Shown: positions 1 through 64,000 of the stretch, in pieces
Layout: every line of letters begins with the position of its first letter
Position numbering within the stretch: the stretch's first letter is position 1
The notes under the pieces: generated by a model
What the model saw: only the letters and a program-made list of their open reading frames with translations
The model's database searches: none
Told to the model about the DNA's origin: nothing
Origin: Amphiscolops sp. MND2022
Taxonomy: Eukaryota
Length of the DNA stretch: 64,000 bases
NCBI GenBank assembly: GCA_964187785.1
Contig: OZ076409.1
Span: 40,798,001-40,862,000 of the forward strand
Direction of reading: 5' to 3'
Position numbers and translations under genes: made by a program

Positions 1-121
1 ATTTTTTATTTATTCTTTTTCAAATCTCAATTGACTTACATTCGATTCAGGCTTTCAACTTAGTTGACTACGTAAACCGAGCGTGACGGAGATTATTTCA
101 ATCCATTTATTCCTAGTCAAG

Positions 122-707
122 TGTCATGAACATTTCGATTGATGAACTCACCGGTGCGGTGGTCACCACATTGTTCATTTCCTAGATGAGTTTTCACGTT
201 GGAATTGGGCTGTACTTCGGAGTTAATTTCCGGTCTCTCAACAGAAGTTTCCCACACCCTTCTAGTCTCGCGTCCCGATCCGGCCATTACAACATTTTGA
301 ATTTGGGGCAAAATCTGAGTGCTTATTGCCTCACTTATGGCTCTTTGGATTTAAGAACTAACGCTACTCATCGTCGCATCCATTTCTCTAGATATTCTAG
401 AGTTCAACTCGCTTGACAACCTGTTAATTTCAGCCTGAGAATTCATGTCTGCTGAATTTTGGCCATAATTGGCATTTGACCTTACATTGGGATCTCTACG
501 ATCAGAGTAAAGATTTTCCTCTCCTTCATCTAAGTTATTACTCATGACACTTTCATGCCTTCTGACTGAAGTACTATCAAGACTTCCGTCCCTTTCGGTT
601 CTATTAGAATGGTTCTCACCCAACATGATATCAAGTTTTTCAATGTCAGATAACATTTCTAAACCCCTTGATTTTCTCGTTTTCTTTTGCTTCCTTGTAG
701 TAGGCAT
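122..707 (-). pseudogene. LTR-encoded Gag N-terminal segment (MPTTRKQKK...RNVHD), premature stop
   Basis: ORFs 351..707 and 117..311 are in the same frame; peptide aligns by eye with ORFs at 4471..4827, 27451/27754 and 37813. Confidence 0.75.
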
Positions 708-1882
708 TAAGACAGAACCGGGTTGAATATTTCAATTATTGAAACCGGAAAGCTAACAGAGTAACTGTATTGAGTATTGAGTATCTTTACTAGTACAAGA
801 TCAACTGTTTTTATAACTCTCCCCAGCAAGGTGGTACTATTTATACTGCTCGGGGAATGACAATCACATTTTTTACATGACTAGTTAAGAAAATGGAATC
901 ACATGATTCACAACTTCATAGGGAAAATGTCCCGACACCTACATATTATTAGGGGACAATTAAGGAATGGCATCTAAAAGGTATTTGATAAAACAACAGT
1001 TATAAACAAATTACCGACTAAGGCAATTGCATCAAAGTGTCAACAAATACCTCCGCTTACATATTTTACAACGGAGTGAAGTGAAGGCACGTGCCGACAC
1101 AAGACTACTGCTGACCACATCAAGAATGGAATGTAATATTGCATGAACGAATTTAATACAACCTAAGTGTGTGTAAAGGTACATTTTCATGTTGAGGCCG
1201 GAATGGGTCAAAAACCATTAAATAAACGGCACATTAAGGGGACATGGTAAAATGGCCTTAATTGTCCATCATATTTTGGTTGGGGTTATTTAGGTGTCAA
1301 AGTGTTACAAGTGCTTTTATTTAGTTTAAAATCATGAATTTACTAGCTCCGAGTAAATACCAGTCTAATTAAATAACAAAGTACTACGATGCGTGAATTG
1401 GCCGGAACCGGCCATTTGACTGAAGTACTAGTGAACGTAAGCTCCATTTAGTCAATAGGCCTTATTCGGCCAATATAGCATGAAAGCACCTATACAACGA
1501 AAGAAACGATTCTGATTGGTTGACAAATACGTAGCAAGTCATATCGCCGAGAAAGGACGTTTTCGCACTTGAACACGTTTCCTTCTCGCGATTAACTTGC
1601 CTATTGTTTGCTACTGCATCAATTCAACTTCGCTTTTCAGTTTCACTCTCAGTATACTACATCAACGAATTGATTTGGCTAATCCCAAATAGTAATATTA
1701 ACAGACTAATATAAACTGCAACATATCAAAAAATATAACGGTCTGCAAACGAATATTATTGCTAAATGTGAGTTTTTAAAATTCAACAGTGTACTTGCTC
1801 AAAATGTAGGCAGAGTTCCGGGTTTCTTGGTTTGTTGCCGTCATCGTTATCAGTGTGCCATCACAGGCGGCAGCCTGCGACA
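122..1882 (-). mobile_element. Solo LTR, Gypsy family A (copy 1)
   Basis: Termini TGTC...GACA; perfect 5-bp TSD TCAAG (117-121, 1883-1887); minus-strand start TGTCGCAGGCTGCCGCCTGTGA shared with copies ending at 9293 and starting at 26425 and 37287; homologous to the 5' LTR of the gag-pol copy at 37287. Confidence 0.87.
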
Positions 1883-3849
1883 TCAAGCTACGAAAAAAAC
1901 TTTCTGGCATCATCAAGCCTTGCGAGCATTGTAAGAATATAGAATTTACTCTTTGATTACATTTTCTCCTTTATCCAGCGACAGCAGTAGGCAAAATGGA
2001 GACATTTAGAAGATCTATAGTAAAATGCAGTTAGGTGATCTTTGCAAAAAAGAAAGGATTGTAACGTTCACCAGCTTGGTGACAAAACAACAGCTGCCAG
2101 AAATTTATCGAAAATTCGAGGCATCGCGCAAAAAAAACAAATGGCCGACTTAGCATGTACCTAAAAACACACTGGAAGACGTATAAAGACACCCCACACA
2201 GAGACACCCCGAAAAGAGACAGAGAAGAAGAAAGAGAACACAATATTCAGCGTATATTACTAAGCAACCCCGTGTGGGACCATCTAGTGCCAGAGAATTT
2301 TCCCCAGAATGCGGACAACCCCGAATTTTTTTTAGAAGAGTTATGCAACTTTCGCATGGAGTGTTCCGCAGGTCGTCGACTCGCTGAGACTTCATTTCAA
2401 CGTTTAACTGATAATCCTATGTGTATTATGTGTATGACGTCCAGTACTGTGATATCATCAAAGACTTCACCTCAAGAATGGGGTCATCCCCAATTTCGAC
2501 CCCAGAGTTTTGCAATTTTTGCATGGACTATGCCGCATATCGAAGTCTCTGAGACCTTAAATTTAGGTTTCACTGATAAAACGCTATATGTTTATATTAT
2601 TCTTCAGGTATTTGAAAATGTATGTGTCAGATCCTTTTTTTTCACCATACACAACCAATATAATGTATTTTAGCTACTTACCGTTTTTAGACATCAGAAG
2701 TGTGTAGGAAGCCTCAGCTACACTAGAAATCCGGCTTACGTGGTACTGGGACTTTGAGTTGACTTTGAGTGTGTCAACATGTGGCTTCGGAGCTCTAAAA
2801 TGAGGAGTCTCTTCGACTTTCGAAACGTCTCCCAGGAGACCGTTTTTTGAGTGAAAACTGTTGTTTATGATTGTAGATAGGATAGACTATTGTCTGTCTC
2901 GTATCCAAGCAACCTAAGCATTGTCCTAGCTTTAGCATGTGCGTTTTTTGCTAAGGTTACAAATTTACTGTAGTCAACACCTTTTAAAAAAGCGCCGACT
3001 GAAAAGGATTATTTCGCTGCCTCGAAATAGCCTAAGACCATTGTTTTCTGAAGTTGAGCAAACTACGTTGAGACTTCATGGATTTTCTGGTATGAATCTC
3101 TGATATATAGAAAATAGGGGCAACAATGAATTCCAGTAACATCACTATTTTAAAGTAAAACCGCGGCAATGGGCATGGGACGAATCGAATTTGACGCACG
3201 CATTGAGATGAAAAATGCCTCAATTTTAAAGACGATGTACTTCGATCTTCACAAACCTTCAAACTTTTGAAGAATGTTTCCCACTTGAGAAGGCCGCTTG
3301 ATTCGCTGATAAGGGGGAGGGACTGACACGAAGACTTAGTGTCCGGGACTGACAGCCTTGACATAGCAACTCATTTGTTCTCTGTTGGGTGCCTATCCCG
3401 TGGAAGGGGTCTCGTCCTAACAGGAGCCTATCCAACATTATTCCATTCTTTCACTGCTTCCTTGAGTAAGAATCTCGCTAATGGTTGTGTGGAGCACATT
3501 TGTTCTCAATAATTGTCAATGAGGGAGCATTACTGTGGTTCCTACTAATTTCATTCTTTGTTCTCAGATCTTGTCCACGCGACGTTCTCACGACAGCTTT
3601 TCCTCTGCTCATTTCTGATTTGGCAGTACTTGGGTGACATGCTCACTGGTAAGACAAATCCGGCTTCAACAAATTTTCGCATGACAAATTTAAGATCTGT
3701 TATAAATAATCCGGTCTGTGATACTGTGATAATGGCCACGTTGAGCGGTCAAGTGAATTAATCATTGAATTAAAAGTACGAGGGTGGGGAATGTAAAATT
3801 TCCGCCCTCTGTGAGGGGAGGGAGTTAACAGAAAAGATCCGTACTGTGA

Positions 3850-4450
3850 TTAAGAAATCGTCCAACTATGCGTCGTTATCAAATGAGAAAATGGAGTCCG
3901 GGATTTGTTGCAGATTTTTAAAAGTGATGCTTCAACTTTACGATCAAAATATGCTTTGTTTTTATGGAAATCGTTCAGTTTTGTTGTGGTTTCTTTGGAT
4001 TTTCTTTCCCTAATGTCAAGAATCGGTGTTTAAGGTGTTTGAACAGATCACAGAACAGTATGCGACCGCTAAACGATTCAAGTTGTCTGCCTTTTCGATT
4101 AGCTTTTAATTTGAGCATTTCGAAAGATTGAGTGTAAAATAGTAACTTCAACAACTTCCTTAATACGAGACATTATTTCAGATGTAAACGCAGTACCTTT
4201 GACTGTAAAGGTGTGTTTCGAAACATAGTCGTGCTGGGTGAAATTTTGCATGAGTGCTTCGTCTATCAAGTTGGAGGTCAGTTTAAAAGAGATCAGTCAA
4301 CCGACAAAATAATCTATTGTTGACATTTTTACGAGTGTCTGGACTTGTTCAGGTAACTTTGAAGCGCAATCAGTTTTTCGAAGTTCAGCTAACTTTCCAG
4401 AAGCGCCACCGTATCCCGGCATTTAAGTGCAGTTTTTCAAACAATGTTTC
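3850..4450 (-). mobile_element. Heavily decayed Gypsy integrase fragment
   Basis: Minus-strand translation gives KGTAFTSEIM and NKAYFDRK, resembling KGTAFTS and YKEFYERK of the integrase at 42.8-43.3 kb; many stops. Confidence 0.5.
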
Positions 4451-4568
4451 AGTAGTTTCTGACGAAACTTTTATACGGTGATACAACCTTTTGTTATGGT
4501 GGTACATGACGTCATTATTACATTCGAGACAGCTGTCCAATAACGTACTACAAAATTTGATATCTTTG

Positions 4569-7500
4569 TGTCGTGAGTGCTCTCTAAGTCTTCGTTTCTG
4601 TTTGGGAACCTAGGGAACTCATCTCTCGAGTTGCTTTTGAAACTACGATCTAAGGTTTTTTCAGATCTGCACCCCTGTCCTCTAACCGGAACTTCCCATC
4701 TTCTTTCTGGCACACGTCCCTGTCCAGACCTTAATGTAGCTTGGATCTGAGGGAATATTTGATCGCTTATTGCTTCATTAATGGCCCTTTGGATGTGGGA
4801 ACTTACTGAGCTCATAAAATCACCCATCTCTTGAGTAATTTTTTAATTCAATTCTCCTGACAATTTATTAAATTCGCAGTTAGAAAGAATCAGTTTCCCT
4901 CAAACTTTGACCATATTGGGCAAAAATCCCTAATTTCAGCTTCTCGCGAGTTAGAGTGCGAAACGGTATTTTGATTCACTGAAGTATCGTAACACGGAAT
5001 ATCAGGCCTTCTGCCAAAGATACTAGGTTCACTCCCCTCTCCCTCTATAAGTTTTTCCCCTAACATTATTTCAATGTTTTCGATATCTGATAACAGAAGT
5101 TTCTCTAGATTTTCTAGCTTTCTTCTGCTTCCTTGTAGTAGGCATCAATAGCACCCGATAGTAACAATTGAATGATTTCACTGGAAAGTTAGGTTTTAAT
5201 AAACGTGTTGAACACTATGAAGATCGGGGATTTTGTGACAAGCTCAAGGAGTTGGAAGTATATATACTACTTCAGGCATGACACTCACAATTTTCACATG
5301 TCAACAAATCAACATTCTAACAAACATCAAACTAGCGAATATCAAAGGGTTGGAGGAATTTGGACGGTTACGGGTGGAATATTTCAAATATGTTTACATA
5401 CCAATGTCATATGACAACGAATAGCATTAATACATCAAAGCAATGATCCGCTCTAAAATGCTAAAAATGTAATTCCTTGGTAGGCACGTGCTTACACGCG
5501 CGGACCAAAGATATTTCATATCAGCGTAGCCATACAGTTTCATGTCTTTTATCATTGCACAAAGTTAGCCTGAATTGGCCTTAAGACTCATGAGTAGCCT
5601 GAGATTTATAGGCAGCACAGATACAAAGACCAGTAATTAGAATATAGCAACAATAATTAGCAAATAATTTACTTGTATATAATGGCTTTTTATAGTAGTA
5701 AAAAGTATAAATGTAGCATCAGTACCGACTAATTGCATGAGCTATCAAGATTACACTGAGGTATTGTTGAAGAATTAACCGAAACCGGCCATTCGACCAG
5801 TGTTCTACTTGTATGTAGCACTAAAGCGTCAAAAGGCCTTACTCGCCCGTTTAGTTTAAATAGTACAAGCAGCACAATGAATAATGCGTTCTGAGTTGTT
5901 GAAATAGCACTGGTAAGTAACGCTGCCGAGAAAAGACATTTCAACACTTGAACTCGTTTCCCTTCTGTTGATCGACAGCACGCAATTTATCTCAGCCTTT
6001 TCAATCTAATTTAAACTCAAAGCATCTTTGACAAACTCAGCTTCTTGATTTGATTACCTCAAATCGTAATATTTTACCAGACTAGTTTTAAAGTTTGAAA
6101 GTAATAATAATACACGAAAATAACAACATCTGAAATAAAAAAGTTTCTTTGCTAAGGTAAAAGTTTTGATCCGTTTACTTGCTAGGTGCGATTTCTGCTT
6201 TAGTAGATGGGCAGAGTTCCGGGCGAGATTTGCTACCCAGTTGTGGTCGTTTTTAGTCGGCGCCTTTTCCCTTAAGGGAAAAAGCCCGGCTATTACAGTG
6301 GGTAGTTTTTTTTCTTTTTCAGCCTACAATCTCACTCTGAATGGTCCACTTTTTACAATTTGTTCATCTGTTCTGTTGTTCATCTTCGACTAAATTTCTG
6401 AAGCCGCAGAGCGGGGGTTCGATATTCGCACTAAACCATAATATTTTTATGCTTCCAAAAGTACAGCAGGTGAGACCAAAGGGTCCCCCCTTTGGTTTTT
6501 TTTTCAGCACTATGCGACTTTTTTTTCGAAAATTTTCGGATTCTATCAATGGGTAACCCCTTGCATTTTTTTGAAATTTTCGGTTTGTAAAATCGTTCAA
6601 TGAGCCTGAATGGCCTCTTTTTGAGTTTTTCGGCATTGTGCGACTTTCTAAAAAAATACTATTTTTTCGAGAAAAAAAATTTTCAAAATTTTTTTGAAAA
6701 AAATAATTTTTCCAAATGTTTCCAATAGTTGTTCTTTGAATATTTTTGAGCCTTAGGTATGGCGCCGACTTGAGACGATCCCGTCTTGTTTTTCTTTTTC
6801 AGCTGACAATCTCACTGTGAATGGTCCACTTTTTATAATTTTCATGATCCACTAACTGCCACACTTGTAACTTCTACTGGCACTTGGCATAGAGGTTACG
6901 GCTTTTTTGAGGTCTGCCAAGCAGAAGGACGTCCAACCCTGATCAAACATTTTTAGTGCAGGTTTTTTTTCGGCTTTGTGATACTTTTTTTTCGCAAATT
7001 TTTTAAATGTCTCCAAAGGGCCCCCCCCTTCATTTTTTCCTAATTTGCAAAAAAATGGATGTTCAAAAACTCCCAAAGGCCCCCCTTTTACAATTTTCGG
7101 CACTATGCGTCTTACCGGAGACCAAAAAAAATTCGAAAAAAAATTTCAAAAAAATCGGATTTTTTTCAACTTTTTCCTCACGCGGGGACTGTAGAAGAGA
7201 ACACTTGACACATTGAAGTCCTTTTGCTATTTTTGAGCCTTAGATATGGCGCCGACTTGGGCCGTTCCCGGCTTTTTAGTCGGCGCCTTTTCCCTTAAGG
7301 AAAAAAGCCCGACTATTACAGTGTTTAGTTTTTGTTCTTTTTCAGCCTACAATCTCACTCTGAATGGTTCACTTTTTACAATTTGTTCATCTGTTCTGTT
7401 GTTCATCTTCGACTAAATTTCTGAAGCCGGAGAGCGGGGTTCGATTCTCGCACTAAACCACAATATTTTTATGCTTCCAAAAGTACAGCAGGTGAGACCA

Positions 7501-9293
7501 AAGGGTCCCCCCCCTCTTTGGGTTTTTTTCGGCACTCTGCGACTTTTTTCGAAAATCTTCGAATTTCATCAAAGGGTACCCCTTGCATTTTTTTGAAGTT
7601 TTCGGTTTGTAACAAACGTTTAATGGGCCTAAATGACCTCTTTTTGGCTTTTTCGGCACTGTGCGACTTTAACCGAATACTTTTAAAAATATAGATATAT
7701 TTTTTTCAAATGCTTCCAATAGTTGTTTTCAAATTAGTGAGACTTTTTTTCGCAAATTTTTCAAATGTCTCCATGGGGTCCCCCTTCATTTTTTCCTATT
7801 TTTCCAAAGAATGGATGTTCAAAAACTCCCAAATGCCCCCTTTTACATTTGTCGGCACTATGCCATTTACCGAGGACCAAAAAAATCAAAACAAAAATTA
7901 AAAAAAATTTTTCCTATTTTTTCCTCACGTGGGTTTTGTAGAAGAGAATACCTGACACATTGAAGTCCTTTTGCTATTTTTGAGCCTTAGGTATGGCGCC
8001 GACTTGAGACGATCCCGTCTTGTTTTTCTTTTTCAGCTGACAATCTCACTGTGAATGGTCCACTTTTTATAATTTTCATGATCCACTAACTGCCACACTT
8101 GTAACTTCTACTGGCACTTGGCATAGAGGTTACGGCTTTTTTGAGGTCTGCCAAGCAGAAGGACGTCCAACCCTGATCAAACATTTTTAGTGCAGGTTTT
8201 TTTTCGGCTTTGTGATACTTTTTTTTCGCAAATTTTTTAAATGTCTCCAAAGGGCCCCCCCTTCATTTTTTCCTATTTTGCAAAAAAATGGATGTTCAAA
8301 AACTCCCAAAGGCCCCCCTTTTACAATTTTCGGCACTATGCGTCTTACCGGAGACCAAAAAAAAATTCGAAAAAAAATTTCAAAAAAATCGGATTTTTTT
8401 CAACTTTTTCCTCACGCGGGGACTGTAGAAGAGAACACTTGCCACATTGAAGTCCTTTTGCTATTTTTGAGCCTTAGATATGGCGCCGACTTGGGCCGTT
8501 CCCGGCTTTTTAGTCGGCGCCTTTTCCCTTAAGGAAAAAAGCCCGACTATTACAGTGTTTAGTTTTTGTTCTTTTTCAGCCTACAATCTCACTCTGAATG
8601 GTTCACTTTTTACAATTTGTTCATCTGTTCTGTTGTTCATCTTCGACTAAATTTCTGAAGCCGGAGAGCGGGGTTCGATTCTCGCACTAAACCACAATAT
8701 TTTTATGCTTCCAAAAGTACAGCAGGTGAGACCAAAGGGTCCCCCCCCCTCTTTGGGTTTTTTTCGGCACTCTGCGACTTTTTTCGAAAATCTTCGAATT
8801 TCATCAAAGGGTACCCCTTGCATTTTTTTGAAGTTTTCGGTTTGTAACAAACGTTTAATGGGCCTAAATGACCTCTTTTTGGCTTTTTCGGCACTGTGCG
8901 ACTTTAACCGAATACTTTTAAAAATATAGATATATTTTTTTCAAATGCTTCCAATAGTTGTTTTCAAATTAGTGAGACTTTTTTTCGCAAATTTTTCAAA
9001 TGTCTCCATGGGGTCCCCCTTCATTTTTTCCTATTTTTCCAAAGAATGGATGTTCAAAAACTCCCAAATGCCCCCTTTTACATTTGTCGGCACTATGCCA
9101 TTTACCGAGGACCAAAAAAATCAAAACAAAAATTAAAAAAATTTTTTCCTATTTTTTCCTCACGTGGGTTTTGTAGAAGAGAATACCTGACACATTGAAG
9201 TCCTTTTGCTATTTTTGAGCCTTAGATATGGCGCCGACTTGGGCCGTTCCCGGCTTGTTATCTTTGTCTCGTCACAGGCGGCAGCCTGCGACA
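4569..9293 (-). mobile_element. Solo LTR, Gypsy family A (copy 2), interrupted by a 3-kb HINE array
   Basis: TGTC at 4569 and GCGACA at 9293; 4569-6250 homologous to copy 1; LTR resumes at ~9260; encodes ...QRAINEAISDQIFPQIQ...RNEDLESTHD; flanks CTTTG/GTATG are only a 3/5 TSD match. Confidence 0.75.
6251..9259 (+). mobile_element. Tandem array of non-autonomous Helentron (DINE-1/HINE-like) units
   Basis: 5' TT-TTAGTCGGCGCC followed by a hairpin (CCTTTTCCCTTAAGGGAAAAAGCCCG); 3' subTIR GGCGCCGACT then ...CCCGGCTTGTT; inserted at TT; five 3' ends (6761, 7248, 7995, 8482, 9230) with a 1234-bp higher-order period. Confidence 0.75.
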
Positions 9294-9725
9294 GTATGAT
9301 AGGTTTATGTAACAATTTTTATCAATCGTTGTACATCCTCGTTACATTCCTAGTTACAATTCCGTTGGTAAAGTTGGGTGAAATAGATACCTGCTTATCA
9401 ATAAAAGTGATGAGCTGCAACTGTCGCTGGATGTCTCTTAGTCATATGTTGTACTGCTCATTCGACTAGTATTGTTGTTGAGTGAACATGAACAGTAATT
9501 ACTGCATTGATGAATGAGTTGATGTCAGAGGACAGCCGTCAATGTTGTCATCTGGGTTGAAGTTGTCTTCGCCATCCTGCCTTTTCCCTGGTAGGTCAGT
9601 CTCCACATTGTGCACTGGCATCTTCGTTTTAAATTCAATATGAAACCTGACTTGTTAGCGTATTGTGGATGTTCATGATTAAATGCAATAGAACTTGTGG
9701 ATACCATAAAGTCGACATGAATTTT

Positions 9726-10645
9726 AACAAGTCGGGAACGGCATATGTCGGCGCGCTGCTTAAACCTCAAAAATAGCAAAAGGACTTCGAAGCATCAAAT
9801 AGTCGCTTCCACAGTACCCGACAAATCCCAAGAGGTACCCAAAATCTGAAACTGTCCAATGCAGTAAAGAAAATAACTACACTAGTATCAAATTTGAAGT
9901 TTATCCCTAAATGGACAAGGGAATTTCCGAACCCATCCAAAAACCCGGTGCTTAATCTTTAAACCGCTTATTCTTTAAACATCTTCTAAACTTTTCGAGT
10001 TCGAGAAACGATTTATAGCGCGTCGAAAGAAGAAGACAATCAGGGATTTAAAATTGTGGAGAGTTCTTCGCTTCGTCCCAATCTTCCATTCAGGGTTGAT
10101 TAGAATGTAGCAGCAAATGGAAGCGCTTGTTTTCGAACATCCGTCGTTTTCTAAGAGAAACGCCGTATAGTTCGGATATAACGTCAAAAAAGGGGATATT
10201 GCGCAATACTTTCGAAACTCCCTCTCCTCTTCAGTGAAATGCAACTTACTTCGGATATAACGTCAAAAATTCAGATAGTATTTATTGAAATTTTTTTAAT
10301 GGATGTATAGTGAGAAACCCTAATTTTAGACGGAAAATGAGAATTTGGAAACAGTCTCATAGTGCTGGAAAATGTGAAAGGGTATCCTTTGAGCTTTTTT
10401 AACATCCAATTTGTTGCAAAATATCAAAAAAATGAAGGGAACCCTTCAGACTTGTTCGGTTTTGTATGTTACGCTAAAAAGGAACAACTATTATAGTTCA
10501 GTTCCCTTAATCGAATGGTACAATTTGACACCTTGAAATTTTGTATAACGTTTGGTAGAACTTTTTTGGTCAGTGCGTGTGCATTGAAAAAAGAGTCTCA
10601 GTCACTATTATAGTCGCGTTTCACTTCACGAAGGAATGACTAGAA
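9726..10645 (-). mobile_element. HINE-like element
   Basis: AACAAGTCGGGAACGGC...GTCGGCGC (reverse 3' end) and CACTATTATAGTCGCGTTTCACTTCACGAAG (reverse 5' hairpin region, like the copy at 18401). Confidence 0.6.
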
Positions 10646-11299
10646 ATGTGAGCAAAATCGTTAACAAATTCCTCTGCGTACATGGGAAGTGACATCCAGA
10701 AGAAGCAATGTAAATTGTAGACCGTTGGAAAAAGTTGACAGAATGCGAAATTTTGGGCTTTCTAGGGAACTCGTCTATTTATCTTCCAATACTTGGGCAA
10801 TTTCCCATGGCCAAAAACACACTTAAGCACAATTGGAGACTAGATAAAATCTGTAATTGTTGAAACACAGTCTCAATTTGGTCAGCAAGCTCTGTTGCCT
10901 GCAATTCCAATGTTATCACCTGAATGAGGGAATGTTTCGACTTATACGAAAGTATCTGAGCACTCGCGGTTTGTACTGATCAAAACTGAAACGGAGCAGT
11001 GCAAACCTTGGGCAAGACAAGGACGGGTGAACGAAAATTGTACAATTAAGTGCCAAATATATGTACTGATTTTTCATCGGCATTGTGAGCAATGATAGGC
11101 CTCTAACAATCAGATAAGCAACTAACAATCGAACTAACAAAAACACCTTGTAACCTGACATGTGCTGTGTTGCGTCATCCATTGTCGTTACTGGATGGTT
11201 GAGTTGATTTCAACAACAATCCTACCTAAGTTCCATCTTAACAAGTACGTCAATTTAAACTAGTAGATTTAAACTAGTTTTGTTCATTGCCTTTAAGTG

Positions 11300-13495
11300 T
11301 TAGCCATGTTTCAATATTCTCTTTCTCGCGTAGATTCAGCAGTGACTGTCCCCATTATCTGAATTTGAAGCTCTCGTTGTTGATTCGTCGTTAGATGGTT
11401 TTTGTTTAGGCGAGTGATCACAAGTCCTATGCGTACGGTATCATTGTCTTGTTCGTTTGAGCTTCAAACTACTAGATTAGTACTAGGTCTTGGAACGTCC
11501 AACAAAAGCAACACATGCAAGAGCTGGCACAATGCTTATGTTGCTTGGACAGGAGACCATAGCATACAATCCGAAACTTCAGTTTTCTGCCAAAAGTTAT
11601 CTCCTTGATAACCTTTCTAACATCGAGATAACAAATTGCATAACTGCTGTCAAAATTTGGGGTCACCGCATTCTTGGTTCGAATTCCCTGCTGATATCGC
11701 AAATCTTCTTCACGTTCTCAGGCGCGAATTGTCGTTATACAATTTCGTGACTCAACCACTTTGTTTAGATCATGAAGAATACGGATTTTCTTTTGCTTGC
11801 TCCGTATCCGACTTTTTCCAACTTATTCAGGACCCCGAATCAGTTTTTCTCGCTGTCTTGTTTACTTCCCCTAGTCACTACAAATATAACGTCTAACCAA
11901 GCAGATGTACTGTATCCGAGTGTTCGGTCAATTTTTCTTGGAATATTGTGGGTATATCAGGAAGACCGTAGAACCCCTTTTTGAATCGGTAAAATCCGCC
12001 TAACTTCCATCCAGTTATTGCAAATACAAAGTGTCGGCTTGTCTTTTCCAATAATTTCATCTGTCCGTATGCGTAATCCAGATCTATCTTTGACATGAAT
12101 AACTGTACTGTTCGGTCGAGGGTAATTGTTACCGGAATCTGGTTTAAGTGTTTTTCCATGTTCGGCATATATGGTCTCATTCTAATGCAACCATCAATTA
12201 ATTTCCGTGAGTCTAATGCTAATTTTTACCAATTTATCGCTTTTCACGGTTATTACCACCGATACAAAGCAATCTTACTCCACATCAATTATTTTTTCTA
12301 AGTGTCCGGTCTTTATCAGTTTCTCTTAGACTCGCCCCCACGTCTTCTTGTGAGTGTAATGGTACCAGTCTCTCATTTTGTTTGACTGGGTAGTGTCATG
12401 GTTTTATCTGAATGTTTATTTCGGTGTATTTTATTGTTTCGTTGTTCTCGAAAAAGTCCGGAAATTTGTTGAATACTTTCTCGCGTTCTGATTTATCTGT
12501 TCTCGGTCAATTGTATTCTGCAGATTCTTAATTTGAGTCCCTTTATACAGTCCATCCCAAGTAACGGATTCTTTAGGTTATTAGGATTTCTATTTTTCGT
12601 TCGTTATTCTCGTATTCCATGTCTACCGGAATTTATTTCGTCCTTGTTCACATCTTGATGTCTGTTAGTGATTTTCTGTATTCCGGTTCTTTTTCGAGAT
12701 TTTTTTGTCCGGCGGCATTATTATTATCGGCTTCCATTATGAATTCTTTATCCCGTTTGTTTTTTTACTATTGCCGAGAAGTGTTTGTTCTGGTCTTCGA
12801 TTTTCGTTACTTCTTTTGTGTGATGTATACTTTCGTCTGATTGGCTTGATGAATCGTCTCGGTCATCAGTTTCGTTTTCGGTTAGTCTTTTCACTGTTCG
12901 GTTGTTGGTATATTTTCGTCTGGTCAATTTGCCTAGTGTCTTTTTTTCCACCATTGTTACAATTTGTATCTATTGCCGGACATTTATGTATTGGTGTCCA
13001 GTTCGATGCCCCGAAGAGTCTGCATGGTCTGTTTTCCTGTCGAACTGTTTTTGGTCTCGCACTGAACTTTTTCATTCATTGTATCGGTTCTTCTTTTATC
13101 GTCTGTTTTTCTTTTGCCAAATTTAGCGCCTTCGGTATTGGGTTTTTCTTGTTTTTTGTTTCGTAGGTGTTCTGTTCAATTAGTTCGATCGTCTTTTTGA
13201 ATTCTAATGTCTTTTCTTTCATCATTTTGTCCCGTGAAATTTTGTCGATGATTGCTGTCATATATTTGTATATCAGTAGTTCTTCGGCTGAGATCGTACT
13301 GAAATTGCATTCTTTTTCGATTTCAATCAATTTTCTCCAAAATTCGTGGAGTGTTTCTTCTTCCGATTGTTTAGACCAAAAGAAATCTCCGCGATCGTTA
13401 TATGTGTTGCATTTCGTTAAGTAGTACTCGGTAAATAACCGAATCAAGTCCTTGATTTTGATGCTGTCCGGTTTCGTTTTGTACTCGGCTCGGGT
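11300..13495 (-). mobile_element. Decayed Ty3/Gypsy retrotransposon, family B (gag-RT fragments)
   Basis: Gag RGDFFWSKQSEEETLHEFWRKLIEIEKECNF, degenerate Zn knuckle, RT IDLDYAYGQ and GFYRFKKGFYGLPDIPTIFQ; frameshifted; homologous to 29.6-34.4 kb. Confidence 0.82.
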
Positions 13496-13501
13496 ATTTG
13501 A

Positions 13502-13745
13502 TGTTATTCTAACTATCTAATTCTTTTCTAACTAACTAATTTCTAAGTATTGGGATTTAAGAGAATATCTATAGTTCAGTGACTATATCGTAGATAATAT
13601 TTTGTATATAATGAAGTATCTAATTTAATATAGATTGAGTATGTTTATCAATAACGTCAGTTATGCTAGACAGTTTTGACAGTTTGTGAACCGGAACTAG
13701 GTAGAGGTCAGGAACCGGAATGAACCGAATATGACAAGAATAACG
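13502..13745. mobile_element. Possible small solo LTR
   Basis: TGTTATTCT ... AGAATAACG near-inverted termini; flanks TTTGA/TCTAA only a partial match. Confidence 0.3.
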
Positions 13746-14284
13746 TCTAAAATTACCAAAGTAGCTCTCGAGCTGAAAAATACGTCTACAAACAATTTTG
13801 GATTTTTCGCTATTTGGGGTCAATTGAAATCAATTTTGGTTTTTTTTGTTAATCACTCTCTCTTGAAAACTCCATGTATCTCTACAAGGACGTATCCTAC
13901 GAAACAAAATTTCTGGTAGTTGAATTCTGTAGAGGAATATCTATCATACTTCAGGTAGAAGTTCCACAGTTCTTTCGGGTTGTCTGATAGGTTTTTCTGA
14001 ACTCAGTGATGAAACTGAAATGCTACCGCTGTTGTAAATCTAAAAGTTTTCAGTTATCATTCTCTGTTTTTGTTGTTTTTTTCAATGCCATTTGTTCAGC
14101 TGAAATGGAAATTGAAAACTAACGGAATTGATTTTTCATTCGCTGAAAACTGAAATAATGCTGCATTCAACTACCACAATAAAAAATTTTCTACTCACAT
14201 TTTTTCAAACACAATTTTTCATCAAAGGATTGTTTAAATGACTTCTCTAGTAGCATCAATGTAAAGCAAAAAGTAGTTAAAGCA

Positions 14285-16840
14285 TTGATGTTAGCGATGG
14301 AAAAATTTGAATTTGAAGAGAAAGATTCGACAGTTGGAAAGAAAAACAAGAATATAACATTCCTAATGGCATTCAAAAGATGCAGGACCAAGCCTTGTGA
14401 TCCAAATACTGAGTTCCGGACCCATTCAAAGTCACCCGTGGGAAAGAAGCAAAGTCCTGTAGGAAAGCAAAACCCAGTGATTTCCAAGAAAATCCAGATG
14501 TTACTCGTCACACGCAATTTTGGAAATGGAATCACACCACACCTGTTCAACAATTCTTCAGCTTTATTTCTACTCTGGCTAATTGCTTATTTTTCATTTT
14601 TTGCTATTCTAATCCTGCAAACCTCCATGACTCTGGTTGACTACATGTCACATCCGGTGACTGTCGAAATAACCCTGGAAACAGGCGCAGCAGAATTGGA
14701 GTTTCCGGCCGTGGCATTGTGCAATAACAACGTGGTCAAAAAAAGCTTCATTTCACGTATTACTTTTATGCGTAGCTTGGCGCTTCTCGATGAATTCGCG
14801 TGGGTCAATTTTGATCGAATGGAAGCGTCCGTTTATAAGCCTAAACTAAATAAGGAATGTGAATCGCTTGGCATGTTCAGCTGTATCGATGGCTCAAACC
14901 GATGCATCCCTAACGAATGGAAATGCAACAACCGCACTGAATGCTACGAAGGGTTCGACGAAGACAAAGTCATATGTCTTGGCGAAAAACCTAAATACTC
15001 TGCAGGCCAAATTTGTATCAAAGGATATGATCTATGCCCTGGAGAAATCACATGTGCAAAATACTGCGATGGAAACAAAGAATGTGTCTTGTATCCAGGG
15101 TTTGACGAAAGCGAAGAGGGCGGATGCAACAATACATGTATCAAAACCCTCAAAGCTACCTCAGAAGAGCAGGTGCTCCAGTCTTTGAACTATCCGGAAA
15201 ACTATCCGGACTTTCTGGACTGTGAGTATGAAATAAATGCACCTGTAGGGAAAAGAATTCAAATCGAGTTCGAAGATTTCTATTTGGAGAACGACACCAG
15301 TTGTGTTCTTGATTACGTCATGATTCAAGATGGCCATGCCTCGCCTGCGACTTATCTCAAGTTTGGTTTGAGGACCAAGATTTGCGGAAACTTGCCAAAA
15401 ATTGAAGCTGTTAATTCCACAAACAACGTTGTCGTTATTATTTTTCACACGGACTCTGTCATAAATGAACGAGGATGGTCGTTGAAATACAAGATTTATC
15501 CTTCCGATACATCAATTGAATCTCGGAATAAAAGAAGCTCCGATTATGACTATTATTACTATGATTATGATTATACTTATGATTATGATTATTATTCGGA
15601 CTACGATTACAAACTTCCTACAGTAAGTCCTGAAGATTATGCGTTTAATTACAATTATTATGAATTCTCGACATTCCAAGAAATTGATCGCTATAACTGG
15701 TTTGCAGCTTATGAGAAGTCAAACATGCCTGACTTCTCAGACTTCAAAAATTTTGTCAAATTTGAGCAAATTGAAATAATTGGCAATGGACATCAAAAGT
15801 CAGACTTCATAGTGCAATGTGTGTTCAACGGTGAGTTTTGCGAGCCATCGCACTTTGAGACAGTTCAAACTCCTTTATATGGAAACTGCTTTTTATTCAA
15901 TACTGTGGTAAAACCACAGGCCTCAAAAAACGGCTCCGTTGGAACGCCAAGGCACACGTCGAAAATGGGCTCACAATATGGTCTCAAATTGTCGCTGTTT
16001 CTGGATAAAGATGAGTATATAGGAATTCTGGGTCAAAATTCCGGTGCCCGAATATCTCTTTTCAATTCCAAGGAAGCCCCACCTATCGATATCAAAGGTT
16101 TGTACATAAGTGCAGGAACGGCGACAATTCTCTCTCTAAAACAGGAAGCCGTGAAACGAGAAACTGACCCGTTTACAGAATGCGCTGAAGCATGGCCTCA
16201 GTTTTTGCAACTTTCGGAAGGTTATCTATCGTACGATTATACCCAAGAGTACTGTCGTCATTTGTGCATTATGCGGGAACTTGCGCTGAGATGTAAGTGT
16301 ACTGATACGTTTGATTGGGACTTTCCAGCAAGCAATGACCTTCGAAATTTGACCCGCATCCAGTGTGATGTTTGGAATGCGACCCAAGTTGCATGCGTCA
16401 CAGAAACTAGAGATGATTTCACAAGTAACAGAAGGACATGCGATTGCCCCGTGCCTTGCACCGAAAGAAACCTTCGCATCGAGCGCTCTACCACTGAATG
16501 GCCAACAGAACCTTACGCCCCGTATTTTGCATCCCTCATGCTTCGGTCGACTTCGAAACGGGTCCAAGGTTTTATCAATGACGCAGTGAAAGACAAAAAG
16601 ATTCAAGAGAAAGCGGATTTGGTGAATCTGATCAAGAAGAACTTTGCTCGTGTGGAAATCAATTTCGAGGAACTCAAGTACACAGCAGTTAAAGAGACGC
16701 CAAAGTATAACATTTCGACGTTATTTGGAACTTTGGGCGGAAATCTAGGGCTGTGGCTTGGCTGGAGTATTCTTTCAGTATTCGAAATACTCGAATGGAT
16801 ATACAAACTTATCGTCATTTTGACTATTCGAAGAAGATGA
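14285..16840 (+). CDS. DEG/ENaC-family sodium channel subunit with inserted LDLa x2 and CUB domains (851 aa, single-exon CDS)
   Basis: TM1 (ALFLLWLIAYFSFFAILILQ), FPAVALCNNN, YGNCFLFN, GLKLSL, Cys-rich thumb (C-x3-C...CDCPVPC), TM2 LFGTLGGNLGLWLGWSILSVFEILE; LDLa repeats ~14858-14977 and ~15014-15127; CUB ~15137-15499 (SLNYPENYP, C.LDYVMIQDG, FHTDSV...GWSLKY). Confidence 0.95.
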   Translation: MMLAMEKFEFEEKDSTVGKKNKNITFLMAFKRCRTKPCDPNTEFRTHSKSPVGKKQSPVGKQNPVISKKIQMLLVTRNFGNGITPHLFNNSSALFLLWLIAYFSFFAILILQTSMTLVDYMSHPVTVEITLETGAAELEFPAVALCNNNVVKKSFISRITFMRSLALLDEFAWVNFDRMEASVYKPKLNKECESLGMFSCIDGSNRCIPNEWKCNNRTECYEGFDEDKVICLGEKPKYSAGQICIKGYDLCPGEITCAKYCDGNKECVLYPGFDESEEGGCNNTCIKTLKATSEEQVLQSLNYPENYPDFLDCEYEINAPVGKRIQIEFEDFYLENDTSCVLDYVMIQDGHASPATYLKFGLRTKICGNLPKIEAVNSTNNVVVIIFHTDSVINERGWSLKYKIYPSDTSIESRNKRSSDYDYYYYDYDYTYDYDYYSDYDYKLPTVSPEDYAFNYNYYEFSTFQEIDRYNWFAAYEKSNMPDFSDFKNFVKFEQIEIIGNGHQKSDFIVQCVFNGEFCEPSHFETVQTPLYGNCFLFNTVVKPQASKNGSVGTPRHTSKMGSQYGLKLSLFLDKDEYIGILGQNSGARISLFNSKEAPPIDIKGLYISAGTATILSLKQEAVKRETDPFTECAEAWPQFLQLSEGYLSYDYTQEYCRHLCIMRELALRCKCTDTFDWDFPASNDLRNLTRIQCDVWNATQVACVTETRDDFTSNRRTCDCPVPCTERNLRIERSTTEWPTEPYAPYFASLMLRSTSKRVQGFINDAVKDKKIQEKADLVNLIKKNFARVEINFEELKYTAVKETPKYNISTLFGTLGGNLGLWLGWSILSVFEILEWIYKLIVILTIRRR

Positions 16841-17307
16841 GAAACTTGGTGACATGGTAGAGCAACGTTTTCGTTTGTCAAGATAGAATGACAAAACAAA
16901 GTTTTACAGAACCTCTTGCTAGTAATGCTATCAAATACCATGCTAGTAGAACTATCATTAAATTTCAATTCAGTAGTAACTCGTACTTTCTTGAATAGTT
17001 TTATATTTCAGTTTGATTCTTGAGTTAAAGAATAATAGTTGTTTTACTATGTTTTTTCGCAATGCCATTTTTTAAAGGTTTCTGTAAAAGTCTGAAAAAG
17101 ACAGCTTCTGATATGTTGTGAAAAAATCTTCTAACATCTTATAACAACGAACAAGCACATATTTCTCAAGGCTCTCAGCCAGAGCCAATTGTCATTGAAT
17201 CTTATGCGTAATCTTGTCTATAGCAAATTACCACTTCCCAGAACAAAGTTTGTTAATAACATCATACCAAGAGCTTGCCCGTCATATCCCCCAACGCTGG
17301 AATCTCA

Positions 17308-18333
17308 GATCCTCCAGTGTGCCGAATTTCTTGAGCTGCTTCAGCTGCTTTTTTGACGAAACCCACCTGCAGGTCTTCTAACCAATATTTTAAACTATGG
17401 GTTTTCTTTTCCCTTCAGAGCCAAAAAGTTCTCGGCTTCCATCATCAAGGGGTTGTTGCAATTTACACATGAAGGAGCACGATCTAGAGCTGGGCGGATG
17501 CGTTGCTTGTATAAACACTAGACCTTTGTCCTACAGAGACCTTAACATTAGTTTTTCATACGTCCAGGATGTTTCTTATATTAGAACTCCGGACGACATG
17601 CCGACACATTCAAAAACCGGACGAGTCCTTCGAGCACCTAAAAATGATTCCTAACGTTCGTAAGTGTTCCTACTACAATTCCGTTGTTGTCTGAGTATCG
17701 AATTTTGGCTGCTTACAGTAACAAGCCGGGAACAGCCAAAGTCGGCGCTATATCTAAGGCTCAAAATTATAAAAAGAGGGGACCCTTTGGGCTTTGTGAA
17801 ACTCCAGTTGGTTGCAAAATATGAAAAAAAAATCAAAGGGGGACCTTTGGGAGATCTTAAAAAAACTTGAGTTTGGGAGATCAAAATGAGATTTTTGAAC
17901 AGTGTTACAGTGCCGAAAAATGTAAAAGGGGGACCCTTTGGGGTTTTTTGAGATCCATTGTGTTGTAAAATATCGAAACAAACGAAAGGGAGACCCTTCG
18001 GTGGAATCCAAAAAACTTCAAAAAATGTCGCATTGTGCCGAAAAAAATCCGAGTTAAAATCACTAAGGGTGGTCCTACGTTTTCGAAGTTCTGAACGAGA
18101 ATGCCAAGAGTAAGATAAATTTCCAGTTCCAGGGTGACATCGGAATAGTATCTAAAATGCGGGATAAGATCTAAAACTGCCGAAACTAGCGCTCGAGCAA
18201 GCTAAAACCAGTGAAAAAACATCAAAGGGAGAAGAAAACCCATAGTTTTAAATATTGGTTAGAAGACCTGCAGGTGACGTTTCGTCAAAAAAGCAGCTGA
18301 AGCAGCTCAAGAAATTCGGTAGAGTGGAGGATC
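17308..18333. mobile_element. MITE-like element with ~110-bp terminal inverted repeats
   Basis: 17308-17418 (GATCCTCC...GAATTTCTTGAGCTGCTTCAGCTGCTTTTTTGACGAAA...CTGCAGGTCTTCTAACCAATATT) is the reverse complement of ~18224-18333; no clear TSD. Confidence 0.7.
17720..18080 (-). mobile_element. Truncated HINE nested in the MITE
   Basis: AACAAGCCGGGAACAGCCAAAGTCGGCGCTATATCTAAGGCTCAAAA reverse 3' end plus internal AAAGGGGGACCCTTT repeats. Confidence 0.65.
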
Positions 18334-18399
18334 ATGAATATCATTGTATGTCTGTTTCTTCATCCGCATCATGGTATGTATGTTTCTTCATCACCGCTA

Positions 18400-18939
18400 T
18401 TAGTCGGCGCTTCATGAAGTGAAACGCGACTATTATAGTGACTCTTTTTTTTCAATCCACACGAACTGTGTCAAATGGAACCATTTTGCCCACCGAACTG
18501 AACCAAAAATGTTTTTCCAGTTTTTCCAGTAACATACAGTACCGGGCGAGACTGAAGGGGCCCCCTTTCAGTTTTCTTCGGCATTGTGAAACTTTTTTTC
18601 GAATTTTTTTACCTCAAATAATCCCGTCAATTTTTGGATGCATGGCGACAGAAAGGATGTTGAAAAATCCCAAAGGGTCCCCCAATTCAGTTTTTCGGCA
18701 TTGTGAGTTTTTCGGCATTCAGTTTTTCGATTTTTTAATGTTTTGCAACAATGGATGTTAAAAAGTCCGAAAGGGTCCCCTTTTAGCGCGCCGGGGGACC
18801 GCTAGCAGGCCTCGGCGCGCCAATTTGCTTCAACTTTTCGGTTTTTTGGGTACTGTAAAGGAATACTTGACACTTTGAAGTCATTTTGCTATTTTTGAGC
18901 CTCAGATATGGCGCCGACAGATGCCGTTCCCGGCTTGTT
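18400..18939 (+). mobile_element. HINE-like element (complete)
   Basis: TTAGTCGGCGCTTCATGAAGTGAAACGCGACTA 5' hairpin; 3' GGCGCCGAC...TTCCCGGCTTGTT. Confidence 0.7.
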
Positions 18940-20996
18940 TTTTGTATCGAAGTTATGGCTACATAATACTTAATTTTTTTGGTTCTGATTTATTTTTTCA
19001 CTGTGGTTGACATCATACATAGGGCTACATTTTAGTAAACGGTTTTCTTCGGAAAAAATGACCGAAAATTGTTTTTCAAAAATGAATTTTTTGTATTCCA
19101 ATTGGGGAGAAGAATTGTGTTCCCGAGTCTTATGCGCATTCCTTGGGATATTTTTCTGCACTGAGAGATTAGTAAAAGTTTGAAAATAGTGTCCTCTGCA
19201 TATTTAACAAACTTGAGCGGGGTGCCGACTTGGACCGGTCCCGGTTTGTTAATGTTTGCTTTGGTCAAAATGTTTTCGTGTTTTCAGCGTGCTCCCATTC
19301 TATACAACTGGATGCTTAAGCGAGAGTTGAAGAAAATCACTAGCCACCGTATGAGTCTGCTTTTTTTCTTCAACAAAGCGTCGACTAAAAATGTTATGTA
19401 ATTTGAAATTCTATAGTCGATCAGAAACAATAGTTTTTTACCCTTTGAGTGTGATTTATTCTTAAGAAATCGTTGAAACTTTCCTATAAGGTAGAGTTTA
19501 ATAAACGCTCCTTTCCTTTCAGCATCTAAATTATGAACGGAAACAGTTTAAGTTCACATTTTTCCATTTTTCGAGGAATTGTTGTTTTGTTGTTTGTAGT
19601 TTCATTAAATTTCACCATTCAAATGTATTGAATGCGACAGGCTAATTTCTTTTAGTCCTTGTAAAACACTTGAAAACAGCGAATAAAGAAGTAACATATT
19701 AAAACAACATATGCCGGTTTATCTTGCAACCTACAGAATATCTTATTATCTTCATCAATAACCTTGGTGCCTACCAGAGTATGTGCGACATTAAGGCTGA
19801 ATAAAGATGGTTCGAACAAACATGAATTTTCAATTTTAAATCGAGCTGATGTTGTTTTTTGAGACGTAATGCCTTCACATAACTTTGAATATTACCCTAG
19901 TAAAAACTGTAGGAACTTTTTAAATGATGGAGACTGAAATGTCGAAAATTCAGCAAACTTCGGATGGTAAATCATGTAGAATTACACTGCATTTTTTCCA
20001 CTGCGATTAATATTGAAAATAAATTCTCATTTATTACCGACACGATCACTTTGCATTCATACATAGTTGTTTTCTCAACTACCCATCTGATGTGATCACT
20101 GCTTCGCAAATAGCCCACTAAACACGACACTATTTTGCAGTTTGAACCGCGACTGAATTATTTTGCATTAAATTAGCGGTAAAAGTGATAACAACTACCT
20201 ATTTGCTTTTAAAGTTATAGCTGCTGCCTAATTAAACTTGCAAAACTTCAAGGCTTGAAAATGTCGCCAAAATTTTGATGAATCTTTCAAGCATTTTGAT
20301 AAAACTTGAATACAATAGGAAATATTTTCGCATAAAAGTTTCCGTAAAAGTTTTCGAAAATCATAAGTTGCCGCTTCGAAAATCAACATTAAAGTACATG
20401 CAAAAAGTTCAAATAAATTCAACAAGGGTATCCAATCTCGAAAGCTTTTTATTTGGAAAAAAGACAATAAATACATACTGCTCATTATAACTAACAAAAC
20501 ACTTGAAGTAAATTATCTTTTCGTCGAAAATGTTCCGGAAAAATGACGACACTAAATATAACATTCATGAGGTGGAAAAACGAAAATCAAAAAACTTGCA
20601 GACTATTTTTTTAACTCAAAGCATTTTCGAACATCTCACAGTGCCGATAACGTCAAAGGAGAAAGTGAAGAAAAATTTTGGGGAAAATTAGTATCAACAG
20701 AAAAATTTATGATTCGCAACCTTTTTGGTCGCAATATGTCGAAGTAAGATGAGTCATTTTTTTTCCTTTTTGGATATGATCTGTAGTTCTTGGTAGTTGT
20801 ATAATTGTTTTGATAAAAGTTTTGATAAAATCCGATAAAATAACTTTTTCCTTCTTTTATTTCTTCCTTTTCTCCAATTTGCACTGGTCGAAACTAATGT
20901 GCGCAAGAGTCAGAAAATGCTTGAAAAACCAAAAAAAAATGAATTCGAATCAATCAATTAAGATTTAACCTACATTAAATTTGGTATATATATGGA

Positions 20997-21694
20997 TCAA
21001 GTTGCTTTTAGAGCATCAACAAAGATCAATACTTCATGCAGTTTGTTCCAAAAAGCAATCAGACCCAAAGATTGCATGACTGCTTTGATTACTCTGAGAT
21101 TATTTCCGTACAAATCTGCCATTAATTTGAGGATATAAGACACAGTCATCAGCTGATAATTTCTTTGAAAGAGTTTGTTCAAAAATTCTAAGCACTTGTT
21201 GCAATCTGAATTCAAACTTGAGTTAGATTGTATGGAATAAATACAGTCTTCCATACCAACTGCAATTGCGATTTTTGTCCAATCTCGTTCAATTTCGTCC
21301 ATAAAATGGAGAAGCTGCTTTAGAGTGATTCTATTTCCAAAAATGGCAGTTAAATCTTTTTTCTCCAACTCTGTTAGTCTAATAGACTCCTGTAATTCTG
21401 CCCGACCCAATGCGTTTGTCAGTTGAACAACTCTTCCATTTTCTTTCACAAAGCCATCCGATTCCGAGAAAACGGATCTTTCCATGGCCACGTATTGAGC
21501 GTCGGGGATCCTTTGTGACTTGATGTAGGGATCAAATACGAACATATTGTACCTTTCAGCACAACTGAGAAAGGTTCCTTCGTCTTGTATCTCAAAAGCT
21601 TTAGTCTCAGGCGCTGTGAGAAAGTACTGAACGAGCGGGCTAGTTCGTAAAATTTGGTATTCAAGGCCTTCGATTAATTTATCCAGGGTGGCGC
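20997..21694 (-). CDS. Death-domain-containing C-terminal segment (last exon or pseudogene part)
   Basis: Frame is open from ~21694 (after TTTCAG) to the stop at 20997; LLHFMDEIERDWTKIAIAVGM...IYSIQ...KCLEFLNKL...TVSYILKLM fits the death-domain pattern. Confidence 0.55.
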
Positions 21695-21984
21695 CTGAAA
21701 TTACATCCAGATGACGTCATTTTTAGCAGCATGGCTGATATTCCCCTGTAAAACCACAGTGAGCTTTTTGAGTTTAGTCGGTTTTATTTGGAATCTTTGC
21801 GTAACAGCATTTGATACATCCAAATCAACTTGTTGAGAAACAAAATGGCCGAATTATGTCCATGGAAGCTGCAGTTTTCAAAACTCTATTTATAGGTTTG
21901 GACGATTGCGAATGAACACAGCGGGTCTTAACGTTTTTCTAACGGGGTTGACGAGACTAGATCCAGGGTACATTTCCATATTGG

Positions 21985-22390
21985 TTTTAGATCTTATTCC
22001 AGTGATTTTTGAAATTTATTCAGTAATTTTTAGATATTATTCTTGCGATTTATAGATATTTCAGTGGTTCTAGTTCTTAATTCAAGGGTTTTAGATGTTA
22101 TTCCAGTGCTTTTAGATCTTAATCCAGTGATTTTTGAAATATATTCAGTAATTTTTAGATGTTATTCTTGTGATTTATAGATATTCCAGTGAATCTAGTT
22201 CTTATTTCAAGGGTTTTAGATGTTATTCCAGTGCTTTTATAATTCCGTAATTTTTAGGTAAATTCAGTCATTTTTAGTTGTTATTCCGGCGGTGTTAGAA
22301 TTAAATCAGTGATTTTTTATGTTTTTGTAGTGGTTGTAAAGATCATCCAGTAATTTAATTGTTTTGAGTGATTTCTAGATTATTTTTTCA
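21985..22390. repeat. Minisatellite of ~20-bp TTTTAGATCTTATTCCAGTG monomers with a 125-bp higher-order repeat
   Basis: 21985-22109 is repeated at 22110-22234, then degenerates. Confidence 0.8.
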
Positions 22391-22439
22391 TAACTTTTAA
22401 TTTAATGTTTTTCTGATTCTACTTTTTCTCGATATTAAG

Positions 22440-22985
22440 CAGTTCGTAAAATTTTTTTCTTGCCATATTGAGCTTCTTAGTAAAACTTTTCTTGCCATAT
22501 TGGGCTTGCTTCTTAATAAGATTTTTTTCTTGGAAACATGACTGTCTTGATAAGATGTTACCATGACATCTTGCCATTCTTGACAATATCTTGGCACGAT
22601 CTGAGCTAAGATTTTTCCAAGGTCTTGGCAATATCTTGCCAAGATCTTACTAAGATATCCATGGAGGGTCGACCCGGGTTGGCTTGCTAGATTTTTGCAA
22701 GACATGTATTCATTTGCAAGAATCTTACCAAGGTAACCTTACCAAGATAATCGTTTTCGTAAGATTTTTGCAAGAAACTTGCAAGAAAGTATTTTTTAAA
22801 ACTAGGGTAGGCTTCCATAAGCAGCATTCTGTACGCATTGAAGATTTACTGTACATCTATCCTCACCAACACAGATAGAAAAAACATTTTTATGAAAACA
22901 CAGTGCATGCTTGAGCTTTCATCCAAAGTCCACAATGTGAAATATCTTGAAACTCTTGCCAAGAATCTTGCATATTCTGGAAACC
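22440..22985. repeat. CTTG/CAAG-rich periodic repeat (probable foldback relic)
   Basis: Recurrent TCTTGCCAAGA / TTGCAAGA motifs in both orientations. Confidence 0.45.
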
Positions 22986-23044
22986 CGTGCACAACAAAAA
23001 TCTCTTGACGAAGTTAATCAAAGGTATGAAAGCTAAAGTACATT

Positions 23045-23357
23045 TAAATAACATGAATATCATACATTACTCTTTTCAAAGCTGTCAATATGTGATAACT
23101 GAACCTGTTTGGTTAGATTTAATGAGGCGCATGAATTTGGTCGCTCGGTCAGCTGAAAGCTTCTCTACCTCAACTTCCTCCATCTGTTGTTCAGAGATGT
23201 GCCAGTCAACAGACACAAGATAGTTCATCAGAATTGTGAAGTTGATGCTCCGGGCATTTTCCATCAAAAGTTGCAACGATCCATCCACCACAAGTTTGTC
23301 GATCAACTTCATTTCCAAAAATCTGGGCTTTGTCGTTTTATCAACTATAAGGACCAA
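23045..23357 (-). pseudogene. CARD-like domain segment, apparently frameshifted
   Basis: SLQLLMENARSINFTILMNYLVSVDWHISEQQMEEVEVEKLSADRATKFMRLIKSN resembles CARD helices; the expected continuation SYHILTALKR is in a shifted frame at ~23095. Confidence 0.45.
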
Positions 23358-24021
23358 CTGCGGCGTTGGTTAGAAAATTGATTTTCTGCTTATAAATCAA
23401 TAAGTAAGGTCTAAAGACCGGGTATTTTAATGACACGTGTACGCAGAATGACCTTTGGATTAATTCTATCATCAGATTGAGCTGCTTGTAACATGCATCA
23501 GGTAATTTGATTTTATAGAGACGTCTCTGACTGAATTTTGCATGTTTCATGTAAGATAATGCAAAAACATTTCTTATGTTTTTATGCTGCCAGAGAATCT
23601 TGATATTTTCATGTATTAGCTAAATGATGTGAGCCATTGTAAAACTGACACGTCTGATGAAGAATTAGTCTACTTTCAATTACTGTAATTTTAAAGGCCA
23701 TCAAAAATGCGAAAATTGTACAAGAAGAATACGAATGACTTTCTAAAGAATTAAGCTAACCACTACATAGCAAGCGTTCTACGTGTTTCTGCAAGTTTGG
23801 GCATTGGTTAATGTAACTACTGTACTACTGTATACTGCATATAGGCAGTCAAAATTTATTGAACTTCACAATTTTACGATTGCTGTAATCAATTTTCTTG
23901 AACAAGAATTTTCCAGCTTTCATCTGTAAATGCGTCAAATGAGTAAAATATATCGTTTGCTCAAGATGAAGTCAATATAAAAATTTTAGTTTTAAAAATT
24001 GATCTAATATCTTTATTGTTG

Positions 24022-24089
24022 TTTATCGGCAAACATCGTGTTTCCCTGGTTCAATATTGAACCAGGGAAAAACGACGTATGCCGATAAA
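24022..24089. repeat. Near-perfect 68-bp palindrome
   Basis: TTTATCGGCAAACATCGTGTTTCCCTGGTTCAAT|ATTGAACCAGGGAAAAACGACGTATGCCGATAAA. Confidence 0.85.
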
Positions 24090-24092
24090 AAC

Positions 24093-25708
24093 TACCCAAG
24101 TTGTCACGCCATGGCCCGTCATCCATGATTCATGGCTCGCAATGGCATGGCCCATGACATGGGCAATGTATGGATTTCCATGAATCATGGATGAATCATT
24201 GATGGAAATCCATGTGCCATGACCAAAAAAATTTGAAACGGGCCATTCCGATAGCCAAAACTGCCTTCAAAAAAGATGGATATGGTCCTATTTTTGACCA
24301 CTCTCCTTTACTTGAGCTGAACGGAATTGAAAGGACTATGGAAATAGGAATCAGATCCAAAACCTGGGTCATTTAAATCTAACAAGACGGGATCGTCTCA
24401 AGTCGGCGCCATATTTAAGGCTCAAAAATATTCAAAGAACAACTATTGGAAACATTTGGAAAAATTATTTTTTTCAAAAAAAAAATTGAAATTTTTTTTC
24501 GAAAAAAAGTATTTTTTAGAAAGTCGCACAATGCCGAAAAACTCAAAAAGAGGCCATTCAGGCTCATTAAACGTTTTTACAAACCGAAAACTTTCAAAAA
24601 AATGCAAGGGGTTACCCTTTGATAGAATCCGAAAATTTCGCATAGTGCCGAAAAAACGAAAAAAAATCAAACGAAAGAAAATCTTTGGTCTCGCATCTAC
24701 TTTTGGAAGCATAAAAAATTTGTGGTTTAGTGCGAGAATCGAACCCACGATCTCCGGCTTCTCAGAAAATTAGTTGAACAAATGAACAAAGATTGTAAGA
24801 AAAGTGGACCATTCAGGGTGAGATTGTAGGCTGAAAAAGAAAAAAAAGGGGGGACCCTTTGGGATTCATTAACATACTTTCTGTTGCAAAATATCAGAAA
24901 ATCCGAAGGGGGGACTCTTTTGAAAAATTAAAAATTTTCGAAAAAAAAATTAGCACAGTGCCGAAAAAAAATTGAAAGGGGGGACCCTTTGGAGTCTTCC
25001 GGTTTTGTAGGTTACGTAAAAAAGGTAAAAAACGAAAGGGGGACCCTTTGCAGTAAGTTTGCATTGGTCGAACTTGGCCTGAGTGAACTTATCAGTTTCT
25101 GTAAAAAGTGGTACATACGCGATGAGCTCTGTGGTCTGGCGAAAAAAAAAACTAGCCACTGTAATAGTCGGGCTTTTTTCCTTAAAGGAAAATGCGCCGA
25201 CTAAAAACGAAAACTTTGGTAGAGGGGAAACTAAGATCTGAAGGGAAGAAGGGAAAATTTCAGGCCGGGAATTAGATCTAAAATCACTTTCAGAAGAGTA
25301 TCTAAATCATGCATAATTTCGTCTCTAAATTGAGAATATTATCCAAAACTTGCGCAAAATAAAACTCTTATGATCTAAAATAAGCGCTTTTTCCAGCTTG
25401 AAATCCTGAAAGTTGTTTCTAATTTTTTTTTAAAAATCCCAAAAATCCTACCTATCTCAGCGACTTCAGGATACGCGGTGCCGAAAAGCGTCCTTAATGA
25501 TACCTGGGACATTAGGGTAAGTAACCCTCAGAAACAACAGAGCAAGGGGCAGAACAAGAGACCAAAATTGACACAGGGATAATGATCCATGGGGCTATGC
25601 CCTGCCAGGGGCCATCCATGATTTTCTATGGAAGTAGAAGTAATGCGTCGAAAAATCATTGATCATGGATGATTTTCTATGAAGGAGCCATGACAGACAA
25701 CCTTGGTA
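24093..25708. mobile_element. Possible TIR element with CATG-rich arms hosting a HINE
   Basis: TACCCAAGTTGTC ... GACAACCTTGGTA inverted ends; CCATG/CATGG clusters at 24110-24225 and 25580-25695. Confidence 0.4.
24381..25207 (-). mobile_element. HINE-like element (complete)
   Basis: AACAAGACGGGATCGTCTCAAGTCGGCGCC ... TAGTCGGGCTTTTTTCCTTAAAGGAAAATGCGCCGACTAAAA; closely matches the reverse complement of unit 6251-6790 over much of its length. Confidence 0.75.
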
Positions 25709-25751
25709 ATCACGCTTTACAGATGCTAATCCGTATTTCAAAACTAGTTGT

Positions 25752-28120
25752 AACAAGACGGGAACATCTGAAGTCGGCGCTATACCTAAGGCTCAAAATG
25801 CGCCAAGTTTTGAAAATATGCTCAGGATGTTTATGAGAATTTCACAAAAAACTTCCAAACACCAAAAGAGTACTTTTGTGCTCGGAAAACTTGTTCCGAA
25901 GTTCGGATATAGCGTGTTGAGACAAATACGAGCGCTTGTTTTCGAACCTCCGCTTCCACCTTAGTAAAACGCAATATAGTTCGGATACAACGTTGAAATT
26001 TCAGTTGTAACGCAATCTTTTCGAGCCTCCACCTCCAAAATTCGGAGAGTATTGAAAATGAAATATTCGGTTGGATATCTATGTAAAAGGGGGACCCTTT
26101 GAGTTTTTTTACATCCGTTTTGTTGCAAAATATCAAAAAAATTCAAGGTGGACCTTCTGGAGACTTTTAAAAGCTTTCGAAAAAAAAACGAAAACTGAGA
26201 AGTTTGAACAGTGTTGTCACAGTGCCAAAAAATGTAAAAGGGGAGAGTCCTTGGGATTTTTTAACAATCATTATTTTGCAAAAAATCAAACAACTGGAAG
26301 GGGGACCCTTTGGAGATTCGGAGACATAAAAAAGTTTCGGAAAAAAACGAAGAAATGAGAGGGGCGACCTTTTGCTCTGCCTTAGATGCGTTTTTTCATT
26401 GGCCAGTCTTGGCCGGTACAGTAGTGTCGTAGGCGCCCGCCTGCGATGGCAACTGGTATTCGATTGCCTACAGTCATTACAACGCTCTCCTTCCCTGGTA
26501 CGATCCCCCTCGACTAGGGGAAGTGGACACGATGTCCAAAAGACAATATGAAACTAAAACTCATTTTCCACTTTAATATTATTTTACTGTTGCCATTAGT
26601 TTAGCATTAAAATTCGGCGCTATGAAGGAATAACTTTCATGTAGTTTAGTCCATTTGTACTGTTAAAACATGCAATCACTTTAATATAATTTCACATGTA
26701 ATTGTACGATGCGTTATTTGTAATTGGACACCAAGGCGTACCGGCAAAGGAAACGTGTTCAATTGTTTCTTTGCCTGCTGCCTTGGACAGCAAGTCCAAT
26801 GTGGATTTTAACCAATAAGAGTTGAGCATCTTTATTACTGTGCTACATGTGAATTTATATGAAGGCCGTACTCTGCCGTTCAACTAATCAAAGCGATGCA
26901 TTACGGCTATGGGACCACCGGTCCTAATCAAACCAATAAGATGAAAGTGTTGTGCTAATAGTTGAATATGGCCCTTATGGCCTGTGGTAAATCGTTGCCC
27001 ATTATATGTAGACATTGCAGGAAACTGCCCGCTTAACTTCGGATCGGACTTATTGTCCTTTCCCCCCTTAGCTTCATTTCCAATACACTCAATTTTGCAT
27101 ATACATGGTTTGTATAATTAATATGCATGTAACGTTGCTAGTATCTTTTGCGTACTTGTAATACTCTCTGTTTGTCGTTTTGTTATTTTACCCGCCATTC
27201 TCGGCGAGCATCATCTTTGAAGTTCTGACGTAACCTAATCTAAATATAGACGGAAATATTTTTAGCATCGGGTAATCTATTCGTGGAATCATGACCACGA
27301 ACTTTTCGATAGTCATGCAACTCGTACTATATATACCCGGGACTCGTTGCACAATTTGTAATACTCATTTGTTGCAACCTATCACATACTTGTTACTGTT
27401 TGTTTGCAAGCCTGAGACAATTCAAATCTTACCTCTTGCAATAGCCTCTTATGCCTTCCACAAGAAAGCAGAAAGCGAAAGCTAGAAAGTCAAGGGAAAT
27501 GGACATGATGTCCAATTTTGAAAAAATGGACGTTATGCTTGGAAATGATAACGCCAATGCAATTGAGCGAGAACTCGCAAATTCAATAAGAAACTCGGAA
27601 TATCTTTGTGACGCTGAGTCCAACTTACAGTCAAGAGAAAATGGCTCTCATGAAAATGATTTCCGACATTTTGGTCGATGAAAACATGATCCCCAGACAG
27701 GATAGGCTTCAGGAGACAATGGAAACTTTTAAACTTTTACCAGTGAGCTTAACATGAGACTTTCACAGGAAATGGACTCGATGATTTCCATGATACATAG
27801 CCAAATAAACAGAGCAATCAACACCGCTATAGCAGAAAGAGTAATTCCCGAGATTCAAAATATGGTCAGTTCGATGTCATCCTTAGGAAATCGGGACACC
27901 GAGTCCAGTTTGTCCCCTAAAGTCAGGAGAATACTGAAAGGAACAGTGGGTTTAAAACTAAAATTACAAAGAAGGACTCACGGTCTGCTTGTGACCTGAG
28001 AGCCCCTAGGGACTGTAGTCCTTACAAGTAGTTTAGTAGTTTCTGTAAAAATCCGACGAAAAAACGTGTCATTGTAATAGTCGGGCTTTTTTCTTTAAGG
28101 GAAAATGCGCCAACGAAAAA
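25752..28120 (-). mobile_element. HINE-like element split by a solo LTR
   Basis: Reverse 3' end at 25752 (AACAAGACGGGAAC...AAGTCGGCGC) and reverse 5' hairpin at 28075-28120. Confidence 0.7.
26425..28026 (+). mobile_element. Solo LTR, Gypsy family A (copy 3, divergent subfamily)
   Basis: TGTCGTAGGCGCCCGCCTGCGA start, ...CTTACA end, perfect TSD AGTAG (26420-26424, 28027-28031); TATA at 27328; ORF MPSTRKQKAKARKSREMDMMS at 27451. Confidence 0.87.
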
Positions 28121-29626
28121 TAGCTAGAAATGCAATGTTCGGAATCATCAAAAATGATTATAAGCTTTTCCTGTTTTTCACCGAACAGGGTTGGTAGTTG
28201 CCACGATTCAACTAGAATGAAGTGGAACCAAATACTTTCCTTTGAACATTCATTAGGGTGTGCAGGCAAAATTGCGTGCATGCAACTGCATGTGAGGTAA
28301 GTCTGTGATATTCAATTGACAAGACTTAATGCAACTATATAGGTTGAAACCCCGATTTCCCGAAAATGTAGACAATTGTATTTCAACCTATTAGTTTTCC
28401 ATTTTTTTTGGAATGTGGTGAAATTTTTACAGAGCTTCATGAAATATATTGAATACTAATCCCTCTCAATCAAGCTGGGGTTCCATTCTGTCTAGGCGTA
28501 TTCAGAGAGGCTGCACTTGTTCAAGATTCAGGTGATAAAATGAAATTCTCACACTAAATGGATTCGAAACAAAAATTTCGTCTTCCAAAAACAAAAACTG
28601 AAAAAAACCCAAAATTCTTTAAATGTTAGATCTGATTGATATTACATTTTTTGATAAAGGAAAAAAGATATTATGCAATTAGTATGATTCAATTTGAAAA
28701 CTTGAAAACCTTGGAATTGTTCTAGGTTGTAAACCCAAGATTCCGCCTGGCAGGAAGCAAAATTTCAAAAAGCAAAAAATTATATATTTTTCAAAATATT
28801 ATGTCATATTTATGTAACTATAGTTTAGATATTTTCGAAAAGATTCTGCTTGGTGAGTCTGTGCTCAATGAAGATCACATTCCACATTGGAGTATGAATG
28901 TAAAGGTTGGTTAGTCTCTTAGCTACCGAGCGAGCATTTGCACAAAAACTACTCGGCAATCACTACTTTCAACTTTCTTAAGGCGTACGTCACTTTTGCG
29001 TTTCCAGCTCCTTGCATCAATTATGTACAGTAAGTCATGTACACCTTACAGTAAGTCATGAACGATGGCAGTGCAAAAATCAATTGAATCTTACGCAAGG
29101 CAAAGAAGATTTCTTCCTATATGGAAACTAGAATCTAAAATCTGAACTTCGCACAATTCAATTAGGTTCTGGGTCACCCTCATTTTGACGGTATACACAT
29201 TGTAAAATTTTTATCGGAATCGCTGAGGTTCCAATTCAAGTTTTTTAGATCTTCGGGCAGTGAGTTCGAAACGGAAATGATGGGCTTGAAAATCAAAACT
29301 TTCATAATTTTTGTGACGGTGACGAAGTTGAAAGATCAAAGACGTTTAATCAAGGTGGTAAAATTTCCAATACCAGCAGTCCAAAGAGTCACGCGAAATC
29401 AGTTTGGCCGGACCATTCAAATAGTTAACCCGTGTCTAAGTTATTACCGTTCTTTTGTTTTAACAAATCAGAACCTTCCACAAAAACTGATTGCGAGTAA
29501 AGTGAGAAAGTCCCAGAATACCAATATAAATCGCAGGAAGCTGTAGTAAATCTGTTAATAACGAAAAGACTAAAATCATTTTCAGCAGAGAATGAAACAA
29601 GTTATCAGATGAAACCCTTGTTCTAC

Positions 29627-32600
29627 TTCTTGGTTAGGATAAGAAAACAAGATTTTCCGGGTTAACCTTTCTACTCAGTAAAGTATCTGTCAAAGTGAAA
29701 CGTTCTATACTATAGCTAAACAACGGTATCAAATGATGCGAACATAAAACAACATACGGACACATTGTTTATGAACACAACAAAAACATCATGTGATTCT
29801 AATCTAGCTTGTTAGGTCTGTTTCGATCAAAGTTCGAATGACAGCTTCACCGGAAGAATCTGTCCGGTATGAACACCGTATAACATTCCGCCCCCTTCTG
29901 TACACCGGCTTCGGTAGGTTGAAAGAAAAGTTTGGAGTGTTCCTTTGAGATTACTCCATTTTTCGCCTGTAACATTTAATTTTCTTGTTTTCATACCCAA
30001 AAATTTCGAGTGTATGTAATCCCCCGTATCTATTCGGTTGTTTACTTTCAAGGTTTGACCGTCTGACTTTTTTGTTTTCGGTTCTTATATCTTCTGTTTT
30101 TATCTCACCTAAATTTGATTTGCCGTCCGTGTGAAGATTCAATTCATCTTCGGTAGATGTCGTGATTGGTCGGTAGCAGCCGTTTGCTTCGAAGGTGTCG
30201 TGATTTTCAAAATCATTTTCTTCGTCTTCTATTTTCCCCTCTTCGCTTTCGGAATCGGATTCCGTACTTTTATTTTGAACGATTTTTAGCTTCCTGTTCA
30301 GTACATCTCTCAGAATTTCGTTCCATTGTATGTACTTGCCATCGACCCCTCGGAAATAGTGTCGGTTCTTTGGAGTTATTGTGTCTCCGATTTTTGGTGC
30401 TGCTTTTCTTTCTTTCTGAAATGTTAACGGAGCAGAAAAAAAATCGGTTTATTACTTTTCCGGTATCGGTGGACATTCATCGGTCATTGGTCATTTGTCA
30501 TCTTTGTAGCCCCGGCATGTAGCAAGTTGAGTACTGTACCATAAGTAGAGTATCTAATAGCTCTCTTCTCGGTTCAGTTGGTACAGTTATCTGGTCTTCA
30601 TTGAAGGTCAGGCCCCACTTACATGAAATTTTTCAATGGTCGGTCTGTATGTCTCCGGAGCCGTGTTTTCCTCACCTCGTCTCATTGCGTACCTTACTCG
30701 GTTCAATTCGGCGTCAGTTCCGGATTTGGTAATTAGGGATTTTATGTCGAGCATGAAGCTACAAATGGCCTTTTTGATCCTGTATTCTGTAGTTTTTCTG
30801 TCTTCCGTCATTTTAGCAATAACTTGATTCATTTGAATGAATTGGGCATCTTTTCCGTCGGTGTTAAAGGCCTTTAGGTCGACAATTGGGGAGTTGTCGC
30901 CTTGAATTGCTTGGCTTTCGCCTTCATTTTCCAGTTCCTTTTCTTCCGCCATGCCCGACTGTTGTTGGTTTTCTTCTTCTTCTATTCGGTCTTCTAGTGA
31001 TTGGTAGTCCCCACCAAATCTATTGGCCCGCGTTAAAAGTTCTCCATCAATTTCCACAATCTCCGCCCGTCTTCTTTTTTTTGTCTGGAGGTTACCCAGA
31101 GTTGCCGTTGCGTGTTCTTGTCAATTTTTCGGTGCATTGTTTCCGGCCTTGACATTTCCAATCTCCTTTCATTGAGTCTGAGGGATTCTGTGCTCTTTCG
31201 TCTTCGTTTTATAATTTCCAAAATTTCGGCCGTGGCGCCCCGGTGGAAATAACTTCGATCCATTTCTATCTAAGGTGGTGGTTATTTTTAAGAATTGTTT
31301 GAACTTGAAGTTAAATTTCGGACTGTACTTTCCATTTTAAACATTTCTCGGCGTTTCATTGGTGTGAATTTCGCTTGTTCGCGGTTTTTGTTCACGTCTC
31401 GGTTTTACAATTTGATTGATAGTCGGTTTTTGCTTCAGTTGTTTTGTTTATTTCCGGCGCATTTCTGATTGGTGAACGAATAATCGTTCGTATTTGACGT
31501 TTATTTCGACATGTTTTGACAGAAAATTAATTACGTATTGTTCATCGTATACGTCTTCGGTTTTTGCTTTTTCTACCGTATTTCTACTTAGAATGTCGGT
31601 AAATTTTACGGTACTTCCTGCAACGTGTTGGATGGCTATTCAAAGTGTGCGATCCTATCTAGCAACCTAGTTGGTGTCGCGCTAATTTGTTAATTATATC
31701 GGTTTAGTTTGATCAATGGTTCAAGCTCTTAGTGGATTATGTACAGAAAGACTCCCATTCCATATAAAATAGGAACGGAACTTTTTCTAAGCTCCGAACG
31801 ACTGCCATTATTTTTATTTCTTCAATTGAATAATGTTTTGCACTTTAAATATAATATCTGCTGCCTAATGCTATCGGTTTTCTTTCTCTATCCCTACTGT
31901 TTTTGCCATAATGTAATTCCAAGTTCAATTTCACTTGCGTCGGGTGTTACGATGTTATCACTATCTTTTGCCTAATGTACTAGGCAAGGCTTTTTGGTTT
32001 GCAGCTTTGTTATATTGTTGAGATCCTTGTCTTGTGCTCTCCCCGAATTCCATTTTGAATCCTTCTCTTGGAGGTTTTGTAGTCTTTCAGTTCTTACCGA
32101 TATTCTCGGTATGAACTTTGTGAGATATTGTTTTGCACCGAGAACTGATTTCAATTGCTTTTGGTTTTCCGGGTGCTTCAGTTCCAGGATTGGCTTTACC
32201 TTCTCTGTGTTCGGTGTGTTTCCCGTTTCATCAAATTCGTGTCCCAACCATTTGTCTTGTTTAGAAAAAATTCGGATTTCTTTTTGCTTGCTCGTTATCT
32301 TGAGCTCGGTATTTTTTTCAGCAAGCCAAATAGTTTTATCTCGTGGTCTGTCCTGTCTCTTCTTGTAACCACTATTATATTCTCAAGCCAAGCCGGTGTG
32401 GAATTGTCTAAAAATTTTTGAATCGAGTAATATCTACTGAAATTCCCCCTGTTAGTGCAAACACATATTGTCGGCTCGTTTCGATAATCTCATTTGGCCG
32501 TAGGCGTAATCTAAATCGATTTTTCTATCATCAGTTCTTTTGTTCGGTCTCTTGTAATTTCTACCGAAACCTGGTTCAACAATTCCTCTATGTTTGGCAT

Positions 32601-34450
32601 ATGTGGTCTGTTTTTTCACACAGCTGTTGTTGTTCATTTTTTAGTCTAATTCAATTTTCGCCGACTTATCGTTTTATCGTAGTAATTATTGAGTACTACA
32701 GGAGAAACAAAACAATCTTCATCAACATGTCTTTTTTTTCTAGGTGTCCGGTTTTAGTTGGTTTCTCCAACTCTCTACCGACTTCTCCTTGTGGGTGTAA
32801 TGGGATTGGTCTTGCTTTCCGTTTTACTGGATAAAATCCCGGTTTTAATTGAATATTGATTTCGATGTCTTTTATTGTACTGCTAGTATTGAACAGATCA
32901 GGAAACTTTTCTCAAACACTCGCTTCTTTTTTGATTGGTTGTTACCGTCCCATCGGATGTTTCTGGTTGTTAAGTTGAACTTCTTCATCCAGCCCAATCC
33001 GAGTAGTGGTGTTATTTTATCTCTTTCGGTAATCAATGTTTGCATTTTTGTTTGTTATTTCCGTATTCAATGTCTATCGATATTTGTCCGCGAAAGTAAA
33101 CTTCATTTTATTGACGTCTTGGTATCAGTGTTTCACTGAATTGCTGTTTTCTTCAAGATATTGTTTTCTGTCCGTAATTTTGTTGAAATCGGGGATCCGG
33201 TATCAACTATAAATTCATTCTCAAGGCCGTTTATTTTCACTTTTACTGTCAAGTATTTGTTTCTGTCGGTGATTCTGTCTATCTTTTCAATTCCTAAAAT
33301 ACTCGATTCTGATTCGTCGGACTCTCCGCTAATTGTCGTTGTTTCTTCTTCGGTTACATTTCGCACTTTGCGTTTGTAATTTTCTCTTTGTCTGCATACT
33401 CTGGCAAAGTGTCCATTCTTCCCGCAATTGTTGCAGAGTCTATCCAATGTCGGACATTTATGAGTTGGGTTCTCATTTGGTGGGTTGAAGAAGTTACACG
33501 GTTTGTCATTTATCTTTTTTTTTCGTTCTTATTCTGAATCGTTCTGTTTTTGTATTGGTTCTTTTTGCTTTTTCTTGGTTTCAGATTAAAGCTTCCGGTG
33601 TTGTATTTTTTTGGTTTTCTCTTTCGTATGCATTTTGTTTGACCTATTGAAGTGTTTTCTTCAAATCTTCAGTTTCTTCTCTTTCATGATTTATCTCGGA
33701 GTTTTTTATGTGTAACTGTTGTCATAATGTTTGAAATAAGTAAATCTTCGGCTGCTTATCTTTCAATTGCACATTCTTTTTCGATTTCTATCAATCTCCG
33801 CCAGAAGTCTTCCGGTGTCTCGGTTTCAGTCTGTTTTGTACCGAAGAGATCTCCGCCATTATGTTAGGTGTTTTTTTTCGTTAAAAAGTATTCAATGAAT
33901 AGTCGGATAAGATCTTTCACTGCTCTATTAACGGGTTTGGTTTTATATTCTACCAGTGTCATCTAGTACACTGCTTCGAGGACTATGCCCCATAAAAATT
34001 TCTCTTGTAATTCAGCAACTTTATGGGTCGGTGCAACCGTTTTGTCATTTCAGCTCCCCGTATTAGTTCGGTAATATCGAGTTTGTATTTTCTCTTTGTG
34101 TATTGCCGAAATTTTCTGAGCCATTGTTACCGTGTGAACATTCTCTTCCCCTCTGAAGTGGCTTCGAGATTCGGTACTTCAATCTGTTTTGCCTCTTGTG
34201 TTATTGTGTTTGTTCCACTAAAATTTAGCAGTTAATTAAAATTGCTGACTGCGCTGGGTTCCATTTCTTGGTTAGGATAAGAAAACAACGTTTTTTGAAT
34301 CAGAATTTTTTACTCAGTAAAGTATCTGCCAAAGTGAAACGATCTATACTATAGCTAAACAACGTTATCGACTGATGCGATCATTCAACAACATACGAAC
34401 ACTCTGTTTACAAACACAACATAAATATAATTTGATTCAAATCTAGCTTG
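29627..34450 (-). mobile_element. Decayed Ty3/Gypsy retrotransposon, family B, with diverged terminal direct repeats
   Basis: ~185-bp direct repeats 29627-29811 and 34265-34450; minus-strand TGG just inside the right repeat (PBS-like); Zn knuckle CNNCGKNGHFARVC, protease FIVDTGSPIS, RT IDLDYAYGQM, RNase H remnants; integrase core mostly deleted. Confidence 0.85.
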
Positions 34451-34779
34451 ATACGCTGCTCCACAAATGTTTCCATACCACTTTAAAACATGTTACTTTT
34501 CAAATTTGATCAATTGTGGCTCACATTTTTCGCTACTTTCCGGAAGTTACCTGCCAAAATTTTGATTGTAAAACCTAGTTATTTCACACAATTATCGCAT
34601 CGGATTAAACGTTCATTTGCTAGTTTTTCAAAATGCACAGCAAAGAAATAGATGATTTATTTGATTTATCAAAACAAACATTAAGTGAAGGAACCCTTAC
34701 AAAAAAAACCAGAAGATCTCAGTTTATCGAAAGCTACAGCACAGTACATGATCAATAACGACTACAACCGAAAGAAATG

Positions 34780-35540
34780 CATGACCGGGTCCAAACCAGC
34801 ACCGGTCCAAACCAGGAACTTTGCATCTCAAAAATCCAAAAAAAAACGAAATTCTTCTTGAAAACTGAAAAAATCTTGCATCATAAAGGCTTCCAGTGCA
34901 ATGATAAGACGCCACCTCAACCGAAAAGGGCTGAAATATACTAAGAAATCAAAAACGTTTCTTCTGATGCTAATACAAAAAGAAAAAAGAATGGACAATT
35001 GTGAGAGCTGTATCGCTGACAAAGTGGACTGACAAAAAGTAGTTTAGTTTTTTTCGGACGAAAAAAAATTCAACCTCAACGGACCTGACCATTGTATGAC
35101 CTGGATGTGGAAAACGAAAGGCTAGATCGAAACAACCGCCAGGGTGGTGACGGAAATATCATGGTCTGGGGAATGCTTATTCCTTCAGGAATAAATTTTT
35201 GTGGAAAAAAATTGGCCTTGTAACTTCCGCTGTTTATCAACACATTTTTCAACGAGATAATTGCAGCGTGCATGTTTCTGAGAGTTCCCAAAATTTCTTT
35301 GAGGAGCAGGGTATTTTACTTCTGAATTGGTCCGCTAGTGGCCCGAACCTCAATCCTATGGAAAACGTGTGGTCAATGCTATCGGAGGCAGTTTAGAATG
35401 GACCACAACCAAGAAATCGCTTGGAGTTGGAGCAACGAGTGGAGGAAGCAGTTTTGGACATAAATCTGCAAGGCTGTGAAAAACTGGAAAAACTGTGCTG
35501 TTCAATGCCTCATCGATTTGCTATCTTCAAAAAAGTGGAA
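34780..35540 (+). mobile_element. Tc1/Tc3-like DD34E transposase relic
   Basis: FSDEKKFNLNGPD (D at 35057), GGDGNIMVWG, FQRDN (D at 35256), WSASGPNLNPMENVW (E at 35361; 34-residue spacing); stops and deletions. Confidence 0.85.
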
Positions 35541-37286
35541 ATAAAATTTCTTATTACCTAATTTTGCCAAGACAATGGACTGAGAATGAATCTGGAAAAC
35601 GCTCTTCAGCAAGCGTTTTGTAAAACTTTTCTTCTCAAGTTCTTGTGAACAATTAATTTAGATATTTTGTGATATCGCCTTTAAAAAAAACTACTCTAGA
35701 TTGGAAAATCGAACTTAATTATTGCTACCTTCAACTATGTCAACAGTCCAATGGTTTCCTTTTTGCAGCCATTAGGCCGCCGCAGAAAAAATGCTAATTG
35801 GTCTGCTGTGACACACGACACCCACAGTGGAAGATGAATCGCCACTCATTAACCCTTTTGTTTTGTTAAGAACAGAAGTAACTTAAAGTATCTAGCACAT
35901 AGTGTGGGACTAGGGGGTTCACTTTATTCTGAGTTTTGAAGAAATTCTTTAAATTGCACTCCTTCGAGTAACTTCTCGTTTCCTTATTCAATCTGAGTTC
36001 GTCGATAGGGCGGCCATTTCTTAGGTGTTTGTGGGTGAAACAGAGCAATCAAAAGGTCTTCCGGTATGAAATATTTTCAACATTCTGGAGAAACGTTCCG
36101 GTATACTTGTATGGATAGGAAAAAGGCTAACGTTTGCATATTTTATACATCACTCTAGTTTTTCAACTCCAATAAAAAAATTTTTGTAAGGTTTTCATGA
36201 AAACACTAACTGAAAGGATCTGGCTAGCGATGAACGAGACCGATTGGTCCATGCTACAAGAATATTCTACTTTTGTTGTACTGGAATATGTTCGGCATCC
36301 AAATCGAGGCTGCGTGCATTACCTATTACCTTTGGTTATACCATTGTTTCATATGGAAATCGTAAAAATGTAACCGTTCTCGATCTACTTGCGGTATTTT
36401 TTCTTCTCCAGTAAGTCTTCTCCGGAGTTGCACAAGGAGTCAAAAGCGTTGACAAGCGTCATATCCCATACTAAATATCTAGTCATTTCACAATGAATCT
36501 TGTTCGTTTCATCGGGGGCATTTACCATAGATTCGGTACAATCCCAGGTTGAAGTCAAGTCGAATGTTGCCAACATCTGCTTAATTAGAACGTTTAAACT
36601 AGCACACCATGTTGTTGAATCTTTTTACAACTGTGACATGTATGGGCTACACAGGTGTTTGCTTCGAAGCGTAAACCGATCGAAATCAGTAGCTATTGTT
36701 CATCAAGACTGATGCATAGGTGCTCACAGGATACGGCGTTCAACCCCTGAGAACCGAACTTTCTTTGTTGAGTTCACAAGTCTCAAGCTGTTTTCATTCA
36801 TTCTAAATTTCAGTTAGTTTTAGGGTAAATGGGACTTCGCTTTTCATTCGTCACATTTATCGAACGCCAAATTGAAGGAAACACTTTCGATCGTCTTAAA
36901 AAAACGTGAACGACAGGAAGTCGAACACATCAAAAGCTAGCAGGGATGCAGATAAAATACCAAAACCAGCTATTTCTACCGGGCGAGTGGGTTGTGAAAC
37001 GAATATTTTGTGAGAAATTGCGTTGAGAACACTTTTCGTACAGTTATAGCAGATTTTTCCAATAGCGCTTTGTGATTGAAACTGCAACTAGCTGGTCGTG
37101 AAAAATGATTGTGTGGGTCCAGTACTGAAGCAATATTTCAACAGGTGAGCACAACATTACGCCTCTGATTTCCAGTCGGCGCTTTTTGTGCAACAAAAAT
37201 GCCGGCATCTTACAGTGGCTTTTCTTCAAGACCACGTAAATCACGCTGAAAAGTCAAGTTTTTACAGAATTTGTCTGTCATCCTTC

Positions 37287-38357
37287 TGTCGCAGGCTGCC
37301 GCCTGTGACGGTACCCGAATAACAACATCAACGCTCGCACAGGTACCCTACCTACATACTGAAACAAAACTTAGACCAAAACCTAATTTATCATTTTTTA
37401 GTATTTCCAATATGTTTTGTTGTGTTATATTATTAGTCTGTTGACATTTGAATGTTCCTTAATTTATCATTTTTCAGTATTCCCAACATGTTTTGTTGTG
37501 GTATATTATTAGTCTGTTAACATTTGAATGTTCCCTTTTTGAATGTTAACATTTTTGAAAGGTTCCCATCCATAACCGTCCAAATTCCTCCACCCCTTTG
37601 ATGAACGTTAACTTGATGATATTGGAATTTGATACTCGTTTAAATGTTGATTTGTTGACACTGAAAAATGTAAGTGTCATTCCCCTGAAGGTATATATAG
37701 CAGTAACACCCTCGGGGTGGAAACAATTTTCCGAACTATTTTGTGTTCAAGACGTTTATAAAAGTTCAATTTTCCGATAAAATAATTCAATAATTCCCAT
37801 CGGGTTTTCTTCATGCCTTCTAAGAGAAAACAGAAAAGTAAGGCAAGAAAGTCAAAAGAAGGTGATATGCTATACTACATTGAAAATTTATATATAATGT
37901 TAGGCAGTAATCGCCTAGAGAGAGAAGAGTGTGAATTTAGTAACTTTGTCAGTAGACCTGAAAGTCCTAGCTACAATGCTTTTGTGAATCATTACGTGAA
38001 TTCTCACTCTGGAGAAGATGAGATAAGGCGTTATGCTGAAAACGGCCAGAATTCAAGAAATGCTGACCCGAAAAGAGAGATATAAACCAAAGAATCACTC
38101 AAGTGATGAATGACCTTATGTGTAGCGTGAGCACACAAATGCAAAGAGCCATAAACGAGGCTATAAGTGAACATGTTCTGCCTCAGATTGAAGCTACCTT
38201 GAGGTCCGGACCAGCACGATTTCTTGATAGAAGGTGGGAAGTCCCGGCTAGAAGACCGTAATGTAGGTCTGAAAAAAAACGCAAATTCAGAAGCAGTTCT
38301 AGAGATAACGCCCCAGAGTTTCCAACAGGAATGAAGATCTAGAGAACACTCATTACA
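37287..38357 (+). mobile_element. 5' LTR of Gypsy family A (copy 4)
   Basis: TGTCGCAGGCTGCCGCCTGTGAC start; ends ...CTCATTACA at the position where the solo copies end; internal 76-bp tandem duplication (~37382-37534); TATA ~37692; ORF MPSKRKQKSKARKSK at 37813. Confidence 0.85.
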
Positions 38358-41300
38358 TGGTGACAGGAGACAACGAGTCTCCAAAACCTGTTCCCGAGTT
38401 TCTTACGGGACACATCCCGCCACGAACGGTAGTCAACTACTCTACTTCTGATCACAATGATTCCCTTGATGCCACATTGCCTGCTCTAGAACAAGATCCT
38501 CCGATGACCGTACAAGACCCAAATCACAGACTAGTCGATGTATTGACTACTATACAGAACCGACCCTCAGCTCAACAGCCACTAACTATCTGTTCAAACA
38601 ACTCTTCTGCGATGACCTTTGAGAGAAAAAAAAGAAAAACTTGAACTTTTTGAGAATCTTTTTCATACAATGATCAAATTGCAACCGGAGATGTCGGAGC
38701 AGATGAAATGTATTCATTTTCATTCACTCCTCCGCAAAGGGGCACTACAAACATTCCGGAATATCGACACAAGCAACAGACAAACTCTCGAAGATTTGTT
38801 TGTAATCTTCAGACGGAAATACGTTAAACTCGCGTCCTATGCGAGGGCCAGACAAATGGCACCATCTGATCTTTGACCCCAACACAATGAAACTACCAGA
38901 TTTTCTCGCGGAGTTGAATCAAGGGGCAGAAAAGCATTCGGAGATTTTGCCCAAAGCTTGATCGACAGTCTCCTCTATGCGGAATTACCCTCAAACTTAA
39001 GAGATCAGATAACATGGCTCGTCTTGAGAATGGTTCGTACGCCGAATTTGTTGTCCATCCTGAGATGGAAGCCCAAAAACTTTCTCTCCAGCGAACTACT
39101 CAGTGACACCGTCTGCAACTATTGCAAGGAAAAAGGTCATATGGTCAAGGACTGTGAAAAACTCAAAACAAAAAAGGAGAAGGATGCCCAAAAGGGCTCT
39201 AGCCAATTCAAAAGAAAACATACGCTAAGTGTGGGACTTGTGGCAAGACAAATCACCCCGAGGAACGAAATTGGCAAGGTGCAGAAGCACATCTCAAGCC
39301 TAAACGTATTAGGCCCGAAGTCTCATTCGATAGCAATCCGGAATAAAAAAGCGCCCAAATCCCACCATAGCTCCACATCGTCCAGCTCTCAGTCTGCATC
39401 ACAAAAGGACCACTGAAAAAAAACTAATTTTGCCACGACTCCAACACAACCATCAGGTATCAGTCCGACAATATGTCAGATTTGATTCTCCAAACAAAAT
39501 TTTCCATAAATATCAACAACAATTGATGGAGTATCCCTCTGTTGTACGGCAGCAACATATGGAGAAAGCAACTCTCATTACATAAAACAACACCGATTTG
39601 TATCAAAAACCACTTCCTATTTGAGATCCTGATTACACTACAAACTTCACTACCCGATTCGGGCCCATTCCCCTCATTGAGAATTACAATCCAACGTACA
39701 TCGATCCAGACAAAAGCAGAGATCTCTTTTGGGACACTGAAACTTATAACCAAGACTTGCTCCAATTTCAGCAAGTTCTGAACGATATTGAACTCTACCA
39801 GAGAACAGTCCATGAGAATCCTCTAATAATCCATAACAAGAAAACACGGGCACTCATCGGAATTTGGCAAATGAATGATGGCATACCCATTCGGTCTTTC
39901 CGAATCTTTTTGGATCTGAGAACAATGAGTCTGCAACATACAAAACTCCCCAGTCCCTATTAGACAAAAACAATTTTAAAATGTGCTAGTCCCCAAGGTG
40001 GGTGAACCCGACTGTATACCCCTCTGTACCAATATCAACCTCATATACAAAAAAGCATGCTGTACTTCCTGATGGACTTTGGGGAACTAACCATAGACAG
40101 CCTAATCGGCAATGGTGCCTTATCCAGCGCAAATCCTGAAATGGACCTCAGGAAAATTCGCTCACTTTCTCCACAATCAAATATCCAAAAAGGGTCTACT
40201 CCAAACTTCCCAATAATGGTGGCTAATGGACAATTACAAACCCCTAACGGTACCATTGAATTGAAATTCGAGGTTGGTGATATCGAGTTTCATAAAATCT
40301 CCATTGTAATGGAGAACCTAACGGACCTCCTATTGGATTATGGGTCCTTCAGAGGAGTCATACAGTTTTGGAGATGAGACAAGGCATTTACACTTCCCAT
40401 TTTTTTCGATGCTGCTCAAGACAGCTGATCATCGGTACTTTAACGTCCTTGAACCTATTCTCATAATGTCTGAAATCACCATTCCACCAAACGATCGAGT
40501 CCTAAACAGGACAAATTCTCAAATCTATCCTAATGAAACTTCTGTCACTAGGATTGTGCAGCCCAGTGACCGTTTGCCTGAAGAAGGAGATATCATCCTC
40601 TGTTCAGCAATAGTTACCCTAAACGAAAGCAAGATTCAGAGATCAGTATCAAACTCAAAAAAAGCTGCATATTGCCAGTTTTCTGTCATGACACCGGAAG
40701 AAATGCAGTGTGAAACCAATTGACCCAGCATCAACTTGGTATGTATTACATAACGACCTGGAGCATGCTGCCCATTGTGTCAACAGTCTCATTAGAAAGA
40801 ACAAAAACCCTCAAAACTCCGAAAAACATTAGTTTGTTACTCCAAAAAACACCGAAAACCCGAGGAACATACGACTATCCAGAAAAAGATCCTAGATGAG
40901 TAGCAAGCCTTACAAGACGCGGAGACACTCAACCCCACAAAAGATGAAGAATCCAGGAGGAAAATCCTAGGAAACTTTGACTGGAAGGACTCCACCCTAG
41001 CGCCCGATGAAATTGCGCGAATTGAACTATTATTTGTGGAATTCCATGACATTTTCAACCGACACCGATTCGACATCGGCATGAATGAGGAATTCAAGGT
41101 GAAATTAACACCCAGGTACGCTTCCTCAGCGTATAGCCAAAGTTTTCTAGGGCCAATCGACCTTAAAGATGACATACTCGTCGAATTGGCCATACTAAAC
41201 AGATATGCTATAATTACAACTCTTTCATTTTTAAAACATGCCAGCCCAATATTTGCGCAGAAAAAACTAACGTCGATTATTAGTAGACTTGAGAAAAATG

Positions 41301-43850
41301 AATAACCTAATTTCGGACGCATATGTAAATAAAAATCACCCTGTTAGCACTTCTGCTGATGCTGCCCAGCACAGATGCAGCCGATGCTGCTGATGCTGCC
41401 CAACAAAAATTTTTTCTGTAAAATGGACTGTTCACAGGCATACCACTGCCTACAGATGACCAACCAGCGCTCAATGAAGATGATGGCATTTAACTTTGCC
41501 AGCCGCACAGCTGCGTACACACGTTTGGCCCAAGGCTTGAGCCGGGCACTTTCCGCATTTTCCAGTTATATTAGAGAATACCTTGATAACGTCATCAAGG
41601 CGGAACAATGTGCTCAGTATGTGGACGACATCGACATCGGAGCCAATGGCGCCGACCACCTCATCGCAAACCTGAGAGTAACTTTCAAGTGCATCCAGGA
41701 GGCAGGCCTTAAACTCACAATGCATAAATGCCACTTCTGGGCAACGGAAATTGACTTCGTCGGACGAACCATCACTCCCCAAAGCGTGAAACCCCAGAAG
41801 CAAAAATTCAGAAGTTTCTCGGAAAAACTAATTTCCCGAAGTCGAGAAAGGCTTTACAACGTTATTCGGGAATTCTGAATTATTACCGCAACTACGTCCT
41901 GAGACTGTTCAAACACCTACAAGATGCTCAAAAGTGACAAAAAAGTACTATTATGTAATGAATTGATTCAACAATTTGAGGAAATCAATAAAGCCCTTGG
42001 CAAATGTTGCGATCTAGCTCTCCAGCAGCGGCTTCCTAAAAAACAAGTCACTCTGATGACGGACGCCAGTTTTGCCGCTGCCGGACATGCAGTCCTCATA
42101 AAGATCCTAACCAGAAACTTACCTCACTCCGCAAATCATATACCCCAGTGACTTTTGGATCCAAAACTTTCACCCCAGACCAGATCAAGATGTCCTATAC
42201 ACAAAAAATTCCTTGCAATGTATTTTGCATTCAAGGAATTCCGGCATATTCTCTGGGAGCGCCCAAACCGGTCATCATCTTCACCGACAATAAATTTATA
42301 ACGCGATTCTTCGAGACACAGATCGTTCCCCAAGCCCTGTGGAACGCTTGTGACTATTTCGTACAATTAAATTTTGTCATACCCCACATACGAGACCCAG
42401 CAATCTCTCGATGAAACCGGAAATGTGAAATACTATCAACCGCAACTTTCACTGCAGGAAATGCTTCATGAGACAGCGCACAAGCAACCTGGTATATCGA
42501 AGATAATGCGAGAAACTTCACAAAAGCTCTATTGCCCTAGCATAGCGAAACACGTCAAAAAGGGGGAAGAAGGGTGTCAACAATGCGCAGAGGACAAGCA
42601 AGTCCCTAATGACAACGATCTTGCCTGAACTTCTCAACTTGCCGAAATGGCACCTTGGACTCCAAGACGCTATGCAAATTGACCTTTTGCCGAATCTCCC
42701 ACCACGTGGAGGATGTGAAAACGTAGTTAGAGCTATTGATGAGTTCTCACCTTACTTATTCGCGTATCTTCTTTAGATGCGTCAGCGATCAACGTGGCGA
42801 AGGTTCTCATTGACATCATAACTAAGCTCAAATATTTACCGACAACATTGATTACTGAGAAAGGAACTGCATTTACCTCCACAAGTTTTGCGGAAATTAC
42901 ACAACTTATTGTGGAACAACCAAACATCCGCAAACAATTGGGAAACTCGAACAAACACATGCGTCTTTCAAGACTAACCGCAAAATGGCATGCGAAAAAT
43001 ATCGCCGACAATGGCATAAATACTTGCCCCTTGCAGTTCTAAACCACAATACGAGCTTCTACGCGAGTATTGGCTGCGAACCAACACAGGTATTCTATGG
43101 TTTAGCACCATACAATCTTTGGATCACAAGGTTGGAAATAACCCAAACGAGCGGATTACTCATACAACCGAATTTTTTCCGAAGAAAATAAAAATCGGAA
43201 AAAACTGCTCATCGACGAAACCAAGCAAAACATCATGCACTCCTATCTCAAATATAAGGAGTTTTACGAACGTAAATCAAGAGCAGCTCCACTTAAGGGG
43301 AGTGATCACTGTTTTGTACTGCAACCTAAAGCGGATCATCAAGGGTCGCAAATCTTTTTTCGGGATTACTGTTGGGTGGGCCCGTTCATAGTACAAAAGA
43401 TTTTACCCAACGGAAACTATAAAATACGCCGACTCAAAACGAATAAAACGCAGATACTACGTTGCATCAGACTCAAAATACTTGTTCCCAATCAACCATT
43501 TGAAGATAGATTACGTGAAGGAAAATTACAGCAGGATGAAGAAATTATCATTCCGCAATGCGATCTTCACACGATAGCCTGGGAAGCAGACTTTGGTGAG
43601 CAACCAGAGTCACGCGGCAACGCGCCGGATCCGACTCATTTGCCGAGCGGTAAACAACCGGTTACGACAAAGGGCGAGCCAAGTGACGCAGACGAAGACG
43701 AATATATTACATAACGACGAGAGACAGTCTGCAAGACATCAACGAGACGCCGCAGCGGCGAAGAGAAGTACTGAACGAGCCCTAGAGAATGAAAACATAA
43801 CTTCAGGCCCAATCCCAACTCAAACTACTCAGAGGACTTCAGATACTAAA
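38357..43850 (+). pseudogene. Gypsy family A gag-pol (frameshifted): Gag-ZnK-PR-RT-RNaseH-IN
   Basis: CNYCKEKGHMVKDC knuckle; degenerate protease site (LIGNGA); RT MDCSQAYH, QGLS, YVDD (41618-41629); RNase H TDAS; integrase H..PG...CQQC, KGTAFTS, WVGPF; domain order is Ty3/Gypsy. No 3' LTR found. Confidence 0.92.
38358..38372 (+). promoter_or_regulatory. Primer-binding site (TGGTGACAGGAG...)
   Basis: TGG immediately after the LTR-terminal CA; cognate tRNA not determined. Confidence 0.7.
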
Positions 43851-44083
43851 AGAATTGAATTGCGCCCACAATTGAGCGTCTCTTTCTTTCCTTTTTTCCC
43901 CTTTTTTCAGGTCCCTCTTCAGTAGTTTTCGAATAAATTTGGTGACTTCACAAGTAATTCCTCTTAAAATAAGTATGAGGATTAGAAATTATGAAGGAAC
44001 AACATGTGAGCAAAGAAGATTCAATGGTTTGAAAAGTATCGGCGAAGTTTACAATCTGAGTTTACCTAAAAACATTTGTTCAC

Positions 44084-45310
44084 TTAAGATTTAGAAGGAC
44101 CTGGTGTGGGCTCCCCGGCTACTGAAGAGGTAGTTGACTGGGACTTACTCCTCTCAATTTTCCGTCGCTTGCTACCACTCGGTACGTTCAAGGCTGATTC
44201 GTCAGCAACTGAGGAATCCTCTTTGACATCTTTTCGCAAGGAACTCCCTTTGGGCCCAAATAGGACTGATCGATAGGAAGACAACTGCGACTTGTAGATC
44301 TTGTAGATCCTTGACCAACCGAACATTTAAACGCTTTCCCAAGGATCATAAGTCGAGGAGAAGGCATTCCGGCCGAAAGAGTCAGGGAGGAGAGAAAAGC
44401 TGGCAAGATCAGCATCACTTCTTCAGAGGGTGACAGACCCGTGAACCCCAGACAGGTAGCTTTATCCAGGCAAAATGACGTCGGTAAACCGATCTCGATA
44501 TTCTGAAGTATCGATGCTCTCTACGTTTACTGCTGGATATGTAAGGCTAACTGACATGATGCATAGGCAACACAAGTTGAACAAATAAAGGAGGTGCTCT
44601 CGTGTCTGCTGGAGTTCAAGAATCACCATAAAATCTATCAGGTCTCGTGCAGCATCCGTGACGTGTAAATTTGGACGAAAATTGGCCCGGAGATAGTCCA
44701 GAAGCTCGACATACTCGTTTCGGCACGCAGACTCGTTTGCGGCAATAACCCAAGACTGGCGCTGGAACGTGCTGTACAGCATGTCGAAGTGCCGAAGAGC
44801 CACCTCAGTAGGACGCATGAACATAATATAGGGGTCGAAGGCAGCCAATCCCTTGACTATTTTGGAACTGAGTCCAGTCTGGCGCAGAGCCTCACAAAAT
44901 CAGGTACTATATATACACAGTCCATCCTGGACGAACTCGGATTTGATGGTGTCGGCCGTCTTCTGAATTAAGGCTCGGTCCACTCTTTTGCCTGAATGGA
45001 CACCTTCTGTTTTCTGCTTACTGGCAGCAGAGACTTTGTTCGTCGTCATGTTGAAGCGGATGAGAAACTCCTCGCCTGTCATGAAACTTCCCTCCCTAGT
45101 GCGGAAGCCCAAAAGGACGAACCATGAGTTTTCAAGAGGGATGATATCGGACGTGTAGCATCTGATGCACAGACGGTATACGAATCTGGAGACCTCGCCA
45201 CAGAGGTAAAACGATGCATCGCGTCTTTGGTGCATTTTGATGGAGAAATTGGAGTTATCTGCAAACGAGGAAATTGGCCGAACCCGGATCTTAAAAGGAC
45301 ACCTAGACAC
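44084..45310 (-). pseudogene. Decayed ~400-codon ORF of unknown function, antisense to pol
   Basis: ORFs 44900..45310, 44462..44848 and 44084..44326 share one frame, separated by stops; protein-like composition with a basic KRRK tail. Confidence 0.55.
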
Positions 45311-46010
45311 CTAGAACCTAGAACTATAATATACTAACAGTCCCTGACTAGCCGGTGGAAAAATTCCAGTTTGACGAGGAAGCACTCATCTCAGATGAGC
45401 GACCACTCGAAACTCTGCACCTAAACAGGAAGAATCAGAGTGTGATAACAGAAACCTGCCTAGAATAACTTTGAAACCTACAGTAAAATATGGCCTGATA
45501 TGACTACTTTCACTAGTTCTGACACCTTCTCCTTGTTGATGTGGTGCATGCAAGGAAAAGAACCCCAACACAGACTTTCATTTGTCAATTAGCTCCTGGC
45601 AAAGAACGGGTAGAGTCAAAAAATCCAGTTTGCAATTGGCAATAGCCTAAACGGAATGTCCTACATAGATCACTAGTCAATGGCTAGAACCCCACTGTTT
45701 TCCTCTTACTATGGAAGTGTTGAAGAATACTTACTCGAGCAAACGCAGAACTTCGATGGACCCAGTCTTCTGAGAGAGATCCTCCCAAAGAGACATTACA
45801 GTGCCAAAAGTGGGTCTTTTGAATTTTTGCAGTGGAATTCGATGGACGGCAGTTTTGGAAAGCGTGCAGCTAGATATGTTAGTGGAATCCAAACAGGCTA
45901 CAGCGGAATCCTTTGAAAACCAGTGAAAGGCATGTCTAATATTACGTCAGTGGATTTTTGTGATTTAATAGTCTAAAATCGTGCTATCCCACTTTTGGCA
46001 CTGTAATGGA

Positions 46011-47635
46011 TCACCAACTCTCGTAACGTAGAAAAGAATTCGATGTGGCTGAAGACACTATAGCTGGACTTGTGCCAAATCCAACTGCTTCAAGCGGAAT
46101 CACCTCTCGACACCTCCAGAGCATGCCACAACGTCCGCCTTGGTAGAGACGACTGACACTAAACAGGACAACGACACCAACTCTCCTGTCAGTTCCGTGG
46201 CTGGCAACCCTCTTCGGCAAATGAGGAGCCTACAGAGATCTTGACCTTTTCAAAAACGAAGCGACATGAAGCGGTTGGAACTTATATCCTCAAATTCAAT
46301 GGCGAAACACTGTTACGCTATATCTGCCAGGGCACAGTTGAAGAAGTGCTGGAATTTGGCCAGGGAAGGAAACAAGGTTTGAGAACTGACCAAGTTCGTG
46401 ATAGTTAGCCTTATAAAGTGAAACTTACCGTCATGCGTTCTTCGCCTGAATCAAAATCGCAGAGGCTGGCTTAGTGGTCGGTAATGGAGCTGATCCTCGG
46501 CCACAAATTCCGTAAAACAGAGAAAATTCCTTGGGTCTGGATAAAGTCTCCCACAATGCAAAGTTGGGTTTTGGACCGGGACTCAGGAGTGATTGAGGCA
46601 GTTGTTCGGTTTTTGACGGAAACGTCGTAGAAGGGGAACTTCTATCCAATATCGACGAGTTCCGCATGGATAACCTTGTGCAACACCTTGGCTAGTTCAA
46701 TCTTGCTGAAGAAGATTTTTCGCCTCCGACCACGTACCCTGTGATGCACTTTTTTGGTGACCGGGTCAGTGCTCTTAAGTTGTTTTTATCGCCACCTTTG
46801 ATCTCGTCCGAGGGGCTTCGATGGGGGATTTTGATGGTGCCCTTCGTTCGATTGAAATATTTTTCTTGCAATAGTGACACCACACCATATAAAGATTGTG
46901 GAGTGGGTCAGCAGGGCCAGAGATGAACAATCGAGTCCCACCCAATCTTACCGAAAAATTCTTCGCGCATGGGGACTCCGCGCTGGGGTATCCGTTTGCC
47001 CTTTTTGGGCGTCTTGGTCCTGACAGTAACTTGAGATTTCTCCTCCAAAGTCTGTTCCTTCACTTCGAGCAGGGTGGCGTCCTGACAACTTTATTCAGTT
47101 GTCACAGGATCCTTCTTTGCTGGGCCAGTTGCCTGAGTAGAAGTGGTTGGGTTAGTGCTCCTTGTCTTCTTGAAGGACTCTGAAATGAGAGCCGTCTCTC
47201 CTGCACAGTCACTTTACCTGACTGAAGAGGAATCTCCAAGCTCTCCGAAATCAGTTGAATCATGAGCTTCGGACACAGCAGCTGGTAAACCTCCGGATTC
47301 AGCGTCACTTGAATCGCTTTCCTGGATTCGAAGGGCGTTGAAGCTCCGCCTACTCCGGAAGTGATCAGTCATTGATGGGACGGTTGTCGCTTTCACTTTA
47401 AGCTACTAGATCGATAGTCGGACCTTTGGGCATCCGCTTGAACTCTTGTGGTTGACGAATCAAGTCCTTCTTCCGGCTGTATTTGTTTTGATTCGATGCG
47501 CTGCACCAAAGCCTCGGCAAAGGCGTACTCGTCGGGCTCACTGTATGCACTGCGGGGTGAATCAACTGTTCTGGCTAAACTCTGGGGTTCCTGGAGTTGT
47601 TCCAAAGCAGTGGCTGGTTGGTCACTCGTGGACAT
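46011..47635 (-). pseudogene. Second decayed antisense ORF (Ser/acidic N-terminus)
   Basis: MSTSDQP... at 47635, frameshift at ~47395, then ORFs 47214..47396, 46692..46883, 46431..46667 and 46011..46220 all in one frame. Confidence 0.5.
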
Positions 47636-48447
47636 GTTTACTGTAGCCGTAATGTCAGTTGATTCCTTCTCTAAATAAAAAGAGATGAAAATTGGCGGTA
47701 CGCTTCCTCGAAAAGAATCCATTTTACCGCATTCGAAATCTTCCACCGGAAGTGTCAAATGATTCAACCACAACGAGTTAGCACGTGAATTATGATGGAA
47801 ATAGGATGCAAACGTGACCAAAACAGACCTTGATCAAGTTGAATTTGTTCAACAGTAATCGGAAATTCAAACCAACCTGAGTTCGAAGACCTCTTGCTGA
47901 ACTGGGGTCCCTCGGGAGAGATCCTTTCAGGGACAGTTGGGAAGAGTTTGGAGGACAACTCCGGTTGATAGCAGGAAAGATCATAAGGTGACACTCTAAT
48001 GGAGCAGAGGTTAATGGAAAATGTGGAAACGTTCGGAAGATGAAGTGGAAATTAAGATAAATCATTTAGAACGAGAGTTAGAAGAGATTACAAAAAAGAA
48101 ATAATGGAATTGAGAAGTAAAAGTTGGAGTTCGTGACCTACGAAATAAATAAGACTAATATTTTACTTTGGTTATTTACATTGTGAAAAAAGTACATGGA
48201 GTCTGCCAGCGAAGTGTACAAGATTTTCTTCAATATTTACAACTTAGTTAGCCAAAGCGTTACATGGCCGTTTTCCTTCGTTTCGTTCTACCGAATTTCA
48301 TTATTCATTCTTTAATTCTATCAACGGATGAATTTGATTGGCCAAGGCCATTTTGGAAAGGTATGGGACGCGCCCCGTTAATTGCCCTTTTCAGTCAAGT
48401 TTATTTGATGACAACATCTCGAAAGCTTCTCACACCTCTCTAGAAGT

Positions 48448-48795
48448 GGGTGGCTGTAAATAGGTCGAAATTTTCTGGTCGAAAGGACAGAGGTCGAACC
48501 TTTGTTCGAATTGCAGGGATCGAGTGGAATGTGGTCGACTTTTATCGTATTTGTTGTATGGCTCGGTCGCTTCGCTCCCTTCGCCAAGTAGCAACATTGA
48601 GGCATGGCCATATGGCACGTCGCTCCGCTTCGCTTCGCTCCTGCATTCAGGGCACTAGGGGTATGTGAACATATCTGACTACGTTATGAAAATTTCGATC
48701 CCAGTTGTTTCGATCCCATTCAAAAATTTGGTTTGTCGACCTGATGACTAACTCTGATTTTCGATCCCGTTCCTTCGACCTACTTCCGCCCACCC
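48448..48795. mobile_element. Mutator/foldback-like MITE
   Basis: Termini GGGTGG/CCACCC, arms with GGTCGAA/TTCGACC motifs, 9-bp TSD TCTAGAAGT (48439-48447, 48796-48804). Confidence 0.75.
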
Positions 48796-48930
48796 TCTAG
48801 AAGTGAGTGGTGATAGGGGGAAGAGTACGCCTTTGATCTAATTGATTGGGTCTAATGGAATTAGATCTAACTGTTAGGTCTAACTTTCAGATCTGATTTT
48901 ATCTAAACTACTTAGGTCTAACCCTTTTAT

Positions 48931-49191
48931 GGGATTGCATGAAATGGGTCGAATGAAATAGGTCGAAAAGAATTAGGTCGACCCTTTTGGTCGAATAACT
49001 TAGGTCGAATTGACTGAGGTCGAATTGGGTCGAATGGACTTGGGTCGAAATCAATATGTTGTCTCCCTTGAACTTGGCATTTTTCAAGGTCAACCCAAGT
49101 CCATTCGACCCAATTCCGAAATGGTGAAGATTCGACCCATGGCACAGGAGGCCGATTCGACCCATTTCTTTCGACCCATTTCCGTTCACCC
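48931..49191. mobile_element. Mutator/foldback-like MITE (GGTCGAA arms)
   Basis: GAAATGGGTCGAA ... TTCGACCCATTTC; periodic GGTCGAA left and TTCGACC right; flanking direct repeat CCCTTTTAT(G). Confidence 0.7.
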
Positions 49192-49473
49192 CCTTTTATG
49201 ATCTAAAATGTGTTCTGAAAGCGAAAATATAATGTGGGACATATGCGATGTATGCACGCTCGCCCTCACCGTCGAAAAGACCAGCTCCCACTACGATCGT
49301 TTCGCGATCCCCGTTCCCGCTAGGTCTTTGCTCGGCGGTGGGCGTTTGGATCGAATGAATTTGCGCGAATATGCAATCTGTCACTGAGATCGAAGTAAAA
49401 TGGTCAAAGAAAATGAGATCGAATCCATGTTTTCAAATACCTAGCGTTTTCAAATAACAATGTTTTTGGCCGT

Positions 49474-49906
49474 CGGATATGCCCCCCATTTCCTCTAATG
49501 CCCCGCGGCCCCTTGGGGCCGCTTATGTTCCCATCTTGCTAAGCGAGGTCGAACAGGAGCAAAGACCTAGCGGAAACGGAGATCGCGAAGCGATCGTAAG
49601 GGGAGCTGGTCCTTGCGACGGTGAGGGCGAGCGTGCATACACCGTATATGATCCCATATTAGGTGGGGAAAACTACCTAAATAATTTTAAACGCTTTTAA
49701 ACACTTTACAGGAGCAGAAACCTAGCAAAACCGGAAAAGTTCGATCTCATAACCTTCGATCCATTTTCGATCTCGCTTTTCGCTCACACAAAAATTCGAT
49801 CCAAAAATACCCCACCCTTTGCTCCTGTTCGACCTCGCTTGGCAAGATGGGAATATAAGCGACCCCAAGGGGCCGCGGTGTACTAGAGGAAATGGCGACA
49901 TATCCG
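49474..49906. mobile_element. MITE with ~90-bp TIRs
   Basis: 49474-49565 (CGGATATG...CCCATCTTGCTAAGCGAGGTCGAACAGGAGCAAAG) is the reverse complement of 49817-49906. Confidence 0.7.
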
Positions 49907-51369
49907 AGGCACGTTTTATACTTTATATCATTTTTTAGTTGTAGATCCCAATTGACTTATTTTTTCTCAAATTAGATCAAATTAGAAGAGATTTTCAGAC
50001 CTGGTTATTTAGATCAATATATTTAGATCTCAGTTTTGCCCCCTCTCTCGGGTCTATTTCATTAGACCTGATTCCACGTGGCCACAGGGGGTACACAAAC
50101 TGATTTCAAATGCCCCGTTAGGAAAAGAATTCCATTCAAGAATTCTATTGCTAATTTAACGATGAATTCAGGAAAAACTCGTCGTGTATATTTTTGTCAA
50201 ACTTTTCTCAGAAGGTTGGATGATAAAAACATGTACTGGTTCTCAACGAGTGCTACAATTTTGGCAGACTGAATCATTTTTTCAAGAGATAGAACCATAA
50301 TGCGCATCCAGTTTTTCAACAGTTCCGATAACTTTTCCAGTTCTTGTATTTTCTTTTCCAATGCGTCTGCCTGCGTTTTCGGGCCGAGGTGTGAACCAGG
50401 AATGATAAGTTCACCTTTCGTTGTTGTTTTGATCTCGGGCAGATTTTTTGGAAAGATGTTGAAGCTGTCGATCGCCGTTTTTCAGTGGTCTTTTTTGAAG
50501 CCAAACGTTATGGGTAATGTAATTGCTCACTTGGCTCAATGTCTTTTGGTTTAACGCATTTAACCAGTTGGCCTACTCTTTCAAAGCCAATTATCTCGGA
50601 TACTGGTCACTTGGCTCAAAATCACGAAGTTGAAAATACGTGGCAAATTTTGTCCAAATAAGTTTTATAACGTAGTCGATAATGTTCACCTAACCCTAGA
50701 GCCCTAAATGCAGGAGCGAAAAGGAGCGACGTGCCATATGTTCATGCCTCAATATTGCTACCTGGCTAGTGAAGCTACTACAACATTCATTCTCAACGTT
50801 TTGTAGTTTTTTTCGTTTCTTGGCCTTTTCTTTAAACTTCAATTCTGTTTAGTCTATGATGAGTTGTCTTTTAAATTAGTGAAAAGGTGAACAAATGTGT
50901 GAATTAAAAGCTTTTCGAACATAATAGTTCATCATCAGTAATCTGAAAGAGCCTCGAATAGGGTAATAAGTATTAGGAATGAAAAATGGAAGAATCAAAC
51001 CTGATGAAATGACAGGTACTGTCGAACAAGACGCCCGCTAAGCACCGGGATATTTTCCGCTCCTTTGACCTTCAACTGGGCCATAGCTATTTTGAGAGGG
51101 GGGATTTTTAGATCATAGCTATTTTAGATCTTATTCCTGTCCTGAAATTTTATATCTTATTCCCTTTAGATCTCATTCCCTGTTTTTACTTTAGATATTA
51201 TCCCTCTTCTAAGCTAAGTGAGTGAGAGAGTGTAGGTAGAGAACAGTGAATGAAGTGAAGAGTCGATTTATGGCGGAATTTGGGGAAAACGCATCACAGA
51301 TAATGAAAATAACAAATCAATTAGCTAAATTAGCTTTGATTGAAAAGCATAGTTGAATGCGTGCTGCCG

Positions 51370-52030
51370 AAACTCCTCTCTTATTGATGGAATAGTCTCA
51401 TCGTTTGATGAAAACTGTCTCCAATGCTAAGAGGTGTATGTTGTTTGATATTGTCCCGAGTATCTCCACGTTGTCATGTGCCAAGCTTGCACTGCATGCT
51501 GTAAAATGTTGCCTCACAGTAGTGCTAGCTCGTGCATGTTCTTTGGTTCTCGGCAGCAGGTGTCGAGCTGTTTGACTGATTTAGGTCCACTAACACGTGG
51601 GTTACATGATTTCGTTGAAGACATTGCTTCTGAGAATCTTTGGAACATAACACTTCAAGAACCATGTTTGCGATCTCGGTTTAGTTGAAGTGAGCACGTT
51701 GACGTTCAGCACCTTCTTGACCTTTTCGACTCAGTGATCCCAGGTAATCTACTTCCCCGATAATCCAAGCCAAGAAAAAATTCGTTTGAACCAACATTGC
51801 GACTGTCATTGTTTTTCTGTGGGCTTCCAATGAGAATGTTTCTCAGCGGCACTCGTTATCATCTAGATTTGGATGCCTTGGGAAATTGATTGTTCCTGAG
51901 AATATTTTGGGCATCTCTAAGACAGGAATCAAAATCAAACCAAGTGATGTTGGATGCGAAAATGCGATGCACGAAGCCTTGCAATAACGCTTTCTCATGC
52001 AGTTCAGGAGCAACGCAATGATGGTTCATT
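51370..52030 (-). mobile_element. Penelope-like retroelement relic (RT C-terminal region + GIY-YIG endonuclease)
   Basis: MNHHCVAP..HEKALLQGFVHRIF...W.DFD.CL..AQNILRNNQFP, then LRSNVFNEIM*PTC*WT*ISQTARHLLPRTKEH...VRQHFTAC...LLALETVFIK...IN. Confidence 0.8.
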
Positions 52031-53850
52031 GTTTTTAGCCATTATTTGAGTTACAATGGACTTAGCTTAGTTTTGTAGTCAAAAACTACTATTAAGACTA
52101 GGTAAAAATGATGTCTCAGAAATATACGGAAAACAAGAAGTATATGTCTTCTTTGCTTTGCAATCGTTACCATTTCTCGTGCCTATTGAGTTTCTGAATT
52201 GAGATTTGTCCTGTGTCTATTGAACTCTCTTCTCTGTTGGCATGATCTCGTTTCTTAATTTTTTATGTTTCCTATGTTGGTTGGAGTTTTTTGTCTGCCG
52301 CTCGGGCTGGGGGCACATGATGAATAAAGAAGGTTTTTTTTTTAAAAAAATAACGCTGATTGATGACGTCGATCCAATTCTGATGAATCAAAAAATGATG
52401 TCAAGTGACTTGTAACCAGTATAAGTATGTACATTTTACCAATGATGTTATATCCGTAATTTTATGAGCAGGCTGGTAGTCCACACGCTGACGTTATGCA
52501 TGGTTACGTATGCTATATATATCAAAGTAGTTTAATCAATTCTTCTTCGGCAACTTTTCCTTCACGATTTACACCGAGAAACCTAATAGGACCATTGAGG
52601 AGGGTTTCTGTGGAGGCAGTTGATGAAGAGAATATTCTTCCGATTTCTTGTCATGAGATGATTCTGCATTCATTCAAATGTTTTGTTTTCTTTCTGAGCT
52701 CGGTGGTTGTCTTTTCAAGGCCTGGCCCTTCGTAGTCGCGTAGTAGTAATTTTAGTTCATTTCAGTATGGGTTCAACTAGTTCAACTAGTATGGGATGTA
52801 GCAGGTGTGGCCGTCCTCACGCTCGGTTGTCTGAATCAATGCTTGTGCATTTATGAAATCTCCGCCACCATTGTTCGATTACCATGAACGACAAGTGGCC
52901 CCGGAAGAGCCCGCTCCTGGCGAAATCAGCCAAATTTTCAACAACGCGTCTTATAAAACTCCCCCGTCGTTCAGCGTTAGAAAAATATTTCCCATTAGTT
53001 TACTTTTCAATATTTATGCGTTTGTATAACAGTTGTCTACTCTCTCTTTACATTAATTTCATGGCAACAAATCGCGTGCTCATCTACCTAACAAAAATTT
53101 TTCTTTTAATGTTTTAATGAAGAGTATATTCCGTTATGGTTTCATGGAATCAAGTTTTTGAATTATTCCTTCTGGCAGTATTGCTGGTTCAAATCTTTTC
53201 CAACATGCATCCTTGTTATGTATGTTGAAACACCTTAAATGAAGTGGATATGGAAAAAGTAATTCCGCAATTGATGCATACCCCTGAAAATTGATACGGA
53301 TTTTTTAGTGTTCGGGTCTACGGTGCTTTATTGTTTCTCACTTCGCAATTTTTTCTTCTGTGAAGCATGTCTGCCTCTCAAGTTTCATCCGAGAAACAGT
53401 TTCATGACTCGTTTTGAAGCTATAGCGGTTTACAGTCTACGGAAACTGTGACAGATTAAGTAACAAGATAGTGTGGACTAATGACATGGCGCAATATACC
53501 GTCTTAAGCTAATATTTCAAATCATGGATAAATGGTATCATCTTTCGAGCTGAAATGATTTTTACTGTTTAGCCTTGGGTTCAAATTAATGGCAAATGTA
53601 TTCTTAATGAAAGGTGTTTGTTCTGACAGTGAAGAGCAAAATTCGGTTTGTGCATGTGCTCGTGAGCCCATGTTTGCTAGGAACAAAACTTGTTTCTGTG
53701 AACAATGCTTTTATGTGTTCTTTTGTGACCAGGCTTAATTCTGTTGGTGAAGTCTGTTTTCTTCTAATGAGGTCTGTTACACAGTGAATACGCTTTGTCA
53801 TTTTCAGGGTCACTACAAAATTTCCTTCAATATATAATTGCTCACACTGG

Positions 53851-54772
53851 TTTTAGTCGGCACTTTATCCTTTTAAGGAAAAATGCCCGACTATAGCAGT
53901 GACCTTTTTTTTCTTCAGACTACAATCCTCACACTGATCGGTCCACTTTTCTTACAATTCTTACAATCTTAAAATCTTACAATTTTTACTTAGCAAATTT
54001 AAAATACTTGGCAAATTTAAAATAAAAAGCTTGCGAAGTAGTATTTTTACATCTAAGAAACTCAAAGGGTACTCCCTTAGAGTATTTTCGGCTCTGTGAG
54101 ACTTCGAAAAAAATTGTTTCCCCAAAGGGTCCCCCATTTAATTTTTTTGGAGTTTTCCGACAGAACGGATGTTGAAAAATCCCAAAGGGTCCCCCCTTGT
54201 CATGAGGTTGGTCCGAGCGGTGGACTATGAATTTTAGAAAGAACATTTTGTATCGTTTTATACTTCAGATTTAGCCTAGGTTATTTTCCTTTACTCAGGG
54301 TGACTAAAGTTTTATTGAAGAATTTTGTTTTAATGTAGAAGTCACAACTGAGAAATATAATTTACAACAGTTAATGCGAGTGTTCTTAAGATTGAGAAAG
54401 TTATCTTTTGTTTGACCACTTCGTTGTATCGTCATCCATCTCGGTGTTGTCAGCCTCCTATTGGTCCACAACTTTTATTGGCTAAATACATTGTCATCGA
54501 ATTTTTGTAATTGTATCATGACACCCCTTTCAGTTTTTTCGGCATTGTGAGACTTTTTTTCAAATTTTTTTTCACCAAAAGTGCCCCTCCAATTTTTTCT
54601 GATGATTTGCGACAGAATGGATGAAAAATTTCAAAGTGTCCCCTCTGGTGCGCCAATTCGGTTCAACTGGGTTTTTCCGGTACCGTAGAAGAGAATACTT
54701 TGACACTTTGAAGTCCTTTTGCTGTTTTTGAGCCTTAGATATGGCGCCGACTTGGGCCGTTCCCGGCTTGTT
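53851..54772 (+). mobile_element. HINE-like element containing a solo LTR
   Basis: TTTTAGTCGGCAC...TGCCCGACTA 5' hairpin; 3' GGCGCCGACTTGGGCCGTTCCCGGCTTGTT. Confidence 0.75.
54198..54523. mobile_element. 326-bp solo LTR (third family)
   Basis: TGTCATGA...TCATGACA perfect 8-bp inverted termini; 5-bp TSD CCCCT (54193-54197, 54524-54528). Confidence 0.8.
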
Positions 54773-56979
54773 TTAAACAAATTTGCCACTGAACTAAATT
54801 ATTTCGAAAGTGAGTATTGAAAAATTGAAGTTTGTTTTACATTTTTCCATCAGCCCAGTTTTTCTATTTGGATCCCTCGTTTATGCTTTAGGTGTAAGTT
54901 GTAATTCCTGACTGCAAATTTATAACTATCAAATATATGCGGGAGAAATGAAAAATCTTATCAAACAGCACATGCTAAAGCTCTGCAAAGAATGTCCAAC
55001 AGTCTACAGGGTCTTCCAGAAATTGTGTCAACTTAATTTCAAATATCTCAATTCAGAACGTAACTATTTTTAACAGATTTTTAACAATATATGGAACTTT
55101 TGTTTTTGATAAATGTTGAATAAGTTGGTTCATGACCGGAAAGAGGAAGTGTGAAAAAGTTAAATTTCCACTTAACAACATTGAGCGGAACAAAAAACAT
55201 CAATCAAAAGGTCCAATGTTTCTCTATGAAACCCTAAAAAATTCTTGTTCAATATGACGAATTTCTCACAATTTGAAGACATAACTTCTGACAGACCTTG
55301 TATAAGAACGCGATCTGGCGAAACTTCTGAATTCAGCGTCTCTAGTTTTGTTCTGGTTGATATCACGCTACCTCAAATTCTTTAAATGTTTAGTCTTGAG
55401 AACCTTTTCAGTGATATGGTAAACTTTCATTTCCTAAATCATTTTACAGTAAATTACTTTAGCTCTCAAAGTTGTCAGCTTAGAAGTTTCGAAAAGCCTT
55501 GGAAGAATAATTTGAAATGGTTTGCTTCTTGAGAATATATCGAAATGTTCCTACGAAACCTTTGTATTCCCAGGGACACTGCAGTTTCCGCCGTCGTTGG
55601 ATCGACTTTTTGGTATGGAACGCCATTACTACAATCTAACTTCACGATAGTTTGAATATTATAGATTTTTGTAAAATATGAAACAGTTGCATGAATTATT
55701 TTTCCAAATGTAGTCATGGGAAATCCATTTCTGCATTAGTCAAGATAGATTATGACAATTATTTTTTTGAAGTTCTTGGTCATTATATAGATTTAAAATC
55801 GCTTGCTATAAGACAGTTGACCTAATATTATTCCAAGTTACGGAATCAAACCAAACAAAAATCAAATTCCTAATTTTTGGTGTCATAGTTATAATTTTTG
55901 GTTTGTTATTTCTGATCCAAATCGCACCGTTTTTAAAAGTAGCATTGAAATGGCCGCATTTTGTTACGAATTGAATCCAAAATTACATCTTTTGTGATTA
56001 AAAAAGTACAAACGACAATGCGAGTTCAGTTGTTAATCCATGTGGGTCAGTTATAAATCAGGAAGCTAAAAAACATTTAAGACCAATTTTTGGGTCATTT
56101 TTTAGAAGTGTCTGGTGTCAAATTCGTCAATGAATAAAGTGTCTTCAGTTGGGGTCTGTTCGTGACGATGCTAAATCATCATGTTTCGCTACCACCCACG
56201 TCTTTAGTTCATGTGAAACTTTCTGAGTATGTGTAGTGGGCGTTTCGATTAGATTACTACGCGTTTTGATCCCACGTTTACTGTGGAGCGTGACAGCGCT
56301 TTTGTTGGAATGTTTACATTTTAATTTTCGCAGCATGTTAAATTGAATGAGGATGCATCATGCCGTATGAGGAGTATGGCTGTTGACATTGCATTGCTTC
56401 CTTCTGGCCTGTTTTTCTTCTGGATTTCTCCTCCAGGAGTTGCAAACTGATTGTCATATTATTGCACTCCGACAACACAGGAATCCCTTCTCGTTCAATT
56501 TGCCATTTCTTTCCACCGTTATGCAGATTTCGCTTTCATAATCCTCTTAGATGAAAGAAATGTTAACATCAAATGTTCGTAGCGCTTTTTTGTAACTTCG
56601 AGCGTTTCTTTGAAGTAGCAAGCTCGTGTTGCATTGTGTGGCTGAGCTCTGTGCATTGATCTTATAATATTCGGTATCTCATCGCTAATTGATGACTATT
56701 TTCATGGGAAGATATAACAGTGTTATGAAACATTGAATAGAGTTTGTTGAAGTTCAAATCAATATGTTCGAATTGCTAATAATTTTAGAAATTTGTGATG
56801 GTTCTGAGCTAGAAATGCTTTTGTGAAGTTAGAAATATCGCAAAAAAAATTTCATCACCCATGATAGTATATGAAATGATGGGTTTGTTTGTTAGTTGTA
56901 TCATGTATGTTCGACTGTTTCAGTGCATATGATAACTGAGAACTTGATATAAGTTCGTGAATGTCTCGAACGATACAAA

Positions 56980-59900
56980 ATGGCCTATGAATCAAGGCAA
57001 AGTTCAAGACGGACCTCGAAGCGTCCTCGTTCTTATGGAACTGAGGATATACCCGCCGCCAGCCTCATTCCATTTCCATCCGGCAAAAAGTCGTTCTTTT
57101 CTGAATTGGTAAAATTCCACACAGACAAGGGTACTGCGCTTCCCCGTTTTCCCACTATTTCCGGAGTTTTCGTCGACCTATTTGAACTGTATTGTGCTGT
57201 GGTTAATCGTGGTGGTTACAATCGGGCAACTTCGTTCGACTGCTGGAAAGAAATTGCAGAAGCTATCGGCTTATCCCATTGTACAAACTTGACTGTGGGA
57301 CTTAGACAAATCTACGCTCGCTATCTAGCCCACTATGAGTCCTTAACCATTGCGCTCGACGATGATGACTTTCACGACTTCGACGATCTTCATATGGACC
57401 CGGGGAGCAACAGTATTCTCCGCAAGAAGACTATGCCAACGATTACAGTATCCAACATTCCAGTTCCAATGACCTACAACCAGGATCAGCAAAACAAACA
57501 TGCCAAGTCTAATACGAGAAGCAACGCTGTTCAACTATGCGGGCATAGCTACCTGGACAAAGTCTATTTGGGGCTGTTGTCCGGGTTCCCCAACGAGCAA
57601 AAGTTTCTCGTGGACACTTGCATGCTGCTCAGCTTCGAACCGGCTCATGCACATGCAATATGTGGCCACCACCATCTCCTCAATGCCCTTCTGGCTCAAG
57701 TGGGCGTCTTGCCAGATGACTCTACCTTCATCTCTTTGTACCGTGACTGGTTCAGAAAAGTCTCCAACTGCTCCTTCATACAATTTTGGATAGATTCTGT
57801 GAAAAGCGACCTAGTCAAGTCTTACATTTTGCGGAATGACGTGTTCCGCGATCACCTCGTTGAAAGATCGCTGAACAAAAACGAATCATCGCATTTCGCC
57901 ATATTCGACTGCAATTGCAATGAATACCGAAAAGTGGCCCTGACTCTTTACTTACTCAGGCATCTGTCGTTCGAAAGCAGAAATCAAGATGCTCTTTCTG
58001 AAAACAAAGCTGTCAAGGAAATACTTCTGATGTGCATTGGCAATAAGTTCGCAAAGCTGAGAGTACTCGCTCTTGACACTATTGCCAATATGTCTTCATA
58101 TTTAAACTTATCACAAGATTGCCTTAATGATTTGATGTTCAAAACGATCCTTTCTCTACTTAACTCACCGGACAGCATAGAACGTATTCGTTCCATGGAA
58201 ATACTTGGCGGAATGTCTCAAATGCAATCTCGTGCATTAGTGATCGAAAAACTTCAAGTTAGTGTGTATGAGCAGATAGTTGCAATGTTAACTGTGCAAG
58301 ATTTATTAGTTCTCCTCAGCTGCGTTGGTCTTCTGTATCAGCTAACATACACCGGACCCGAGGCCTGTGAATGTTTGATTAAGGTGCAATTTGTTGTGGA
58401 ACAGCTGACTGCTCTAATCACGTTTGATGTTCAATCAATGGGCCTGGAAGCCCTGACGTCTGTGAAAGTCATCGAGCAGCCGAAATCCATCCTGGGCAGA
58501 ACACACCAATCCTCGAGTTCCACTTACAATGCTGGCCTTGGAATTGATCTGGAAAGGCCAATTGTCAAGTGGCTGTTGGGTACCTACGACCTCATAACTG
58601 AAGAATCAGTAGGAGTCTTCTCTAATGATGTACTCAGAGACTTCAAAAAGTCGACAGTTTGCTCATCGTTGAAAGCCTCCCATGTATCTCTGGTTAGTTT
58701 CAATCGTTGGCTCAAGAGTGCATTTCCGGCAGCGCCTGTGAAAGTTATCGATTCGCTTGACGGGTCCATTTTCCTCACTGGTGTTTGCAAGCGTGGAACT
58801 GTGGCGAAATATCCTAAGAACATACCTTCATCAGCTCAAGGACGAGCTTCAAACAATCCTGTGAAAGGCAGCGTCGGAAGTGCTGCTGTTAACAATCTGC
58901 CAGGCGGAATGATGAATCATACCAATAAACCATTTCCTATAAAACCTCAAGCCAGTTATGCTACTACCAAACCGACATCGCATACAAAGAAATTTCAAGA
59001 AACCCCAAAATTTTCTTCCGTTGAATCTTCGTCCAAAAACGCGATGGCGGCTCCGGCTAACAGAGCAATAATCGCTACCAAAGTTTCCGTGGATGCAAAA
59101 TACAACAATAACAACGTCACTACTAGTAGCATTAACCCAATTCACGTCGGCCAGCAGTTCGCGAATAAGGGTCAAAATGTTCTGCCCGCCGTAAGTGCCG
59201 TCCCAGTTCAAGTCAACAGTAGTGGAAACTCTGTCTGTAATAACAATAATGGAGGCGCACCGGTTCCTCCACAGCAGCAGCAGCAGCAACAACCAATTCT
59301 TGTCCAATTAATGTTACCGGGAAGTGGCGAGAGCGCTTTCAAGAAGCCAACAGAAGCTAATAAGGGCCCTATGATTGTAAATGAAATTACTAAATCAAAA
59401 GCAAATCATCAGCCGTCCACTCCTGCATTGTTTGTGGGATCCGTTTCAGGCAATCAGCTGATCTTTTCAGCGGTCCAGGGCAATAGCCCTGCCCCTCAGC
59501 AAACTTCATTGATAAAAGCTGTTATGAAACCTGTCAATGACGGAACCAACTCGGCGACATCTGCGAACAATGCACCTCCGCCGTCAATTGTGTTGGGCCC
59601 GGAAGCTGCCAATACATTAGCGCATACCAGAGCAATACCTACTGTCATTCACCAGCCACCAGTTGGAAGGAACTCAAATTCTTCATCGAAAACAATAAAT
59701 GCAACTCAGGGAGGTGCAACTCTGATGTGTAACTCGACTGTTATCACAAATTCGTCACTGGCTGCTGCTAGCTTCCAAGGAGCCCAAAACACACAACAAA
59801 GCCACAACGCAACAATAGTGCCAAACGTAGTGAAACCAAAACCCATCTCGAACTCCGTTGCGCCACCTATTACCACCAACATGCATGGCAAGCATCCCAA

Positions 59901-61884
59901 CATTACTTCGTACATGAACGGTAACTGCAATATTAGCAAAACGGTGAACGGAGATTACTACATCTCTGAAGTCAGCAATTCCTCTCTACCAAGCAGCCCC
60001 GCCAGTAACTTTGACAATAACGTGAAACCTCCCGCGCCTCCTGTGAATATTGCCACCGCCGCAGCCACTAAGTCCGGAAACGGGTCTACTGCATATCAGA
60101 ATGGATTGATCAACAGTGCTGGTAATATAGTAAACAACAAATGTGAGATAGTGAATGGGGTTGCATACAAGATTGTGAATAACGAGTGTATCAAAAGTAA
60201 TATTCCGTCTATCACTCCTAGCAATGATTCCCAACAACCGCAACAGCAGAAAATTTTGTACGCTGTACCTCAACAGAATCTGGCTACTGTCAAGTCCCAG
60301 CCGCCACCTGCTACATCAGCGCCCCATTTAGTTGTAAATGGAGAAGCCAATGAACCAATTTTGGATATAGAAAGCATAAAAACTTTGGTGTCACGGGCTC
60401 AAGTCGATATCAAACAAACTCTAGACCATGCTGCCAATTGCGTCATCGCCAACAACGTCATGACAGACAACGGAGGTATAAATGCTACTAGCGTGGTGCC
60501 CATTGTGACAAATAGCAACAAGAGCAGGAAGCGTCGCAGTTCCAATGAGCCGGAAGTGCAAGTCACCGCCGCAAACGGGCATAACAATGGTCAAATCTTT
60601 GTAACCCCTATCAATAACACCAACAGTGGTGGAAATGGGTTGTCAGGTTTCAAAAAAGTGAAAGTGAATGACATGTCCTCTTCTTCAAGACTGCCGCCTG
60701 TTGCCCGTGATAACGAATCAGTTTCTGCCAACGGTGTTGTCACATCGAACTTGCAGCAACAACAGCAGCAAAATTCACCTTCGGTGTCTAAGAAGGAATC
60801 CTACTCTTGCATCCCGTCTTTACATGCAGCTGTCAATTCTGTCATTGCGGCATCTGCTGACGGAAAACTGGTCACAGGAAACAACCAACTGTCTTTGGTA
60901 CCTTCTTCAACCTCTTCTAACACGACTAAAGTTATCATTCAACCCGTTAGTGTAGGCCCTTCATCTCCCCACACATTTCGTACCAATATCCCTCAACAAC
61001 CCGCTCCTCTGGTTGCCAGCGCGAACCCTGCCTCCGCCCAAGTCGCCAATGCCAACCCTAAACGTATAGTGCAGCCATTTGTGCCTGCTGTGGTTCAACC
61101 TCAAGCACAAACTGCTCGCAGTGCTACCAAAATGGAAACAACTGCCATTACTACTGTTGCTTCTGAGCCACCACCGCCCCAACAACAGCAACCTGAAGTG
61201 GCGCCAACTGTAGCTGTGGACCAGAACCCCGAAACAGAAGACGACAAATCTTCTGTCGCTCAGATGAACAGTCATTTGGTATACAAATGCGAATGGGATA
61301 ACTGTACTTCCAGATTTGAGAAATGGCAGCAGGTGTTCCACCACTGCTGTCGGGCGCACTGTAACATGGGGCCAGATGGGGCAGAAGTGTGTAAGTGGAA
61401 ATCTTGCGACGGTTTGAGAAGAAAGAAGTTTTCTCTTTTCACACATTTGCAGGAGAAACATTGCAGTGAAACCTTGTTGGAGAAAGCACGGCAATCGGCC
61501 GCTGCTAACACAGCCTCCTCTAATTCCGCAACAGCCGCCGGTAAACCCCCTGGAGCCCCTTCCACCTCTTCAAACTCAACAGCCGCATCTTCAACCAATC
61601 CAGAATCATTATACTCCATGCATACCCTGCATTTCGCGTTGCAGCGCAGTGGTTGGGTGCCGCCCAGCAAAGACACATCCCTCTCAGTTATTGAGAAGGA
61701 AGGACCTGTCAGCAAGGCTGTGAGGCTCAATGCTGCTCTAGTTTTGCGGAACTTAGCACAGCATTCCCCTGAAGGTCGTCGCTTGATACGACTGCAAGAG
61801 CGAAAACTCATTTTGGCAGCAACGAGTTGCATTGAAGCTTCTCCTTTTTTAGCTAGTTGTTTGTTAAATTTGTGCAATTTATGA
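56980..61884 (+). CDS. ARID2: AT-rich interactive domain protein 2 (BAF200/BAP170, PBAF subunit), 1634 aa, single-exon CDS
   Basis: N-terminal ARID (VDLFELYCAVVNRGGY...W..IAEAIG...LRQIYARYLAHYE); LLSGFPNEQKF...CMLLSFE; ARM-like region; RFX-like WLLGTY; long Q/N/S/P low-complexity region; two Zn fingers (CEWDNC...H, CKWKSC...HLQEKHC); C-terminal EGPVSKAVRLNAALVLRNL. Confidence 0.95.
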   Translation: MAYESRQSSRRTSKRPRSYGTEDIPAASLIPFPSGKKSFFSELVKFHTDKGTALPRFPTISGVFVDLFELYCAVVNRGGYNRATSFDCWKEIAEAIGLSHCTNLTVGLRQIYARYLAHYESLTIALDDDDFHDFDDLHMDPGSNSILRKKTMPTITVSNIPVPMTYNQDQQNKHAKSNTRSNAVQLCGHSYLDKVYLGLLSGFPNEQKFLVDTCMLLSFEPAHAHAICGHHHLLNALLAQVGVLPDDSTFISLYRDWFRKVSNCSFIQFWIDSVKSDLVKSYILRNDVFRDHLVERSLNKNESSHFAIFDCNCNEYRKVALTLYLLRHLSFESRNQDALSENKAVKEILLMCIGNKFAKLRVLALDTIANMSSYLNLSQDCLNDLMFKTILSLLNSPDSIERIRSMEILGGMSQMQSRALVIEKLQVSVYEQIVAMLTVQDLLVLLSCVGLLYQLTYTGPEACECLIKVQFVVEQLTALITFDVQSMGLEALTSVKVIEQPKSILGRTHQSSSSTYNAGLGIDLERPIVKWLLGTYDLITEESVGVFSNDVLRDFKKSTVCSSLKASHVSLVSFNRWLKSAFPAAPVKVIDSLDGSIFLTGVCKRGTVAKYPKNIPSSAQGRASNNPVKGSVGSAAVNNLPGGMMNHTNKPFPIKPQASYATTKPTSHTKKFQETPKFSSVESSSKNAMAAPANRAIIATKVSVDAKYNNNNVTTSSINPIHVGQQFANKGQNVLPAVSAVPVQVNSSGNSVCNNNNGGAPVPPQQQQQQQPILVQLMLPGSGESAFKKPTEANKGPMIVNEITKSKANHQPSTPALFVGSVSGNQLIFSAVQGNSPAPQQTSLIKAVMKPVNDGTNSATSANNAPPPSIVLGPEAANTLAHTRAIPTVIHQPPVGRNSNSSSKTINATQGGATLMCNSTVITNSSLAAASFQGAQNTQQSHNATIVPNVVKPKPISNSVAPPITTNMHGKHPNITSYMNGNCNISKTVNGDYYISEVSNSSLPSSPASNFDNNVKPPAPPVNIATAAATKSGNGSTAYQNGLINSAGNIVNNKCEIVNGVAYKIVNNECIKSNIPSITPSNDSQQPQQQKILYAVPQQNLATVKSQPPPATSAPHLVVNGEANEPILDIESIKTLVSRAQVDIKQTLDHAANCVIANNVMTDNGGINATSVVPIVTNSNKSRKRRSSNEPEVQVTAANGHNNGQIFVTPINNTNSGGNGLSGFKKVKVNDMSSSSRLPPVARDNESVSANGVVTSNLQQQQQQNSPSVSKKESYSCIPSLHAAVNSVIAASADGKLVTGNNQLSLVPSSTSSNTTKVIIQPVSVGPSSPHTFRTNIPQQPAPLVASANPASAQVANANPKRIVQPFVPAVVQPQAQTARSATKMETTAITTVASEPPPPQQQQPEVAPTVAVDQNPETEDDKSSVAQMNSHLVYKCEWDNCTSRFEKWQQVFHHCCRAHCNMGPDGAEVCKWKSCDGLRRKKFSLFTHLQEKHCSETLLEKARQSAAANTASSNSATAAGKPPGAPSTSSNSTAASSTNPESLYSMHTLHFALQRSGWVPPSKDTSLSVIEKEGPVSKAVRLNAALVLRNLAQHSPEGRRLIRLQERKLILAATSCIEASPFLASCLLNLCNL

Positions 61885-62105
61885 AGTCTTTGACCAACCA
61901 ACTGACCTCCTTTAATTTCAGTTCTTCTGGCCAGCAGACAAATTTCAAACGGGACATAATCGTCGTAATGTTTTTGTTGATATGTTGACATATTTCTTCT
62001 ATCAGTTGAGTGATTGGTCGTTGTTGTCAGTTTGAACGATCATGACTTAAAATGTTTTGTAAAACTTTTTGTCCTTCTCTAAAGTAGATTATCATCATTT
62101 AATTA

Positions 62106-62111
62106 AATAAA
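62106..62111 (+). terminator. Candidate poly(A) signal for ARID2
   Basis: AATAAA ~220 nt after the stop codon, followed by T-rich sequence. Confidence 0.5.
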
Positions 62112-63030
62112 CGACTAAATACACTTTTAATACTTCGTTTTCCCTTCCAAAGAACCGACCTGCAGGTATTTCCTGATCCAAAAGCGAAAGGCTAGCAGCA
62201 ATGCAAGCTGCATGTCAATTTGTTTTGAACTGTTTCGTCGGGTGACCAATATTTTGGAGAATTTCTGAGCTGTTTAAACTTCGAAGCTCTGATCGGATAT
62301 TTTTCTAAAACTTCAGAAAAGTTTTGATACGTTTCTTGTCGTACGTTTTTGATTTGTGTCAAAAAATTGGCTCGAAGCTTAACTTGACATGTAATCTAAA
62401 AATGTTCACAACCTTGAAAGATTATCAAAATGATTTTTTGTATTATGGATTTTCCAGTATTCGAAAAACGAAGATATTCTTTTCGCATTTCATATGTGCG
62501 TATTTATTGGCAAATCAGATGGCAAAGAAAGTGCGACTTATAATAAACTGTTTTGGTTATCGCAATGATGACCCGCAATGATTAATTTGTTTGTTTCAAA
62601 AGCACTCTCAAAATTTTTCTATGCAAAGTTGTTTCAGACGGCGCTTTCGAAGAAAGAGCAGTTTATAGAAATTAATTGAAGGCATCACGAATTGACAAAA
62701 TGTTTGCTTTGAATTTCAACTCAAAAATTGTCCAGTTGATCTGGGTTTGGCAGTTGAACTATTCTGAAAGCGTTGTCTGATGTAACGCATATAAAGTATT
62801 GCAAGACGCCCGCTGAGCAGCGAAATATTTTCCGCCCCAAACTGTTCTACAACGACATAAATTTGAGGCTCAACGATAGCCAAAGCACTATCAAAATGCA
62901 AAAGTTCGAAGAAAATGTTAGATACATCTCAGCCCATTTTTAGAGCAAACACCTAATTTATAAACACGCTAAGTCCCTAATTGTTTTGTTGTTAAACTAT
63001 GTGGATACCAGTACCTAACATCAAATTATC

Positions 63031-63430
63031 AGTCGGCTCTTTTCGTCAGGAAAGAGCACCTTTAGTCATTGATTTTCGTCAATATTTTTTTTCGATAACA
63101 CCTGATCTACCAAAAATTCTTCAACTTTTCAAGTAAAATCTTACTGCGACTGGACCTAGTGGTTAACATGGATTGCCTGCAGTGTTACAAGCAAGGGTAC
63201 GTGGGTTCGAGTCTCACACTCAACTATAAACTTGATGTTGGAAAAGTAGGGAAAGACCAACGCGTCCCCCAAAAACGTTTCGGGACTGTGCAACTTTTTT
63301 CAGTTTTTTATGCAAACATACACTCCCTCTCGTTCTTCAGCAGAAACCACAGCGTTTTGCAAAAGCATAGCTCGCCACTTCGTTTTTTTCTCGAACCTGT
63401 GCGACTTACAGAGTTTAGAGAACTTTTTTA
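63031..63430 (+). mobile_element. Degenerate HINE/SINE-like repeat with tRNA-type A and B boxes
   Basis: AGTCGGCTCTTTTC..GAAAGAGC hairpin; TGGACCTAGTGGTTAA (63151) and GGTTCGAGTC (63204); then TTTCGGGACTGTGCAACTTTTT HINE-type subrepeats. Confidence 0.5.
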
Positions 63431-64000
63431 AAGTTGAAACTACATATGTCTCTTCTAAAAAGCCTGATGGAAACGGAGTTTAGTTGTAAGTAACGTTTTT
63501 CGAAAGTTGTAATGATAAACTTGTCCGATATCTTTTGGAAACACTACCGGTGGCTACACGTTTCAATCCTGATCCCATGGGCTTTCTGATTGAAGTAAAG
63601 GTCCGGAAATGGTCCAATATTGGGACTGTTGTCGAAAATTGAGAAAACTCGGAAATTTTGGCACACTTGTTGATTTCGAGCAACTTCATCCCACTTTCTT
63701 CACAAATTGCGTTTTTATTACCCTGATGTTTCAACGTTAAGATCAATGGTTGTTCTATACAAACGTTTCGGTGTTTGAGCAAAAATTGGGATTAATGTGT
63801 CAAAAACGTGCTTTTTTGTCGGTTTTTTTTTGGATTTTGGGGTGTTTCTGAGGTCACTTCCAAAACAAAATTGCAGTTATACCTTCAAACCCGCCTACTG
63901 GATACAGGAATCAGTCCTTGCAGAATCGTTTGAACCATTTAATGCAAAGAAGTTGCTCGAAAATTGTACAAAAAAGTCCGTAACGTTAAAAACTTGAAAA

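Follow-up and report, generated by a model that had tools for sequence, protein, structure and literature searches.

The usual view of LTRs is that they are regulatory and do not code for protein, solo LTRs being regarded as dead relics. The LTR-resident ORFs nef of HIV, sag of MMTV and HBZ of HTLV, which are placed in U3 or in antisense orientation, are accessory genes in their own right and serve the virus from its 3′ end. About a dozen Gag codons of Ty1 are found inside its LTR. According to an excerpt of PMC4974528, Gag of Ty1 starts upstream of the primer-binding site (PBS; nt 94-104 of the RNA), so that the PBS is part of the GAG ORF; the PBS segment of Ty3 adjoins the 5′ UTR and, unlike that of Ty1, is not within GAG. 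Our literature search (most subscription journals and Repbase lay outside it) revealed no account of a Gag domain encoded by an LTR on the scale reported below, and Ty1 is a precedent for a short overlap only.

In the 64-kb window (the whole stretch of DNA analysed) we identified four LTRs, which very probably represent an animal Ty3/gypsy-type family whose Gag starts approx. 586 nt inside the 5′ LTR. Their features are as follows:

122..1882, minus strand: LTR copy 1, solo, TSD TCAAG on both sides; TATA box near 845; ORF of 195 codons + 1 nt, starting at 707 and reaching the LTR end; in-frame stop at 351-353
4569..6240, minus strand: LTR copy 2; decayed ORF starting at 5145; subfamily sister to that of copy 4
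26425..28026, plus strand: LTR copy 3, solo, TSD AGTAG; TATA box near 27328; ORF from 27451, decayed; most diverged subfamily
37287..38357, plus strand: LTR copy 4, the 5′ LTR of the element, TG...CA, 1071 bp
37384-37534: 75-bp tandem duplication inside the LTR of copy 4
37692..37699, plus strand: TATA box of copy 4, 121 nt 5′ of the ATG, with the GTCAT common to all four copies upstream
37813..38357, plus strand: LTR-coded N-terminal part of Gag in copy 4 (residues 1-195 in intact relatives), interrupted by two frameshifts and a stop
38358..38369, plus strand: PBS, within the gag frame

As in Ty1, Gag begins upstream of the PBS, which is placed in coding sequence. The two systems differ in the extent of the overlap (a dozen or so codons in Ty1, 195 codons including a helix apparently under selection here) and in the order of pol domains (PR-IN-RT in Ty1, PR-RT-RH-IN here). 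The TG...CA LTRs, 5-bp TSD, PBS adjoining the LTR, CCHC Gag and separate pol (PR-RT-RH-IN) are shared with Ty3/gypsy elements, but one third of Gag is LTR-coded here. Coding sequence in the LTR, duplicated at both ends, is a feature in common with nef, sag and HBZ; in contrast to these, the ORF follows the TATA box and encodes the beginning of Gag.

The LTR ends are those originally proposed, i.e. fixed by the TSD-flanked solo copies and by the CA|TGG junction at 38357/38358. Copies 1 and 3 are bordered by perfect 5-bp TSDs, and copy 4 extends from TGTCG at 37287 to CA at 38357, where TGGTGACAGGAG adjoins it; the LTR ends at the base before the PBS. This 12-mer has its sole match in the window (at up to one mismatch) next to the LTR of copy 4. 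The TGG-initial motif may pair with a host tRNA, Leu being a tentative candidate, and the window contains no tRNA gene for comparison. The end of copy 2 at 4569 (minus strand) was set by homology; its 5′ end is probably a fragment at 9238-9293, separated by an insertion, and three of five bases agree in the candidate TSD. The LTRs of copies 1-3 are 1.6-1.8 kb long, and that of copy 4 is only 1071 bp because approx. 600 nt of U3 are missing. The four LTRs are not near-identical members of one family but diverged subfamilies, with a DNA identity of ~58-67% among copies 1, 2 and 4, and with copy 3 alignable over only ~100 nt.

A TATA box had been placed ~120-140 nt before an ATG in all four LTRs, and the measured distances (138, 121, 123 and 121 nt in copies 1-4) agree with this; GTCAT precedes each TATA box, and none of the four copies has an ATG between the TATA box and the ORF start. 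The ATG is 586, 577, 576 and 545 nt from the LTR end, in accordance with the predicted ~550 nt of coding sequence, and the first 195 residues of intact relatives match this stretch. Codon 196 (ATG) consists of the last A of the LTR and the TG of the PBS. The ORF had also been described as open to the LTR end in all four copies, which is true of none of them. Compared with a natural intact Gag, copy 1 carries one stop, copy 2 three frameshifts and one stop, copy 3 one stop and one frameshift, and copy 4 two frameshifts (near 38083 and 38328) and a stop (38259). The reading of copy 4 in frame through the PBS holds for its last codons only. We found no poly(A) signal common to all copies, ATTAAA/TATAAA at -55/-56 being confined to copies 2 and 4.

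Intact forms were found among relatives, all of them products of automatic gene calling, which is biased towards open frames. The 229 longer relatives are mostly 570-aa Gags; they match the LTR peptide over their first 195 residues, after which the frame continues through the PBS. Among the 120 of these that were listed, 113 contain the junction motif M/I/V-V-T-G, which occupies residue 196 in 93 cases, residue 190 in 15 and other positions in 5 (7 were unmatched). This bears out the claims that the LTR ORF is in frame with gag and that the LTR carries the first ~180-195 Gag residues. At the sequence level, intact relatives show a single predicted 570-aa frame, extending from the LTR ATG across the PBS to the capsid-like and zinc-knuckle regions.

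Hundreds of LTR ORFs appear intact, since the shorter relatives comprise 893 proteins (clusters at 90% identity, not all of them full LTR ORFs). In 92 of 119 examined, the match is lost at the LTR end and a non-Gag tail follows (one tail is a diverged Gag continuation); 13 others go on as Gag, and 14 end earlier or are unaligned. The first tail residue is I, M, T, N, K, S or R, as specified by a codon starting with the last A of the LTR, in 92/92 cases, and the second residue in 44/89, the background share being 0.39. Predicted truncated ORF copies are present wherever an LTR meets host DNA. They have no conserved stop codon at the LTR end, and their tail lengths resemble random flank (median 18 vs 15, p=0.06), as expected if selection acts on the fused protein. 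Where a truncated ORF and a full Gag are found on equally long contigs, from which their co-location is deduced, 8 of 18 pairs are at least 97% identical (5 of them identical) and 10 are below this value, compared with 8 of 600 random pairs. The postulated two ORF copies per element are therefore supported by relatives, but not by copy 4, which has no 3′ LTR in the window: the four purine runs downstream of it do not lead into an LTR, and an element with two LTRs is absent. Among the matches obtained, the nearest relatives of the copy-4 subfamily are partial ORFs (50-62% identity), with no full-length Gag. A profile search yielded 799 representatives, mostly short fragments among the 150 matches listed, and no related loci were found in metagenome or viral contigs. 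A look-up of sequencing runs with 37287-44000 listed neither a run nor an RNA data set, a result that does not bear on expression.

The interior of the element comprises the following regions:

38358..39427, plus strand: decayed internal part of gag, with a linker, a capsid-like region and two CCHC knuckles
39418-39424, plus strand: A-rich slippery-like site, then a stop; gag end
39430..43714, plus strand: pol, decayed
about 39800-40320, plus strand: protease
41360-41878, plus strand: RT (RVT_1, E 1e-16)
42040-42414, plus strand: RNase H (RT_RNaseH, E 8e-4, below its cut-off)
43142-43714, plus strand: integrase C-terminus (Integrase_p58_C, E 0.024, below its cut-off)

By its sequence, the element is a Ty3/gypsy-type LTR retrotransposon of an animal. 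The following traits of this group were present: TG...CA LTR ends with a 4-6 bp TSD (two solo LTRs with perfect 5-bp TSDs), the pol order protease-RT-RNase H-integrase, and a Gag with a capsid region and a CCHC knuckle. A PDB search with the RT gave 8 matches, including the Ty3 RT (4ol8, E 3e-6), 8r0s and foamy-virus Pol. An RNase H region of the Pao type (Peptidase_A17) is typical of BEL/Pao elements, as are three cysteine-histidine boxes; here, the RNase H piece matches RT_RNaseH and not Peptidase_A17, there are two knuckles, and DUF1759 is the only Pao-leaning match. A Ty1/copia element would have integrase before RT, whereas the integrase C-terminus follows RNase H in this case. In the full-length Gags the capsid-like region (residues 280-358) and the knuckles are wholly downstream of residue 196. 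DUF1759 is above cut-off in 2/8 Gags and zf-CCHC (E 0.003-0.009, below cut-off) is seen in 7/8; a PDB search with Gag gave matches to retroviral nucleocapsid. A possible dUTPase-like stretch in pol is weak (E 0.036) and without PDB support.

The LTR-coded peptide had been proposed to contain a basic and a helical domain, and both were recovered: residues 1-14 carry a net charge of +7, and AlphaFold2 predicts one helix at 84-143 (pLDDT 86-98 over residues 91-140). A complex model of three copies of residues 78-150 of P0199 scored 0.73 (best of 3 controls, 0.01), with a contact agreement of at least 64% and a partner pLDDT of at least 53 in the runs, a third run scoring 0.01; the three-copy stoichiometry was our choice, and the calibration covered two-copy complexes only. 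The score mark was reached by 21/30 solved pairs and 0/23 single chains (microbes), and by 7/16 animal pairs. Only 1/7 eukaryotic pairs without an older solved relative reached it, and for this reason the result may reflect a generic coiled coil. The model supports self-association of the 60-residue helix. At cut-off, Pfam gave no match to the LTR peptide (Zw10_N, E 0.07, and YpjP on the helix were both below); the best ESM Atlas score (0.76) was too low for use, and Foldseek with the single-helix model gave 0 matches.

Comparison of the window copies revealed pN < pS in 6/6 pairs, the ratio being only qualitative because the copies are saturated at synonymous sites; pN is close to pS in the linkers of several pairs. 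In alignments made at the DNA level only, the mismatch between copy 1 and copies 2, 4 and 3 was 0.46, 0.47 and 0.52 at third codon positions and 0.21-0.40 at positions 1-2. The U3 control showed no phase (0.36/0.35/0.37). The excess of divergence at third positions argues for purifying selection on the LTR peptide. Ungapped block comparisons gave p<0.05 in 8/9 cases, with blocks picked on conserved motifs and copy pairs that are not independent, and identical residues are often specified by different codons (e.g. 12/22 and 11/19 in the helix block). An ungapped codon test run from the ATG reached significance in only 2/6 pairs, copies 1/2 being out of register with copies 3/4 by one codon. Across 80 full-length Gags, residues 1-30 show an identity of 0.94/0.91 and residues 91-145 one of 0.84, with linkers at 0.58 and 0.41. 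Taken together, the sequence data for the LTR part show the signature of purifying selection in two blocks, one at residues 1-30 and the other at ~91-160. Mean identity is 70% in the LTR part of Gag and 93% in the remainder, which would tie LTR subfamily turnover to protein turnover. The outcomes that could have contradicted the original prediction (a shorter LTR, a dN/dS near 1, an ORF out of frame with gag) were all examined, and none of them overturned it.

These data are consistent with the following course of events. Transcription would start ~25-30 nt 3′ of the TATA box and ribosomes would start at the first ATG, in which case Gag carries an extra N-terminal module: a basic head, which could bind RNA or act in nuclear import, and an amphipathic helix of 60 residues, with linkers of low model confidence, probably disordered, on either side. 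Formation of a coiled-coil oligomer by the helix is probable and could aid particle assembly. With the PBS inside coding sequence, as in Ty1, minus-strand strong-stop DNA would have to be ~700 nt, a constraint on reverse transcription. In reverse transcription a single 5′ template gives rise to both LTRs, so that a second ORF is expected in the 3′ LTR, surviving in solo LTRs; with the module placed 3′ of the TATA box, LTR-LTR recombination leaves a promoter-like site and a shortened Gag ORF. The selected product would be the fused Gag, and truncated forms with host-coded tails would be by-products that may be expressed.

It is doubtful, though worth considering, that the LTR-only product is functional as well, every solo or 3′ LTR being an expressed minigene whose self-associating Gag fragment joins Gag via the helix and limits its assembly. 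Such a copy-number brake would scale with LTR number and would add to, rather than replace, the selection of fused Gag; insertions would moreover fuse promoter, basic head and coiled coil to host sequence, a standing source of chimeric genes. The many intact truncated ORFs, the TATA box and ATG kept in each solo LTR of the window and the modelled self-association of the helix fit this idea, as does, by analogy, the restriction of Ty1 by truncated Gag through lattice poisoning (PMC13709905, seen in part). The Ty1 p22/p18 and Drt2 proteins are likewise element-derived truncated Gags which might poison assembly, but in the portion of that source consulted they are capsid C-terminal fragments which originate at an internal promoter or at a single domesticated locus, whereas the fragment considered here is the predicted N-terminal third, encoded in every LTR and with random tails. 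A restriction factor of the p22/Drt2 type needs the capsid C-terminal domain, through which these proteins act; the fragment ends at residue 195 and the capsid-like match starts at 280. Furthermore, for the intact frames and the identity with the 5′ copy, reverse transcription and young age are explanation enough, no stop is fixed, the tails look random, and all three solo or orphan copies of the window are broken.

Initiation of most Gag at the junction ATG (a 375-aa protein of ordinary size, with the LTR-started form as a minor long isoform) appears improbable. Met196 is present in 58/59 570-aa Gags and the capsid-like region and knuckles are encoded entirely downstream of it, but CA|TGG forces Met196, which makes its conservation uninformative; the only TATA box common to all four copies precedes the first ATG, and leaky scanning to residue 196 is unlikely because five conserved in-frame ATGs (28, 109, 112, 113 and 141) come before it. 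LTR ends carry cis signals and the linkers evolve close to neutrally, as they would if conservation reflected packaging or strand-transfer signals in R/U5 with the frame merely kept open; the codon-phased divergence, lacking in U3, largely refutes this, and we consider it very improbable. Hardly credible at all is a shorter true LTR, with the solo LTRs being internally deleted elements. A length of 1.6-1.8 kb is admittedly long and the window offers no element with paired LTRs, but all four copies end at the base before the PBS, two have perfect TSDs, and 92/92 independent truncated relatives break at the same base, within the same codon.

Fused Gag started inside the LTR, our preferred reading, places a selected protein module in a region assumed to be non-coding, which will mislead LTR annotation and inflate gene counts with false 'host genes'. 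It also provides a system in which regulation of an animal retrotransposon by solo-LTR truncated Gag can be tested directly.

Two further regions were found after pol:

44090..45265, minus strand: antisense ORF, decayed here; some relatives align up to 45577
45600..47833, minus strand: GC-richer decayed stretch with ORF remnants, e.g. 47393-47833

The relatives of the antisense ORF are intact proteins of about 380-440 aa, with no Pfam match at cut-off, a single-sequence fold of pLDDT 35 and a weak lead to hAT-transposase-like proteins. As far as covered by the part of PMC7264820 consulted, the gypsy elements Grande, RIRE2 and Retand carry antisense ORFs in the stretch that separates pol from the 3′ LTR, and ORF4 of Retand contains a transposase-28 domain. 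The conserved antisense ORF after pol is a likeness to these elements, which differ in being plant elements and from whose proteins the present one is set apart by the lack of a Pfam match. The GC-richer stretch probably also belongs to the element.

Four related long terminal repeats (LTRs) were found in the window:

122-1882, minus strand: solo LTR (copy 1), perfect 5-bp target site duplication (TSD)
end at 4569, minus strand: LTR (copy 2), terminal base homologous to the other LTR ends
26425-28026, plus strand: solo LTR (copy 3), perfect 5-bp TSD
37287-38357, plus strand: LTR (copy 4), directly followed by TGGTGACAGGAG and decayed gag-pol

The TSDs of copies 1 and 3 place the LTR ends where the original prediction had put them. 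In all four copies an ATG lies 121-138 nt after a TATA box (~120-140 nt in the original observation), with no other ATG between the TATA box and the ORF start, and the distance from this ATG to the LTR end is 545-586 nt. The claim that the ORF runs to the LTR end in every copy had to be abandoned: the frame of copy 1 is broken by one stop, and those of copies 2, 3 and 4 each by a stop and one to three frameshifts. With such corrections the original observation is confirmed, and its interpretation, that the LTR encodes the start of Gag, is supported. The LTR of copy 4 lacks ~600 nt of U3. Copy 2 seems to be parted from its own 5′ end (at 9293) by an inserted block (6247-9293), which includes a 1.3-kb tandem duplication of 99% identity (6741-8034 / 7975-9268).

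The copy-1 LTR peptide, with X at its stop, matched 229 longer proteins (at least 343 aa) and 893 shorter ones (107-342 aa). Most of the 120 longer relatives listed (ENA records) are 563-570 aa in length and start with the same basic head; the motif encoded by the primer binding site (PBS) occurs at residue 196 in 93 of these 120, at residue 190 in 15 and elsewhere in 5, and was not caught by the search pattern in 7. The LTR ORF is therefore in frame with gag, as had been proposed. The first 164 residues of a 570-aa relative were placed by tblastn at 37813-38273 and the remainder at 38345-39340. Since the Gag relatives run on across the LTR/PBS junction into a region with a DUF1759 match (residues 280-358) and CCHC knuckles, the LTR peptide is the N-terminal third of Gag. 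The LTR ends, the TSD, Gag and the order of pol domains assign the element to Ty3/gypsy; its Gag-family proteins may resemble acoel sequences.

The LTR end was fixed independently by the tails of 119 of the 893 shorter relatives (P0193-P0311). In 92 of them the match breaks off behind residue 195 (or the corresponding one) and an unrelated tail follows (one being a diverged Gag continuation); 13 run on as Gag, and the last 14 are too short to reach this point or fail to align. This common break point speaks against a shorter LTR. As the last LTR base is an A that opens codon 196, the first tail residue can only be I, M, T, N, K, S or R; such a residue was present in 92/92 cases, and at the second position in 44/89 (background 0.39). 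Tail lengths resemble random flank (median 18 versus 15, p=0.06; 86 tails, second pattern). The first tail residue is unevenly distributed (T 25, N 24, S 16, R 12, I 9, K 4, M 2), and N, Y, C, R and W are frequent at the second position; this bias may reflect a target-site preference.

When codons were compared on a protein-guided alignment, pN was below pS for all six pairings of the window copies; synonymous sites were almost saturated, and linkers of the peptide were near neutral in several pairs. Because protein-guided alignment favours amino-acid matches, the test was repeated without such guidance. A first ungapped codon test, with copies out of register, was significant in 2 of 6 pairs; with anchored ungapped blocks, 8 of 9 comparisons showed a third-position excess (p<0.05). 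Mismatches by codon position in DNA-only alignments were 0.27/0.28/0.46, 0.34/0.28/0.47 and 0.40/0.21/0.52 (copy 1 versus 2, 4 and 3, respectively), versus a flat 0.36/0.35/0.37 in a U3 control; a short second control gave 0.47/0.31/0.34. The comparisons thus speak against a dN/dS near 1 for the ORF, and the peptide has indeed been kept while the DNA diverged. In the 80 full-length Gags among the 120 listed, residues 1-195 have a mean identity of 0.70 and residues 196-570 one of 0.93, with conserved blocks of the LTR part at 1-30 and 91-145.

Searches of Pfam (at cut-off), of the Atlas clusters and of solved structures gave no match to the LTR peptide. The anticipated basic plus helical domain was recovered: residues 1-14 carry a net charge of +7, and the AlphaFold2 model has one confidently predicted helix (84-143), the rest being of low confidence. 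Hydrophobic residues of the helix are spaced 3-4-4, which on visual inspection fits an 11-residue coiled-coil pattern. Modelled as three copies, residues 78-150 scored 0.73 in two of three runs, versus 0.01 for the best control (at least 64% of contacts shared between runs; partner pLDDT at least 53). The score threshold of this test is reached by 21/30 solved microbial pairs, 0/23 microbial single chains and 7/16 animal pairs, but by only 1/7 eukaryotic pairs without an older solved relative. The model supports self-association of the helix, in a copy number that it does not fix.

The expectation of two ORF copies per full element is supported by relatives and not by the window, where copy 4 has no 3′ LTR. 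Eighteen pairs of a truncated ORF and a full Gag lie on equally long contigs (a shared contig being presumed from equal size); 8 reach an identity of 97% or more across the LTR part (5 of them identical), versus 8/600 random pairs. Such similarity is what the 3′ and 5′ LTRs of a single element should show; the remaining 10 pairs probably stem from separate insertions on long contigs. In each cycle of reverse transcription both LTRs derive the region with the ORF from the RNA 5′ end, so that a second ORF copy and intact solo-LTR frames are accounted for and need have no function. No stop closes the frame at the LTR end, which favours fused Gag as the selected product, and it is unlikely that solo LTRs are regulatory minigenes. 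If expressed, truncated fragments could plausibly act like Ty1 p22, a truncated Gag with dominant-negative action (PMC13709905), through a different interface.

Transcription would start just after the TATA box and scanning ribosomes would initiate at the first ATG, giving a Gag with the LTR-coded head and coiled coil ahead of the capsid; Pol would probably be reached by a frameshift at an A-rich site (39418-39424) at the gag end, and strong-stop DNA would measure ~700 nt. As the PBS lies within codons 196-199, the same RNA stretch would serve translation and priming, as in Ty1, whose PBS lies within translated GAG RNA (PMC4974528). Ty1 Gag likewise starts within the LTR, a precedent, although the overlap is much shorter. 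No LTR-coded Gag domain this large was found in the literature (Repbase, most subscription journals and supplements lay outside the search), and a published description is rather unlikely to exist already; the S. roscoffensis genome paper, in its available text, gives LTR abundance and no element anatomy. As to origin, an older Gag that began at the ATG of the junction may have gained U5 as an in-frame extension; alternatively, the LTR end and PBS may have shifted into gag.

A second unusual feature is a frame on the opposite strand:

44090-45265, minus strand: antisense ORF after pol, 212 relatives

Many of the 120 relatives listed are 380-440 aa long. The ORF occurs on 7 of 14 contigs of one Gag cluster, six of the seven being 97-99% alike, and is therefore probably a standing part of the element. 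Its protein, which has a basic serine-rich tail, has no Pfam match at cut-off, and no transmembrane segment was found in three relatives scanned; its Atlas neighbours lean towards hAT-dimerisation-domain proteins (0.90-0.92, low feature sharing), a weak lead towards a hAT-transposase-like protein. Further decayed ORF remnants at 45600-47833 (minus strand) are perhaps a second antisense gene of the element; a 146-aa piece had no Pfam match. A possible dUTPase-like stretch (Pfam E 0.036 on a relative) lies between protease and RT (40388-40720, plus strand); bdelloid LTR elements carry a dUTPase (PMC5408684).

The surroundings identify the window as animal DNA, with an ENaC-type channel and an ARID protein:

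11978-13516 and 29000-34500, minus strand: decayed remnants of another LTR retrotransposon family (matches to CCHC and protease at 33136-33528)
14183-16840, plus strand: uninterrupted frame of 885 aa between stops for an amiloride-sensitive channel, with LDLa and CUB domains within the frame
20997-21716, minus strand: frame with a possible Death domain, match below cut-off (E 8e-4)
48583-50766: nested inverted repeats (90-110 bp, 85-90% identity) of a probable foldback or MITE-like element
56953-61884, plus strand: ARID-domain protein, presumably ARID2-like, uninterrupted 1643-aa frame
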